Assembly (NCBI GenBank): GCA_965202585.1
Contig: OZ241832.1
Span: 52,328,001-52,392,000, forward strand
Direction of reading: 5' to 3'
DNA from: Thalia democratica
Taxonomy: Eukaryota
Length of the DNA stretch: 64,000 bases
This document shows, piece after piece, positions 1 through 64,000 of the stretch. Each line of letters begins with the position of its first letter. Within the stretch, counting starts at the first letter, position 1. A model generated the notes under the pieces. That model made no database searches. It saw only the letters and a list, made by a program, of their open reading frames with translations, and was not told the DNA's origin. The translations under genes and the position numbers were made by a program.

Positions 1-94
1 TTCATTACCATGATTATTCTTCAAAAATTCAAGTTTTTTGTTCGAAATTATAAATTTTTTTAAATTTCTTAAATTTCAGGTTTTTGCAACCCTG
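1..94. mobile_element. Right end of a TTCCAGG-type MITE, cut by the window start
   Basis: Ends TTTTTGCAACCCTG; internal AAATTTCAGGTTTT matches the full copies at 1498 and 7032. Confidence 0.6.
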
Positions 95-859
95 ATCATG
101 ACAATAATTGTATTTCATCATGGAAGTAAAAAATAATATCTAATTGTAATCTTATCAAACAGCTTAACTCATTTAGTCTATTCAACTTATTCTACGTAAC
201 TAAATTTTATAATATTAAGCGCAAACTGATTTTTTAATCGTCAAGTCGGTTGAAATTCAAAAACATTAAAAAATAATTTCTTAAATATATCTATATCTTT
301 AAATTTCAATTACGGTCTTAAAAGAATAAATAACTTTTTTTTTACAACTTTATGTTATTTAGTAAATTTATCTAAGCTATGAGTTGCTTTTTCAGATTTT
401 AAATTATTAACCAAACTTTTAAGATATTGCAGCTTAAAGTAGAAGAGTAAAATAGGTTCTTTCCTTGGTGAGCAAAATACTAAAACGGTTAATAAATAGA
501 AATGAGTAAAATACTTATAAACTCTCTCGTAAGTAATCGTTAAATTTATGAAAATTTTATGTTTTGACATAAGATTTTTTTTTAGTTTTCTAGTCATAAA
601 AAAAAATAATAATAATAAGTTATCATATTTTTCTATATATTGCAAGAAACATTTCATTAGAATTTAGGTACTTATCTGTAAAAAACGTACAAGAAATTTT
701 AGTGACTTCTATTTATTAATCGCTCTCACAAAGAATCTAATGTTCTCTCCAACTTAACTGGCTATTTCTAAAAAATTGTTTGAATATTAAACTTCTGTTA
801 AAAGCAACTTTTAGTTTAGTTAAAACTCTATTGAACAAGATCAAGTTCAGGTTTTTTGT

Positions 860-1088
860 AGATTTCTTCCAGGTTTAAATGTAAAAAGTTTTGTTGATAC
901 AAAAAAAAATCTTCATGGTATATTTTTTGTATCAAATCAAAACTTTGTTACTTGACATGTAAAAATTATTCTAAATTCCAAATTTTTTAGCGATTATTGT
1001 TCCAAACATTTTCCAAAATTTCTCAGATTCCAGGTTTTTCTAGTTTTTTTTGTCTAAATTGTCAATTTCCAGGTTTTTTGGCAACCCT
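860..1088. mobile_element. Partial TTCCAGG-type MITE (left TIR not seen)
   Basis: Several TTCCAGGTTTT motifs; ends TTTTTGGCAACCCT; interior aligns with the 17663 copy. Confidence 0.65.
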
Positions 1089-1143
1089 ATCAAATTGCGA
1101 AAAAAGTTACTAGCCTCCCTATGGATTTAAAACTCATCATATA

Positions 1144-2549
1144 TTATAACAAAAAACTGATAATAAAAATATCAACCTGATCTCGACCGGTTTCGTCCGA
1201 GGCGCCTTCCACCAGCGCCTTGTCCAACTGACGCTTGGCCTTTCTCACGACGAACTTGGTGAGGAGGAGGCCGGCGACCACCTGCGCCGCCACCAGCAAG
1301 TACCCCCCTGCCGCGCTCCCCTCCTCATTCGAGGTGATCTGCCGGATGGACCTGAAGTTGGAGGAGATGTAGCAGTTGATGAGTTGCGTGGGGAGGAGGC
1401 CGATGGCGGACGCCATCATGAAGTGGCGCACCGGAATGTTCGACATCTTAATGTTTGCGGAGGTTACTTTTATAAGAAGTTTGTTTCTTACAGTTTACAG
1501 GGTTGCCAATCGTTTTTTCAAAATTTTCCCAGGATTTACAAGTACACACTTATGGGTCTATTTTAGTTCAAAGTTAAGTTTAGTTAGTTAAGGTAAGAAA
1601 CTGTGTTTAATAGTATAAAAACATTGAAAAGATACTGCAAAGCAATTTTAAATATCTTATATAAAAAAAATTTAATGATGAAAAATTTTTTTACTTCTAT
1701 GATAGATTTTTTGAGTCAAATCGAAATCTTATTACTGAACATTTGAAAAATATTAATATTCCAGGTTTTTTTTTTGCCTAAATTTTCAAACTCCTGGTTT
1801 TTTCAGGATTCCAGGCAAAGTGGCAACCCTGAGTTTAAAAACAAAAATTATTTATTCATATACTTGATTTTTAAAATTTCAAAATTAACACAACTCACCG
1901 CGATCAAGCCGTTTTGCAGGCCGAACGGGATGGGAGTGAGCCTCAGCAAGGAGATGATCTTGATCCCCGAAGGACCGTCGAGGACTTTCAGGAGGGCCTG
2001 CAGCTTCGCCTCGTCGTCATACCTCCTCCTGATCAGGTTGAGCAGGCAGGTGGAGAAGAACCGCTTGCAGATGACGTGGTTGAGCGAGGTGGCCGCCGCC
2101 ACCGTCGTCATGGTCACCACGGCGCCCATGGCGAACCCGTGGAAGTAGCCGGCGGCCAGGTTGAACACGATGTAGCCCCACGTGAAGGGCAGGGAGACGA
2201 AGAAGAAGCAGAGGGAGAAGACGAAGAGGGAGTGGGGCAGGTCCTGATCCTGCATCTTGAAGAGGAGGTTCGTCACGACGCCCATCACCGCGTCGCTCCG
2301 GAAGACCAGGTAGCAGGAGAGGAAGAGGAGGAAGACTAGAAAGTAGATCAGCACACTTCTCATCAAGGGAGTCAAGGTGAAGCTTATAAAGGTGGTCAGG
2401 AACAAGTAGGTGTTGTGTTGGCAGGAGCTCAGCGAGCTGCATTTGCAACATTTCGGCGGGTGGTCTTCTATGAGGATTTCCTCCAACTCCACTACGTGCA
2501 TTGAATCTTTGTTCATCTTTTTTATATTAATTGGATTTAAAATATTCAC
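1144..2549 (-). CDS. TMEM64: Transmembrane protein 64 (VTT/SNARE-associated Golgi domain), 2 exons: 1899-2549 (true start may be the ATG at 2516 or 2501) and 1446 down to 1144. A possible tiny third exon (donor 1176, acceptor 1119, stop 1110) is unresolved.
   Basis: Motifs SLPFTWGYIVFNLAAGYFHGF, LLRLTPIPFGLQN and ASAIGLLPTQLINCYI match the TMEM64 family. Donor GCG|GTGAGT at 1898 and acceptor ATTAAG|ATG at 1447 join the two ORFs in phase 0. Confidence 0.9.
1498..1831. mobile_element. Complete MITE (TTCCAGG family, hAT-like TIRs, 6-bp TSD) in the TMEM64 intron
   Basis: TIRs CAGGGTTGCCA...TGGCAACCCTG; exact 6-bp TSD AGTTTA at 1492-1497 and 1832-1837. Confidence 0.85.
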
Positions 2550-2802
2550 TTAAGTACGAATACTTAACTTGAAATATTTGTTGTAGCAGAACTGACAAAT
2601 ACTTTTCGGGATATTTTTAGTGATGTAATGTAATAGATCAAAATTCACCTTGTTTAACGTTAGAGAATGGTCACATTGATTATATTATTAACTGTAAACA
2701 AATTTCTACTTTAGAACCTATACTAAAATTATAATTATTAAACTAAACCTGTGATAATCATACTATAATTAATAAACTTAATTTTAACTGTATAGACAAT
2801 AA

Positions 2803-3296
2803 CAGGGTTGCCACTCTTTGAGTCAAAAAAACTTCCCTGAGTGACCTGAAACTTCCCTGAGTAACCTTAAACTTCCCTGAGTTTCCCTGAGTTTTTTTCA
2901 AACCCTTAAAATTAGTTTTAATTATTAAAAAATTACCATTTTAATTCTAAGAATATTGAAGAACTTACCGCAAGGCTTAAAATTTATAAATAAGCACTTG
3001 AAAATGAATTAAATAAACTTTTATGAACCAAATATTGAAACTGGATTAACTATATCTCATTCTAGATCTAGAAAAAAAATTCCCTGAAATTTTTAGAAAA
3101 AACCAAAATTGCCCTGAGTTTCCCTGAATTAAAAAAAGAGAATCAAAATTCCCTGAGTTTCCCTGAGATTTTCTACAATTTTAAAATTCCCTGAGTTTCC
3201 CTGAGTCTCCCTGAGTTTCCCTGAGATTTTATACAACTTTAAAATTCCCTGAGTTTCCCTGAATTCCCTGAGTTCCCTGAGTGTGTGGCAACCCTG
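2803..3296. mobile_element. Complete 494-bp MITE (TTCCCTGAG family, hAT-like, 6-bp TSD)
   Basis: TIRs CAGGGTTGCCAC...GTGGCAACCCTG; TSD CAATAA on both sides; many subterminal TTCCCTGAG repeats; both ends match the 15543-17393 element. Confidence 0.88.
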
Positions 3297-3884
3297 CAAT
3301 AAACAAACTTTAATAAGCGAAAACATAAATCTATATTAGCTAAAATTTAAACATCCCTAAGTTTAAATGCTCAATAGATAAAAAATAAAATATATGTAGT
3401 CGAAATAAATTTTAACTTTTATTTAAACGACTTGCATAAAATTTTTAATCTTTTATCCAAACAATAAAAAACTAGTTAGCTTCGAACCCTAACAAGTATA
3501 TTAATTGAGTAAGTAGAGTTAAAAGCCTCAGGATAGTTAACTTATTTATGTAAAAAAACATTTGTTAAATAAAAATAGAAGTATCAAATGTTTAAATATT
3601 CGTTCTATTTATTATTCAAGCAACAATTTAATCACAATCAAATCCAGAAATAAAAGCAACAATAATTTCAACTTGTAAAATATTTATCAAAGTAAATAGG
3701 GTTTAAGTTATAGAAGTCATCCTATTTGTAAACCTTTAAAAAATTTAAAAACTAGTGAAATTTAAAGCTTTTGCAAAACTTTTAAATTTAAAAAATGATT
3801 TGGAAAAAATAAAAGCCTAAAGTTTATGTTAAATGCGAATTTACTAAGTTTTAAGGACCTAAAAACATTATACTAAAAATCAAT

Positions 3885-6140
3885 CTATTCTTCATCTTCA
3901 TCAGAAGACAAATTCTCCAAAGTTTCAGTGATTTTCTCCTCCAACTCGCTGCCCGTGTAAGTCCGCTTCTTCGACAGAAACTCGTAATTTTCAGTGGCTT
4001 TTCTCTTCTGCGCCTCGGCAGCCAAACTGTCGCTTTTGGCCCACTCCAAAACCAACCTCCTTCCGGCCATTCTCGTGGACACTTTGAGCGCTTCGAAGGC
4101 CTGGCTGGCGTTCGTTTTGGACATGAAGTCCACGAAACCAAAACCTTTGTGCTGGCCGCCTCTGCCCAACGTTGCGTTGTTTTTTATCGGCAGCTTCACG
4201 GATTTGAGCTCGCCATACTGCGAGAACAGATTTTGAATTTCCTGCTGGGTCACCGAGAAGGCGATGTTCCTCACCAGGATCTTCGTGCTGTTCTCCTGTT
4301 CCTGGTTCTCCGCCGCCTTCCTCACGAAAGCCGTCTTGTCTTGGGTGAGCTTTTTGTCCGACTTCTCCAGCTCGAGCTTGTGGTTGTCCAGCTCGGAGTA
4401 CTGCAGCCGTTTTATGCTTTCAACACCGTGCTTGCTGTGCTTGTACTCGACAAACCCGTATCCCATCGACACCTGCTGCGATCCTCTGATCTTCAGACTG
4501 ATGTGGCACTTTTCCACCGGCCCGATCTGCTCAAAGTGCTTCTGAAGGTCCTCTTTGGTCGTGTCAAAGTTCAAGTTTTTCACGTAAATGGTCATTCTGT
4601 CCGCGCTTGCAACGTCTTCTTCGTTTTCCTCTACTTCTTTGTCTTCGTCAACTTCAGCTTCGTCAGTTTCGTTTGCTTCTTTGTCGGCCTCAGCACTTTC
4701 AACTGGAGCCCACTCAATTATAAGAGGTTTGTTTTGAAATGGTCTGTAGGCTATTTTCATAAAAGCTTTTTTTGCTTCAAAGGAGGTTGAGAGTTTTATC
4801 AGGGCTGTTGTGTTTGAAGGAGAAAGTAAAAGCTTCTTTATGTTTTTACTAGACTTCCAATTGTCTAAAAAGTGTCTTATTTCGCTGCTTGTTGTAGTTG
4901 CGTTTAAATTTTTCAAAATTATCATTTTGCTCTTTTCATTACGCTCAGCTGTGGGATTTTCATAGATGGTCTTTTTTAAACCGTGACTTTCTAACCACTT
5001 TGTTGTTTCTTGGGTCAAATTAGTGCTAGCCATGGCCATTTTGACATTGGCACTGAAACCCTTCTTGCTGTCATTCATCAGTTCTAACTTGTCAACTCCG
5101 TGTCTTTCTTGCATGACGTTTGCCACTTGGTTTTCATCAATATAAAAAGTCGACCAGTTGTACGCGCTGTGCATGTTGCTTCTTTGCTTGGCGTACTTTT
5201 GATTCTGATAGGAAGACTCGTTGTTGAACTTCTTAACCTTGTTCGCCTTTTCCTCGTCTTTCGGCAAAGACGGCAGGATGTGGATCATTCTTCCTTGAAA
5301 AGAAGTGCCGTCCAGCTGTTCCAAGGCCAGCAACGCGTGCTGGGAGCTGGCGTAAGTGATGTACCCGGTCCCGATGTTCTTGTCGGTGACCCTGTCGGTG
5401 ATCAGCGTGCTCTCCGTGACCAGACCTATTTCTTCGAAATACTCCTTGAGATCGTCCTCGGTGCAGTCGTAAGAAAGATTCCTGACAAACAGCCTCCCGG
5501 TTTCGGCGACGTCAACGGCATCCAGGTCTTGCAAGTTTTTTACTTTCTTGTAATGCTGCTTGACGTTGAGCTTCTTCGTGTTGTTGATAATTTTGTGCAC
5601 CTGGATGTCTATGAACCTGCCCTCCATGTAATCCTTGTTGCTCTTAAGCGCCTTCTGCTGGTCCTGCTCAGTGAGGAACTTCACCAAAACCATTCCGTTT
5701 GTTTTACCGTTACTTTTTTTCAGTATGTCAATTGCGGCGGGTTTCAAGGGATAATAAAAGTCTTCAACCATTTTGTTGGTCACTTTAAACGGGCAGCCCT
5801 TCATTTTGACCCAGAACCCTTCCGTGCTCGTATCGTTCATGTTTTCGGCCAGGTTCGAGGAGACGGACATCTTTATCTTCCTCTCCACGGTGAAGTCCTT
5901 GCAAACTTCCACTTTTATCTTCTGGTTCATGACCACGGAGTCGTTGAGCTCGCTGAGGGCGCGGGAAGCCTCATCGTTGGTTTTGAAGCCGACGAAAGCG
6001 ATCCTCCGGGACTTTCCCTGGTTGTTCCGCTTCAACCTACAGTCTGTCACGTTTCCGTATTTCGAAAAGACTTTCCTCACTTGCTTTTCATCGAACTTGC
6101 TCGGCAGAGACGTCACGTACAATCTTGTATACTTTTTCAT
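3885..6140 (-). CDS. RBM19: RNA-binding protein 19 / Mrd1 orthologue (six RRMs, 40S biogenesis), single coding exon, 751 aa
   Basis: Six RRMs in RBM19 order: RLYVTSLP...IAFVGFKT, VKMKGCPF, ETGRLFVRNLSY...GRMIHILP, IILKNL, TIYVKNLNF...SMGYGFVEY, KILVRNIAF...HKGFGFVDF...GRRLVLEWA. Confidence 0.93.
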   Translation of the reverse strand: MKKYTRLYVTSLPSKFDEKQVRKVFSKYGNVTDCRLKRNNQGKSRRIAFVGFKTNDEASRALSELNDSVVMNQKIKVEVCKDFTVERKIKMSVSSNLAENMNDTSTEGFWVKMKGCPFKVTNKMVEDFYYPLKPAAIDILKKSNGKTNGMVLVKFLTEQDQQKALKSNKDYMEGRFIDIQVHKIINNTKKLNVKQHYKKVKNLQDLDAVDVAETGRLFVRNLSYDCTEDDLKEYFEEIGLVTESTLITDRVTDKNIGTGYITYASSQHALLALEQLDGTSFQGRMIHILPSLPKDEEKANKVKKFNNESSYQNQKYAKQRSNMHSAYNWSTFYIDENQVANVMQERHGVDKLELMNDSKKGFSANVKMAMASTNLTQETTKWLESHGLKKTIYENPTAERNEKSKMIILKNLNATTTSSEIRHFLDNWKSSKNIKKLLLSPSNTTALIKLSTSFEAKKAFMKIAYRPFQNKPLIIEWAPVESAEADKEANETDEAEVDEDKEVEENEEDVASADRMTIYVKNLNFDTTKEDLQKHFEQIGPVEKCHISLKIRGSQQVSMGYGFVEYKHSKHGVESIKRLQYSELDNHKLELEKSDKKLTQDKTAFVRKAAENQEQENSTKILVRNIAFSVTQQEIQNLFSQYGELKSVKLPIKNNATLGRGGQHKGFGFVDFMSKTNASQAFEALKVSTRMAGRRLVLEWAKSDSLAAEAQKRKATENYEFLSKKRTYTGSELEEKITETLENLSSDEDEE

Positions 6141-7031
6141 GTTTATTTTATTAACCTGTTAGAACAGTTAAGCGTTTTTATTAATTTTGATGTTTATTTA
6201 GAACAGCTGCATCTGGATTAATACTTCATAATGAATGTTGATTAACAACTATTAAAACATTTGTGAAGACATAATAAAAAAATGAGAATAATTCATTAAT
6301 GTGCATATTTTGAGATTTTAGATTCTAACTTTAATATAAAAAAAAGTTATATTTATTTTTTTTAATTCTACTTTCATCTTGAATCTTAAAATAATTATAT
6401 ATATTTATTTCAGAAAGAATATAAAAACTTATATAATCTTAAATTTCAAAGAAGTTATTTTTTGAGCTACTACAATCAATTTGCAAAGATAGTTTAGTGT
6501 TTACTAACTTGATAATGACAAATTAAAAAACATTGACAAAAGCTTAAATATGTTTCATTCTAATTTTGAATTAAATTCATTAAAAAAAATGCAAATCAAT
6601 AATTAAATTCTATTTATAAAGTCTGTTCAACTTTTCTAACAATTTATAATTTCTGGGTATGTTTTGGAAATACTATAAAATCTACAAAGAAAATTATTTA
6701 AAAACCTACAAATAAAATATCTGTGATTCGAAAAACTAAATTAATGCTGTACTTATCTGGTTCAAGTAATAAACATCTTTGGAAGTTCAATTTTTAATTT
6801 AAAACTGGTAACAACGTTTTTTAGATTTTAAAATTATTAGTAACTAATTACTTTTCAAATTTTTTATAATTTTTTTCAGTGACAAAAATAGTCAATACCA
6901 AATATATTTATATCAACCATAACTGGTAATGATTATTTCATTTCAACAACATCCAATAAATTTAAGATATCAAATATAAATTACTCAAAAATTTATAATT
7001 AAAATAAATTTTTTACAAGTATAAATACATA

Positions 7032-7383
7032 CAGGGTTTCCAAATTATTTGAGAAAATTCTTCCACGTTTTAAAAAATACACATTTTTGGGTTTATTTAA
7101 GTTTAAGGTCAAAAACTGTGTTCAGTAGTACAACAACATTGAAAAGATACTGTAAAGTTACTTTAAATTTGTTTTTTAATAAAAAAATTTGATTATGACA
7201 AAAAAATTTAATTTACATGATAGATTTTTGTTTCAAATTGAAATTTTACTACTGAACATGTTAAAATTGTTTAATACTCTAGGTTTTCCAGGTATTTTTT
7301 CAAAATTTCTCAAATTCCAGGTTCTTAGCCTAAATTGTAAAATTTAGAGTTTTTTCAGGTTTTTAATTTTTTTGGCAACCCTG
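7032..7383. mobile_element. TTCCAGG-family MITE between RBM19 and CHMP6
   Basis: CAGGGTTTCCAAA...TTTGGCAACCCTG; flanks (a)tacata / (g)tacata; interior similar to the 1498 copy. Confidence 0.8.
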
Positions 7384-8006
7384 GTACATAAATATTTATC
7401 ACTATTTATAAGAAAATAAAGACAGCAACTCTGTCTTCATAACCAACATATGTATTTTAAAAGAACAAAAAACACTTAACAATAACAGAATAGCAAGAAA
7501 TCAAAACTAAAAATAAGAACAAGAAAGACAAAACTAAACATAAATTAATTTGTACAGAAGTTGTTTTTAAGATTAGCTACCTAAAAATATTCAAATTTAT
7601 TTGAAACTTCAAATGTACATTTTTGTGATTATTAAAGAAACTTTTCTCTTAACTTTATTATTTTTCTGATAAACTGCTTAAATCCTAGAAACTATAGTAA
7701 ACAAATCGAAAGTTAGTTGTTTTTATGTAGAATAAATACATAAATATTTACATAAGATCTAAATAGTATGCATATCTTTAATTTTAGATTAAATAAACTT
7801 TATTTATATTTTCACTTAATCAATAAAAAATTTATAAACATACCGTTATAAAACAGGTACATATAGTTATAAATAATTTATATATCTTATTGTACAAGTA
7901 AAATTACAAACTCTTAACGTTATTGAAAACAATGTAATTTTAGTACTTATTGAGAAGGAAAACAAAATAGTTTATCGTAAAGGGGCATGGAATTGTTAGT
8001 GGCTTT

Positions 8007-8636
8007 TCAAGAAGCCAACATGGCAACAGGCTCTTTCTCCTGCTCATCAGCAGCGGGCACCTCGGGAAGCTTCGCATCCGGAACTTCAGGCAGTGCCACG
8101 CCCGGCAGCTTGTGCATCTCCTTGGCAACAATCTGATCCAGCTCGGCCAGCAGGTCATCATCGTCCTCCTGGCTCATGCCACCTCCCAGTAGCTCATCTA
8201 GCTCCTTCTGGTACTCTATGGAGTCCTGCGTGTCCTCCATGATCTTCTCCACGTCCTCCCTGCTCATCAGGGCGTGCAACTGCTTCAGCGCCTGGTTGCC
8301 CGCCCTGAGCCCCTCCATCACCTTGTTCTGCGTCTGCGCCTCCTCGATGCGGTCCACCATCTGCTCCAGGTTGTCCAGCTGCCCCGCGGTCCTGTCCAGC
8401 AGCACGTCCTGCCTCTTCTTTTTCTTGAGCAGCAGCATGGCCTTGTCCCTCCTGCCCTCTTTCAGGCACTCCTTGGCCAGCCGCCTGAGCTTCTCGTGCT
8501 CGGCTTCAATCTTCCTCTGGTACAGCTTCAGCTGGTCCCTCTGCTTTTTCACTTGGAGGACAGCGTGGTCTGCGTCCGTTATCCTCGGGTCGGGCTTGCG
8601 CTTGTCAGCCTTGTTTCTGCTGAACAGTCCTCCCAT
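8007..8636 (-). CDS. CHMP6: Charged multivesicular body protein 6 / Vps20 (ESCRT-III, Snf7 family), single coding exon, 209 aa
   Basis: N-terminal myristoylation motif MGGLFSR, ITDADHAVLQVKKQRDQLKLYQRKI, LLLKKKK, acidic C-terminus with LPEVP. Confidence 0.95.
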   Translation of the reverse strand: MGGLFSRNKADKRKPDPRITDADHAVLQVKKQRDQLKLYQRKIEAEHEKLRRLAKECLKEGRRDKAMLLLKKKKRQDVLLDRTAGQLDNLEQMVDRIEEAQTQNKVMEGLRAGNQALKQLHALMSREDVEKIMEDTQDSIEYQKELDELLGGGMSQEDDDDLLAELDQIVAKEMHKLPGVALPEVPDAKLPEVPAADEQEKEPVAMLAS

Positions 8637-8909
8637 TGCTGATTGTAATCAAAAAATGCTGAAAATTTTCTCATGTTAACACGTTTAATGTACTTGTTAT
8701 GAATTTTTGATAATGAAAACTAGTAGTAGGTTGAAATGTTATTTTTTTGCTAAGATAGTTTCAGTTATTTTCAAGGAGAAACTCTTTTATCAAAATTTTA
8801 TTACATCAATAAATGTAAGCAGTTAAACAAAAAGATTGCCAACAGTCTACAGAGCCAGAGTTTGGACTTTTGTTTGCCGTGAGACAAGCTCATGTCAACA
8901 TAAGGTCTA

Positions 8910-8969
8910 ATCATACCAATTTGATCTTTAGACCAAAGGCTTAAGTTCTGATGATCAAATTGGTATGAT
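8910..8969. repeat. Perfect 17-bp inverted repeat with a 26-nt spacer upstream of CHMP6
   Basis: ATCATACCAATTTGATC (8910-8926) and GATCAAATTGGTATGAT (8953-8969). Confidence 0.85.
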
Positions 8970-9999
8970 CAAATTTCAAGTTTTATCTTAGTACAGTATG
9001 TGTTTCATTTAAAAATAATACAGTCTTTGTAAACAGAGAAGTATAACTAATAGTAAATTAAAGAACTGAATTAAATATTAAACTCAAAATAAACTAAGTG
9101 TAGTTTTTGCAAAGCAGCTTTTATATAATTTTTAATGTGGATACTCAACTTTTTGGTTATCTTTGTGGACAAAATATAACTTATAAGTTTAACTTGCATT
9201 CAGAATAAAATATATAAAGTATTGCAAACATATCAACTTGAAATAAATTTTTAAAACATAAGCTAAATTATAAATAAATCACTAGGAAGGATTTAAATAA
9301 TAAAAGGTTGTGTTACAACTGAACTAAAAAAATTAAATATTTTGAAAATATTGGGGAAAAATTAAATGTTTTTGATGATACATACTTTTCAACAGCCTAT
9401 CATAAATAAAAATAAACCTAAAACAGTATTAACAACAAAATTTTATTAAGAACATTTAATGAATTATTAAAAATTTAAAATAATAAAAAATCTAAAGAGT
9501 TTTCAAGTTTAATTACATGAAAATATAAAGATTCAAACAAAATAAAATATTTTTATTTAAACTTTACTGTTGAAGAACAAGGTGACTACCCTGTAAAACA
9601 AATAACAACCGTATAAAAATGGTATACCATGTAGCATATATCATAACAAAAATTAAAATTTCATTTAAAACTTGACTATTTTTTAATCAAGTATCAATGT
9701 AATTGCGCTGGTGGCTGCAAATATAATTTGAAAGGGGGCAAATGGCCGTTCTGAGAACATTATTTACAATGCAACAATAAAAGTGTTAACAGTATATATC
9801 GTATATGTACTAATAGTTTTTTAAAATGTTATGGTCAATAGTGCACAAAACCTTCATTACAACTACGGCATAATACTTATAAATTTTTAAATTGTAAATT
9901 TCTGTAAAACATGTTTAATAAACTTAAGCTTTACTGAGGAATATATGAGATTGAGTTATCTCATGTACTAAACGGCTGTATAAGACTGTTGTTTGTTAT

Positions 10000-10197
10000 G
10001 GGACACAATCAAAATGCACCCTCAATCAAAACCCACCAAGTCAAATTTGAGAACTGCTGACCGATCAAGTGTAAGGGGTAACAGTGATAGGGAAAAATAA
10101 TTAAAAAAAGTGAAAAAAACATACAAAATAAATTAATAAATAAAAAAAAAAAAAAGTTGGGTGGATTTTGAACGCTGGTGGATTTTGATAGTATACC
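10000..10197. mobile_element. Small MITE, possibly MULE-type
   Basis: Imperfect TIRs with repeated ATCAAAA(T/C)(G/C)CACC / GGTGGATTTTGAT; 9-bp flanks GTTTGTTAT and ATTTGTTAT (one mismatch). Confidence 0.55.
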
Positions 10198-10687
10198 ATT
10201 TGTTATAATTAAATAAATACTGTATGTAACTATATATGTGTTTGATATAACATTTACTTTTAATCAGTTGTATACCAAATCAGGAAAAATATGTTCATTA
10301 TATACATCCTGAAGAACTGTTTTTACAGTGGAACGTGTTAAATCTTCTGTAAAAACCAATTATTAAGAAACATAATTTTATAAAGTCACTAAAAACTGCT
10401 AAAAATGATATTCAGTTTAGTTTTAACAATAACATAAACTGCTAAATAGAAGGGTAGAAATGAGACTAAAACAGGTCATACCTTAGCTAGTATCTTAGAA
10501 GTAGATTGTTTGAATATAGAATAAAACAGTATCAAAGATCACAAGTTTTATATGACAGACACATGGACAACTATTTTATTAATAGATAAATGAAAATATT
10601 TATAAATTGCACAACATTTTTTTACAAAAGAGACAGAAAACTCTTTGTAGCAAGAAATAAAAAACCAATTTTAAAAAATTGACTTAA

Positions 10688-13399
10688 AGGGGTATGTTAA
10701 AAAATTATTTTGGTAACCTTTAAAACGATCCCAAACTGTGTTTAAAGTTCACAAAAAGATTTTGGTTGAGTTGTCTCACTCCGAAAGCTAGCCACCAAAA
10801 ATTTTTGATTAGAGAATTGTCAAACATTTTGTGGGTTAAAATTTGCTGACTTAGCAAAAGTAAAAAAATTTTTTGTCTTTTTATTTACTTTTAACACTAA
10901 AACTTATTTTTTTGTTATAATTTTGGATAATTTGGGTTAGGGATAAGGGAATAGATTTTAAAAACATTAAAAAATGATTTTCTTATGCTTTTGAAAATTT
11001 TGCAGACTCAGCATTTTGCAAGTTGGCAATTTTACTTGCATGTTTTTCAAGCTACCCCTAATACCCATAGTAGTAATTGTATTTTGTTTTTAGTCTTCAA
11101 AGAATTTCCTAATGTAAAACTTAACTTTGTGATGATATGCGTTAAGTGTCATTTAAATATATATTTTTATTTTAACTGAATGAAAAACAAATAGAGTATA
11201 CTCAATACCAATAGTTTGGCAAGACATTGCAGTTAACTTAGTTTTTCATTAGGTGTTTTGCTCTGTGTATACAAAGTCATAAAATGCAGTAAAGATAAAA
11301 CTTGTTCATGAGTGTTACAGAACATTGGTAAAGTTTTCTGACAAGAAGAGAGGTGAAAAATATAATACCTGAATGTTTTTTCGAATCAATGCATACTCTA
11401 TTTTACGTCATAGCTAATGTGAAATATTTGGAAACCTGGAGGGTGTAAAAATGGTTAAAGAAGATTTATAACTTCAAAATAAATATGACACAGTTTTCTA
11501 AAATAGGATATTGCTCATCATTTGATCATAGAAAATATCAAAAGAAAAGAAAAGTTTAAAAATCTAATAATCCATGATATGAACACTTTGCAAGCATCTT
11601 CTAATACTAACAGTTATATGTAGAAGCAATAGTTATTTGCCAATTACTAAACAAATAATGATAAGTAACAACTCAACTATTATATACTTTAATGATGGAT
11701 CTGGAATGAGTGGAGTTGGCAATTTCGTGGTTCAATCTGTCACAATTTTATGGAAAGCAACGGACTTTACTAACCATGAGCATTTTTACAGATTCTTGTG
11801 ACAGCTTAGCTGACTTTGAGAAATCAAAAGTAAAAATACTATCAGCTGCCACAGGCTACAAATATTCTGCAAAATTCATAGTTGAAAAAGTTAATTCTGT
11901 AATGACTGATATCACTAACCATAAGTCTATAAGTGTTTGACTCTGTTTGTCAATATCTGGGAGCTTAGCCTTCCCCTACCTCTGTGACCTTTAAAATGCA
12001 TGTGTTAATGACGTCCCAACAAAAAGCTCAAAAAGTATTTCAGGATATTCATGATGGTCTGGGACATGCTAAAATAAAAGATTGTTTCCTGGTCAACATT
12101 GTTTTCAAAAGTGTCCTTACAAAAATAAGCATCTTTGCATTGAAGGCAGATTGACTAAAAGTGCATTATATCATTAAAATCAAGCTCTTCAATTTTCAAG
12201 TTTAAAAGCGTAGGAAGAAACTTGATGTCTGATGAGTATGGTCCAACCTAATCTCAAACTTAGATAACCTACATTCACAAATATCAATTACAGTCTTACA
12301 AAAAGTTCTTACAGCATTAAATCAGGAAAATTTATCTAAAAGGCAAACAAATTCAACATCTTTCACGCCAAGTGATTATGTTGCTGTATTTTGAATTGAT
12401 AGTACAGGTAAGTATGAGTGGCATTTAGCTGATGTGGTAGAAATTTGCAGTAATGACACCTTTCTACTATCATATTTCAAAAAGATTGATCACAGCAAAG
12501 AAGGTCAGATTTGGATATCTCCTGAAGTGCCTGAGGTTATTAAGTTAGACAAGTATCAGATCATTAGTGAAAGCATTGATATTCCATACTTTCATTCAAG
12601 TCGAATAAAATGTTGTATAAATAATGAAGCCATTATAAGCTTAAACAAAGCATTTGAAAATAAAAGTGAATATGATTAAATTTTATAACCATTTTAGAAA
12701 CCTACATTATTATTATTTTGTTACTTTTTTTGTGTAAATATTCCTGACCTTGGACAATTTTTGCCAAGCAGTGCTTCTGAAATGGGGTTCCGCGACGCCT
12801 CTCAGGGGTTCCGCGAAGCCTTTTAAATTTAAAAAAAAGAACATTTATTTAATTAAACATTTTATGTAAAATTAAAATTAGGGGTTTCGCAGAAAAATTG
12901 AACTTTGGAAAAGGGTTCCGCCACTAGAAAAAGGTTCAGAAGCACTGTTCTAAAGGTTAGCTTTGAGGTAGGTCAACCCAACCAAATTTTTTTTGTGACT
13001 TTTAAATACAATTTACAATAGAAAGAGTAAGTTTTCCATAAGAAAATTCTTTGAAGAACGGAAACAGCAAAGTTTTAAAAAATAAAAGAAAATCATTTTT
13101 TTAGGATTTTTTAATCTATGCCCTTTTCCCTAACCCAACTTATCCAAAAATATAACAAAAAAATAAGTTTTAGTTTTAAATGTAAAAAAAAACATGAAAA
13201 ATATTTTAAAAGTTTGCTGACTCAGCAAATTTCACTCAAAAAATTTTCAACAATTCTCTAATCTAAAATCTTTGGTGGTTAGCTTTTGGAGTGAGACAAC
13301 TCAATCAAAACTTTTTTGTGAGCTTTAAACACAACTTGCAACCGTTTTAGAAGGATACCAAAGTTGTACTCTAAAAAATCAAAAACGACATACCCCCTA
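10688..13399 (+). mobile_element. Decayed Kolobok-like DNA transposon with ~300-bp TIRs and transposase remnants
   Basis: TTAA|AGGGGTATGT at left and ACATACCCCCT(A)|TTAA at right; 10688-10980 is an inverted copy of about 13110-13398; frameshifted peptides DGSGMSGVGNF / GKQRTLLTMSIF...VMTDITNH (about 11695-11940) and ORF 12434-12679. Superfamily assignment is from recalled TIR/TSD pattern. Confidence 0.65.
12769..12947. mobile_element. hAT (Charlie-type) MITE nested in the Kolobok-like element
   Basis: TIRs CAGTGCTTCTGAA...TTCAGAAGCACTG; internal GGGGTTCCGCG repeats; 8-bp flanks only partly match (TTGCCAAG / TTCTAAAG). Confidence 0.7.
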
Positions 13400-14308
13400 T
13401 TAAGAGCAGTTAAAACTTGTTCCTGCAAATATTACAAAATTAATTAACCATGATAAAAATATATTAATAAATAATTCTAATCCAACAGGTTTGACTAAAA
13501 GAGATTTAAAATTACAAGGATTAAATAAATAAAATTAAAGTTTAAAAGCAGTTTCAAAATTAGATTTAATATTCTTAAAAAGGAAAAATAAACAATTACA
13601 GAATCAAAAAGTGATTTAGTCTTAAACCCTGTTTTAAAGCTACACATGTAGGAACCGGCAGGGTTGACACTTTTTGAGGCAAAAAAGTCAGCCTGAATTA
13701 CATCAAACTGACCTGGGTTTATACAAAAATTGAACATAAAATAAGTATAATAAAAAAAATTATTAGTATAAAAATTTATTCATCAAGCCTAAAAAGTTTT
13801 TAAACTACATGAGTTATCCTGATTAGCTAAAGTGTGTGGCAACTCTGACTTTATACTATGCTATGATGAAGTTTTGTAGTATATAAAAATTTCAATGCTC
13901 CAGTGAGAAAGTCTTATTCTAGAAACTTTATTATACAATTAGGTACATATATTAAGATGCTGATTAAATGTTATAAAAGGAAAAACACATACCAAAACTA
14001 TCACCTTAATAACTGGAAGAAAACTTTCTTTTGTTTTTGGAAATTTAATAAATTATGCTAAAAAACTAAAATTAAGAATGAAATTAACACATCAATTATG
14101 AGTAATTTACTTAAAATCGAAGCTATTACACTGTTTTCCAGCAAGTCTAAATTGCACAAACAAAAGACATATGACATGAAAAAGTTTTTTTTAACTCAAA
14201 AATTATGTTGTTAAATTTAAGTTATCATCTTTCTTGATTACTACTATGTTGATTAGTATTTAAGTTTTCAAAAATGATAACTACAGTAAATATAAATTTA
14301 AATTGATT

Positions 14309-14709
14309 CATGGTTGTCAAAGGTTTCCTTTTCCCAGTTTTTTAAAAGTAATGTAAATATTGTTTAAAATTTCGGGTTTTTTAGTGATTTTTGTTCTTAA
14401 TTCAAGTTTTTTTTTTTTAATTTCTCCAATTCCAGGTTTTCCAGGCTTTTTTAGCCTAAATTGTCAAATTCCAGGATTTTCCAGTAAAAACATATTGAAA
14501 GGATAAGTTAAATGTGTTTTATTAAAAATAAAACTCTATATGATAAAAAATAAAACTATTGTATATGATATATTTTCATAACTAGTCAAAATTTCATTAT
14601 TTCAATGTAAAGTTAGTTCAAAATTCAATGTTTTTTCAGGCATTTTTCAGGCTTGTTTTTTTGATTAAATTGTTAATTACAGGTTTTTCCAGGTTTTTTG
14701 GTGAACCTG
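14309..14709. mobile_element. Degenerate TTCCAGG-family MITE(s)
   Basis: CATGGTTGTCAA start, many TTCCAGGTTTT motifs, GGTGAACCTG end. Confidence 0.5.
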
Positions 14710-15542
14710 TTATGATAAAATATACTTTTTGATAAAATCTAATTCACATTTTACTTTGTTCTATTGTAAGTTTATTTTGAAAATAGTTGAATATTTTACA
14801 TAGATCAAGAGCTTTACCTCTTTTAATAAGTTTCCCTTTTTTTTTAATACAATTTTTTTATCCTTTTTTGTCACAAAAATAAATTTCAATTAAAAAAGTT
14901 ATTTGTAATAGAAAACTACTGAAAGTGCATTCTAGTGTCACTTAAAGTGTGTTTTAAAACAAATAAAACTTTAAATAACACACAAACATTTTATTTTAAT
15001 AATTGTTGTTTATTATCAGAACTAAACTTCTTTATTTTCCATATAAAAATTGTTAAAAAGTTTTTTTTTTTAATAATTTAAAACAAATTCTAGGATCTTT
15101 TTAGCTAAACTTTCAGTTAACAGGTTTTTCAGGTGAAATCATTACTCTGCATGGTATTATAAATTTTATATACTTAAAAACTGATCATCTTATAGCTCTT
15201 TTTATTTGTTACCCTTCATAATCTTTAAATTTTATATTTGAAATAAATGATGAACTAAAACTAGAATAAGCACAGACCCAGGCAATAAAAACTAGCTGGA
15301 AACACTATAATCTAACATTAAGAATCTCAGTAACTACAAACTTAGTTTCATTAAACAATTTAAGATTTTGTATTAGGTTTTTGCTAAAGCAAAAATATTT
15401 GGTGATCTCTAGTTAAACTAATCACACATTTTCACTTTTGAAATCTTCAGTTTTTTCAGTTTCGTACTAAATTGATTTACATTACCAGGACCTAAAAATG
15501 TTTTTATAACAGAAAACAACAATCATACATTTTAAGAAATAT

Positions 15543-17393
15543 CAGGGTTGCCACTCTTTAAGCCAAAAAATCTTCCCTGAGTGACCAAAAATTTCCCTGA
15601 GTAACCTTAAATTTCCCTGAGTTTCCCTGAGTATTTTTCAAATCTTAAAAAAAAAAAAATTCTCTTCTAACACAAATTATTAATACCTCATTCTCATTTT
15701 TCTTCTTTAATAATAAAAGGAAGGTTGTATGTGTATGCTTCTGCATTAAATTTATGAAAAAAACTGTTTTCAAAAACTCAATCTTAAAAGGTTTAAACCA
15801 ATTAAAAATAAAAAACTAAATTTTTGCACAACTTTGTGTAAACTTGTTAATTAACTTTCTACATAAAAGAATAAAGTTTAATTTGTTTGACATTTTAATT
15901 GACAAAATTTAATTATACTATAATAATATTTTCACATGAAGAACTCACTTAAATGCATACATAATAACTTCATTATGACTTGTATGTCTTTCCTAGCAAC
16001 TGTTCTGAATGCAGTAAATAAAACTTAAAAGCTTAACATTATTGTAAAAAAACCTGCAAAAAGAAAGTTTAAAGAAATAGCTAAAGAAATATCTCATATC
16101 AAAGTACAACTTAATACCTAACAACTGATACAAAATAATCTAAATTTTTTTTTTTTTATGTCCTTTAGATGTTCATACACAATCTATTTTAAATAACTGA
16201 AAACATAATTTTGATTTTAAAACAATTTCACATTACCTAATAAAAAAATCTTAATACTGTTTTTTTAAGTATGCAATTTCTAAATCAATAGTTTTAATTT
16301 TATTTTCAAGTTTATTTGCGTTGTCCTTAGCAGCTATTCCTCTTGCTAATAATTCTTTCATTGCTTCTAAATCAGACTGTTTGTTGGCATCTGCAGTATA
16401 TTTGTCATAGTCTTCATTCAAACATTTGAGTTGCTTTGTAAGTTTACTTTTTTGTTCTCCTAACTTGCTCAAAGCATCACCTTTATTTGGAACATTTTTA
16501 GCAAAGCGCTGTTGCTCAAGATATGCCAAATACTGGGCCCTAGAAGATTTTACAAATTTTAACAATTCAGAACTTATTTCAACTGTGCTTGGTTCTAGAC
16601 TGTTTGCATATAGATGATCTTTGATCATTCTTCGGGACCTTATTGTCATCTCTCCCATATTAGTTGATATTACTTCCTTATTTAAGCTAAAGCCCCGTTC
16701 AACACTTGCCTGGCCATTGTGAAGCACAAAAACAGCCTCAAGGACTCTTGATTTATTTATTATTATTATTATTTATATTATTTTATTATTTATAAACAAA
16801 AATTTAACCTCTATTTTTTAACAAAAGTAATACAACACTAATCTGTATTCATTTTAATTTTTTTTACTGAAAACAAGTAGTTGTAAACAAATAACAAATA
16901 ACTTTATTATTTAAAAAATAAGAACTAATAGTACAACATAGTGTTTTTTAAACTACATAAGTAACTAAAAATAAAAAGTTTATTAGAACTTTTCAATGAA
17001 TAGTTAACAACAACTTTCATTTCTCTAAACTGTTTGATTTTACTTAAGTAAATATAAAATTAAAACTTAAAAAAAACTACAATGTTAATACTAAGAATAT
17101 TGAAGAACTAGCCGCAAGGCTAAGAAAATTCTAAATAACCACTTAAATAATAAAAATTACTACTTTTGAACAAAATATTGAAACTGGATTAACTAAACCT
17201 CATTCTAGATCTAGAAAAAAATTTCCCTGAGATTTTCAAAAACTTCCCTGAAATTTAGAGAAAAAATCAAAACTTCCCTGAGTTTCCCTGAGTTAAAAGA
17301 AAAATGCCAAAATTCCCTGAGTTTCCCTGAGATTTTCTATAGTTTGAAAATTCCCTGAGATTCCCTGAGTTCCCTGAGTGTGTGGCAACCCTG
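15543..17393 (-). mobile_element. Internally deleted hAT-like transposon (6-bp TSD) carrying the transposase C-terminus
   Basis: Same TIRs and TTCCCTGAG subterminal arrays as 2803-3296; exact TSD AAATAT at 15537-15542 and 17394-17399. Confidence 0.88.
16251..16750 (-). pseudogene. hAT-like transposase C-terminal (dimerisation-domain) fragment
   Basis: VFVLHNGQASVERGFSLNK followed by a coiled tail resembles the hAT S-x-A-x-x-E-R-x-F-S motif; no N-terminus or catalytic core present. Confidence 0.7.
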
Positions 17394-17662
17394 AAATATT
17401 ATTTAAACTGTTATTGCTGAATTATTTTAACTAATTGTTATCTTTATGTCACTTTATTAATGTCATTGCATGCAAACAACTTTAAATTTAGATTTTACTT
17501 ACACCAACCTTATTAGAAAATAAATGTTTATGGTAAGTTAGAATATTTTGTATGTATAGTGATATTCAGTTCTTTTACAAAGAAAAAATCAACTTAAATT
17601 AAACTATTGCCAGCTTGTAAAAATTTTTAAGAATGTCAGTTTTAAAGTATTTATAATTAAAA

Positions 17663-17918
17663 CAGGGTTTCCAAATTATTTTGAGAAGTTTCTTCCAGGT
17701 TTTTAAATTTTGGGTCTATTTTTAGTTTAAAGCCAAGTTTAAAGTTTTGATGATGACAAAAACCATTTATCTAAATGGTATATTTTTTGTGTCAGATTAA
17801 AATTCTACTACCTAACTTGACATGTAAAAATTATTTAAATTTCCAGGTTTTTAGTGATTTTGTTCAAAATTTCTTAAATTCCAGATATCCCAGGATTTGA
17901 GGTTTTTTAGCAACCCAG
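17663..17918. mobile_element. TTCCAGG-family MITE
   Basis: CAGGGTTTCCAAATTATTT start as at 7032; ends TAGCAACCCAG; no clear TSD. Confidence 0.7.
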
Positions 17919-18886
17919 TATTACCTAAATAGAAGAATAAACAAGTTTTCAAGAGATAGAATTTTGAAGTCTCTAAAATGTTCAACATATTTGTTAAAAT
18001 ATTTTTTAGGGAAGAAATTTAAAGTAGAAGAGTCTGTAAGACTGATTGGTTCAGAAGGGTTAAATACGAAAGGGTTGAAAATAAATATTTTAAAGCACAA
18101 ATTTCAATTAACTTGGTTTTAAATACTACCACAGACCAAAGACAATCTTATTAGTCAGTTTATTAAACACAAAAAAAAACAAAGGAAATTATTTAAAAAA
18201 TTCAGTGTAAAAACTTGGTGTACAAAAAGACGTTTTGGCCATTGAGAAATACCCACATACAATTACATTTCATTTACATACACCCAGCACTTTTTAAAAT
18301 TTGATGTTAAAGTACTAACTTGAGTTTTTTTTTTTGTAAAACCTGTGGGTTTCGATTTTGCAAAGTTCAACTTACAGAGTAATATTAAATACAAAATGTA
18401 AAAACTTATATTTTTTAAGCAATTATATTATATAACAACTAAATTACATCAAAATTTGAGCTATTGAAAAAAGTTATATTATTATCCATAGAGCATTTGT
18501 ACATAACTTTTCAATTTGATTGTACTAATTTTTTTGTGTATTTTTGCTATAACCAAAGGTTTTTTGGTACACCAGGTTGTTGACAAGCTATTTTAAAGCT
18601 TTGAGTACATAAACTGAACACTAATATAATTATTTAATTTAATAACACATTGTTAGAATTCAGTTTCAGTATTGTTGTTTGCTTTTTATTGATTTGGTAT
18701 TCAACTTTTCATAAATAATATGACAATTAAGTCCTTATAAAAAATACTGATCTTAACTAATAAACAGGATTTCAAAAAAAAACTATACCAATTTAAAAAT
18801 CAATTGAAAATTATTTATTAAAAAACATTTATCAACAGCGAATTTTTGCAGAAACTTAAAGTTTAAAGAGGAGTATTTGACTAGAT

Positions 18887-21800
18887 CAGGGGTCGGCAAA
18901 CTGCGGCCCGCGGGCCAATTGCGGCCCGCGAAGGGTAAATCTGCGGCCCGCGAGCATGTTTTTTTTTTGAATGGAATGCGGCCCGCGAAAGAAAATTTTG
19001 TGGCCCGCGAGCATGTAAATGTGGCCCGCTGTGCAAAATTATATTTCTAGTAAAATTTTTTCGGCAACTCGATTTAACTTGATTAGTTTGATTTTAAGTC
19101 TCTTTATAACATTTCGAAATAATTTTAAGTAATTACTGCTTTAGATTAAAAATGTGAAAAAGACAGATTAGCGTTCTACCAGGATATGTTTCTCTGTTTC
19201 ATAATTACTTCTTTTTTACAACAGTAAGTAACTATCTGAAAAAAGAGTGTCAAGAGTGCTTGTATTTAATAAGTTGGTTATATAATACCTATTTATTAAA
19301 TAAACTAAATGCAAATATTTTCAATTTTGTACAAAACTAATGCACAGTAATTAACTAAAGTGTCATTTCTCTATAGCTTAGATATTCTTTTTTAATATTT
19401 TTTATACCTCAGTTTCTTTTATAATTTTTTTACTTGTAAATGTTATATTTTGGTGTGAATACATTTAAAATAACATAGTAATAAGAAATAAGGTTCATTT
19501 GATTTTTGTTTTGACACATTTTAATTTTTTATAAGTTTTCTATGCACACCAACTTAAAAAAATGCTCATATTTTAAACCACTTTTTATTTAATACTTTAG
19601 TTAGAGTTTAAGTTTAGTTTATGCATTATTTTCTAGCATTGTTATTTATACATGTCATATCTGAGTTTGTACAGACACATTTAAAACAATATATATGACA
19701 TAAGTTAAAATAGTTTTTGTTAGGTATACATTCCATTTTTCAAACATTGTTTTTTTCAAGCTAAGTTAATTTTTATGCCTTGCATATAAATACACACAAT
19801 TGCTGTTTTTTCGAGCTACCTATTTAATATAAACTAGATATAGGGATGGTAAATTTATAAAGTTTGTACATTGTTAATTAAAATAGTTCAAATTCAAGCA
19901 AATAAACAACTAAACATTGCCACACACTCAGACTATCACTATTTGAAGACTTCAAATCTCAGGCCAATTAAGCCATTTTTTTAAGTTTTTGGGTGGAATT
20001 GCTTTTTGTATACAAAAATATCAGGAATGTTTTTGTTGACTCAGGCTAGCTTTTTTGCTTGAAAGAGCGGTAAATTAAACTTATGATGTATGTTTTGCTC
20101 AATGCACAGTGTTTGTTTGAGTTTTAATATATGTTAAATTTTAAGTCTTGTAGCTGATATAATTCAAAATATTATTTACACTATTGTGTACATTAAAGAA
20201 AGAACAATAAGTGTTGCCAAAGTAGTTGAATCCCGGAAAAGCTTTGAATTTGTGAATTTACGGTTAAAAATTCAAGAAAAAAACTCGAATTTGAGAATTT
20301 TTGAAAAAACCTGGAATTTCAAACAATTTTTACATTTAAAGTAATGAAATTTCGATTTGACTCCAAAAAAATTACCAAATAAATGTTTTTTTATTAAAAA
20401 GTATATTATAGTAGCTTAACAGTATTTTTTAATATTGATAAATGTTTTAAGACATTTTTTTAAACTTTAATTAAACTTTATACTATAAATAAAAGAAGGA
20501 ATTGTACTTCAAAAAACTCCGTATTGGTACGTTGCACCTTTATTTGAAAAATCTTAACCGATTGTTGTGTTTCGTGTTGGAACTAAACCAAGAAATTCTA
20601 CTAAAATGTCAAAGTTAGTAAAAACATCTCTAATAAAAATTCTCAGATGAGCAATAGTTTTTCTATCAGTGCTCTCATGTTAACAGTTTGATTAAAGTCC
20701 TAATTTGATTTATGCGAATTTATAACCTTAATGCATTTTCTAAACACGACTTCATGTTGTCATTCAAGAAATAAACAAAACTTTTTCATTACCACCAACA
20801 TCAATTCTTTATAAAAGTTTTCAATTATAAACGATAACTCATTTTAGTTAGTAAGTTTTGCTACTTTATTACTTGCCTTTACAATTTTTTCTGATTATTC
20901 TGTAGTTACTGAAGATAATAAATGCTTTGTCGAAAATGACTTTAATGATTTTTTTTATTGTTTCTCGCAATAACTCCTAACTAACGCTTTTTTTTATTCT
21001 TGTAGCTCGTCTTATATTTTACAATTAATATTTTTAAATGCAATATTCTTATTGCGAATAAAGAATTGCTATCACGCTTAATAAAAAAAAATCTACTTCG
21101 CTAATGGCTCAATAAATTTTTATACTTTTGTTAAACTTGTTTAAGAAACTCAATTGTCCATTCCAGCTGACTTATATATTTTTGGCATGTAATTTATTTA
21201 CTGTTAATAACCTTTGTCATTTCTTTATGTAGTGAACTTTATATTAACTGGATTGCTACACAAACAGACAATTTTAAAAACTTAAAAACTCAGGTGTGTG
21301 TGAAGCTTTTATTTTGAACACATTAAAGAAATCTTCCAATTCTCAGAATAGTTTTTATGATTGTTGTGTAGTTTACTAGTTGCATTTTTTTCTTGTTTTC
21401 TTACACTTTGTGTACCTTTTGATTATGATGATATTTTAACTAGGTATTTAAGCTTGATTAACAACTATTTATTAGTTTTCTCAAATTTTTATAAATTTAA
21501 GCTGGTTTGATACATCTCAGACATTTTTGCTTTTTAGTGGCAACCATGTAAAAGTCTAATAACTAATAAAATATTTTATTAAAGTATTTGAGAATTAATT
21601 ATGTTAAATCATTTGTTTTATCTTTCTGGAATACAATCAGGTATTAATTTTGTTATGTTAACTAATTACTAAATTTCTTAATGAGTGTAAATTATTTAAC
21701 TCGCAAAAACTTTTTTCGAAGTAAATATTCTTAGAAATATGAAAAAGTGTTGATGACATAACAAATGTATAAAAGTAACCCATAAATTGTCTTTCAAGTT

Positions 21801-22147
21801 AGGTTTTGATAGAGAGTTAGGTTTAAGTAAAATAAATAAAGTATCAAGTTTAACTTATTAAGTGCTTATGAAAGTAGATATTTTATTAACAATATTAGTA
21901 CATATTTATTAAAGTATATTAGTCAATGTAAATCATAATCTAATAAATATTAATTTGAATAGGCATTCTATGTATAGCTAAAAGTCATTTTAAGTAATAA
22001 GGTGAATAAAAGTAAAACTTTTTTCTAGTGTGACTAAAACTAAAACCATAAGATTGTTCAAATGTCACTAAAACTAAAACTGCGGCCCGCGAAGACTTTA
22101 AAAACTTAAAATTTGGCCCGCGACCACCAACTGCCTGCCGACCCCTG
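18887..22147 (+). mobile_element. Non-autonomous/decayed hAT (Charlie-like) transposon, 3.26 kb, with a nested inverted MITE at about 20210-20480
   Basis: TIRs CAGGGGTCGGCA...TGCCGACCCCTG, subterminal GCGGCCCGC repeats at both ends, exact 8-bp TSD GACTAGAT (18879-18886, 22148-22155). Only faint transposase-like peptide traces inside. Confidence 0.9.
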
Positions 22148-24005
22148 GACTAGATCATGGTTTTCCAAAATTAAGCGATACCGCGTGAAAGAAAGTCATT
22201 GGTGCAGAGTTGTCTTTTTTAATCAATTTTATTTACAAAAATTACTCGAGCAGCACATTTTATAATAGAACTAACATATATTTAATGTTCAGTATTCAAT
22301 TCGCACATCAACCCTTTATTTTTGGTAACCCTGCATTGATAAAACATAAAGTTCTCTTTCAAACAAATATTTTTAAAAGTAAACTAAGTCGCCTCCAAAT
22401 ACTACCTTTGATTTAAAACTGCTAGAATAGCTATATTTTTTGATGTTTGTTCTCAGTTTTATCTAATGAAATAGTAAGACTAATCATAGTATAGTTTATT
22501 CAACAAAAACGAAAAATATTGCTCAAAAATTTTTTGGTTTAATGACCTGGTAACGCAAAAAGACCTTTCGGTCATCTAGTTTTTTATACAACTAATTTGT
22601 ATAAATGTTAATCAGACAATAAATTTTCATATTAACTGTTTTATGGAAACCTCTATTGTGATACAAAACTAAATTGTTTTTATTAATTAAAATTTAAACT
22701 TAAATAAATGCGCAAATATAATGTAAAAGACATCTTAAAATTTGCAAAACTAGTGATAAAAAAACAAAAGCCTTCAAAATTTTATAGGGCTTAATTACAG
22801 AGCTAAGCTTATCAAAGTGATTATTTTTTTTAACCTTTGAAATGAAATTTTATAATAAAAATATTATTCAAAAAAGTTTTAAGACTTAAGGACTTAAGTT
22901 ATTAAAATATTTTTTGTTTCGGATAAACTCGTAAATGGTTTCTTCGCTATTAACTTCAAAGCGGAGACTTTCATACAGTAATATTGTTTATTGAACAAAA
23001 AAATAAAGTACTCAAAATGTTTGGTCTTTGAACCTGGTGCAGGAAAAATCTTTTGATTATTGAGTCGCACACCACTAAACGTCGTGTCTAGGATAATACA
23101 ACATGAAGTTATGCTTTTGCGTGTGTTGTGCTAGCAAATAAACTTATATAAATTTACTTAGCACAGTTTTAATAACTATAGAATAACTGTTTTTAATTAA
23201 AATGATATAACTTATGCAAATACACTTTTTACTTTTAAGTGGTTATCATTAAATTATCCGTAACTGATCTATTTTACTACCATAAAATACTTTCACAAAA
23301 CATAAATAACAATTTTTACGTTTTAAATAAAACTTTTAAAAAGATATAATAAAGCCAACTAAATAGGTTATCTTTTTAAATAAAAGTAATACTTATCGAT
23401 GTATGAAGCTTTATATCAGAGTTAAAATACAAGTAACTTATTTTCAAAACTTTTCATATTAGAGGATTTTTCAGTCGACTTTTAGGGTAAAACAATCAAA
23501 AATCGGTTCAAAAAAAGTTTATGATAAACTTACTGGCATAGATGCCAAAAGTAGCTTAAACGCTGAAAATTTGTTCTAAATTCAGCTTTGTTTCACAAAA
23601 GCTGTAAAATTATCATAAAAACCTTTTAATCCGAACTTTAGAAAATACGCCAAATTTGAATCCCTCCAAATAATTTTTTCAAATATTATTTAGCTAAAGT
23701 TTATAAATTGTTGTCAAAATGGCAATATGACTGTTGAAACTAATAAAATATCATTATAGTTAGAAGGAATATGATAAACATTTTGATAGTTGAAATGACA
23801 CTTTCAGTTAATAAAAAAAAATTATGAAAACATGAACATATATAATATATCACAATAAATCTTTAAAGTAGCGAAACTTTGCTAGAATTTGCTTTATTAT
23901 AAACTAACTTGCTAGTATCAGCCCAACTTGATAATAGCTACATGCGAAAAAAACTGAATTTACAAAATTAATTTGCTAACACTAAGACATATATATAATT
24001 ATGTT

Positions 24006-24057
24006 TAACTGTACTTAGCAGGGGCGTGTTTTGACTGGTTTCCTGTTTCCTGTAGAC
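24006..24057 (+). promoter_or_regulatory. Putative Pol II promoter motifs at the head of array unit 1 (GC-box-like GGGGCGTG, tandem ETS-like TTCCTG; CRE palindrome TGACGTCA at about 24262)
   Basis: GCAGGGGCGTGTTTTGACTGGTTTCCTGTTTCCTGT is a rare GC-rich island, kept in unit 2 (about 29942-29978, TGACGTCA at about 30183). Confidence 0.4.
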
Positions 24058-25023
24058 CCCTTGATGTAAAAAAAAGGAAAAAGGAGAAAAAGATTCTTAG
24101 AATATAATTAAAAACGTTGTTTATTGACTTTGTTTTGGTTATTTAATAAACTTTGAATAATGAATGTTGAATTCATAACACTGAAAGATTATAAGTTTCC
24201 TTAACAAAAAAATGCTCATTTTTGCCCAGCTGAAATAGATTTTAAATAAAGTTTTAATTGTGACGTCATAATAAGTAAAAATTTTAAAGTTAATTTTTTT
24301 CTGGGAAACATTTCACTAAGATGCTTTTAGTTCCCACTATAAATTGTTGCTTGGTGTAAATAAATTTTGAACAAGTATTGTTTTTGAACTAATAAGTACA
24401 ATTTTACTTAAAAGATGTCCAATATAATCACTAAAGTTTTATTTTACTTAATTGATTGTTTATAATAATTTTGTGTTAAACTTTTGTACCTTAACATTTA
24501 TAATTTTTGTTTATGTGTCAACCAACTGGGTTTAAATCTTGAAAAGTTCAATTTTGAGCTTTTTCAAAATCATCTTTAGACCACTACACTACCTGGAAAT
24601 TTATTCTTTTATCGTTTAATGGTATTTAAATATTTTTATATTAGCTGTTTTATTTTTTTATATCTGTTGGCCACAAAGTTTGTTCTTATTCTTTTTTAAT
24701 TTTTAACTCAGAGAGATTTCAAAATTATCATAAGAAATCCTGCACTATCAGGCAAACATTTAATTACAATTTAAAGATATTTCAATTTAATTATATAATT
24801 TTACGATCGTTGTCAAACTGTTTTTTACCTGTAAAAAACTAATTGATGGCTAAAAATGCACATTTAGAGTAAATTAACTTTCATATAGTTTCGTGCAAAC
24901 TGAAATGAAGTTGTTGCTGTAATTCCTTTTTTGTACATAAGTAAGTGAAAGAATAAATAGTAGAAAGTTAACTGAATTTACTTTTTTTGCCTGGACGAAC
25001 TAAATCTGAGCTTTGATCAACAG

Positions 25024-25189
25024 CTGCATCTCAAAACAATTTAAAAAATGCGAGTTATTTGAGCAATATACCTCACTTAGTTAGAAAAGAGGAAGTGTAA
25101 CTTGATTGTCTGATGAAACAAGTGTTAATTCATTTAAGTGTGAAGTCACCTTCTTTGTGATAATCTATCTGATTTTGAATCTATTGCCA
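25024..25189 (+). other. Exon-like unit B1 (copy at 30948)
   Basis: Branch-like ACTAAAT, pyrimidine tract and CAACAG| acceptor; shares ATGCGAGTTATTTG and AGAGGAARTGTAACTTGAT with the other B units; donor weak (GTACAG). Confidence 0.45.
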
Positions 25190-25277
25190 GTACAGACTTT
25201 GTTTAGTTAAATATATTAGAAAAATTTATTAGAATAAACTAGTGTGTAGGCATAAAGTAACACCACTGATTTGAATA

Positions 25278-25981
25278 CAGTGATTTCTCACTTATCCGGC
25301 CATTTTGGGCAAGCTTTTTTTGTAAATGAGGCCGGATTACCCTTTGGCCGGATAAAGAATAATATTGCTTTTTTCATATACCTCATATGCAGTGCATGCA
25401 ATAATACGTTTATTAAATATAAGTTAACTTAAATTAATGAATTTTTTCAACATATCAAAAATATAAAGCAGACGAAAATTAACGTAACAAAGCTTTGTAA
25501 AGTTTAAAATTAATGTAACGAAAAATAATTAGATCGTGAGTAGTTTAACTAATGCGGAGCTCTTTCTGAAAAAGAAAAAGAAGAGGCTTGTTTGTTTCTT
25601 GTTTTTAGCATAAAACTCGTAGAACTGGATAAGTTGTGAAATACTTTCAGATTTTTATTGTTTTTTGTTTCATCCGACCGATTGTGTACTAATGCTAAGA
25701 TATGTCTTGACAACATTTTTAAAAACAACCCGGTTTCATCACAATCGAAAATTGAATGTTAGGAGTAGCCCTCAGTTTGATATTTTATATTTGCATATCG
25801 CAAAAAATATAATTCAATTATCAAGTTTAATTTCTCTAAGAACTATCACATCACTATAAACTGCTTGCTTAGTTATTGAAATCAAATAAGACATGTATTT
25901 ATAATAAAACATTAGTTTAAAAAATCTTGACTTAAACCGTTCGTATGTATAAGCGAGGACCAGATAAGTGAGGAAGCACTG
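25278..25981. mobile_element. Tc1/mariner (pogo/Tigger-like) non-autonomous element, copy 1
   Basis: TA|CAGTGATTTCTCACTTATCCGG...CCAGATAAGTGAGGAAGCACTG|TA. Confidence 0.75.
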
Positions 25982-26626
25982 TAGTTTGATAAACTATAGT
26001 TTAAAGTTTACAACTTAATTGTGAACTATTAACCATAGTGAGATGTTTCGAATAATTTTACTAAATATTCTATTTAAAATTAGTGAAATTTAGTACTCAT
26101 ATATAAGTTATCTGTTTATTAAAATAGAGGTTATTCAAAATAACCTAAATATGAAACCAAAGGTCCTACGATTGTTAGATCAACCAAGATTTTATAATGT
26201 TGTATCTAAATTGTAAATTGTGAAATTCGATTCACATATTTAAATATTCTGTATCATTCAAGAAAATATTATACAGAAGTACTTAAATATGAAAATAGAA
26301 GATCATATTTTGTTACAGTAACTAATGTACATTTTCATATACACAAACACATCAAAACTAGTGATATTTGGTTCATAAATTTAAGTATTTCTGCATGATT
26401 TTGTGAAATATTTGATACAAAAATAATTCAATTTCTAAACAAAATATCATCACAAGTTGTAAAACTTCAAATAATAATACTTTTTTTTCAAAGTTTGTGA
26501 AATCCGGTTCACATTTTTAAGTTTTCTATATCATTACGTGTAAAACATATACTACAGAAATACTTGAATATAGAAACAGAACATCCTGTTTGTTGAAAAA
26601 AAACCTAACAAAACTTTTATCAACAG

Positions 26627-26800
26627 CCGCATCTCAAAACTATTGAAATATTTGTTGTTTTTGTAAAAGAATGCGAGTTATTTGCGCAAGAAAGGTCAAA
26701 GAGCTGAACAGAGGAAATGTAGCTTGATCTTCTGACGAAACCATTGTTACGTGTAGCGCGAACATACATTCATTATGTAGACTGATTCTGCTTTACACGC
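26627..26800 (+). other. Exon-like unit B2 (copies at 32499 and 37217)
   Basis: TTTTATCAACAG| acceptor; same conserved core; no donor at the homologous position. Confidence 0.45.
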
Positions 26801-27615
26801 CGAGAATGAACTTTGTTAATTTGAACAGACTGCATTAACTTATCAGAAAAATCAGTATGCAGACGTATACTAATAATGCTGTTTTGAATTATTAATATAA
26901 TAAACTATATTTCAAAGCTTTATTTTTTACTCGTGAAATATTAAGCATAAATAAGATTTGTCTTAGTTTAGTGAAATTTGGTACTCATATATTAGTTATC
27001 TGTATATTTTTGCATAATATATACAAAATAATTTAAATATGAAACCAAACATCCTACGATTATTAGAACAGCCAAAAACTTTTATAAGCTTAAGACTAAA
27101 ATTAAAACTTTGAAATTCGGCTCACACACCTAACCTTTATGTATCACTTTACAAAAACATGGTACAGAAGTACTTAAGTATGTAAATAAAAAAATCATAA
27201 ATCGTTTTATAACAAGAAATTTATGTAGAAACAGAACAAAAGAAGTGAAATTCGGTTCACATATTTTAATCTTCTGTATCATTTTATAAATATACTACAA
27301 AATTACTCAAACTTATATTCAAAAAAACTATATTCAAAAAAATAAGCAGCTAAACTCTGAAATAGTTTGTAGGGAAAATAATCATACATTTTTAAGCATC
27401 TTTATAAAAATTTCACGTCTCCCTCGTGATTCTTTAGTTATAATTCATGTAGCTGATGGTTTTTGCAATAATTTACATTAAATATTGTAACTATTTTAGA
27501 TTCTTTCATTAAAAAGAATATTTAACAGATGTTCAAAGCGGGCTCAGTAAAGATTGATTCAATTGAATAAGCTAAATTCTATTTTGTAATAATACATATA
27601 AACAGATCAAAATAA

Positions 27616-27702
27616 CTGATATTCGGTTCACATATTTAAGTCTTCTGTATCATTAAAAAAATATATGATACAGAAGTATTTAAATATGGAAATAGAAAAT
27701 CA
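27616..27702 (+). ncRNA. Best-formed representative hairpin of the array
   Basis: 5' arm CATATTTAAGTCTTCTGTATCA (27631-27652), 13-nt loop, 3' arm TGATACAGAAGTATTTAAATATG (27666-27688); lower stem TGATATTC..TTC / GAA..GAAAATCA. Confidence 0.65.
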
Positions 27703-28305
27703 TATTTTGTTACAGTAACAAATTTAAATATTACAGTTAACAAACTTAAATTAAAATATATAATATCAGATCAAAATTAGTGAAATTCGGTTCACTTATT
27801 AAAGCTTTCTGTATCATTCAAAAAATATATAATACAGAATTAATTAAATATGAAATCAAAATATCATCATAAGTTATAAAACTTCAAATACTAATAATTA
27901 TTTTTCCCAAAGTTATTGAAATCCGGTTCCCACATTTAAGTTTTCTGTATCATTATGTGTAAGGTATTTGGTACAGAAATACTTAAATATGAAAACAAAA
28001 CATCATGCTTGTTAAAAAACAACTTACTAAAACTTGAAATAAAGCAACTTTGTTTAGTCGTTTTACTTCATTTTACAAATTGTTTTTAATCTTTAAAAAC
28101 TACTTGATACTTAAAAAATGCACGTTCTGCGTAAAATTATTTTTTTATGTTTTATATATAATTATTTAGTTTCGTACAAAGTGAAATTATATTGTTGCCT
28201 GTTATGCTTTTTATTTACAAGATAAGTGAAAAAATAAGTAATAAAAATATAACTTATACAACTTTTTATGACTCGGATAAACTAAATCTAAAGTTTTATC
28301 TACAG

Positions 28306-28464
28306 CTTCTTCTCAAAATTATTGAGAAATATCTGTTTTTTGTAAAAATATGCGAGTTAGTTGTGCAATACACCTCAAATAGTGGGAAAAGAGAAAGTGT
28401 GATTTGAGTTGTAGCGCGAAAATACATTTCACATATAGACACTGGTTCTGTTTCTATCAAAAAA
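28306..28464 (+). other. Exon-like unit B3 (copies at 34172 and 38891)
   Basis: TTTTATCTACAG| acceptor and AAAA|GTAAGT donor at 28465; stops in all three frames. Confidence 0.55.
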
Positions 28465-29577
28465 GTAAGTTTAAAAAAAATATTATGGTTAGAAACTAAG
28501 CTCATTTAAATTTGTAAAAAATATGCAAGTTAGACTAAGCTCATATGATTGTGTTCATAATTGTATGTCAAGTTTTATTTATTTTTCTGTTTTTTTATAC
28601 TTAGCGCGAACAAAAATTTAATTTACAAACTGATTTTTCTTTAACCACCAATTATTAACTTTGTAAATTTAAATATACTGGATAAAGTTCCAAAAATCAG
28701 TTAGTAGGCATAAACTAATACTATTATTGGGAACTATTAATATAAAAAACTCTAATTTGAAGCTTCCAACTGCTTTGTAAACTATTAAACATAAATAAGA
28801 TGCTGTATTTAACTTTGCTTTAATTTCAAATAGTGTTGTTTATATTATTTGTATATTTTTACACTGTTCATACAAAACAACTAAAATATGAAACCAAAGA
28901 TCTTACGACCAACCAAGATTCTTTATAAAGTTTTGACTAAATTGAACGTTGTGATGTTCGGCTCACATATTCAAGTCATCTGTATCATTCAAAAATATAT
29001 GGTACATAATTACTTGAATATGCAAACAGTAACAAATATACATTTTCAAATTTAAATAACCAGACCAAAATTAGTGATATTCGGTTCACACATTCAAGTT
29101 TTCTGTATCACGTTATGAAATATATGATACAGAAATACTTAAATATGTAAACAAAATATCATCAAGAATTGTAAAACTTCAAATATTAGTGAGTTATTCT
29201 TTTCCAAAACTAGTGAAATCCAGTTTTCATATTTAAGTTTTCTGTATCATTATGTATAAGGTATATGTTACAGAAATACTTAAATATGGAAACAAAACAT
29301 CATGCTTGTAAAAAAATCTTACTAAAACTTAAATAAACAACTTTAACCATTTTACTTTATTTAAAATTTTTTTTTATCTTTTAAAATCTACTTGACAGCT
29401 AAAAATGCACGTTCATCGTGAAATTAACTTTGTTTTAGTTTAATACAAACTGAAATGAAACGGTTGCTTAAATTTTTTTTTTTTTATATAAAATAAGTGA
29501 GAGAATGAGTAGTAAAAAGTTTGCAGAACTCACTTATTTTTTGCCTGGACAAACTAAATTTGAACTTTTATCAACAG

Positions 29578-29760
29578 CTGCATCTCAAAACTATTGAGAA
29601 ATTTTGTTTTTTGTAGTAGAATGCGAGTTATTTGCGTCATTCTACTTAAAAGCGTGAGAGCAGAGGAAATGTAATTTGATCCTGTGATGAAATCAGTCTT
29701 ACATTGACTGTGTGGCGCGAGCGTTCTTTACGATAGACTGATTCTGTCTTATGCGCATAA
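29578..29760 (+). other. Exon-like unit B4 (copies at 35446 and 40168)
   Basis: ACTAAAT...TTTTATCAACAG| acceptor and ATAA|GTATGA donor at 29761; no conserved ORF. Confidence 0.55.
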
Positions 29761-31201
29761 GTATGAATTTTGTGAAAATATGTTCTATCCATTTCAATAA
29801 ACTTTTAATATCAATGATCTAATTTTTACAACAACCAGTGTTTTAGTATTTAAAGTTTAACAAGTATGTTTGACACTATTACATGTACTAATTAACTTGA
29901 TAAAACTAAGACATATATATAAATATGTTTAACTGTATTTAGCAGGGGCGTGGTTTGACTGGTTTCCTGTTTCCTGTGAAACCCCGGAAAAAAAAGAAAG
30001 AAAAAGGAAAAAAAGATTCTTAGAATATCAATTAAAACGTTGTTTATTGACTTTTTTTTGGTTGTTTGATTAACTTTGAATAATGAATGTTGAATTTATA
30101 GCACTGAAAGATTATAAGTTTCCTTAACAAAAAATGCTCGTTTTAGCCCAGCTGAAATAGATTTTAAATAAAGTTTTAATTGTGACGTCATAATAGGTAA
30201 AATTTTTAAGGTTGCATATCTTTTTTCTGGGAACCATTTTACTAAGATGCTTTAAGTTCCCATTATAAATTGTTGCTTAGTGTAAATAACTTTTGATTGA
30301 GTATTGTTTTGAACTTATAAGTAAAATTTTACTTAAAAGATGTCCAATATAATCACTAAAGTTTTATTTTACTTAATTGATTGTTTATGATAATGTTGTG
30401 TGAAACTTTTGTACCTTAACATTTATATTTTTGTTTATGTGTCAACCAACTGGGTTTAAACCTTGAAAAGTTCAATTTTGAGAGTTTTCAAAATTATCTT
30501 TAGACCACTACACCACCTGGTAATTTATTCTTTTATCATTTACTGGTATTTTAATATTTTTATATTAGCTGTTTTATTTTTGTATATCTGTTGGCCACAA
30601 ATTTTGTTCTTGATTTTTTGAAATTTCTAACTACGAGATATTTCAAAATTATCATTAGAAATCCTGCACCATCAGGCAAAAAATTAATTATAATGTAAAG
30701 ATATTTTAATTTAATTGTATAATTTTACTATCGTTGTCAAACTGTTTTTTACCTGTGAAAAACTACTTGATGGCTAAAAATGCATATTTAGCTTAAATTA
30801 ACTTTCATATAGTTTCGTGCAAACTGAAATGAAGTTGTTGCTGTAATTATTTTTTTGTACATAAGTAAGTGAAAGAATAAATAGTAGAAAGTTAACTGAA
30901 TTTACTTTTTTTGCCTGGACGAACTAAATCTGAGCTTTTATCAACAGCTGCATCTCAAAACAATTTAAAAAATGCGAGTTATTTGAGCAATATACCTCAC
31001 TTAGTTAGAAAAGAGGAAGTGTAACTTGATTGTCTGATGAAACAAGTGTTAATTCATTTAAGTGTGAAGTCACCTTCTTTGTGATAATCTATCTGATTTT
31101 GAATCTATTGCCAGTACAGACTTTGTTTAGTTAAATATATTAGAAAAATTTATTAGAATAAACTAGTGTGTAGGCACAAAGTAACACTACTGATTTTAAT
31201 A

Positions 31202-31904
31202 CAGTAATTTCTCACTTATCTGGCCATTTTGGGCAAGCATTCTTTGTAAATGAGGCCGAATTAGCCTTTGGCCGGATAAAAAAAATATTGCTTTTTTCAT
31301 TTACCTCATATGCAGTGCGTGCAATAATACGTACACTTGAATATATGTTAATTTGAATTATTAAATTTTTTTAAACATACCAAAACATTAAAGCAGACGA
31401 AAATAAACGTAGCAAAGCTTTGTAAAGTTTAAAATTAACGTAACAAAAAATAATTAGATCGTGAGTAGTTTAACTAATATCGGAGCTCTTTCTGAAAAGA
31501 AAAAGAAGAGGCTTGTTTGTTTCTTGTTTTTAGCACAAAAGTCGTAGAACTGGATAAGTTGTGAAACACTTTCTGGTTTTTATTGTTTTTTGTTTCATCC
31601 GACCGATTGTGTACTAATGCTAAGGTATGTCTTGGCAACGTTCTTAAAAAAAACCGGTTTCATCACAATCACAAATTGAATGTTAGGAGTAGCCCTCAGT
31701 TTGATATTTTATAATTTCATATCGAAAAAAAAAATTCAATTATCAAATTTAATTTCTCTAAGAACTATCACATCACAATGAACTGCTTGCTTAGTTATTG
31801 AAATCAAATTAGACATGTATTTATAATAAAAAATTAGTTTAAAAAAAATCTTCTTGACTTAAACCGTCCGTATAAGCGAGGACCAGATAAGTGAGGAAGC
31901 ACTG
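31202..31904. mobile_element. Tc1/mariner (pogo/Tigger-like) non-autonomous element, copy 2 (duplicated with the array)
   Basis: Same TIRs and TA flanks, at the homologous position in unit 2. Confidence 0.75.
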
Positions 31905-34900
31905 TATAATAAACTATAGTTTGAAGCTTACAACTTACTTGTGAACTATTAACCATAGTGAGATGTTTCGAATAATTTAATAAATATTCTATTTAAAATT
32001 AGTGAAATTTGGTACTCATATATAAGTTATCTGTTTATTACAATATAAGTTATTCAAAATAACCTAAATATGAAACCAAAGATCCTACGATTGTTAGATC
32101 AACCAATATTGTACAATATTGTATCTAAATTGTAAATTGTAAAATCCGGTTCACACATTTAAGTTTTCTATATCTTTACGTGTAAAATATATGCTAGAGA
32201 AATACTTGAATATGGAAACAAAACATCATGTTTATAAAAAACAACTTACTAAAACTTTAAATAAAGCAATTTAATTAGTTGCTTTACTGTATTTAATCCT
32301 TAAAAAACTACCTGACAGCTAAAAACGCACATTTAGCGTAATATTAGCTTTTATGTAGTTTCATACAAACTGAAATGATATTGTTGCAGGAATCAATTTT
32401 TTGTACAAAAATAAGTGAGAGAATAAGCAGTAAAAAAATATTCGAACTCACTTTATTTTTACCTTGACGAACTAAATCTGAACTTTTATCAACACCAGCA
32501 TCTCAAAACTATTGAGAAAATTTGTTGTTTGTGTAAAAGAATGCGAGTTATTTGCGCAAGAAAGGTCAAAGAGCTGAACAGAGGAAATGTAGCTTGATCG
32601 TCTGACGAAACCATTGTTACGTGTAGCGCGAACATACATTCATTGTGTAGACTCATTCTGCTTTACACGCCGAGAATGAACTTTGTTAGTTTGAACAGAC
32701 TTTGTTTAATTTATCAGAAAATTCAGTATGTAGACGTATACTAATACTGCTGTTTAGAATTATTAATATAATAAACTATACTTCGAAGCTTTATTTTTAC
32801 TCGTAAAATATTAAGCATAAATAAGATTTGTCTTAGTTTAGTGAAATTCGGTACTCATGTTTTAGTTATCTGTATATTTTTGCATAAGATATACAAAATA
32901 ACTTAAATATGAAACCAAAGATCCTACGATTATTAGAACAGCCAAAAACTTTTATAAGCTTAAAACTAAAATGAAAATTGTGAAATTCGGCCCACACACT
33001 TAACCTATATGTATAATTTTACAAAAACATGGTACAGATGTACTTAAGTATGTAAATAAAAAATCATAAATCTTTTTATAACAACAAATTTATGTAGAAT
33101 CAGAACAAAAGAAGTGAAATTCGGCTCACATGTTTTAATGTTCAGTATCATTTCAGAAATATACTACAAAATTACTCAAACTTATAATCAAAAAAATTAT
33201 ATTCAGAATAATAAGCAGCTAAACTCTGAAATAGTTTGTAGGGAAAAAAATCATACATTTTTCAGCATCATTATAAAAAATTCACATCTTCTCGTGCTTC
33301 TTTAGTTATAATTCATGTAGCTGATGGTTTTTTGCAGTAATTTACATTAAAATATTGTAACTTTTTTAGATTCTTTCATTAAAAAGAATATTTAACAGAT
33401 GCTCAAAGCGGGCTCAGTAAAGATTGATTCAATTGAATAAGCTAAATTCTATTTAGTAATATTACATAAAAACAGATCAAAATAACTGATATTCGGTTCA
33501 CATATTTAAGTCTTCTGTATCATTAAAAAAATGTATGATAGAGAAGTATTTAAATATGGAAATAGAAAATCACATTTTGTTACAGTAACAAATTTAAATG
33601 TTACAGTTAACAAACTTAAATCAAAATATATATTACCAGATCAAAATTAGTGAAATTCGGTTCACTTATTAAAGCTTTCTGTATCATTCAAAAAATATAT
33701 AATACATAATAACTTAAATTTGAAAACAAAATATCATCATAAGTTGTAAAACTTAAAATACTAATGAATTTTTTTTCCAACTAGTGAAATCCGGTTACCA
33801 CATTTAAGTTTTCTGTATCATTTTTCTAAGACATATGGTACAGAAATACTTGAATATGAAAACAAAACATCATGTTTGTAAAAAACAACTTACTAAACAT
33901 TGAAATAAAGCAAATTTGTTAAGTCGTTTTACTTCATTTAACAAATTGTTTTTTATCTTTAAAAACTACTTGATATTTAAAAAATGCACATCTGCGTAAA
34001 ATTAATTTTTTATGTTTTATATATAATTATTTAGTTTCGTACAAAGTGAAATGATATTGTTGCCTGAATTGTTTTTTATTTACAAAATAAGTGAAAATAT
34101 AAGTAATAAAAATTTAACTTAAACAACTTTTTTTTTACTCGGCTAAACTAGATCTGAACTTTTATCTACAGCTCCTTCTCAAAATTGTTAAAAATATCTG
34201 TTTTTTGTAAAAATATGCGAGTTAGTTGTGCAATACACCTCAAATAGTGGGAAAAGAGAAAGTGTGGTTTGAGTTGTAGCGCGAAAATACATTTCACATA
34301 TAGACTGGTTCTGGTTCAATCAAAAAAGTAAGGAGTTTTGGAAAAAAAAATTTGGTTAGAAACTAAGTTCACACTGATTGTGTTCATAATTGTATGTCAA
34401 GTTTTATTCATTTTTCTGTTTTTTTATACTTAGCGCGAACAAAAATTTAACTTACAAACTGATTCTTCTTTAACCACCAATTGTTAACTTTGTAAATTTA
34501 AATATACCGTATTTAGTTCATAAAATCAGTGTGTAGGAATAAACTAATACTTTTTTTGGGAACTATTAATATTAAAAAAAACTGTAATTTGAAGCTTCCA
34601 ACTGCTTAGTAAACTATTAAACATAAATAAGATGCTGTATATAATTTTACTTTAATTTCAAATGTTGATAATTAGATTATTTGTATATTTTTCCACTGTT
34701 TATACAAAAATAAATAAAATGTGAAACCAAAGATCCTACGATTGTTAGACCAACCAAGAATTTTTATAAAGTTTTGACTAAATTGAATGTTGTGATGTTT
34801 GGCTCACATATTCAAGTCTTCTGTATCATTAAAAAAATATATGGTACATAATTACTTGAATATGTAAATAGAAAACCATATTTTGTAACAGTAACAAATA

Positions 34901-37900
34901 TACATTTTCATATTTAAATAACCAGACCAAAATTAGTGATATTCGGTTCACACATTCAAGTTTTCTGTATCACGTTATGAATTATATGATACATAAATAC
35001 TTAAATATGTAAACAAAATATCATCAAGAATTGTAAAACTTCAAATATTAGTGAGTTATTCTTTTCCAAAATTAGTGAATTCCGGTTCCCATATTAAAGT
35101 TTTCTGTATCATTATGTGTAAGTTATATATTACAGAAATACTTAAATATGGAAACAAAACATCATGCTTGTAAAAAAATCTAACTAAAACTTGAAATAAA
35201 ACAACTTTGTTTAGTCATTTTACTTTATTTTTCAAATTAGTTTTTAACTTTAAAATTCTACTTGACAGCTAAAAATGCACGTTCAGTGTAAAATTAACTT
35301 TGTTTTAGTTTAATACAAACTGAAATGAAACGGTTGCTTAAAATGTTTTTTTAATATAAAATAAGTGAGAGAATGAGTAGTAAAAAGTTAACAGAACTCA
35401 CTTATTTTTTGCCTGGACAAACTAAATTTGAACTTTTATCAACAGCTGCATCTCAAAACTGTTGCGAAACTTTGTTTTTTGTAATAGAATGCGAGTTATT
35501 TGCGTCATTCTACTTAAAAGCGTGAGAGCAGAGGAAATGTAATTTGATCCTGTGATGAAATCAGTCTTACATTGACTGTGTGACGCGGGCGTTTTTTACG
35601 ATAGACTGATTCTGTCTTATGCGCATAAGTATGATTTTTGTGAAAATATGTCCCTATCCATTTCAATAAACTTTTAATATCGATGATCTAATTTTTACAA
35701 CAACCAGAGTTTTAGTATTTAAAATTTAACAAGTATGTTTGACACTATTACATGTTAACCACTTTTTGAGTCAGAAAATAAGCCTGAGTGACTAAAGACT
35801 AGACTTAGTACACAAGCTAATCTTAAGGAGTGGTATATATAAGCAAAAAACTAATTTAAATTACAATGAAAATTAGACATTTATAGATCTTGAATTATTT
35901 AAATATTAACAATTAATTACTAATTAAAAAATTTCAAGTAAAGCAACAGTTGAAGATTTTTAAAAGATATCAAAATAAACCCAATATTTTTAATGAAATT
36001 ATAACTAGTCTCAGTCAAGCCGAGTTTTTGTAAATATATTAAAACTAGCCTCAGTTGGTCTAGGTTTTTCATGATTTAAAACTAGACTTAATTATTCTTA
36101 GAGAGCTATGTATGTGACAGCCCTGACATTATTGACCCTTCCTATACTTTAATTTTATTTTAAGTAAAACATATATGATTTTTTTCGGCCTAACTAATTT
36201 TTTGTCAAATATCAGTTGATTAAGCTGATTAATATAGTGATTTTTAAATGTAGCAAAACGATTTTAAACAATAAAAGTTAATAAAATTAAACATTAATAG
36301 AACAGTTTTATTTTGTTTTAAGAATCTATGAGATTTGCTCACTTCGCTTTTTTTTTTGGGCAGCTAAGGGTGGAAGAATTTTTACATAAGGTAACAGAAT
36401 AGAACTAGGAGAGTACAAAAATTGTCGTTTTATTAACAACTTATTATTTTTATCTGTTTATTAAAATATAAGTTATTCAAAATAATCTAAATATGAAACC
36501 AAAGTTCCTACGATTGTTAGATATTTTTATACTTTTAATTATAAACCAAGATTTTATAATGTAGTATCTAAATTGTAAATTGTGAAATTCAATTCACATA
36601 TTTAAGTATTCTGTATCATTCAAGAAAATATTTACAGAAGTACTTAAATATGAAAATAGAAGATCATATTTTGTTACAGTAACAAATGTACATTTTCATA
36701 TACCTAAACAGATCAAAATTAGTGATATTCGGATCATAAATTTAAGTATTTCTGCATCGTTTTGTGAAATATTTGATACAAAAATACTTGAATATGTAAA
36801 CAAAATATCATCATTAGTTGTAAAACTTCAAATATTAATACCTTTTTTTTTAAGTTTGCGAAACCCGGTTCACATATTTAAGTTTTCTATATCATTATGT
36901 GTAAAATATATGCTACAGAAATAGTTGAATATGGAAACAAAACATCATGTTTGTTAAAAAAAAAACTTACTAAAACTCGAAATAAAGCAATTTTATTTAG
37001 TAGCTTTACTGTATTTAATCCTTAAAAAACTACTTGACAGCTAAAAATACACATTTAGCGTAAAATTAGCTTTCATTTAGTTTCATACAAACTGAAATGA
37101 TATTGTTGCTGGAATTAATTTTTGTACAAAAATATGTGGGAGAATAAGTAGTAAAAAGTTATTCGAACTCACTTTTTTGCTGCCTGGACAAACTAAATCT
37201 GAACTTTTATCAACAGCCGCATCTCAAAACTATTGATAAATTTGTTGTTTGTGTAAAAGAATGCGAGTTATTTGCACAAGAAAGCTCAAAGAGCTGAACA
37301 GAGGAAATGTAACTTGATCGTCTGACGAAACCATTGTTACGTGTAGCGCGAACATACATTCATTATGTAGACTGATTCTGCTTTACACGCCGAGAATGAA
37401 CTTTGTTAGTTTGAACAGACTGCATTAACTTATCAGCAAATTCAGTTTGAAGACGTATACTAATGCTAATGTTTTGAATTATTATCAGAATAAACTATAC
37501 TTCGAAGCTTTATCTTTTACTCGTAAAATATTAAGCATAAATAAGATTTGTCTTAGTTTAGTGAAATTTGGTACTCATATATTAGTTATCTGTATATTTT
37601 TGCATAAGATATACAAAATAACTTAAATATGAAACCAAAGATCCTACGATTATTAGAACAGCCAAAAACTTTTATAAGCTTAAAACTAAAATTAAAATTG
37701 TGAAATTCGGCTCACACACTTAACCTTTATGTATAATTTTACAAAAACATGGTACAGAAGTACTTAAGTATGTAAATAAAAAAATCATAAATCGTTTTAT
37801 AACAACAAATTTATGTAGAATCAGAACAAAAGTAGTAAAAATCGGCTCACATGTTTTAATCTTCTGTATCATTTTAGAAATATACTACAAAATTACTCAA

Positions 37901-40900
37901 ACTTATAAACAAAAACATTATATTTAAAAATATAAGCAGCTAAACTCTGAAATAGTTTGTAGGGAAAATAATCATACACTTTTCAGCATCTTTATAAAAA
38001 TTTACGTCTCCCTCGTGCGTCTTTAGTTATAATTTATGTAGCTGATGGTTTAGCAATAAGCTACATTAAATATTGTAACTTTTTTAGATTCTTTCATTAA
38101 AAAGAATATTTAACAGATGTTCAAAGCGGGCTCAGTGAAGATTGGTTCAATTGAATAAGCTAAATTCTATTTTGTAATAATAGATATAAACAGATCAACA
38201 TAACTGATATTCGGTTCACATATTTAAGTCTTCTGTATCATTAAAAAAATATATGATACAGAAGAACTTAAATATGGAAATAGAAAATCATATTTTGTTA
38301 CAGCAACAAGTTTAAATCTTACAGTTAACAAACTTAAATTAAAATATATATTACCAGATCAAAATTAGTGAAATTCGGTTCACTTATTAAAGCTTTCTGT
38401 ATCATTCAAAAAATATATAATACATAATAACTTAAATTTGAAAACAAAATATCATCATAAGTTGTAAAACTTAAAATACTAATGAATTTTTTTTCCAACT
38501 AGTGAAATCCGGTTACCACATTTAAGTTTTCTGTATCATTTTTCTAAGACATATGGTACAGAAATACTTAAATATGAAAACAAAACATCATGTTTGTTAA
38601 AAAACAACTTACTAAACATTGAAATAAAGCAACTTTGTTAAGTCGTTTTACTTCATTTTACAAATTGTTTTTTATCTTTAAAAACTACTTGATATTTAAA
38701 AAATGCACATCTGCGTAAAATTATTTTTTTATGTTTTATATATAATTATTTAGTTTCGTACAAAGTGAAATGATATTGTTGCCTGAATTGCTTTTTATTT
38801 ACAAAATAAGTGAAAATATAAGTAATAAAAATTTAACTTAAACAACTTTTTTTTTACTCGGCTAAACTAGATCTGAACTTTTATCTACAGCTCCTTCTCA
38901 AAATTGTTAAAAATATCTGTTTTTTGTAAAAATATGCGAGTTAGTTGTGCAATACACCTCAAATAGTGGGAAAAGAGAAAGTGTGGTTTGAGTTGTAGCG
39001 CGAAAATACATTTCACATATAGACTGGTTCTGGTTCAATCAAAAAAGTAAGGAGTTTTGGAAAAAAAAATTTGGTTAGAAACTAAGTTCACACTGATTGT
39101 GTTCATAATTGTATGTCAAGTTTTATTCATTTTTCTGTTTTTTTATACTTAGCGCGAACAAAAATTTAACTTACAAACTGATTCTTCTTTAACCACCAAT
39201 TGTTAACTTTGTAAATTTAAATATACCGTATTTAGTTCATAAAATCAGTGTGTAGGCATAAACTAATACTATTATTGGGAACTATTAATATTAAAAAAAA
39301 ACTATAACTTGAAGCTTTCAACTGTTTTGTAAACTATTAAACATAAATAAGATGCTGTATATAATTTTGCTTTAATTTCAAATATTGATATTTAGATTAT
39401 TTGTATATTTTTCCACTGTTTATACAAAAATAAATAAAATGTGAAACCAAAGATCCTACGATTGTTAGACCAACCAAGAATTTTTATAAAGTTTTGACTA
39501 AATTGAATTTTGTGATGTTTGGCTCACATATTCAAGTCTTCTGTATCATTCAAAAAACATATGGTACGTAATTACTTGAATATGCAAATAGAAAACCATA
39601 TTTTGTAACAGTAACAAATATACATTTTCAAATTTAAATAACCAGACCAAAATTAGTGATATTCGGTTCACACATTCAAGTTTTCTGTATCACGTTATGA
39701 ATTATATGATACATAAATACTTAAATATGTAAACAAATATCATCAAGAATTGTAAAACTTCAAATATTAGTGAGTTATTCATTTCCAAAACTAGTGAAAT
39801 CCGGTTCCCATATTTAAGTTTTCTGTATCATTATGTGTAAGGTATATGTTACAGAAATACTTAAATATGGAAACAAAACATCATGCTTGTAAAAAAATCT
39901 TACTAAAACTTGAAATAAAACAACTTTGTTTAGTCATTTTACTTTATTTTTCAAATTATTTTTTAACTTTAAAAACTTACTTGACAGCTAAAAATGCACG
40001 TTCAGTGTAAAATTAACTTTGTTCTAGTTTAATACAAACTGAAATAAAACGGTTGCTTAAAATGTTTTTTTTTTAATATAAAATAAAAGAGAGAATGAGT
40101 AGTAAAAAGTTAACAGAACTCACTTATTTTTTGCCTGGACAAACTAATTTTGAACTTTTATCAACAGCTGCATCTCAAAACTGTTGCGAAACTTTGTTTT
40201 TTGTGATAGAATGCGAGTTATTTGCGTCAGACTACTTAAAAGCGTGAGAGCAGAGGAAATGTAATTTGATCCTGTGATGAAATCAGTCTTACATTGACTG
40301 TGTGACGCGGGCGTTTTTTACGATAGACTGATTCTGTCTTATGCGCATAAGTATGATTTTTGTGAAAATATGTCCCTATCCATTTCAATAAACTTTTAAT
40401 ATCGATGATCTAATTTTTACAACAACCAGAGTTTTAGTATTTAAAATTTAACAAGTATGTTTGACACTATTACATGTTAACCACTTTTTGAGTCAGAAAA
40501 TAAGCCTGAGTGACTAAAGACTAGACTTAGTACACAAGCTAATCTTAAGGAGTGGTATATATAAGCAAAAAACTAATTTAAATTACAATGAAAATTAGAC
40601 ATTTATAGATCTTGAATTATTTAAATATTAACAATTAATTACAAATTAAAAAATTTCAAGTAAAGCAACAGTTGAAGATTTTTAAAAGATATCAAAATAA
40701 ACCCAATATTTTTAATGAAATTATAACTAGTCTCAGTCAAGCCGAGTTTTTGTAAATATATTAAAACTAGCCTCAGTTGGTCTAGGTTTTTCATGATTTA
40801 AAACTAGACTTAATTATTCTTAGAGAGCTAAGTATGTGACAGCCCTGATATTATTGACCCTTCCTATACTTTAATTTTATTATAAGTAAAAAATAATTGA

Positions 40901-41264
40901 TTTTTTTTTGCCTAACTAATTTTTTGTCAAATATCAGTTGGTTAAGCTGATTAATATAGTGATTTTTAATGTAGCAAAACGATTTTAAACAATAAAAGTT
41001 AATAAAATTAAACATTAATAGAACAGTTTTATTTTGTTTTAAGAATCTATGAGATTTGCTCACTTCGCTTTTTTTTTTGGGCAGCTAAGGGTGGAAGAAT
41101 TTTTACATAAGATAACAGAATAGTACTAGGAGAGTACAAAAATTGTCGTTTTATTAACAACTTATTATTTTTATCTGTTTATTAAAATATAAGTTATTCA
41201 AAATAACCTAAATATGAAACCTAAATATGAAAGAAATAACCTAAATAATATGAAAATAAGTCTC

Positions 41265-41334
41265 GTGCACCCTAAAGAATTTCATGTACACTAGAGTGCA
41301 GCAGTGTACACCGTGCCGACCACTGCTCTAGATC
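41265..41334. mobile_element. Right-end fragment of a hAT MITE that terminates the array
   Basis: Ends GTGCCGACCACTG followed by CTCTAGAT (Charlie-type target); partner left TIR not found. Confidence 0.45.
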
Positions 41335-42610
41335 TACTTTTAATGGAAGCTAAAAAGTACATGAAAGCAGTGTATGGAGTTGAAAACTCAACAATAGTAG
41401 AAGTTCTAATAAAAATTAAAAAACAAGCAATGTAAAACAGCAAGAAGAAGTAAAATCTCAAAAAGAAAAATGTTATAGTTTAAATAATTATATATTTTTG
41501 TTTTTATTCACTATTATAAACTCCAAAATATTTAGGTAGGTTAGTTTTATAATTGAGTTTGACTAGCAAAATTTTAAAAACGTACCCCCACCTCACTAAT
41601 TATTGTCTCCCGACTTACCAAACTCGATAAAAAATGATAAAATTGCCTTCTTTGGAAACCCTGGCGTATACTCTGTCTATAAAGTATTTTGACTGCAGAA
41701 ATAACTTCTGTAACATATAATTTAAATATATGACTTATTATATAACAATTAATTGAAAACGTTAGTTTAAGTATTGAAAAATTTTAATAAAGACGTTTTC
41801 TGTTGAGATAACTTTTTTTTTTTAATTTTACTTTAGGAAAGATATAGTAAGTTCAGCATTTAAAAAACATGAGATAAAATTGAAACACAACACAACTCTA
41901 TTTTATATTTTCCTTAAAATTCTTTTTCGCCTAGTGGCTTCTAGTTGCCTATGACTTTGTAAAGTGATTTAGAATAAAGCGACTTAGTTATCAAAAAATA
42001 AATAGAGATTTAAAGTTAGTATTTTTTACTTTAAAAGGAAGGAATTATTAAACTAACTATTTCAAAAAATAAAAGATATCTAAAAAAAAGAAAAAGTAAG
42101 TTTCTTATAGAAGCTAAGCTAATCGAAACTTTTTTACAATTTTTTAACTTATTAATTTTACAACTCTTTATAGCTAAAAAAGTTTATGAAACACCTTACT
42201 ATATTATTTAACAAAAGTAGTTATGGCTTAAATAAAAAAAACTTTTTTACAAAGTCGTAAATTTTACAACCTTGCAGTATAGAAATTTCTATTATTCATT
42301 TGTAATTATACGTTTTCGAGCCGGATGAATTATGACGAAAAATACAGGGTAAGTGGAGTGGCGAAGCGCTTACTCAGTGAAAAACTTTAATAAATAGTTA
42401 AAGTTGAATTAGATATATAGATCTGATCAAAACTGTTCTTTTTGAACATAACATACCCTTCGTTTTATTTTTACAACTTATTGAGCATATTTACTATTTG
42501 TTGTAACTGATTATATGTCAAATACTTTTTGTGTTAAAGATAGTAAATTTCCAATGAATTAAAATTGCATTTATACGGTTACATGACAATTCAAACTTCG
42601 ATAACTTAAA

Positions 42611-42928
42611 TTCTTAAGAAATATCTAGGATACCATATCTCTAAAGTAACATATATTTGAAATAAATTTAAAATACTTATGTTGGTCTTTAAAATATTTA
42701 CAAGCCATTTGTTTTTTTGCGAAGTTTTAAGTAGATTTAAAGATACTTTATAATTACTAAAAATTACTATACTTATAAACTTATTAAAGCCATATCTAAA
42801 AAATATTTGAAACTTTGCAAAAACAAAAAATGGCTTGTAAATATTTAAAAGACCAACATACGTATTTTAAACTTAAATTATTTTAAATTAACTTTTGAAA
42901 TATGGTCTCTTAGATATACTTTTAAGAA
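42611..42928. mobile_element. Foldback-type MITE with ~120-bp imperfect inverted arms
   Basis: For example ATGTTGGTCTTTAAAATATTTACAAGCCATTT vs AAATGGCTTGTAAATATTTAAAAGACCAACAT. Confidence 0.7.
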
Positions 42929-43650
42929 TTAGAGTTTGCGTGTACCCACTTTATACAAACCATTATATATAACCTTTTTATCTAAGCTTTAAGTTAATTT
43001 TTGTTTAAAAAACGATTGAAAGCTTACAACGTTTTTGGTATTAAAAAACTACCATTAGTTTGTTTCTTAAACAATAAAAATTAGTAATAGTGGTTATTCT
43101 GTAACTATTAAATAATTTATAAAGAAAATCATGTTTTGTAACGGTAAGTTATATGAAAACTTCATTGTTATCTATATAACTTCGAACAAATTTCAAAATA
43201 CTGTTACTACTTAAAATTTCTAATAAAAAGTATTTAGTTTCTAACTAATATGTCAAACACTATAACTTGGTATTTGAAAATAATATCTAATTTCTTTTCT
43301 TTTTGAATAGAGTGCATACAACAAAAATACATTGTTTCTCAAATGTACATAATGGTTTATAGAACCAAAAGTAAAATAACACAATTTTTTTTCATTGTTA
43401 TGGTTAATATATAAACACTCAGTAGAGCACTCAAACTATGTTCTTATTACAAATGCTTTGTAGTATAAAGACATCAAAAAAAACAGTATATACTTGTCTT
43501 TTAGTAGATAAATACTATACTGTTTTATGTTTATATAATTTAATAAACGAATAGGTTGTACAATTTATATAAATATTTAAGCCATGCAGAAGTCAGTGTT
43601 GGTTATTACAAATTTAACTTTTTTAATGAATAAAAGAACACTCAAATCTT

Positions 43651-43700
43651 TTCATTCCAATATATTTCGTCAAATTCTCTTCAGGGAAACTACAATTGAA
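43651..43700 (-). ncRNA. Inverted second copy of the minimal hammerhead ribozyme
   Basis: Reverse complement of the 44139-44188 motif. Confidence 0.7.
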
Positions 43701-44138
43701 ACAATTGTAGTTTACAAATTTAAATGCTGCTGTAACAGCAGCTACATTGGTCAAACTTCTCGACACCTCACAACTAGAATAAAGGAACATGTTCCCAAGT
43801 GTATCACTTCATATATTAAAGACGAAAAGAGTATTGCAGTCAAAATTGCAATAAAAAAATCTGCGATAGTAGAACACCTTGTAAATAATCCAAGTTGTGG
43901 AAAAAAGTTTGCATTATCTAATTTCAGTGTAATGCGACAATGTTCAAATACATTTAAACAAACCAAATTTATGCAAAAAGAAATAATTTGATTACACCCT
44001 AGCCTTATTTAGTTAAGACCATTTTGTGTTGATTTTTAAAGCTTTGTTGATTACATTTATGTTTACTTAATTGATCAGTTAATTAGTTTGTAAAAAATAT
44101 TATTTTTTATATATACGTGTTGTGTTTTATTTTATTGT

Positions 44139-44188
44139 TTCAATTGTAGTTTCCCTGAAGAGAATTTGACGAAATATATTGGAATGAA
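44139..44188 (+). ncRNA. Minimal type I hammerhead ribozyme (Penelope pseudo-LTR)
   Basis: TTCC-CTGAAGA-G(AATTTGA)C-GAAA-TATA-T-T-GGAA: stem I TTCC/GGAA, core CUGANGA and GAAA, 1-bp stem II, palindromic short stem III. Confidence 0.7.
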
Positions 44189-45524
44189 AAAATTTGAGTG
44201 TTCTTTTATTCATTAAAAAATTATAAAATAAAGTCTGATGTTTAAATTATTAAAAATCTAACTTTGTCAACTAAATTTTTGTTTCATTGTTAGGTTTACT
44301 AATTTTAATAACTATAAACGCCACGAAAGTTAAGACATATATATTTTTGCAGTTTGATTTTAAAAGTTCAAACTAAAAAACTTTAATCTGTATTGAGTTG
44401 AAGTTTATTCAGTTTAGCTTTATAGTTTGTCTAACATTTCATTAATATTAATAATATAAGTAAGTAAGGGTAAAATTATCATCATAATGAAGTATGGAAG
44501 CTCATATTTGTGTAAAATGTATTATAATGTTTGAAAATTACTTTATATGTTTAGTATTTTGAATTATATGCACTAAGTCAACAAGTTACGACCTTTAGTT
44601 TTAAAGAAGTATGTACTATGATTATAACTGATGTCAATAGGACTGCTATAACAAAAACACTTTTTTTGTTTACTTTTACAAAATTAATGATTATATAACA
44701 GTATGATAATGTTGTAGATTTTTTATTCATCATTTTGTAATAACTAAATATAATATACACCGTCAATTGCGATAATGTTTACTTAAAATAGTTAAGTGAT
44801 AAAATTAACAAAATTTGTGTAAATGGTATTGAGTAAAAATTTTAAATCATCACACTTTCCAGTAATTTTAATTATTTAAACTTGTAATACTATTATTACA
44901 TTAAAAATAACAGCGTATTATTAATAAGCATTATTTTTCCAATCTTTTTTAATTTTCTATTTAGAAGCCGTTATAGTTTTTCAAAGCTTTTGTAAATAAA
45001 CAAAAACAATTTATATATCGAACTAAATTAGATGTGAGAAGTTTATTTTTTTAAACTGATAGTTTTGCCTCATAAATTATTCCAACTAATATGACCACAA
45101 AACGTTTTTTTTTGTTTTTGTTACATACAGGGAAGTGTTTGTTTTACCAAAATTAAACAGTTTCCTCAAACTAACGCAAAACTAGTGTATATACTCAGCA
45201 TGTTTTTCAAAAGCCACTGTTCAAAGCACAATAACTTTAAGAGATTTAACACAGAAAGAGCTTGAAGTTTTAGAAACATTTTTATTTACGTACAGTTGCA
45301 TTGAAAACCTTTTTTTTATCGTGTGCAGCTTATCAATGACAGTAGATTTTGTTTTCTCCTATCGAGATAAACTAGGTAAATTTAGTTAAAAGTACAATCA
45401 AAACTTCACAGCAAAGCTTGGCCACGCTCGTGATTTTGTTTTATGAACACTTGCGGTTTTATATTATTAACTTAAAGGTTTCACCTTGATTGTTTTTAGA
45501 TCACACTTCAAGCTGTTGTAAAAA

Positions 45525-46844
45525 ATGAAGGTCACAACAGCGGTCTTTTGCGTCCTGACGTTCTGCTTGTGCGCAACGTTCAGGTGCTTCGAAAATGCGC
45601 GACTGGCAGGGAGAGTGCAAAACGAACAGCCACGGGAAAATACTCATCCGCCAAGAAAAAGGCGTCCGTACTGATCGCACCCACTTTCGCAACGTGCCCG
45701 GAAACCAGCTCAAGCTCGTCTTTCTCGTCAAACGTGTGAAATATGACGAGAACAGCGATGACCAGTGGAATTGCAGCCCGCGCGCCATGAGATACTATTG
45801 GAGATCGTTAGTACATTTTTTTTATTGAAAACTTTAAAACAATTAAGATATAAAAAAACAGCAACAATATTGTTCTGTATGCCTTTTAACTTTTGTTTAA
45901 AAGCTTAACAATTGGACCCACTTTATTTTGTTAAAAGCTAACCCGTTTCAAAGAAGACTCGCTATTAACATTCGCAGCAAATTGAATAAGGAAAAAATGA
46001 TCAACACGACTCTGATGGTGGATCAAGTGGGAAGCGCTAACAGGCAGTTTAACCTCGACATAGGATCAGTCGACTTGAACGATGTTCGTTCGTGTGGGGT
46101 ATCGTCCTGACCACGGAGGATCCGAAACAGAAGTTCGACTGCTGCAGGATCGAGAATTACTTAAAAGATGACTTCAATGAGAATTGGGACGAAATGGCAA
46201 ACCGAGTTCACAATTACGCAAAGTGCGAGTTCCACCACCGGTTCCCCGCTCCCACTCACGCCGTGCGCAAGGGAGGGTTGTACTTCAGGGAAAGTCCCTT
46301 CAAGCAGGGCTACGAAAGGCTGATGCGCATGGACTTCAGCGAGTTGGTTCCGAAATCACAGAACAGAAATGATTTTCGCATTGTACGATAATGCGTTTGA
46401 AGGCAGCCTTCACACGTGCCCCCTACACGTCGAGTTGTGAGTTTGAACTTCTGTGTTCTATTTGTTGTTAGTTGATTGCTGTAACAACAAATTTTGTACC
46501 TCGCTTGTTTAATTGGTTTTAGTAAAGCTTGATATTTTTTATTGTTTTAGTGCTTTTTTACTTATAATTCAGAAATAAGAAAAATGGTAACTTTTTAGAG
46601 TTTTATTTTATTTAAACTTTATTTGCGCAGGAACTCGATTAATAACCGTCATCTTATTAAAGTCGCTAGCTTTTACAACAAAAAAGCCTACGGAAGCCAT
46701 ATAAACTACAGTTGGAAAGAATTTACCAGCTTGCCTTTGGATAAGTTGATAGGCAAAGGAGTGGCAATTATCTACAGCGGCAGCGTACACAAAAGGTGCT
46801 GCAACATAAAACCTGCTCATTCGACCAAATTTGAAAATTTGTAA
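45525..46844 (+). pseudogene. Secreted protein with two degenerate Cu/Zn-SOD-like domains; exons 45525-45806, 45954-46436, 46631-46844; three frameshifts (pseudogene or recoded gene)
   Basis: Signal peptide MKVTTAVFCVLTFCLC; both domains end alike (DLNDV.VWGIVL...KFDCCRI and PLDKLIGKGVAII...KRCCNI). Canonical GT-AG sites join the segments in phase only after removing 1+2+1 nt (979-4=975 nt, 324 aa). Confidence 0.65.
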
Positions 46845-48014
46845 AATGTTTGCTGCTCTTTCTAATTTTAGTCAAATAAACTCCTACTTCATACCACGAT
46901 ATGTATATTGTTTAGAACAGAAAATCAAAGTGTGGGTTCTATATACTTTTAAGATTATTTACGAAAAGTAATAAAATGTAATATTTACATATGCAAAGCT
47001 AATTAAGCTTATTTGATTGTAAATTAATTTTATTCGAATGGACGTTGCTTCATGTGTTTAGGCTTTAATAAAGGTTGTAATTAACTTGAAAAAAGTATAA
47101 AGAATAATAAATTAAGTCACTCATAAGTAATCTAAAAGTATACTAAAAACTTAAATAGGATGTTAAAGATAACTATGCTTTAGCTGTACACTCTTTAAAA
47201 AGAATTGTCACAGTATACAATAAAATTTATGTAAATATATTTTACATACAAATGCTTGCTTACAAGTATAAATAAACAAAATGTATAATTTTACAGATAT
47301 GTATTTTAAAATGTAGTAGAAAATTACATGTAGCTGTTAAACAGACTTAAGTTTAGCTATAAATCTTGAAAAAATGGAAACACTTTTTTAAGCTTTTTTA
47401 ACAACATTCATTTTTTACGAAATGTACGTAAATTAAAAGTTTTCTCCGAACTTAAAAAAAGCGTTTAAAAAAGTGGTAGATGGTTTCTTTGTTAACTTTT
47501 TCACCATTTTTTAAGTATAATAAATGATAGCATAAGAAACTTGTATAAATTGTTTATATGCGCAAAAACAATGCTTGGATCAGTAGACAAACAATTTTGA
47601 ATCGTATAATTTTCAACTAAAACTTTAAAAGTTTGTAAATAGGTTTTGCTTACACTGTTTAGTTCCCCTGTTTAGTTTTTAAGTTATTTAATCCAATTTG
47701 ATTATAGCTAGGAAACTGATTTTTTCATAGGATTATAAACGATGAAATTTTTTTTCAGAGTTCCACTTAAAGATTTTAATTTTTGAAGGGCGCCGAGTTC
47801 CTTTTGCACAGTAGTACACTTTGCTTTTACTTAACTGTAACTAATAAGTATTACAAAACGTACTTGCATACATATTAAGCAACGTTTTAAATCAGGTATT
47901 TTATTGCTTAAACTACATTACATGCAGATTGCAGGTTCAAAACTTTAAAAATTGACTTTGTATTTAGGATTAAAACAATCAATTAGGCAGCCATGGCATT
48001 TATGATAAGGTTCT

Positions 48015-51000
48015 TTACATGTTGTGGGCAGCTACTAGGCATATTAACAATGTATTGATGATTGCACTTGGAACGATGGTGAATCCGCTTGCTATAAAAA
48101 CATTTATTGACTTTAAACTTTTTTTTTTCTGATCCTGATAAGTTGTATTTTTTCTAGGTGGATAAATTTAATTTAAGTTATCAAACTTTTAAACCTAAAA
48201 CTAAGAAAACACTTCAGAATTCAATGGCAGTTAAGATAGTAGTATAACTTGAATTTTTATTTTTTCATTAGAAAAGATTAAAAACTATATGAAACATACA
48301 TATATTTAAGGCATTTTAAATTGCTATACCATATAAATCTAAAACTTTTATTATCTTTAGTGAACTATACATATCAATTTATTTTTCAATAAAACTGCTA
48401 CACTCTAACATTAACAACCGACCTGTAACAGCTTCTAATATCTTAGCAAGATCAGTAACAACGGTTTCAACTTTTTCAGTTGTTGTCTCAGTAGTTGTCT
48501 TCGAGTCTTTAGTGGTTGTGGTTGCTTCTTCTACTATTTTAACTTCTGGATTCTCTGGTGTAGTTGAGTCTCCTGTGGCTTTTTCTTCAATAGACTTCTC
48601 TGTGGCTTCTTCTTCAACAGACTTATCTGTAGCTTCTTCTTCAACAGACTTATCTGTAGCTTCTTCTTCAACAGACTTATCTGTAGCTTCTTCTTCAACA
48701 GACTCATTTATAGTTACTTCTTCGACAGACTCTTCTGAAGTAGTTGCTTTAACTGCAACAATCGGAGTTGTAGTTGTTGTAATTAAAGTTGTAGTCTCGA
48801 TTGAAACTGATTCTTCAGCCGAGTCTGCGGTACTTTCTTCAGAGCTGATAGCTTCAGTTTCCTCTGAAACTTCAGCCGAGTCTGCGAAGTCTTCTTCAGA
48901 GCTGATAGCTTCAGTTTCCTCTGAAACTTCAGCCGAGTCTGCGAAGTCTTCTTCAGAGCTGATAGCCTCAGTTTCCTCTAAAACTTCAACTTCTTCCTCG
49001 GGACGTTCAAGACTGAGAGCTGATAAACAAAAAAATATGTCAACACTTTTTAACCTGATTAATACAGCAGTTATTGCTATAGATGATCTATGTAACTTTT
49101 TGTGTAATAATTGTAAACTAACTGTCCAAAACAGCATACTGTTGTTCAACAGAAAGAACACCGTACAACTCTTTATTTTCGTACATTGCTCCTACATTTG
49201 AGATACCAGATGCTAATATCTGCTCTTTCGCCAGTCCGTCCTTAAATTGTATTCTTTACTCAGAAGTCTAAAACTTGACAACAGTTTCCAAAACTTTTTA
49301 CTAAACTAAATATATTTTAAACAACAACTGTTTTCAGATTTCAATTAAGTTTTTAAGCACAGGTAAACTTTCATTGGAACCTGGAGCGAGCCTTTAAGAT
49401 TTTTCACTTTACTTTTTTTTTAAAGTAGTAGACTGAAACTACAAAAAAAAAACCTTATTGATAACAAAAGTGATCAAAAACAAAGAGGTAAAAAAAAACA
49501 AATATCAATACTATAAGAATTTGGTTATAATTGGCTAGATTGGTATAAAGAAAGCAAATAATATATAGTACTGTATAGTTTGTGATCGTTTACTCTACAA
49601 AATAAAATATAGTAACTGCTTGAAAGTAAATGTTACAGTATTTTCATGCACCGCATTGATGTGTTGTAAAGAAATAAAAGTGATTTCTCTACCAATAAAA
49701 TAGTAATTTTAATTCAGATCCTTTCAGCTATTCGAAGCATCTGGTTAACATGACTCACCCTAATTCTGGTTGGCTCAACAACTGAGAATACTTTAGAATC
49801 AACGAATGACATGGAATCAACTGGCAATGCGCTCCAATCTTCAACAGACATTCCAGCTAAATATTTATATCAAACTTTAAACATTAATGAAAAAAACAAC
49901 AATAGTTCAAATCCATATAGTACTAAATCTAAAATTAAAAAATAAATTATCTGGAATATTTTCTATATATCCAAAACTAAACTTTATCACATCAAAGTTA
50001 TTTTATTCTGTAATTCAAAAAAAAATCTTTAAACATACTTGACCTTTTTTATGTTCATAACTAGCTAAAAGTTTTTACATTGTATTAAACAATTGTAAGC
50101 AATCTAATGCATTCAATATGTTTTTACTTTGTGAAGTTAAGGGGATCAAATAGTATACTTATTTATGTGGTTTTTCATTTACTTAGTTAAAAAGTTTAAT
50201 CAGCTTTCTTATTGAAAAGCACTTTAAAAATAAAGTTCAAATCTAAATTCTAAACTGACCTGCAATGAGCCCAAAGGTTGATAACACGGCACTGTCAATT
50301 GATTCGTTTCCTCTGGATTCTTTAATTGCTGAATACAAAATGTCGTAATGAGTCTGATTGAAACACGATACTTGTCCTAAATCCTTCATTGCGTCGCTAT
50401 TAAAAAAAGTTTTTATTGTAATTTAAATATTTATTTGCCACAATAATATTTTATCAGCCATCAATTAAAATTTAATCCAATTTAAAGAATCTTCTTACCT
50501 GATTTGTTCCGGAAGAACAAGTTCTAAATCGTTTGAGGTTGATCCACATAAAAGCGGTCCGAGTGCTACTAGCTGTTCACTTGTCAGCTCACCAACAGTT
50601 ACATTGTTGTGCGATAAGAAGTTTTTATAAATTGCTGATTTCTAATATAAGTTGTTAAACATTAAAAGCAATAGGTTTTTGAAAAATAAAGCATTGTCGA
50701 GTTAGGTACCTGTAGGTTTGAAAAGTCAACATCAGAAAAAGAAGAAGCAACTTGAGAAGTGATTGGCAACTCGGAAAGTAAATCTTCATTGGAATGCTGC
50801 AAGATGTACCGAAGTTGAACGACAATTTCTTCAGACCAACTTGAATAATCAGTAGTGAGATCCTGTTTATAAAGTTGATTAGTTTATAAACAAAATAATA
50901 AAAATGTTTTTATTGGGATAATTTTTGTATAGAAGTAAAAGCTATGGCTGTTCTTGAAAAGGGTACACACACATATATATATAGGTATAAAAACTTTAAA

Positions 51001-54000
51001 TTCTTGAAGTATCTAATAAACTACAGATTTAATCTCACAGATTTAAGTAACCCTTAACAAAACTATATTTAGAATTATAGTATTGCCATTAATATTCAAA
51101 GTAGTTATGATCTCTTTTGTTGTATTTAATTAACTCACAGATTCAAGCACTGTCAGTAGAGCACTGGCTTGTGGTTCTGTCCATTGTGAAACACTTCCTA
51201 GAACTTCTAAACTGTTGATAACTTCTTCATAACCCACTGTTGCCAACTGTTCGGGGGTCCACGCAGAATTTGCAGCTCCCAAAACACTAATCACGTCGTA
51301 GCTAAGTGTAGTAGCTGAAAAATTGCAAGCTGTTTCAAAAACTATTTAGTTTACTTACTTATATTTTAATTTACTCCGTTTGTAAATTTATAATTTAATT
51401 AATACAAACTAAGTTTATCAAAAGCTTTAGTATGCTAAAACAATCTACATACTGTCTCTTTTTCTTCTTCTGAGAGATGACTCAGAGCTTGAAGTTGTGG
51501 CCTGTCTTACTACCTCAGAAACGGCTTTTCCGTAAAATCCATCGTAATTAATTTGATTCTTATCTTCTTTCGACACTGACTCTGGTGGTTGAATTGTGCT
51601 GAGTGAATCCATAAACACATCCTACATTTGTATTAGATACTTAAAACCAAGATTAGCGCATTTTGCTAAATTATTTATAGATAGCTAAATTAAAATTAAC
51701 CCCGTTTATTTTGTCGATGTCAGATGTATTTAGAAGAGTAATAACTGGCCCGAGTGTATCAACAACTGCAGAATCCCAGTCAGAAGTTTCATTTCCAAAG
51801 TATTGTTTTGATAGATCTACTACTTCCTTGCGGAACGAACCGTCAAATCTTTGTGAAAAAATAGAGTTACAAACAATAGCTCACAAAAGAAGTCAAGAGT
51901 ACAAATAAAACTAACTTGGTGATGCATTGGGAAAGGTAAGGCAAAGCATCATTGAAACCGGCTTCCGTCATTGTTTTAACGTATTGAGATGGCATGTCAC
52001 ACACAAGTTGTCCCAAATCACTGACGTGTGTCTCATTCAAGTTGTTGTTTCCGTGAACTTTGTTCTTAAGCGTATTTCTTATGTTAACTTGACAAGGTTC
52101 TTATGGTAAATAGGCAAAAATACTACCACAATTAAGTTATGGCTTGTATTAAACATTTATAAGTTTCTATATTCAAAATAACTTACCACACATTGCAAAG
52201 CCTTCGAAGCATGCTTTTCTCTCATCATTTGAGAGACTTCAGGAGAAAGTTTGCTGAACTGAGCTTTTCCGATCTTCTGAACTGCGATCTGGCACAAGTC
52301 TTCTGGCAGTTCGTCTAACATCTCAGCTCTGGAAAAATATAGGTGTTTAGTTAGAAATAAATTTAGTTATTAAGCATATTTATTTACGGGTAATGAAGTA
52401 GGATATTGGGAGGGATACTCTGCAAAACTTCTCTCAAGTCGCCATCTGTGTCATTCTTCATGTAGTCTTGACCTCTGGTGTCTTCAAGAGCGCTGTGAAG
52501 TTTGTCTCGAATGCATTTTTCCTTCAAATAAATAAGTTAGCAATATGCTCATCAAGCACTTTAAAGTATCTTTTAAAATACCATATCAGGATAAAGCTCA
52601 GATTCAGACATAACAATGGCGTTTGAAATCATTTCATCATTGTACATTCCCCACACATCAGAACACTTCAGACCGGTTATTGTGGAGCCCATGACTTGTA
52701 GCTGCTCATTCGTGATGACGTCATCAGATCCGTTTCTGTAGATTTCTATCAACTTTGCAGCCTATAAAGAAATTATTGCTGTTTATTTACAAGAAAAACA
52801 AATTATATTTTATTCAAATTACTTGTCCTCTGTCCCACTTTTGATCCTTGAGAACGGTCATATTGATGCTTTCTTCGTCAATTTCTTCAAGTTTCTCAAG
52901 AGAAATCTCCTGCGCAAAATCACCCAGGTTCTTTTCAAGCACCATGTTAATATCGGCTTTTTCCATCTTAAAAAAGTTGTGTTTAAAAAATTTAAAACTA
53001 ACTTAAAAATTAGGCTAAAGTACCTTTTTAGCAATTGCTTTCTTTTGAAGTTTGTCAAAAGAAGAAGACTTTTCTCGTAAACCTGAAATTCCGCTCAAAA
53101 CGTTTTCCGGGGGAATGTCTTCAAAGTCTTCAGGTTTCAACTCAGTTACGAGTTCTCCGACTTCTGATAAAGACTTCACCTTTAATCCCGCTTCTTTAGC
53201 TTTTTTCAAAACTATTTTTTTCTGAAAACAAGCAGTGTTTATTTTGTATAAATTCATAGAAAAAACTGAAAATAAAAACGAACTTGTTGAGGCGACATGT
53301 TTTTGTTCTTATTGATAGTAGTAAAAGAATCAAGTACAGCTTTTTTGGGAAGTTCTTCGAGCTGCTTTGGCTTTAGACCACTCAAAGCGCCAGCAACTTC
53401 TTCCATTTCAGTGGAACTGATTGACTTTAGATCCTTTTCCTCAAATAAAGAGTCTGCCAAATCTCTCATCAACTGTAAAAAGCAATTAGTTTTTTAATTG
53501 TAGTATTACAAACGAAAAGTAAATATTTAATTACTCTAAAGTTGTTAACATCAGGTCGATATGCTTCCTTCTTTTCAACTCTTGTAGAAGCTTGTTGAAC
53601 AATTCGTTTATTTTCATAGGTCTTACAACGCGCCAGACGGCTTGCCGCTTCACCGGTGCACTATGAAAATTTTAAAGGTATAACTCAACAGTATGAATCT
53701 AAGCTGTATTACTGCTAATTTATAGATATGACCTTTAGTTTAATTAAAGTTTCTCATTACAAAATATTCAATGACTTTTACAATACAACAACATCATAAT
53801 AATGATTACAGACCATGTCTAAAGATTTTGAGAGGATATCTTCTTTTCCTTTACACTTATCCAACAAGTATTTTGTAAGATGCATGACTGCCTTATTACC
53901 CATGGATCCTTTAACGCGGTTAAACGGAATCTCACACAATCCCATTCCAAGCCTAAAAGAAACGCATTGTATAAATCAAATTAATTGATAAAGAGTATTT

Positions 54001-57000
54001 AATAGTTTATAAACAACTTACATATCTAAAAATTCGATTGAATCAAACGATTTTGGATCGTACTTGACCAGCGTCTTTATTAAAGTGTGCTGAAAACTTT
54101 TGAATTTCATATTCAATGGGTCAAGCTCCAAAAACTTTCCGTGCATGACGAAATCCTTTACCTAATAATGGGTCAAAATATTGTAAAAGTTTTAGTATTA
54201 TATTCTAAAATATTTGCTAAAAATCTACATACTATTTGTGGCTCTTCTTTAAATATTTCATTCAAGAAATAATGCGGTACATCCAAAATAAACTTTCCGA
54301 GACGAATCATATCCACTCTCTTGTCTGCAGAATGGATCCATTTGACAAAGTTGCTCCTTAGTGGATCAGATAAATCTTCGTATGACATTTCAAAGCAATT
54401 CAACCTTTAATTACAACATTAGTTAAATATACTTGTACTTGATAATTATAAAGTCAAGACAATTTGAATTTTAACAAAAAAAGTACTTAAATAATAAACC
54501 CAAAAATAATAATCTGTTTTTATTTATAAATCACAATAAAAAATATTTTGAACAGATTGATTTTAATTTTTTGAATCATTAAAAATTTGCCGTTGCATTA
54601 CTCACATTCCTTCCACATGATCTTTATGAGGCGGCAACTTTCTGAAGTGGTAAAGAGGGAGACCTGACACGTATGGACACATGTAATCGGTAAACATTTG
54701 CAGCTTCTGACCAGCAGAATGTTTGCCCATTCGCCTGAAGAACTCGTTGTTAATGGAATTCTGCAAACTCAATGGAGGTCGCCACGGCATACCTTCGTTT
54801 TCGTGTTCAGTCTATATATATTATTGTAGTAACATCACTCGTACACAACAAAATGAATGGTGTAAGTAGTCTACTTGATCCAAAATCCGGATCTGGAAAT
54901 AGCTTGCAAAGATCCGACCGGAACCAGATAGGACCTTTTTGTAATCTAAACCCAACCGAAGCCGGTTCTTAATTTTCTTTCAAATCAAAATCCGGATCTT
55001 GGCAAGCTATGGCCAGATCAGGTATTTTGGTTCGGTAACTTGTAAATTATCTTGTATTTTATAAACATCCCCTAAAAACTTTAAAACAGTATAATTAGAT
55101 GAAAAGTAGAGGTTGTTTTATAACTTTATGATATTAAACTATAAATGATTTACAAAAAATAATTTACATAATATGTAGTATAGATAAGTATGACTTTAAT
55201 AAAACTCACCATTTTTTCAGTTATGGACTCCAAACCTTCAATGAATTGATCTTCGGTGAGTTTATGAACAGTTCTCTTGAAACTGGCCGTATCAAGAGAC
55301 AACAAATTTGAATCAAATAGAGCTCCTACCGCTTCCTTGCTCAGTTCTTGAACTTGTTCTTCCTGTTAATAATTGCTTACTTTAACGAATATTGTAAGTC
55401 TTAATCTATACACTATACTAAGCTTATAAACAAATACAAAAGTGTTTAAATAAAATCGTCAAATAAACAAACTTAAAATAAAGTATTACAAACGAGGGCT
55501 TCCTTAAATTCATATTTACTTAAAAACTTTCTTAAATATTCTCAACTTCAGATTATGTTTATAAAAACTTACTCCCAGATTCCTTATCAACATAGAAGGC
55601 AAAGCTTTAACGTCATCTAGTTTAAGCATACCGAAAGAGCTCTCGCCTTTCAGCGCAGTCAGAACTCGATTTGTTTCCATACTACCTTTGCCTGACTGCT
55701 TATTCATGCTGAAATAAAATCAGAATAAACAAAATTAATTCATCACTAGTGCAAAATTGTTATTTATTGATCAGTAGAAAAAAAGGCAAAATTATAACAC
55801 TTGTGTGAAAAATTTGCCTGACATCAGTACTGATAAAAAGTTTCACCTTTTAAATATTTAATATAAGTTTATAAATTTATTTTGTTAATCGTTAAATTTT
55901 AAAACTGTATTAACTCGTAATTATTTTAGTTAACTTTTAAATATAAGAAAGTATAATAAATATTGTTCAAACTCACTATTTTGCAACACTGGCATCTTCA
56001 AAAACTAAAACATCTATAAAAAAGAAATGAGTTATTTACTAACTGGTTATGAAATTTTAAGTATAATCGTAGTTAAGAGAAACTTAAAACAGAGTCAGCT
56101 TGTACTGAAATAATCTAATTTTAAGAAACAAAACCTAAATAAAGTTATAAAAGAGACTATTTTACATACAACACGCTGTTATAAAAAGTCAATACAAAAT
56201 CTAATTGTTACTAACTAATCTTGGTAAACTCTTCCGTGTTTATCCCTGACGAAATTTTAACCGTAGGCCGTCTGACGGGAGCGCTTCCGAATATGGCTCC
56301 GAAATTCGGTCCTTGATCCGAAACTTTACCTGTGACCTCGAAGTGCACATTTTCAAAAACCGTATCGATCTTGTTCAAGCCGTGGTCGATAAACTTTTGG
56401 AAGACGGGACTTGTCATGGAGTTATAGTGGAGCATGTACTTCAATCGCATAGAGACGTGTTCTGCAAAACAACCAGGATCAGATTTTGTGAACAAGGATA
56501 GTTAGGAAATAGAAATAAATCAAACCTGAATTCATGCCAAGCGCTGATCTGACTGCGACATCTTTCTCCAGTCTGCTCAATCCACTGAACATTGCGGGTC
56601 TTGTTGCAAGGGTGAATGAGTTCATTGAACCCATGAGAGCCATGAAAGATGCGTCCAAACCGTCCTAAGCAAAATGAATAATAAAAATTCGAAATATTTT
56701 ATTAAAGTTTGATAAGACATTTTGCTATAAAAAAACAATATTTTGTGCATTAACAACTTTTTTAATTTGTGAATAATACTTAAAGTTACGTTATAGTTTG
56801 ATTAATAAACACTTTGTTACTCATTAAAGCACTATAATTAAAAGAAAGTCATATTAAAGTTAACACAAGTGTAGACAAAACTACTTTGTAAGCTGATTTA
56901 GACAACAGTCTGAATGCATTTTCATCAATCAAAGATGATTGGGTATGGTCTACTTGTTTCAATTCCTTGCTATCAAAAGCACCTGCAATTTTACAGACAT

Positions 57001-60000
57001 TTATAAAAATGTGTTGTTTTGAAATAACAGTTTGCATAATTGTTAATGATACCAATAAAAAACTTAATTCTCTCGTGTGCTAATATAGATAGTTAAAAAT
57101 TATATCATTTTTAAAAAGGTTATGAGAATTAAATTTTATTTTTGAAAAAATAGTGTAAAACAATACAGTTATTCTGAACAATTAAATTTTAAGTTTTGAA
57201 CTCTACTCAAAATATTTTATACTAACCAACAATTACACCCAGGTGTTTCAAAACTTTTCCTTTAAACATATTTTCACTGAAAACTTGGTAGGCGCGCAAT
57301 TTCAATGCATTAAGTTGGTTTCTATTGAAACATCTCAACTTTCCTATCATGCGTAGAGATTGTCTGCAAAATAACAATTTAATTTGGTTCAAAATTAATT
57401 TGATCTAAGTGAGCTGTTTCTAGTTAACATGTAAATGTTTAAAAAAAAAACAAAACTTTTGTGAAACACTTTAATTTTGTTTTCGGTACATAGACATATG
57501 AATATGCTTTTTCAGCTGTTTATGATTTGTTGTACATAATAATAATAAAATAATACATTTTTATAGGTTATTCACCTATATCATTTAAGCTAGTAAAAAA
57601 GGTTAACCTTTTATCAGTAATCAAAAACTAAAAACCAATAACCTTAAAATATATATTATCCTTCGTATCCATTAAAGTGAATTATCATAAAATTCTGAAC
57701 CACTAACCTAAAAGCGGTTTCGGAAATATTTCCCAGAGAAATTGGGCTGGCAGCACACAGAATGTGGCCGGCTGCTAACATTTCAGATGTTTCGAAATTC
57801 TCAACTTCTGCTGACCACAGATCATTGTAGTTGTGCAAAATTGCTCGTTTCTATTTATTGGTAAATTTCATAAACATAAAATAGTTGATAACCTGATTAT
57901 AAATACATAAAATATTTAAAAAACTTATACCATACTCAATAATAATTTTATCTATTAACAAGCAAGCCAGTTTATTTTCCAATCATATTACTGCTCTGAC
58001 AATCTTTTAAAAATAATAGGAGAAAACATAAACGACTTTTGAAGTTATTAGCGATCAGTTTTCGCTCTTTAGCATAAACTACCTGCTCATCAGACCAAGT
58101 GAAACGAGAAAACCGTTGCAAAACGTCAAAGTCCAAATTTGTAAGAGCTCTCAGGTCTTGTACTGTTAGCATGGGCGACACGTAGCCAAGATCCATCAAA
58201 TATTCTTTCGGCAAAGATTCGAAGTTAAGTGAAGTCTGCAAAAATAGAAATAAAAGAATCTGTTTTGAAGCTGTTATTGTTTTTTAACATCAAGATTAAG
58301 AAAACTATGATGACTAATTTAGTTTTTATACTATATTTACACAAAAAAATATTTTTTGACTTAAAAATTAAATTTTAAATCACCATATTTCTCAGAAATT
58401 TAAGTTTATCTGCAGTCCACCCTGGATACTTTCCAAGTCTGTTTAAGAACATGAGGAACATTTGTTTAGAATCAAACTTAGGATAGTCTTCAACCTCAAT
58501 TCCAATAACTGCCGGACCATACTTTTCAACACAAAGCAATGGGCAAGTGTTTTCTAAATAGTATTTAAAAGTAGTTAGCAACACAATTTATAAAAATCTT
58601 GAATGATTAACAGTTATTTTTGACTTTATAACATCAATCGATTGTTTTAAACTTCTAAAAAAGTACAAAAGTTTATCTTATGTTAAAAAACTCTTACCAT
58701 CGAACAGAGTGAAGCTTTCATCATCATCAATACTCATTTGATAAGACTTCATGGGTTTTGCTTCATACTGGTCATCCTTTACAGCTTGTCTTTTTATAAC
58801 TCTTCTATCAAAATCTGTTGGGACTTGATCATTGTTATCGTTATTCAATAAGCCAATAAGTTCTTCCTCATCATTCCTGTCTCTATTTTCTTCATTATCA
58901 TGATGTTCTTTATGATCACCATTCCAATCACTATGTTCTTCTTTAGCATGATGTTCTTTATGATCATCATTCCAGTCACCATTATCATCATTCCAATCAC
59001 TATGTTCTTCTTTAGCATGATGTTCTTTATGATCATCATTCCAGTCACTATTGTTATCATTCCAATCACTATGTTCTTCGTAATCATTATGTTTTTTATG
59101 ATCATCATCCCACTCTCTACGTTCATCATGATCATCATTCCAGTCACCATGTTGAATTACATCCCAAAGTTTATTATAAGTGGGCAATAGCTCTTCACTC
59201 AACACTTCAGCTATTTTGTTCACAAAACCATGGACAACCGTAGGTTCCAAGTTCACGGAACCGCTGCTGCCCACTTCGCCGATAAACTGTTGCACTTCTT
59301 TTCGGTGCACTGCTATAAGCTCCTGCGAGATATCAAGGATTTCGTAGAGACTCATCAGATATTTTTGCGTTGAATAGAAAAATTTTTTGAGAATACCAGA
59401 GAGTGCTTCCAAATTGTTTCTGTGTGTTTCTTGGTCTGGCGAGGCGAGAGCCGTGATGTCTTGAACAACTTCTTCAAAGTACGCGTCATCGAAAGTCGAC
59501 TGCGCATTATTCAATTCGCTTCTCAGTTTTTCTATGAGGTCCGTCTGAGATGGCATAGCTGCAAGTGTTCTTTCCAATCCTTCGTGAGATATTTCGCTCA
59601 CTTCTCTGACCATGGCCGCCACTTCGTCAATTCCTCGGAATCCGTTATCATGACTAACAACAGCTGAGTTGATTTCAGGCAGTTCAATTGTATCTTCCAC
59701 CAACACTTGGTGAACGAAATCAAGGCAAGTATTGTCCAGCTTGTAAAACTTTCTAGCCAAGCTTATGTGATTAACACGCATTTTGTTTTTGATCTCATTG
59801 AGGTACCGCTCGTTCAATACGTTATTCGTCATCATATCCTGCGTGATGTCCTCGAGCGCACGAAGATAATCGACACGCTTCAAAAGACGGAACGGCTTGA
59901 TGCTTTCAGATCCCAAAGCAGCTTCGTAATTGCAGACGCCAGGAGTCACGAGTCTGTCTACAATGACGTCGACCTGCCCAATCGTTTCAAGCTCAAATTC

Positions 60001-63000
60001 TACTATCGAGAAAACAAAGTCTTCGCCGATTTCGTCGTCAACAACTAAATCAACAAGCTCAATAAATTTGTTAACTTTGTCAATCACAGAACGGTTCACC
60101 TTGTAAAACGGTTCGTAATCGTTGAGCATGTCTAGAACTTTTACCAAGTGGTAGTACTTCTCTGACTCATCTTCCACTCTTTGCTTGTATGCTGCATAGT
60201 CAGACTCTGAAAATGCATCGGACTCTTCAAGCTGTAAGACAAAAATGACACTTGGTGCATGTTCCGGGTTTGCATACAAAGCTTGGGTGAGCTGACCCAG
60301 CTTGTCACCGTAAACTGAATGCAAACGTAGAAGTTCTCTGTAGTCTCTCTCATTTTCAAAGTTATCGCCGCTGATTGCAGAAAACTCTTGCATGTACCTC
60401 ATCATTGCTTCGAAATCAAGCTTTCGAGTGATGGAAAACAAACTTTCGACGTCATCTGCTTCAAAAGGTTTAAGTTCAACGAGTTGATTGTGTAAACGCT
60501 GAGGACTCACAAACTCTTTTACTCTGTGGAAAGCGTAAAAGTGAACAAAGTTGTCATTATCCAAAGTGTTTCCCAAGGATGAACTATCCCACTGACTATT
60601 TGCACTTCTAACAACATCTTCAAAATCACCTAGAGCAACATTGAAAACAAAACTGTTTTCAGGAACACTCTGTAACAAATCGATGAAAGTAGACAAAAGT
60701 TGAAAGGGCTCAACCACAGGTTGACCACTAAAATTTTCTACATTTTCATCATCTTCCGTTTCTTCTGAGCTCCTAGACTTAATCTCGGAAAGTGTTTCTA
60801 CTTGAGTTTGTAACTCTTCTGAGAATCTAGTGTCTAAACCTGCTTTTTCTTTTCTCAAAACAGCCTCCAAATTCTCTTTGTCATAAGAATCTTCGTTGGG
60901 GGAGCTAATTTTGTAGATGCTATCTAGCTCAAGCACAACATGCTTTAGCCCGTTCAAACCTGTGTGCTGTGCATTTTTAATACTTTTAACGAGATAAAAC
61001 AAATCAGAAAACTCTACAACATTGTAGCCTGAAGTACTGTTGCCTCCACCTCGCGTTTCGGACCTCAAATGGCTTGCAATATCTTCTAACAAATTATCAA
61101 AGGAGTTGATAGAAGGCACAAACTTGTTCCCGATGGTTTCTAAAAGCCGAGCAGCTGATTTGGTATCATAGTTTTGAGAATAATGATCCCTATTTCTATT
61201 AAACCCAATGTCCTGTCCTACGCTAACATACTGCATAATTCGGTTGATAAAATACATGTCTCGAGATAAAATTTGGTCCAAGTTATTCCAAATACTATTA
61301 GGTACAACAAACTCTGGATCATCATAAACGTTTGACTCCCAGTCTCTTGAAATTCTATGATCATCATTCCAGTCACTATGCTCTTCATCATCGAAGTAAC
61401 CACTTGTAGATTCTTGGTTACCATTTTCACTGCTTCCAATGTTAGGTTTGGGTCTTACAGCACTTCCCTGACCATCAGAACCAGACGTTGAAGCTACCTT
61501 ATTGCTTGAACCATCAAAACTGGATTCTTGGTTACCATTTACACTACTTCCAATGTTAGGTTTGGGTCTTTCAGCATTTCCTTGACCATCAGAACCAGAC
61601 GTTGAGGCTTCCTTATTGCTTGAACCATCAAAACTGGATTCTTGGTTACCATTTACACTACTTTCAATGTTAGGTTTGGGTCTTTCAGCACTTTCTTGAC
61701 CATCAGAACCAGACGTTGAGGCTTCCTTATTGCTTGAACCATCAAAACTGGATTCTTGGTTACCATTTACACTACTTCCAATGTTAGGTTTGGGTTTTTC
61801 AGCATTTCCTTGACCATCAGAACCAGACGTTGAGGCTTCCTTATTGCTTGAACCATCAAAACTGGATTCTTGGTTACCATTTACACTACTTCCAATGTTA
61901 GGTTTGGGTCTTTCAACACTTTCTTGACCATCAGAACCAGACGTTGAGGCTACCTTATTGCTTGAACCATCAAAACTGGATTCTTGGTTACCATTTACAC
62001 TACTTCCAATGTTAGGTTTGGGTTTTTCAGCACTTTCTTGACCATCAGAACCAGACGTTGAGGCTTCCTTATTGCTTGAACCATCAACATCGGGTGTCAA
62101 TTTTTTTGCCTGCCTGGCAAACCGAATCAAAGAATCAAAAGCGTCACGGTCGCCCGACGTCACTTCTGCCCGTACACGATGGAAAATTTCTGACAGCTGC
62201 TGGTCGTCCAACGATCCCTTCAACACTTTCATGCGTTCCAGCTGAGAGAGCGCTTGAGCCATGCTGTCGGGACTCGACGCTTCAACTCTGATGTTTTCGA
62301 GAATTTCTTGCAAATCGACGATGGACTTGACCCAATCGTACAAGTTGCCGAGCACGTTGGCGCTGTCGGGAAACTCCACGTTGTCGGTTTGCATCATTCC
62401 GATCAGCTCCAGCATGGCGTTCAAACCGTTCGTCTGACTGCTTTTGTACACATTGAGCAAGGTGGCTTGGTCGAGCCTTAAATTTCGTAACAAACTGAAC
62501 AATTTTTCATTTACTCTTAGGAGGTCATCGGTAAGAACGTCTATCATCGACCACAATAGTTGATCGTCAGTATGATCGGCTTTATCCGCACCACTTCTGA
62601 TGGTGTCTTTCCAAAACTGCGAGCTGTCATGCTCACCTTCTTCAAAGCTACGGTGAATGGCGTCGGAAAAGTCTTGGTGTGTGAGTTTTGCGTACAAGAT
62701 TTCCATTACCTGCCACAGATCTTCAGTGATCAAACGGACCATTTCATCCAACTGCTCGTGATCTATCTCCAAATGAGTTACTCCAGACACATCAACTCTT
62801 TCTATCATCCTTATGAGCTCTGAAAGTTGAGCGGGTCTGGGGAAACGACGTTCGTTGAGTTTTATTGAAGCCACAACTAACTGGACATTGTCTGTCAGCT
62901 CTCCAGCTACATTTCTAAGCATTTTGACGAACGCATTGATAAAGTCGAACCCATCAATTTGCCTGTTGAGACTTTTCAAACTGCAAAGCTCTCTCATGCT

Positions 63001-64000
63001 TCTATCATTGTAAGCTAGATCTATGAACTCTTTTATAGTTGTCTTTAAACTTCGCAAAAGATTAATATCCCACTTAGTTAATTCTCCGGTATTGATAAGT
63101 GCATTTACTAATTTATCAAGATGCGGGTTTGTCTCATCCCAAACATTCTTCAAAACACTCACAATGCGTTCATGCAAGTCGCAAACTGACTGGCTTCCGT
63201 CGAAAACCCTTGCAAACGTAGTTACCAGTTTTTGAACTGCAGGAGTGGTATCCCGGAGTACAGAGCGCAAAAATTCAAACAGATGTTCAATTTCGTAACT
63301 GCTTTCTTCGTCAAGCTCTCCTAGATCTTGTATCAGTTGCTTGATTTCGGGGATGAGGCGGTCAATTATTATGTCCCACAAGTCTCCCACCACTTCGGCT
63401 TCGCTCATTTTTACTCGACCGGACTTCAGGGCGAACTTCGCGAAATCTTCGACAGTTGGCGCAGAACGGCTTGCAAGCATTTTCACAAAACTCATTATGC
63501 CTCTTATGTCTTCGATAGGGTTACTATGGTGTTCTCCTTCATCCAAATGCTCATCATTCCAATGATCATCATTAGAATTTTCAATATCCCAATGTCCATC
63601 AGTAGAATGTACACTAGAATCCCAATGTTTATCACTAGAATGTTGATCATCCCAATGGTCATCATCACTAAAATGTTCTCTATTATCCCAATTTTCTTGG
63701 CGTTTCAAACGGTTTTCACCACCTATGTCTTCATCATCATTAAAGTGTTCCCAATCACCGCTATTATGTTCTTCGTCACTACTATGGTGTTCTCCGTCTC
63801 CATTATGATGTTCTCTGTCTCCATTATGGTGTTCTCTGTCTCCACTATGATGTTCTCCGTCTCCGCTATAATGCTCTTTGTGATCATTGTGTTCTTCCTC
63901 ACTCATGTTCGCCAGCATTATCAACAATTCTTCCACTCTCGGAATCAAATCACTGAGCACCATCTCGGCCACATTCGCTATCAGTTTAGAGTCGTCGATG
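48015..64000 (-). CDS. GPI-anchored otoancorin/stereocilin/mesothelin-family protein, 5' end outside the window. Exons in transcript order: >64000-58698, 58553-58384, 58235-58083, 57850-57708, 57363-57239, 56982-56885, 56664-56526, 56461-56216, 56013-55977, 55708-55573, 55362-55210, 54811-54606, 54404-54233, 54161-54022, 53952-53814, 53660-53535, 53472-53284, 53221-53024, 52966-52823, 52761-52582, 52521-52388, 52328-52187, 52064-51916, 51848-51701, 51621-51453, 51314-51139, 50862-50710, 50641-50499, 50396-50260, 49856-49759, 49240-49123, 49019-48423, 48091-48015
   Basis: All exons join in phase through GT-AG. Repeated helical motifs LGQLVCDMP, LGPLLCGS, AGHILCAA, W(T/S)xEQ are typical of the family; RRRKR furin site; S/T/E-rich stalk; hydrophobic C-terminal GPI signal ASGFTIVPSAIINTLLICLVAAHNM*. 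Confidence 0.82.
48560..48985 (-). repeat. Coding tandem repeats in the mucin-like stalk: 57-nt x3 (EVSEETEAISSEEDFADSA) and 27-nt x4-5 (VEEEATDKS)
   Basis: Visible in the DNA and in ORF 48379-49161. Confidence 0.9.
54865..55038. mobile_element. Probable small MITE remnant in an intron
   Basis: Repeated ATCCGGATC motifs, ending TTCGGTAACT; GC-rich relative to the intron. Confidence 0.35.
58860..59150 (-). repeat. Coding His/Asp/Trp-rich repeats (DWNDDHKEHHAKEEHS-type)
   Basis: Near-exact duplicated block at the 3' end of the giant exon. Confidence 0.9.
61402..62085 (-). repeat. Six 114-nt (38-aa) tandem coding repeats DGSSNKEASTSGSDGQESAEKPKPNIGSSVNGNQESSF
   Basis: CCATCAAAACTGG recurs at 61511, 61625, 61739 and onward with period 114. 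Confidence 0.95.
63541..63900 (-). repeat. Coding His/Asp/Trp repeats: 21-nt HHxGDxE units and ~10-aa DxHWD units
   Basis: HYSGDGE HHSGDRE HHNGDRE HHNGDGE; DDHWD, DKHWD, DGHWD, DDHWN. Confidence 0.9.

Follow-up and report, generated by a model that had tools for sequence, protein, structure and literature searches.

A constrained non-coding unit accompanies batches of microRNA-like hairpins in a tandem array of Thalia democratica and is a candidate spliced exon

Repeated units in which a non-coding exon alternates with an intron bearing a small RNA are typified by the SNORD115/116 host gene, Meg8/Rian and C14MC, all of which are mammalian and imprinted, carry one small RNA per intron and undergo documented splicing. 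We know of no animal cluster in which hairpin processing depends on a splice site. In primates, the hairpins of C19MC are located in introns of a Pol II non-coding transcript (C19MC-HG) with a repeated exon of ~120 nt (PMC2691840, which also mentions C14MC). In the miR-430 locus of zebrafish and other fishes, tandem units contain a few hairpins and one conserved non-hairpin block, which in these animals is interpreted as a promoter, and the promoter density is very high (PMC10417697). Finally, in plant MIR genes the 5' splice site promotes processing (PMC11197542); in MIR161, MIR163 and MIR172b, the hairpin is followed by a 5' splice site, a short intron and the terminal exon.

The window analyzed here, a stretch of 64,000 nucleotides of the Thalia democratica contig OZ241832.1, contains a tandem array of related pre-microRNA-like hairpins, with 39 hairpins of one family arranged in nine batches and one more located just beyond the array, at 41171. 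The array also includes eleven plus-strand units of a single family (hereinafter B), all of them at exactly the starts given in the original prediction, which had been made from this DNA alone. The B units fall into four subtypes in the order [B1 B2 B3 B4][B1 B2 B3 B4][B2 B3 B4], that is, they form a higher-order repeat, the copies of which are ~91% alike by self-BLAST. The features of the array are the following (hairpin batches are listed without strand).

23966-40477, plus strand: whole tandem array; higher-order copies 23966-29886 and 29890-35755, partial copy 36450-40477 (self-BLAST)
24941-25023, plus strand: intron-like interval before B1a; GTAAGT at 24941, GTGAAA at 24945
25024-25200, plus strand: B1a; block conserved with B1b spans 24922-25241; AATAAA at 25233
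26078-26590: hairpin batch 1, four hairpins (nhmmer map and folds)
26627-26814, plus strand: B2a; A region 5' deleted, CCTAAC and the TTTTATCAACAG acceptor block retained; weak GTTAAT at 26815
26967-28010: hairpin batch 2, six hairpins (nhmmer map and folds)
28226-28305, plus strand: intron-like interval before B3a; 80 nt, GTGAAA...CAG
28306-28464, plus strand: B3a, then GTAAGT at 28465; identity of repeat copies drops from 0.93 to 0.53 just past the unit
28837-29305: hairpin batch 3, four hairpins (nhmmer map and folds)
29497-29577, plus strand: intron-like interval before B4a; 81 nt, GTGAGA...CAG
29578-29760, plus strand: B4a, then GTATGA at 29761, with AATAAA at 29796; hairpins absent downstream
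30865-30947, plus strand: intron-like interval before B1b
30948-31124, plus strand: B1b
31997-32235: hairpin batch 4, two hairpins (nhmmer map)
32415-32498, plus strand: intron-like interval before B2b; 84 nt when counted to the new CAG, 81 nt to where the AG used to be
32499-32684, plus strand: B2b; ancestral AG changed to AC, new CAG ends at 32498; GTTAGT at 32685
32837-33880: hairpin batch 5, six hairpins (nhmmer map)
34091-34171, plus strand: intron-like interval before B3b; 81 nt
34172-34327, plus strand: B3b, then GTAAGG at 34328
34787-35170: hairpin batch 6, three hairpins (nhmmer map)
35365-35445, plus strand: intron-like interval before B4b; 81 nt, without structure (z +0.72)
35446-35628, plus strand: B4b, then GTATGA at 35629, with AATAAA at 35665; followed by four hairpins from 36450
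36450-36950: hairpin batch 7, four hairpins (nhmmer map)
37136-37216, plus strand: intron-like interval before B2c; 81 nt, GTGGGA...CAG
37217-37404, plus strand: B2c; GTTAGT at 37405
37557-38600: hairpin batch 8, six hairpins (nhmmer map)
38810-38890, plus strand: intron-like interval before B3c; 81 nt
38891-39046, plus strand: B3c, then GTAAGG at 39047
39387-39890: hairpin batch 9, four hairpins (nhmmer map)
40168-40350, plus strand: B4c, last unit of the array; GTATGA at 40351, AATAAA at 40387

The expectation that three to six hairpins follow each B unit other than those of the B4 type fits most of the array; the departures are B1b, with two hairpins, and B4b, which is followed by four since B1 is missing from the third higher-order copy. 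In this repeat-rich region, the spacer 23966-24955 consists of a very high-copy element. The flanks of the array have no sequence in common with any other locus of the family, and hence gave no sign of additional conserved exons or of a promoter. A search of the whole window against Rfam yielded nothing at the gathering score, and the array itself produced two chance-level matches at E below 1; one hairpin compared with a phage collection had no match, and a search of the full-text literature with hairpin arm words gave chance matches only. Small-RNA data have been described for Salpa thompsoni (PMC5174732, PMC10686999).

The B units do not encode protein: stops interrupt all six frames, with a single chance exception of 53 aa, which agrees with the non-coding character originally proposed and rules out a coding exon. 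In composition, B is exon-like, with a GC content of 35% against 22% in the surroundings, the coding exons of this genome being likewise GC-richer, and is rich in CpG as well. Across the three repeat copies, B is the slowest-evolving class of sequence, with 30 variable columns out of 501 compared to 200 out of 1522 elsewhere, i.e., 94% invariant columns versus 87% in the rest of the array. B1a and B1b are 97-100% alike, against 81-95% for their flanks, and the identity of the B3 copies collapses directly after the GTAAGT. Thus, B is the most constrained element of the array, and we read each unit as the non-coding partner, kept under constraint, of one batch of microRNA-like hairpins.

The conservation peaks in a 25-nt block immediately upstream of B. 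All 11 B units of the window are preceded by TTTTAT(C)NACAG, and in all 29 units examined (these 11 and 18 elsewhere, on five contigs) a YAG occupies the aligned position. In a profile built from ten lineage representatives, the mean column identity is 0.90 over positions -25 to -1 and 0.53 over the next 35 nt, with the boundary exactly at the AG. The changes within the block preserve the pyrimidines (TTTTAT to TTTCAT) and the YAG (CAG to TAG). In the 32499 copy, CAACAG has become CAACAC and a new CAG is present 3 nt downstream, as originally noted, amounting to one compensating shift of the AG. The ACTAAAT reported before each unit is generally present, the exception being the 26627 copy, in which ~250 nt upstream were lost and CCTAAC, the tract and the AG were retained. 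At the sequence level, the block has the properties of a candidate 3' splice site of a repeated non-coding exon.

The donor side is less uniform. The GTAAGT, GTAAGG or GTATGA said to usually end the unit is found in the B3 and B4 types (6 of the 11 units), whereas the aligned place in B1 and B2 offers no more than weak GT sites (GTTTAG, GTTAAT, GTTAGT). Another donor-like sequence, GTGAGA, is located exactly 81 nt upstream of B in 21 of the 29 copies. The middle of this interval has diverged (identity 0.66) although its length is fixed, and it is unstructured, with folding z values between -0.4 and +1.5 relative to shuffled sequences. The real introns in the window begin with GTGAGT. Because B is directly preceded by this short intron-like interval, we describe the repeated module as a hairpin batch, the interval and B, ~1.1 kb altogether, rather than as one exon plus a hairpin-loaded intron of 1.3-1.7 kb, as had been proposed.

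The same module, consisting of one to six hairpins, then ~250 nt, then B, is present at 15 other loci (C5, C6, C8 and C312), with its order and orientation constant at all of them, and BLAST places suggest ~10 further module loci. Most of the other loci contain a single module, so that B there does not have hairpin-loaded introns on both sides, and the notion that B partitions such introns does not extend to them. Altogether, the genome has ~40-50 B-like units; almost all of them cluster on a single chromosome, in two regions, and their orientation is uniform within each half. Old copies on different chromosomes are ~68% alike, and what they have in common is only the 1.1-kb module with sharply bounded blocks inside it. 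The homology between distant loci begins only 12-50 nt upstream of the first hairpin, which leaves no conserved plus-strand promoter within the module. Many modules are carried by large segmental duplications, and at some chromosome-8 loci an additional element, not found in the window, lies ~1 kb upstream. Scanning metagenomes for a B motif gave 120 matches, all at chance level and without fit to the B or hairpin profile.

Compared with the described systems, the array is similar to C19MC in being a large tandem array of related hairpins with a short, apparently exonic non-coding repeat in each unit. However, C19MC has one hairpin per Alu-bounded unit of 400-700 nt, whereas the Thalia module contains one to six, includes a fixed 81-nt intron-like interval beside B and also occurs singly at other loci; furthermore, splicing and strand were demonstrated for C19MC by RT-PCR and ESTs, whereas the Thalia array is read from sequence, and the folds favor the opposite strand. 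With the SNORD115/116, Meg8/Rian and C14MC loci, the array shares the candidate repeated exon-intron units. The resemblance to miR-430 lies in the tandem units with few hairpins and one conserved non-hairpin block, although the zebrafish promoter has been defined experimentally, whereas the TATA-like block of Thalia varies at its key first position and lacks a fixed start motif. The order of elements in the module is that of the plant MIR genes, which differ in their processing machinery and in having single hairpins instead of batches.

The reading that we favor, tentatively and at somewhat less than an even chance, is that B is a small spliced non-coding exon on the plus strand. The layout of the module, its pattern of conservation, the constant spacing and the absence of coding capacity are direct observations, whereas we infer that the array is transcribed, from which strand, and that its GT and AG sites are used. 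Under this scenario, the hairpin batch would come first in the plus-strand primary transcript, followed by the fixed 81-nt intron, starting with GTGAGA and closing with a branch-like CTAAT, the TTTTAT tract and the YAG, and then by the B exon of ~160-190 nt. Because eleven modules are arranged head to tail in the window, splicing there might in addition join B unit to B unit over the hairpin-bearing intervals, in line with the original prediction. The B4 type looks like a terminal exon, with AATAAA ~35 nt past the GTATGA and hairpins absent behind two of the three copies. Splicing beside the hairpins might assist hairpin processing or transcript maturation. What stands of the proposed spliced host gene is a non-coding, exon-like unit with an acceptor-like site in every copy; the restriction of clear donors to 6 of the 11 units, the lack of a conserved plus-strand promoter in the module and the better folding of the hairpins on the minus strand speak against it. 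A search of public runs with a 10-kb stretch found no RNA run; the three runs that it returned cover B and the intervals alike over 23966-29886, without B-to-B joints, and since they behave like DNA, the missing joints are uninformative on splicing. A stronger form of the hypothesis appears improbable: either a self-contained microRNA cassette new to animals, in which the hairpin batch, the 81-nt intron and the exon multiply as a unit and the splice unit is needed for processing, similar to the plant MIR genes, or a minus-strand hairpin transcript that is controlled by the spliced plus-strand RNA running antisense to it.

The principal alternative reverses the strand: a primary microRNA transcript would run on the minus strand, with B serving as its promoter and 5' leader, one promoter per hairpin batch. 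We consider this unlikely overall, and the evidence bearing on it comes from both the hairpins and B. The minus strand yields the better folds for 95 of the 128 hairpins and at 16 of the 17 loci; the minimum free energy structures contain 57 G:U pairs on the minus strand and 25 on the plus strand, and C.A mismatches on the plus strand, each equivalent to a G:U pair on the minus strand, are more numerous than plus-strand G:U pairs (141 versus 18 within the window, 240 versus 60 elsewhere). The stems, the lower stem in particular, are better on the minus strand. However, the recent stem substitutions are symmetric between the strands (25 versus 22), so that the asymmetry rests on about four inherited positions, and two kinds of motif, a basal UG at -14 and GUG in the loop, occur on the plus strand only. 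Poly(A) signals are uninformative as a strand test because this AT-rich DNA contains chance signals, with a 34% chance of one in a 140-nt stretch. Read on the minus strand, the module consists of B, ~250 nt and one to six hairpins, with B on the same side at every locus, and it is only in this direction that each unit has one conserved non-hairpin block upstream of its hairpins; small transcription units would then follow one another along the array, as at the fish miR-430 locus, where one promoter per two or three hairpin triplets provides a precedent (PMC10417697). Since the homology between loci ends just past the hairpins on one side and ~190 nt past the AG on the other, each module would be self-contained, promoter included. 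The GC- and CpG-richness of B is compatible with a promoter, and the reverse complement of the acceptor block is the TATA-like ATAAAAG, which counts against the exon. The best conserved minus-strand block reads TTGATAAAAGT, or TATAAAAG in two copies, and the strict 81 nt that separate it from the neighboring conserved block are in keeping with a protein-DNA architecture. Yet, while ATAAAAG is retained in ~24 of the 29 copies, no position of the block varies more than the first T of the supposed TATA box, where G, C, A and T all occur, and one lineage has AATGAAAG; there is no start-site motif at a fixed position, and the putative start region is the least conserved. A TATA box also leaves the stop of conservation exactly at the AG unexplained, and downstream of B1, the best conserved B, the minus strand has a high-copy repeat and no hairpins.

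That B is neither a plus-strand exon nor a minus-strand promoter is also unlikely in our estimate. B could be functionless, a part of the repeat unit possibly derived from a mobile element, its likeness among copies resulting from recent duplication and gene conversion. The repeat-rich setting with its very high-copy spacer, the carriage of modules in segmental duplications and the neutral appearance of the recent stem substitutions (47 transitions, 40 transversions, few compensatory changes) are all in line with this possibility, which is nevertheless quite improbable given that B is half as variable as its neighbors within the same repeat copies, that the old copies on different chromosomes retain just the sharply bounded module, and that the 81-nt spacing is fixed despite the divergence of the sequence. 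Copies confined to few loci in uniform orientation, rather than scattered at random, differ from those of a dispersed mobile element, which we rejected. Very improbable, and largely refuted, is a small RNA gene within B or the 81-nt interval, be it a C/D box snoRNA, a spliced-leader RNA or a mirtron. UGAUGA is present in B1, B4 and most copies elsewhere, with CUGA ~50 nt further on in B1, B2 and B4, and the B4 interval contains the Sm-like motif AAAUUUGA. However, B3 has lost the UGAUGA region through a deletion and B2 has it in altered form, CUGA is missing from the copies elsewhere, and the Sm-like motif is not conserved. The snoRNA was rejected because the boxes are limited to some subtypes and there is neither a terminal stem nor a conserved structure of the A/B region on either strand (alifold -5.2 and -2.5 kcal/mol), in addition to the lack of an Rfam match at the gathering score; the mirtron was rejected because the interval folds no better than shuffled sequences. 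Spliced-leader and other structured RNAs were rejected as well.

The new observations reported here are the recurrence of the module at 15 other loci, the YAG in 29 of 29 units and the GTGAGA 81 nt upstream in 21 of them. Being more constrained than the hairpins, B marks the control element of this family under either the exon or the promoter reading, and it supplies precise junctions and start sites to seek in RNA data. Should B be a promoter, the locus would parallel the miR-430 array of fishes, with its extreme promoter density. If, on the contrary, B is a spliced exon, a pelagic tunicate would have independently built the type of host gene that harbors the largest microRNA cluster of primates, with the added twist that every hairpin batch would be coupled to a short intron of fixed length, and this would bear on the origin and joint expression of large lineage-specific microRNA families.

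The window corresponds to C8:52328001-52392000 of the 802-Mb assembly and is AT-rich (GC content of 22-28% over 10-46 kb). Between 23966 and 40477, it contains a tandem array of three higher-order copies (a to c) that are ~91% alike, the third being partial, without the spacer and B1. A repeat finder delineated one 11-member family with starts (25024, 26627, 28306, 29578, 30948, 32499, 34172, 35446, 37217, 38891 and 40168) identical to those originally assigned to the B units, the conserved blocks that accompany the hairpin batches, which bears out all eleven. Alignment of the B units yields four subtypes in the order B1-B2-B3-B4, B1-B2-B3-B4, B2-B3-B4, and a profile search identified 39 hairpins of a single family in nine batches of 2-6 between them, with one further member just past the array, at 41171. 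Stop codons occur in essentially all frames of B on both strands, so that the B units are, as anticipated, not protein-coding; the loss of the AG in the copy at 32499, with a new CAG 3 nt downstream, is seen as well. Other particulars of the original prediction require amendment. ACTAAAT does not precede every unit, being absent from B2a (26627); GTAAGT, GTAAGG or GTATGA, described as the usual end of B, is clear at the B3 and B4 types and follows only 6 of the 11 units; and the rule of 3-6 hairpins after each unit except the B4 types fails at B1b, with two hairpins, and at B4b (35446), with four. Overall, the observation is confirmed and its interpretation is partly supported.

Other features of the window
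3885-6140: 751-aa RNA-binding-protein-like open frame, adjoining the CHMP6-like gene
8007-8636, minus strand: CHMP6-like gene, one open frame
23966-24955 and 29890-30880: spacers at the start of higher-order copies, a very high-copy repeat
25270-25369 and 31190-31290: GC-rich inverted repeat CCGGCC...GGCCGG between B1 and the first hairpins, about -29 kcal/mol on either strand
35755-36450: ~700 nt of unrelated sequence between B4b and the four-hairpin batch
45525-46844: gene flagged for frameshifts, with at least one ordinary GTGAGT...CAG intron (~46438-46630) and further breaks, e.g., near 45790, without GT

The summed contig depth of the spacer repeat is 10^4-10^5 compared with ~10^2 elsewhere, and loose contig ends reach poly(A) at 24053, as expected of a retroposed element. 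The GC-rich inverted repeat, which may represent a small foldback element, has no relation to the hairpin family. Among named proteins, those closest to the CHMP6-like protein come from tunicates, cnidarians and fish (50-57% identity); an ENA contig of a relative encodes a 93% identical CHMP6-like protein and, beside it, a second gene of which 668 residues precede the contig end.

A whole-assembly BLAST search detected hairpins and B-like units on C8 (30.47-31.60 Mb) and on C5, C6, C2 and C312, other chromosomes or contigs of this assembly. Of sixteen paralogous loci retrieved, 15 contribute another 18 B units, every one of them preceded by 1-6 hairpins that share its orientation; the remaining one (L015, C2:28381000-28390999) carries 13 tandem hairpins of the family and no B within 10 kb. 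The 1.1-Mb region of C8 (loci L001, L002, L004, L005, L007-L013 and L016) forms a mirror-image mega-locus of this family, with at least 40 B-like units, all on the minus strand up to 30.91 Mb (left half) and all on the plus strand from 30.98 Mb onward (right half), most with hairpin matches 90-400 nt upstream in the B sense, and with tandem segmental repeats of ~70.7 kb and ~247 kb. Homology between the C5 and C8 loci (~68%) is confined to a 1.1-kb module whose limits are 12-50 nt upstream of the first hairpin and ~190 nt past the AG; the flanks of the array in the window match none of the other loci.

The repeated unit, predicted to comprise one exon and one hairpin-bearing intron, is indeed a module, but a wider one, given that conservation reaches ~250 nt upstream of each B. 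In this upstream stretch, a donor-like GTGAGA (GTGAAA, GTGGGA) opens an intron-like interval that closes at the B acceptor. Four of the 29 copies lack this interval; in the others it measures exactly 81 nt (21 copies), 79-80 nt (three) or 75 nt (one). Its folding is no more stable than that of shuffled sequence (z -0.4 to +1.5).

Invariant alignment columns across the three higher-order copies, by class
B: 94.0%
81-nt interval: 91.1%
Hairpins: 89.5%
Everything else in the array: 86.9%

The excess of invariant columns in B (30/501 variable compared with 200/1522 elsewhere), the likeness of B1a and B1b (97-100% over 24922-25241, with flanks at 81-95%), the drop in identity between copies from 0.93 to 0.53 directly past the GTAAGT of B3, and a base composition distinct from the rest of the array (GC 35% and CpG observed/expected 1.0, vs 22% and 0.84) all indicate that B is constrained. 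Co-amplification of B as sequence with no function is quite improbable.

Mean column identity over ten lineage representatives, relative to the start of B
-95..-74: donor block, 0.72
-73..-26: middle of the interval, 0.66
-25..-1: acceptor block, 0.90
+1..+35: start of B, 0.53
+36..+125: core of B, 0.74

We tentatively favor the possibility, just short of an even chance, that B is a plus-strand spliced non-coding exon. A YAG is present at the aligned acceptor-like place in all 29 B units, and the conservation peak stops precisely at the AG. In the C5 and C312 lineage, TTTTAT is replaced by TTTCAT and CAG by TAG, with pyrimidines and YAG retained, and in the copy at 26627 the entire upstream region is gone, yet CCTAAC, the tract and the AG remain. 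The replacement of the lost AG by a CAG in the copy at 32499 points the same way. GTGAGT opens two real introns in the window. A purine-rich run in the core of B, read from the alignment, would fit a splicing enhancer, such enhancers often being purine-rich. Within the spliced-exon reading, the B-to-B spliced host gene originally proposed appears doubtful.

The strand of the hairpins bears on this reading. In 95 of 128 cases, and at 16 of the 17 loci, the better fold is that of the strand opposite B, L015 being the sole locus where both folds are about equally good. In the common pairing scheme, the window has 141 C.A on the plus strand (G:U on the minus strand) compared with 18 plus-strand G:U, and the counts elsewhere are 240 and 60, with most of the difference in the lower stem; for the 14 hairpins of 26083-29305, the minimum free energy is -264 kcal/mol with 25 G:U on the plus strand vs -322 kcal/mol with 57 on the minus strand. 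Among close copies, recent substitutions are evenly divided between the strands (25 vs 22, and a further 40 that give plain mismatches), which leaves the asymmetry dependent on about four inherited positions, so that we give it moderate weight against the plus strand. Only the plus strand has a conserved UG at -14 relative to the predicted 5' cut and, in several loop types, GUG. On the minus strand, the acceptor block becomes the TATA-like TTGATAAAAGT and every hairpin batch has B upstream of it, which makes for a coherent rival, with B as a promoter or leader for each batch and a precedent in the repeated promoters of miR-430 (PMC10417697). However, the first position of the supposed TATA box varies most, one lineage has AATGAAAG there, the stretch where minus-strand transcription would begin is the least conserved, and no hairpins follow B1, the best-preserved B, on that strand, so that this alternative seems unlikely.

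A small RNA gene within B or the 81-nt interval is extremely improbable: no Rfam family matched, and no conserved structure emerged for B with its conserved upstream stretch, on the plus or the minus strand. A snoRNA in B was rejected, the UGAUGA and CUGA motifs not being kept in all subtypes and a terminal stem being absent, and the restriction of the co-oriented copies to few loci argues against a dispersed mobile element. A run search with a 9971-base query returned three matching runs of unspecified kind and no RNA run, which is weak evidence because so long a query can hide small RNA; contigs of these runs over 23966-29886 cover B and non-B sequence alike, with no joint at the predicted sites.

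The hairpin family was not found in the salp small-RNA papers and supplements searched. For a B-to-B host gene, the nearest match is C19MC-HG, with repeated 120-nt non-coding exons and hairpins within introns (PMC2691840). With its predicted splice sites, a B unit as a plus-strand exon would resemble plant MIR genes, in which a downstream intron promotes hairpin processing (PMC11197542), in the order of hairpins, 5' splice site, short intron and terminal exon.

Follow-up and report, generated by a model that had tools for sequence, protein, structure and literature searches.

A recently triplicated cluster of candidate miRNA-like hairpins, probably read from the minus strand, in the pelagic tunicate Thalia democratica

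Results

Organisation of the hairpin locus

Within a stretch of 64,000 nucleotides of the Thalia democratica genome (the window), an iterated nhmmer profile search identified 36 complete hairpin units between positions 26080 and 39883, all in one shared orientation, together with about five truncated remnants of the unit (28850-28902, 36478-36507, 39422-39456, 41182-41227). The cluster spans approximately 14 kb of non-coding DNA in an AT-rich genome, and the motif of the 3p arm was matched 32 times where 0.19 matches were expected. As 36 full units and about five truncated remnants are present, the count of about 39 hairpins given in an earlier note was fair. Around one third of the units are decayed. 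Neighbouring units are spaced 131-161 bp apart inside groups of two to four, and the groups are separated by spacers of 280-1000 bp; the previously described repetition of a ~135-bp unit holds as the spacing within groups, but TRF detected no single 135-bp array. An RBM19-like gene neighbours the cluster, and RBM19-like proteins 97%, 90% and 74% identical are present in related organisms, ENA metagenome relatives among them. The region also contains transposons, and the window is rich in MITEs.

Self-BLAST reduced the 36 units to 13 paralog types, which a recent segmental triplication (92-96% identity) has multiplied; units inside one group of two to four diverge by 15-25%. In copy I, positions 24000-26310 match 29924-32233 at 91.8%, and copies II and III are 91-93% identical to 26612-28504 and 28529-29886. 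Contigs of genomic reads matching copy I exactly have a depth of ~51-54, and divergent contigs of ~113-130. What had been termed a mega-cluster consists of real hairpins, but it is a recently triplicated 13-hairpin block with a third of the copies decayed.

Features of the locus are given below; units are numbered u01 to u36, energies are in kcal/mol and the minus strand assigned to the hairpins is the probable one.

26080-39883, minus strand: whole hairpin cluster, 36 full units of 13 types (iterated nhmmer; strand from G:U/A:C counts, folds and RNAalifold)
24000-29886, no strand assigned: segmental copy I with hairpins u01-u13 (self-BLAST)
29924-36860, no strand assigned: segmental copy II with hairpins u14-u24 (32142-36503 against 36861-41225, 96.0% over 4374 bp)
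36861-41227, no strand assigned: segmental copy III with hairpins u25-u36, terminating in a truncated A-type unit at 41182-41227 (self-BLAST)
26080-26586, minus strand: group 1, u01 26080-26166, u02 26217-26305, u03 26358-26449, u04 26494-26586; minus-strand MFE -17.3, -25.8, -19.0 and -17.7, z -3.3, -5.3, -3.8 and -1.5, respectively
26968-27329, minus strand: group 2, u05 26968-27054 (intact, z -4.1), u06 27107-27196 (decayed, z -1.4), u07 27242-27329 (decayed, z +0.3)
27613-28005, minus strand: group 3, u08 27613-27702 (good fold on both strands, -32.3 plus and -27.5 minus), u09 27777-27866 (decayed), u10 27913-28005 (-28.7 minus, z -6.7)
28948-29302, minus strand: group 4, u11 28948-29036, u12 29071-29161 (the best unit, -40.2 minus vs -26.4 plus, 36 bp, 12-nt loop, z -10.9), u13 29210-29302
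31999-32228, minus strand: group 5, u14 31999-32085, u15 32136-32228; the copy-II equivalent of group 1 minus two units
32838-33198, minus strand: group 6, u16 32838-32924 (z -5.4), u17 32977-33066 and u18 33111-33198 (both decayed)
33483-33872, minus strand: group 7, u19 33483-33572, u20 33647-33736, u21 33781-33872; no difference from u08 and u31 in the minus-strand 3p arm, opposite arm different
34789-35164, minus strand: group 8, u22 34789-34878, u23 34933-35023 (-33.9 minus vs -20.0 plus), u24 35072-35164
36579-36947, minus strand: group 9, u25 36579-36666 (minus-strand z -8.3), u26 36719-36810 (minus-strand z -5.3), u27 36855-36947 (weak)
37558-37919, minus strand: group 10, u28 37558-37644 (intact, z about -7 on either strand), u29 37697-37786 and u30 37832-37919 (both decayed)
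38201-38590, minus strand: group 11, u31 38201-38290 (-33.7 minus, -34.6 plus), u32 38365-38454, u33 38499-38590 (-27.2 minus)
39509-39883, minus strand: group 12, u34 39509-39598, u35 39653-39742 (-32.7 minus vs -18.7 plus), u36 39791-39883 (-32.6 minus vs -27.0 plus)
24959-40363, no strand assigned: spacer module (B unit) of ~250 bp, 11 copies of four types between the hairpin groups (nhmmer, alignment), at 24959-25145, 26611-26816, 28242-28453, 29511-29773, 30883-31069, 32429-32686, 34107-34319, 35379-35641, 37150-37406, 38826-39038 and 40101-40363
29924-30740, no strand assigned: high-copy interspersed repeat with a second copy near 24000-24800

Copy number and family identity

Depth was determined from three read sets that behave like genomic DNA. 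The hairpins reached a summed depth of 200-560 against ~50 for single-copy contigs and 1,000-300,000 for flanking transposons, with the interspersed repeat at 29924-30740 at a summed contig depth of 130,000-300,000. Because the family is low-copy in genomic reads, it is neither a dispersed MITE nor a satellite, two outcomes that had been named beforehand as speaking against a miRNA cluster. A dispersed foldback is at odds with the few copy-equivalents in the reads and with the co-duplication of spacers and units, and satellite DNA with the TRF result, which contains no array of 135-bp period, and with the divergence of 15-25% within groups of two to four.

A search of the window against Rfam 15 gave zero matches at the gathering level (best 21-25 bits, E 0.5-2.9, cut-offs 53-100), a tRNA scan found no tRNA, and literature searches on tunicate and salp miRNAs turned up no matching family. 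The arm motifs are absent from the supplement of the 2023 Salpa paper, and a full-text literature search for the arm sequences returned only unrelated primers and siRNAs. The family can still be called undescribed, in that it has no Rfam match and no counterpart in the tunicate and salp miRNA literature searched, but its status as a miRNA family is that of a candidate. Membership of miR-430/427/302 was rejected, the seed AAGUGCU being present in neither arm and the conserved core being AUACAGA. A protein-coding reading was likewise discarded (longest ORF at most 71 aa), and an exact look-up of the two longest ORFs of the cluster returned no record. The stems carry U runs, which would terminate Pol III transcription, and transcription by this polymerase was therefore rejected. 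A search of sequencing runs listed marine metagenomes and one small run from the same species, possibly RNA, that contains the RBM19-like gene; the cluster was not found in the latter.

Hairpin structure

Intact stems comprise 30-36 bp, with a minus-strand median of 33 bp and a 5' side of 38 nt. Folding z-scores below -3 were obtained for about 18 units on the plus strand and for 23 on the minus strand; the latter 23 have stems of 24-36 bp and aligned loops of 9-16 nt and agree with the miRBase/MirGeneDB hairpin definition (at least 16 paired positions in the ~22-nt duplex, loop of at least 8 nt). The minus-strand hairpins also fit the Microprocessor ruler, i.e. a stem of ~35 bp, a lower stem of 11-13 bp and single-stranded flanks. 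Types F, G and I are decayed and type D is so in part, together about one third of the units. The proposed pairing fills 79% of alignment cells, compared with 31-45% for slid partners, and 11 pairs are altered on both sides, giving 30 compensatory cells against 15.4 +/- 2.9 in shuffles. With all 36 units RNAalifold returned an empty structure on the plus strand, a consensus appearing only with the intact subset.

Much of the anatomy reported in the earlier note is visible in the unit alignment: the upper stem of ~22 bp with its 1-nt bulge, the loop of near-constant length and variable sequence, the additional basal stem, and the TG at -14/-13, seen as a conserved TG 13-14 nt ahead of the plus-strand arm. 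The GTG described at the loop start of several copies was recovered, on the plus strand, for just three types (D, J and M). Both strands have a conserved basal UG (TG in columns 5-6 of the unit alignment; UGAU opening the minus-strand stem), and the minus-strand UGU sits within the stem, several nucleotides short of the loop. CNNC was absent 16-18 nt past the 3p cut in 20 of 20 minus-strand units checked, so that the motif, already noted as not being at its canonical position on the plus strand, is missing on both.

Strand asymmetry

The hairpins are probably read from the minus strand, opposite to the first proposal; this strand is favoured by the counts of G:U and A:C, by fold energies and by RNAalifold. 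On the plus strand the stem cells comprise 102 A:C and 46 G:U, and on the minus strand the reverse. The mean MFE is -22.0 kcal/mol on the minus strand vs -17.8 on the plus strand, with the minus-strand fold better in 26 of 36 units (Wilcoxon p 1e-4 for all units, 0.003 when restricted to the 13 copy-I types). For the intact subset the RNAalifold consensus reaches -8.6 kcal/mol on the minus strand, its 25 pairs covering the lower stem as well, vs -0.9 and 14 pairs on the plus strand. A U:G is conserved at one pair of the lower stem (17 of 20), and U:G and C:G alternate at another. In type H (u08, u19, u31) the plus-strand fold is equal or better. The mature product originally put forward, a plus-strand 3p of about UACAGAARUACUURAAUAUG, is probably wrong in both strand and arm, its would-be seed containing a variable base, and the correction fixes which 22-mers and which seed should be sought. 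Neither AATAAA nor splice motifs differ enough in number to separate the strands; a single long transcript is disfavoured because each strand carries 30-40 AATAAA signals.

Conservation profile

The most conserved heptamer, AUACAGA, occurs in 25 of 36 units at the 5' end of the minus-strand 3p arm. Among older paralogs the stem diverges by 14-16%, the loop by 27% and the spacer by 23% plus indels. In recent copies of the intact types, variable positions make up 3.0% of the minus-strand 3p arm, 5.8% of the other arm, 8.3% of the spacer and 14.8% of the loop (3p arm vs spacer, p 0.03), and decayed units change at a rate like that of the spacer. Conservation among paralogs thus follows the order predicted guide, predicted star, loop and flank. 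When the two youngest copies are compared, the difference is 3.8% in the arms and 3.7% in the spacer, so that the constraint is weak or recent. Neither a two-arm pattern nor a guide-arm pattern recovered a copy from another species in JGI metagenome contigs.

The spacer module

The B unit has no exceptional fold (z -0.3 plus, -2.0 minus). TATA-like and splice-site-like motifs can be read in it on both strands; a pyrimidine tract followed by AG is strongly conserved, and GTGAG/GTAAG motifs are readable as plus-strand splice sites. Its conservation profile does not fix exon-like boundaries on either strand. One B-unit type carries a UGAUGA...CUGA pair, which is deleted in B03/B07/B10 and altered in B02; a C/D box snoRNA was rejected, the boxes not being conserved, a terminal stem being absent and no Rfam match existing.

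Discussion

On balance, we lean towards a lineage-specific, locally amplified, candidate miRNA-like family encoded on the minus strand, a reading drawn from sequence. The earlier description as paralogous pri-miRNA-like hairpins agrees with the stem geometry, compensatory changes, stem conservation, lack of coding potential, lack of an Rfam match and low copy number, but its strand and arm are probably wrong. An ancestral hairpin probably duplicated into about 13 diverged paralogs, arranged 135 bp apart in groups of three to four, after which the entire 13-paralog block was copied three times. For transcription, processing, arm choice and function we infer the following course. The minus strand would yield a single polycistronic primary transcript or several of them. 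Drosha/DGCR8, followed by Dicer, would cut the intact hairpins, each offering a stem of ~35 bp, a lower stem of 12-15 bp with conserved G:U pairs and a loop of 9-16 nt. The predicted guide is the minus-strand 3p arm, starting UGAUACAGAA, and with such a start the AUACAGA core would be the common seed of most members. Copies of same-seed hairpins could add dosage, and about a third of the copies would be decaying pseudo-hairpins.

Several other explanations were weighed against this one. The locus might be a neutrally decaying tandem duplication of a palindrome or foldback, e.g. a MITE relic, whose apparent conservation reflects youth and gene conversion. Substitutions are indeed not depleted in the arms of the youngest copies, a third of the units has decayed, and the region holds transposons, with MITEs common in the window. 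Nevertheless, G:T and A:C should be equally frequent in a DNA palindrome, where 46 and 102 were seen with wobble positions conserved, and among old paralogs loops diverge faster than stems, with constraint in intact units and none in decayed ones. Moreover, the family is not dispersed, and the inter-hairpin spacers were co-duplicated, hence the hairpins are not independent insertions; we regard the neutral explanation as unlikely. About equally unlikely, in our judgement, is a long non-coding RNA with the hairpins as its structured modules, which would serve as protein-binding or scaffold stems and not as Drosha/Dicer substrates. Selection on structure at the RNA level, visible in the G:U asymmetry and covariation, and the conserved flank GUGAACCGAAUUUCAC would suit such modules as well, but stem length, loop size and lower stem closely fit Microprocessor substrates, the conservation peak is seed-like in one arm instead of symmetric over the stem, and the possible RNA run showed no stable transcript.

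Genes on the plus strand, with the 3p guide originally proposed, are improbable. The 18 plus-strand units with z below -3, the better fold of type H there, the conserved TG 13-14 nt ahead of the 5p arm and the spacer motifs readable as plus-strand splice sites fit this orientation; against it stand the excess of A:C over G:U (102 to 46), a consensus fold without the lower stem, and a would-be seed with a variable base (G, A or U), the invariant block lying at the 3' end of the 5p arm. Other small RNAs, either hairpin endo-siRNAs or the products of a piRNA cluster, are very improbable. The locus is repetitive, unidirectional and non-coding, and piRNAs are abundant in pelagic tunicates (PMC5174732), but hairpin siRNA loci have far longer inverted repeats, and piRNA clusters need no conserved 35-bp hairpins with seed-like conservation. 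Returning to a minus-strand miRNA-like family, it is also conceivable, though with low probability, that the locus forms a miR-430-like multi-promoter array, with every 250-bp spacer module driving a same-seed minus-strand triplet in a stage-specific burst, for instance in the early embryo or germline.

Zebrafish miR-430 and Xenopus miR-427 comprise tens of same-seed hairpins in repeated triplets with a repeated spacer, and the miR-430 spacer provides a promoter in every repeat, so that amplification yields dosage. The present locus resembles them in its paralogous hairpins of one predicted seed, set in repeated groups with a repeated spacer, and differs from them in that seed (AUACAGA here, AAGUGCU there) and in its 36 copies, of which a third is decayed. 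Human miR-548 is transposon-derived, arising from Made1 MITEs that are dispersed genome-wide with target-site duplications; near-palindromic AU-rich hairpins that fold on both strands are common to the two families, whereas the hairpins described here occupy one locus at low copy with co-duplicated spacers. In tunicates, many ancestral miRNAs have disappeared and lineage-specific ones have arisen, and the pelagic groups have barely been sampled. If validated, the locus would constitute a large, young, single-seed miRNA family in a pelagic tunicate, in which intact and decayed copies as well as guide and star arms would offer a natural series for the birth and death of a cluster. The primate C19MC and the rodent C2MC in intron 10 of Sfmbt2 (PMC3212979) are likewise young, lineage-restricted tandem clusters, built of hairpins and a repeated non-hairpin module in alternation and grown by segmental duplication; they lie in introns of known host transcripts and are linked to SINE/Alu elements and imprinting, whereas neither a host gene nor a flanking SINE unit is known for the present cluster. 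Beside these C19MC-type clusters and the vertebrate miR-430/427, the hairpins of T. democratica would, once validated, represent a second independent case.

Organization of the hairpin cluster

The earlier note described about 39 hairpins, repeated as a unit of some 135 bp. Recurrence was borne out, as the 3p motif proposed there yielded 32 matches (0.19 expected) and an iterated profile search identified 36 full units in one orientation (26080-39883; u01 to u36 along the window, in 13 paralog types, A to M) and about five truncated remnants of the A/E type. TRF reported no 135-bp array, and the units form groups of two to four, spaced by 131-161 bp, with 280-1000 bp between groups. Self-comparison showed that a block of 13 different hairpin types (u01-u13) occurs three times, in segmental copies I (24000-29886), II (29924-36860) and III (36861-41227). 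Copy I is 92% identical to II and III, and II is 96% identical to III; likeness among modules within one block is 72-82%. Read data bear out the three copies: depth is about 51-54 for contigs matching copy I exactly and about 113-130 for divergent contigs.

Summed contig depth over the hairpins, at 85% likeness, is 200-560, compared with 1,000-8,000 over 25300-26099 and more than 100,000 over 29900-30700; the hairpin family is thus confined to a few copy-equivalents, i.e. this locus. The inter-hairpin spacers were duplicated together with the hairpins, which are therefore not independent insertions. The low depth and the co-duplicated spacers rule out a dispersed repeat, and a protein-coding reading was rejected with a longest ORF of 71 aa in 24000-42000. 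Rfam gave no match at gathering level and, at a permissive threshold, only miRNA-like matches at chance level (E 0.5-2.9). A search of JGI metagenomes turned up no related locus, and the arm sequences had no match in the papers or supplements searched.

Two other repeat-like sequences were also seen. An interspersed repeat at 29924-30740 (and 24000-24800), inserted within the duplicated segment, reaches a summed contig depth of 130,000-300,000, where single-copy DNA has about 50, which corresponds to thousands of genomic copies. At 31190-31905 (and 25270-25960) lies an element of about 700 bp whose inverted ends have the form CTCACTTATCTGGCC / GGACCAGATAAGTGAG and whose copy-I counterpart shows a read depth of 1,000-8,000; it is probably a second MITE within the segment.

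Fold, strand and putative guide arm

Applied to every one of the 36 units, the structure of the best unit pairs 79% of cells, compared with 31-45% when partners were slid by 1-3 columns, and changes on both sides at eleven pairs amounted to 30 cells (15.4 +/- 2.9 in shuffles). Roughly two thirds of the units remain intact; a minus-strand fold z-score below -3 with at least 24 bp was obtained for 23 of them (median 33 bp, 38 nt on the 5' side). The fold is lost in types F, G and I and in part of D. CNNC is absent on both strands.

The plus strand, previously taken as the RNA strand, is probably the wrong one. Across all units its stem cells hold 102 A:C mismatches and 46 G:U pairs (35 and 12 in copy I alone), numbers that swap on the minus strand. 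Of the 36 units, 26 fold more stably on the minus strand (mean -22.0 vs -17.8 kcal/mol; Wilcoxon p 1e-4 for all units, 0.003 for the 13 types of copy I), for instance u12 (-40.2 vs -26.4), u23 (-33.9 vs -20.0) and u35 (-32.7 vs -18.7 kcal/mol). For the 20 best units, the RNAalifold consensus has 25 pairs on the minus strand (-8.6 kcal/mol), lower stem included, and 14 on the plus strand (-0.9 kcal/mol) without it. In the lower stem, some positions are U:G in 17 of 20 units and others switch between U:G and C:G; pairing there is possible only in minus-strand RNA. No base-composition skew was found that could explain the asymmetry through mutation bias.

In the minus-strand reading, the longest nearly invariant block, UGAUACAGAA, lies at the 5' end of the 3p arm. 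AUACAGA, the best conserved heptamer of the entire unit, has an exact match in 25 of the 36 units, against 19 for the best heptamer of the other arm. The 5p-arm positions that face this block vary, with frequent wobbles or mismatches (pair 34/65), and such an invariant 3p block facing varying partners is, judged from the alignment, the pattern of a putative guide against its star. A 22-mer starting at the U of the 3p block ends about 14 nt above the stem base, so that the predicted cut sites would fit the usual Drosha distance, which reflects the Microprocessor ruler. Were the plus strand the RNA, the nearly invariant block would form the 3' terminus of the 5p arm, and the 3p guide suggested earlier would carry a variable base within its seed, which disfavours it.

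Among old paralogous modules, stems differ by 14-16%, loops by 27% and spacers by 23% plus 6.5% indels. In the intact types of the three recent copies, variable columns make up 3.0% of the minus-strand 3p arm, 5.8% of the other arm, 8.3% of spacer DNA and 14.8% of loops (3p arm vs spacer, Fisher p 0.03), and decayed types resemble spacer. The signal of selection is modest: arms and spacer diverge equally between the two youngest copies (3.8% and 3.7%).

Genomic context and possible transcription

The window is AT-rich (G+C about 25% outside genes, 30-47% in genes) and contains long uninterrupted ORFs.

Annotated features of the window
3885-6140, minus strand: RBM19-like protein, 751 aa, RRM domains, single uninterrupted ORF
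8007-8636, minus strand: CHMP6/Snf7 protein, 209 aa, single uninterrupted ORF
24959-40363, between hairpin groups: conserved spacer module of about 250 bp, eleven copies of four types

The best named relatives of both proteins come from tunicates (Styela, Phallusia, Ciona) and share only 38-57% identity; those with 74-97% identity occur only in ENA metagenome assemblies, and the RBM19-like gene was also found in marine metagenome and metatranscriptome runs. These matches point to a marine and probably pelagic source, an animal of tunicate type from a poorly sampled group. As both genes and their close metagenome relatives are single ORFs, the sequences suggest an intron-poor lineage. Directly 3' of the RBM19-like ORF lies the first copy of an octamer, TCCCTGAG, which is identical to the first 8 nt of lin-4/miR-125; its complement is the 8-mer target site of that family. 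It occurs 25 times (0.44 expected), always on the plus strand, in short tandem runs (2806-3300 and about 15550-17400). The element that contains these runs, about 500 bp long and bounded by inverted ends CAGGGTTGCCAC / GTGGCAACCCTG, therefore resembles a MITE family carrying an internal repeat.

Sequencing runs matching the cluster are DNA-like, and the cluster was not detected in a small same-species run containing the neighbouring gene. Should the latter run be RNA, its result would count weakly against an abundant and stable host transcript in the sample concerned. AATAAA signals number 30-40 per strand, which makes one transcript of 15 kb unlikely; a series of shorter transcription units, perhaps one for each spacer module, seems more plausible. 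The module, which has no exceptional fold, contains motifs that resemble splice sites in either orientation, a TATA-like GATAAAAG when read on the minus strand and an 11-bp palindrome (AATAAGTGAG...CTCACTTATT). It is most strongly conserved at TTTTATCAACAG and AATGCGAGTTATTTG, and may be a promoter or an exon that recurs along the cluster. A short G+C-rich island (41260-41330; GTGCACCC...GTGCAGCAGTGTACACCGTGCCGACCACTGCTCTAGA) adjoins the right end of the cluster, the upstream side for minus-strand transcription.

Interpretation

In its anatomy the locus matches a young miRNA cluster of a single, lineage-specific family that expanded through tandem and segmental duplication. We consider a genuine miRNA locus probable, and lean towards a candidate read from the minus strand. 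Type H (u08, u19, u31) is an exception, its plus-strand fold being as good as the minus-strand one or better, but the excess of A:C over G:U, the consensus lacking the lower stem and the variable base in the would-be 3p seed make a plus-strand miRNA locus quite improbable. Structured modules of a non-miRNA RNA are conceivable though unlikely, and to a similar degree so is a functionless, decaying palindromic duplication, which the types with lost folds favour and the conserved 3p arm disfavours; other small-RNA classes seem very improbable. As a minus-strand miRNA cluster, the locus would resemble miR-430/427, C19MC and the rodent Sfmbt2 cluster in its growth by duplication, and differ from each of them in its unrelated seed.
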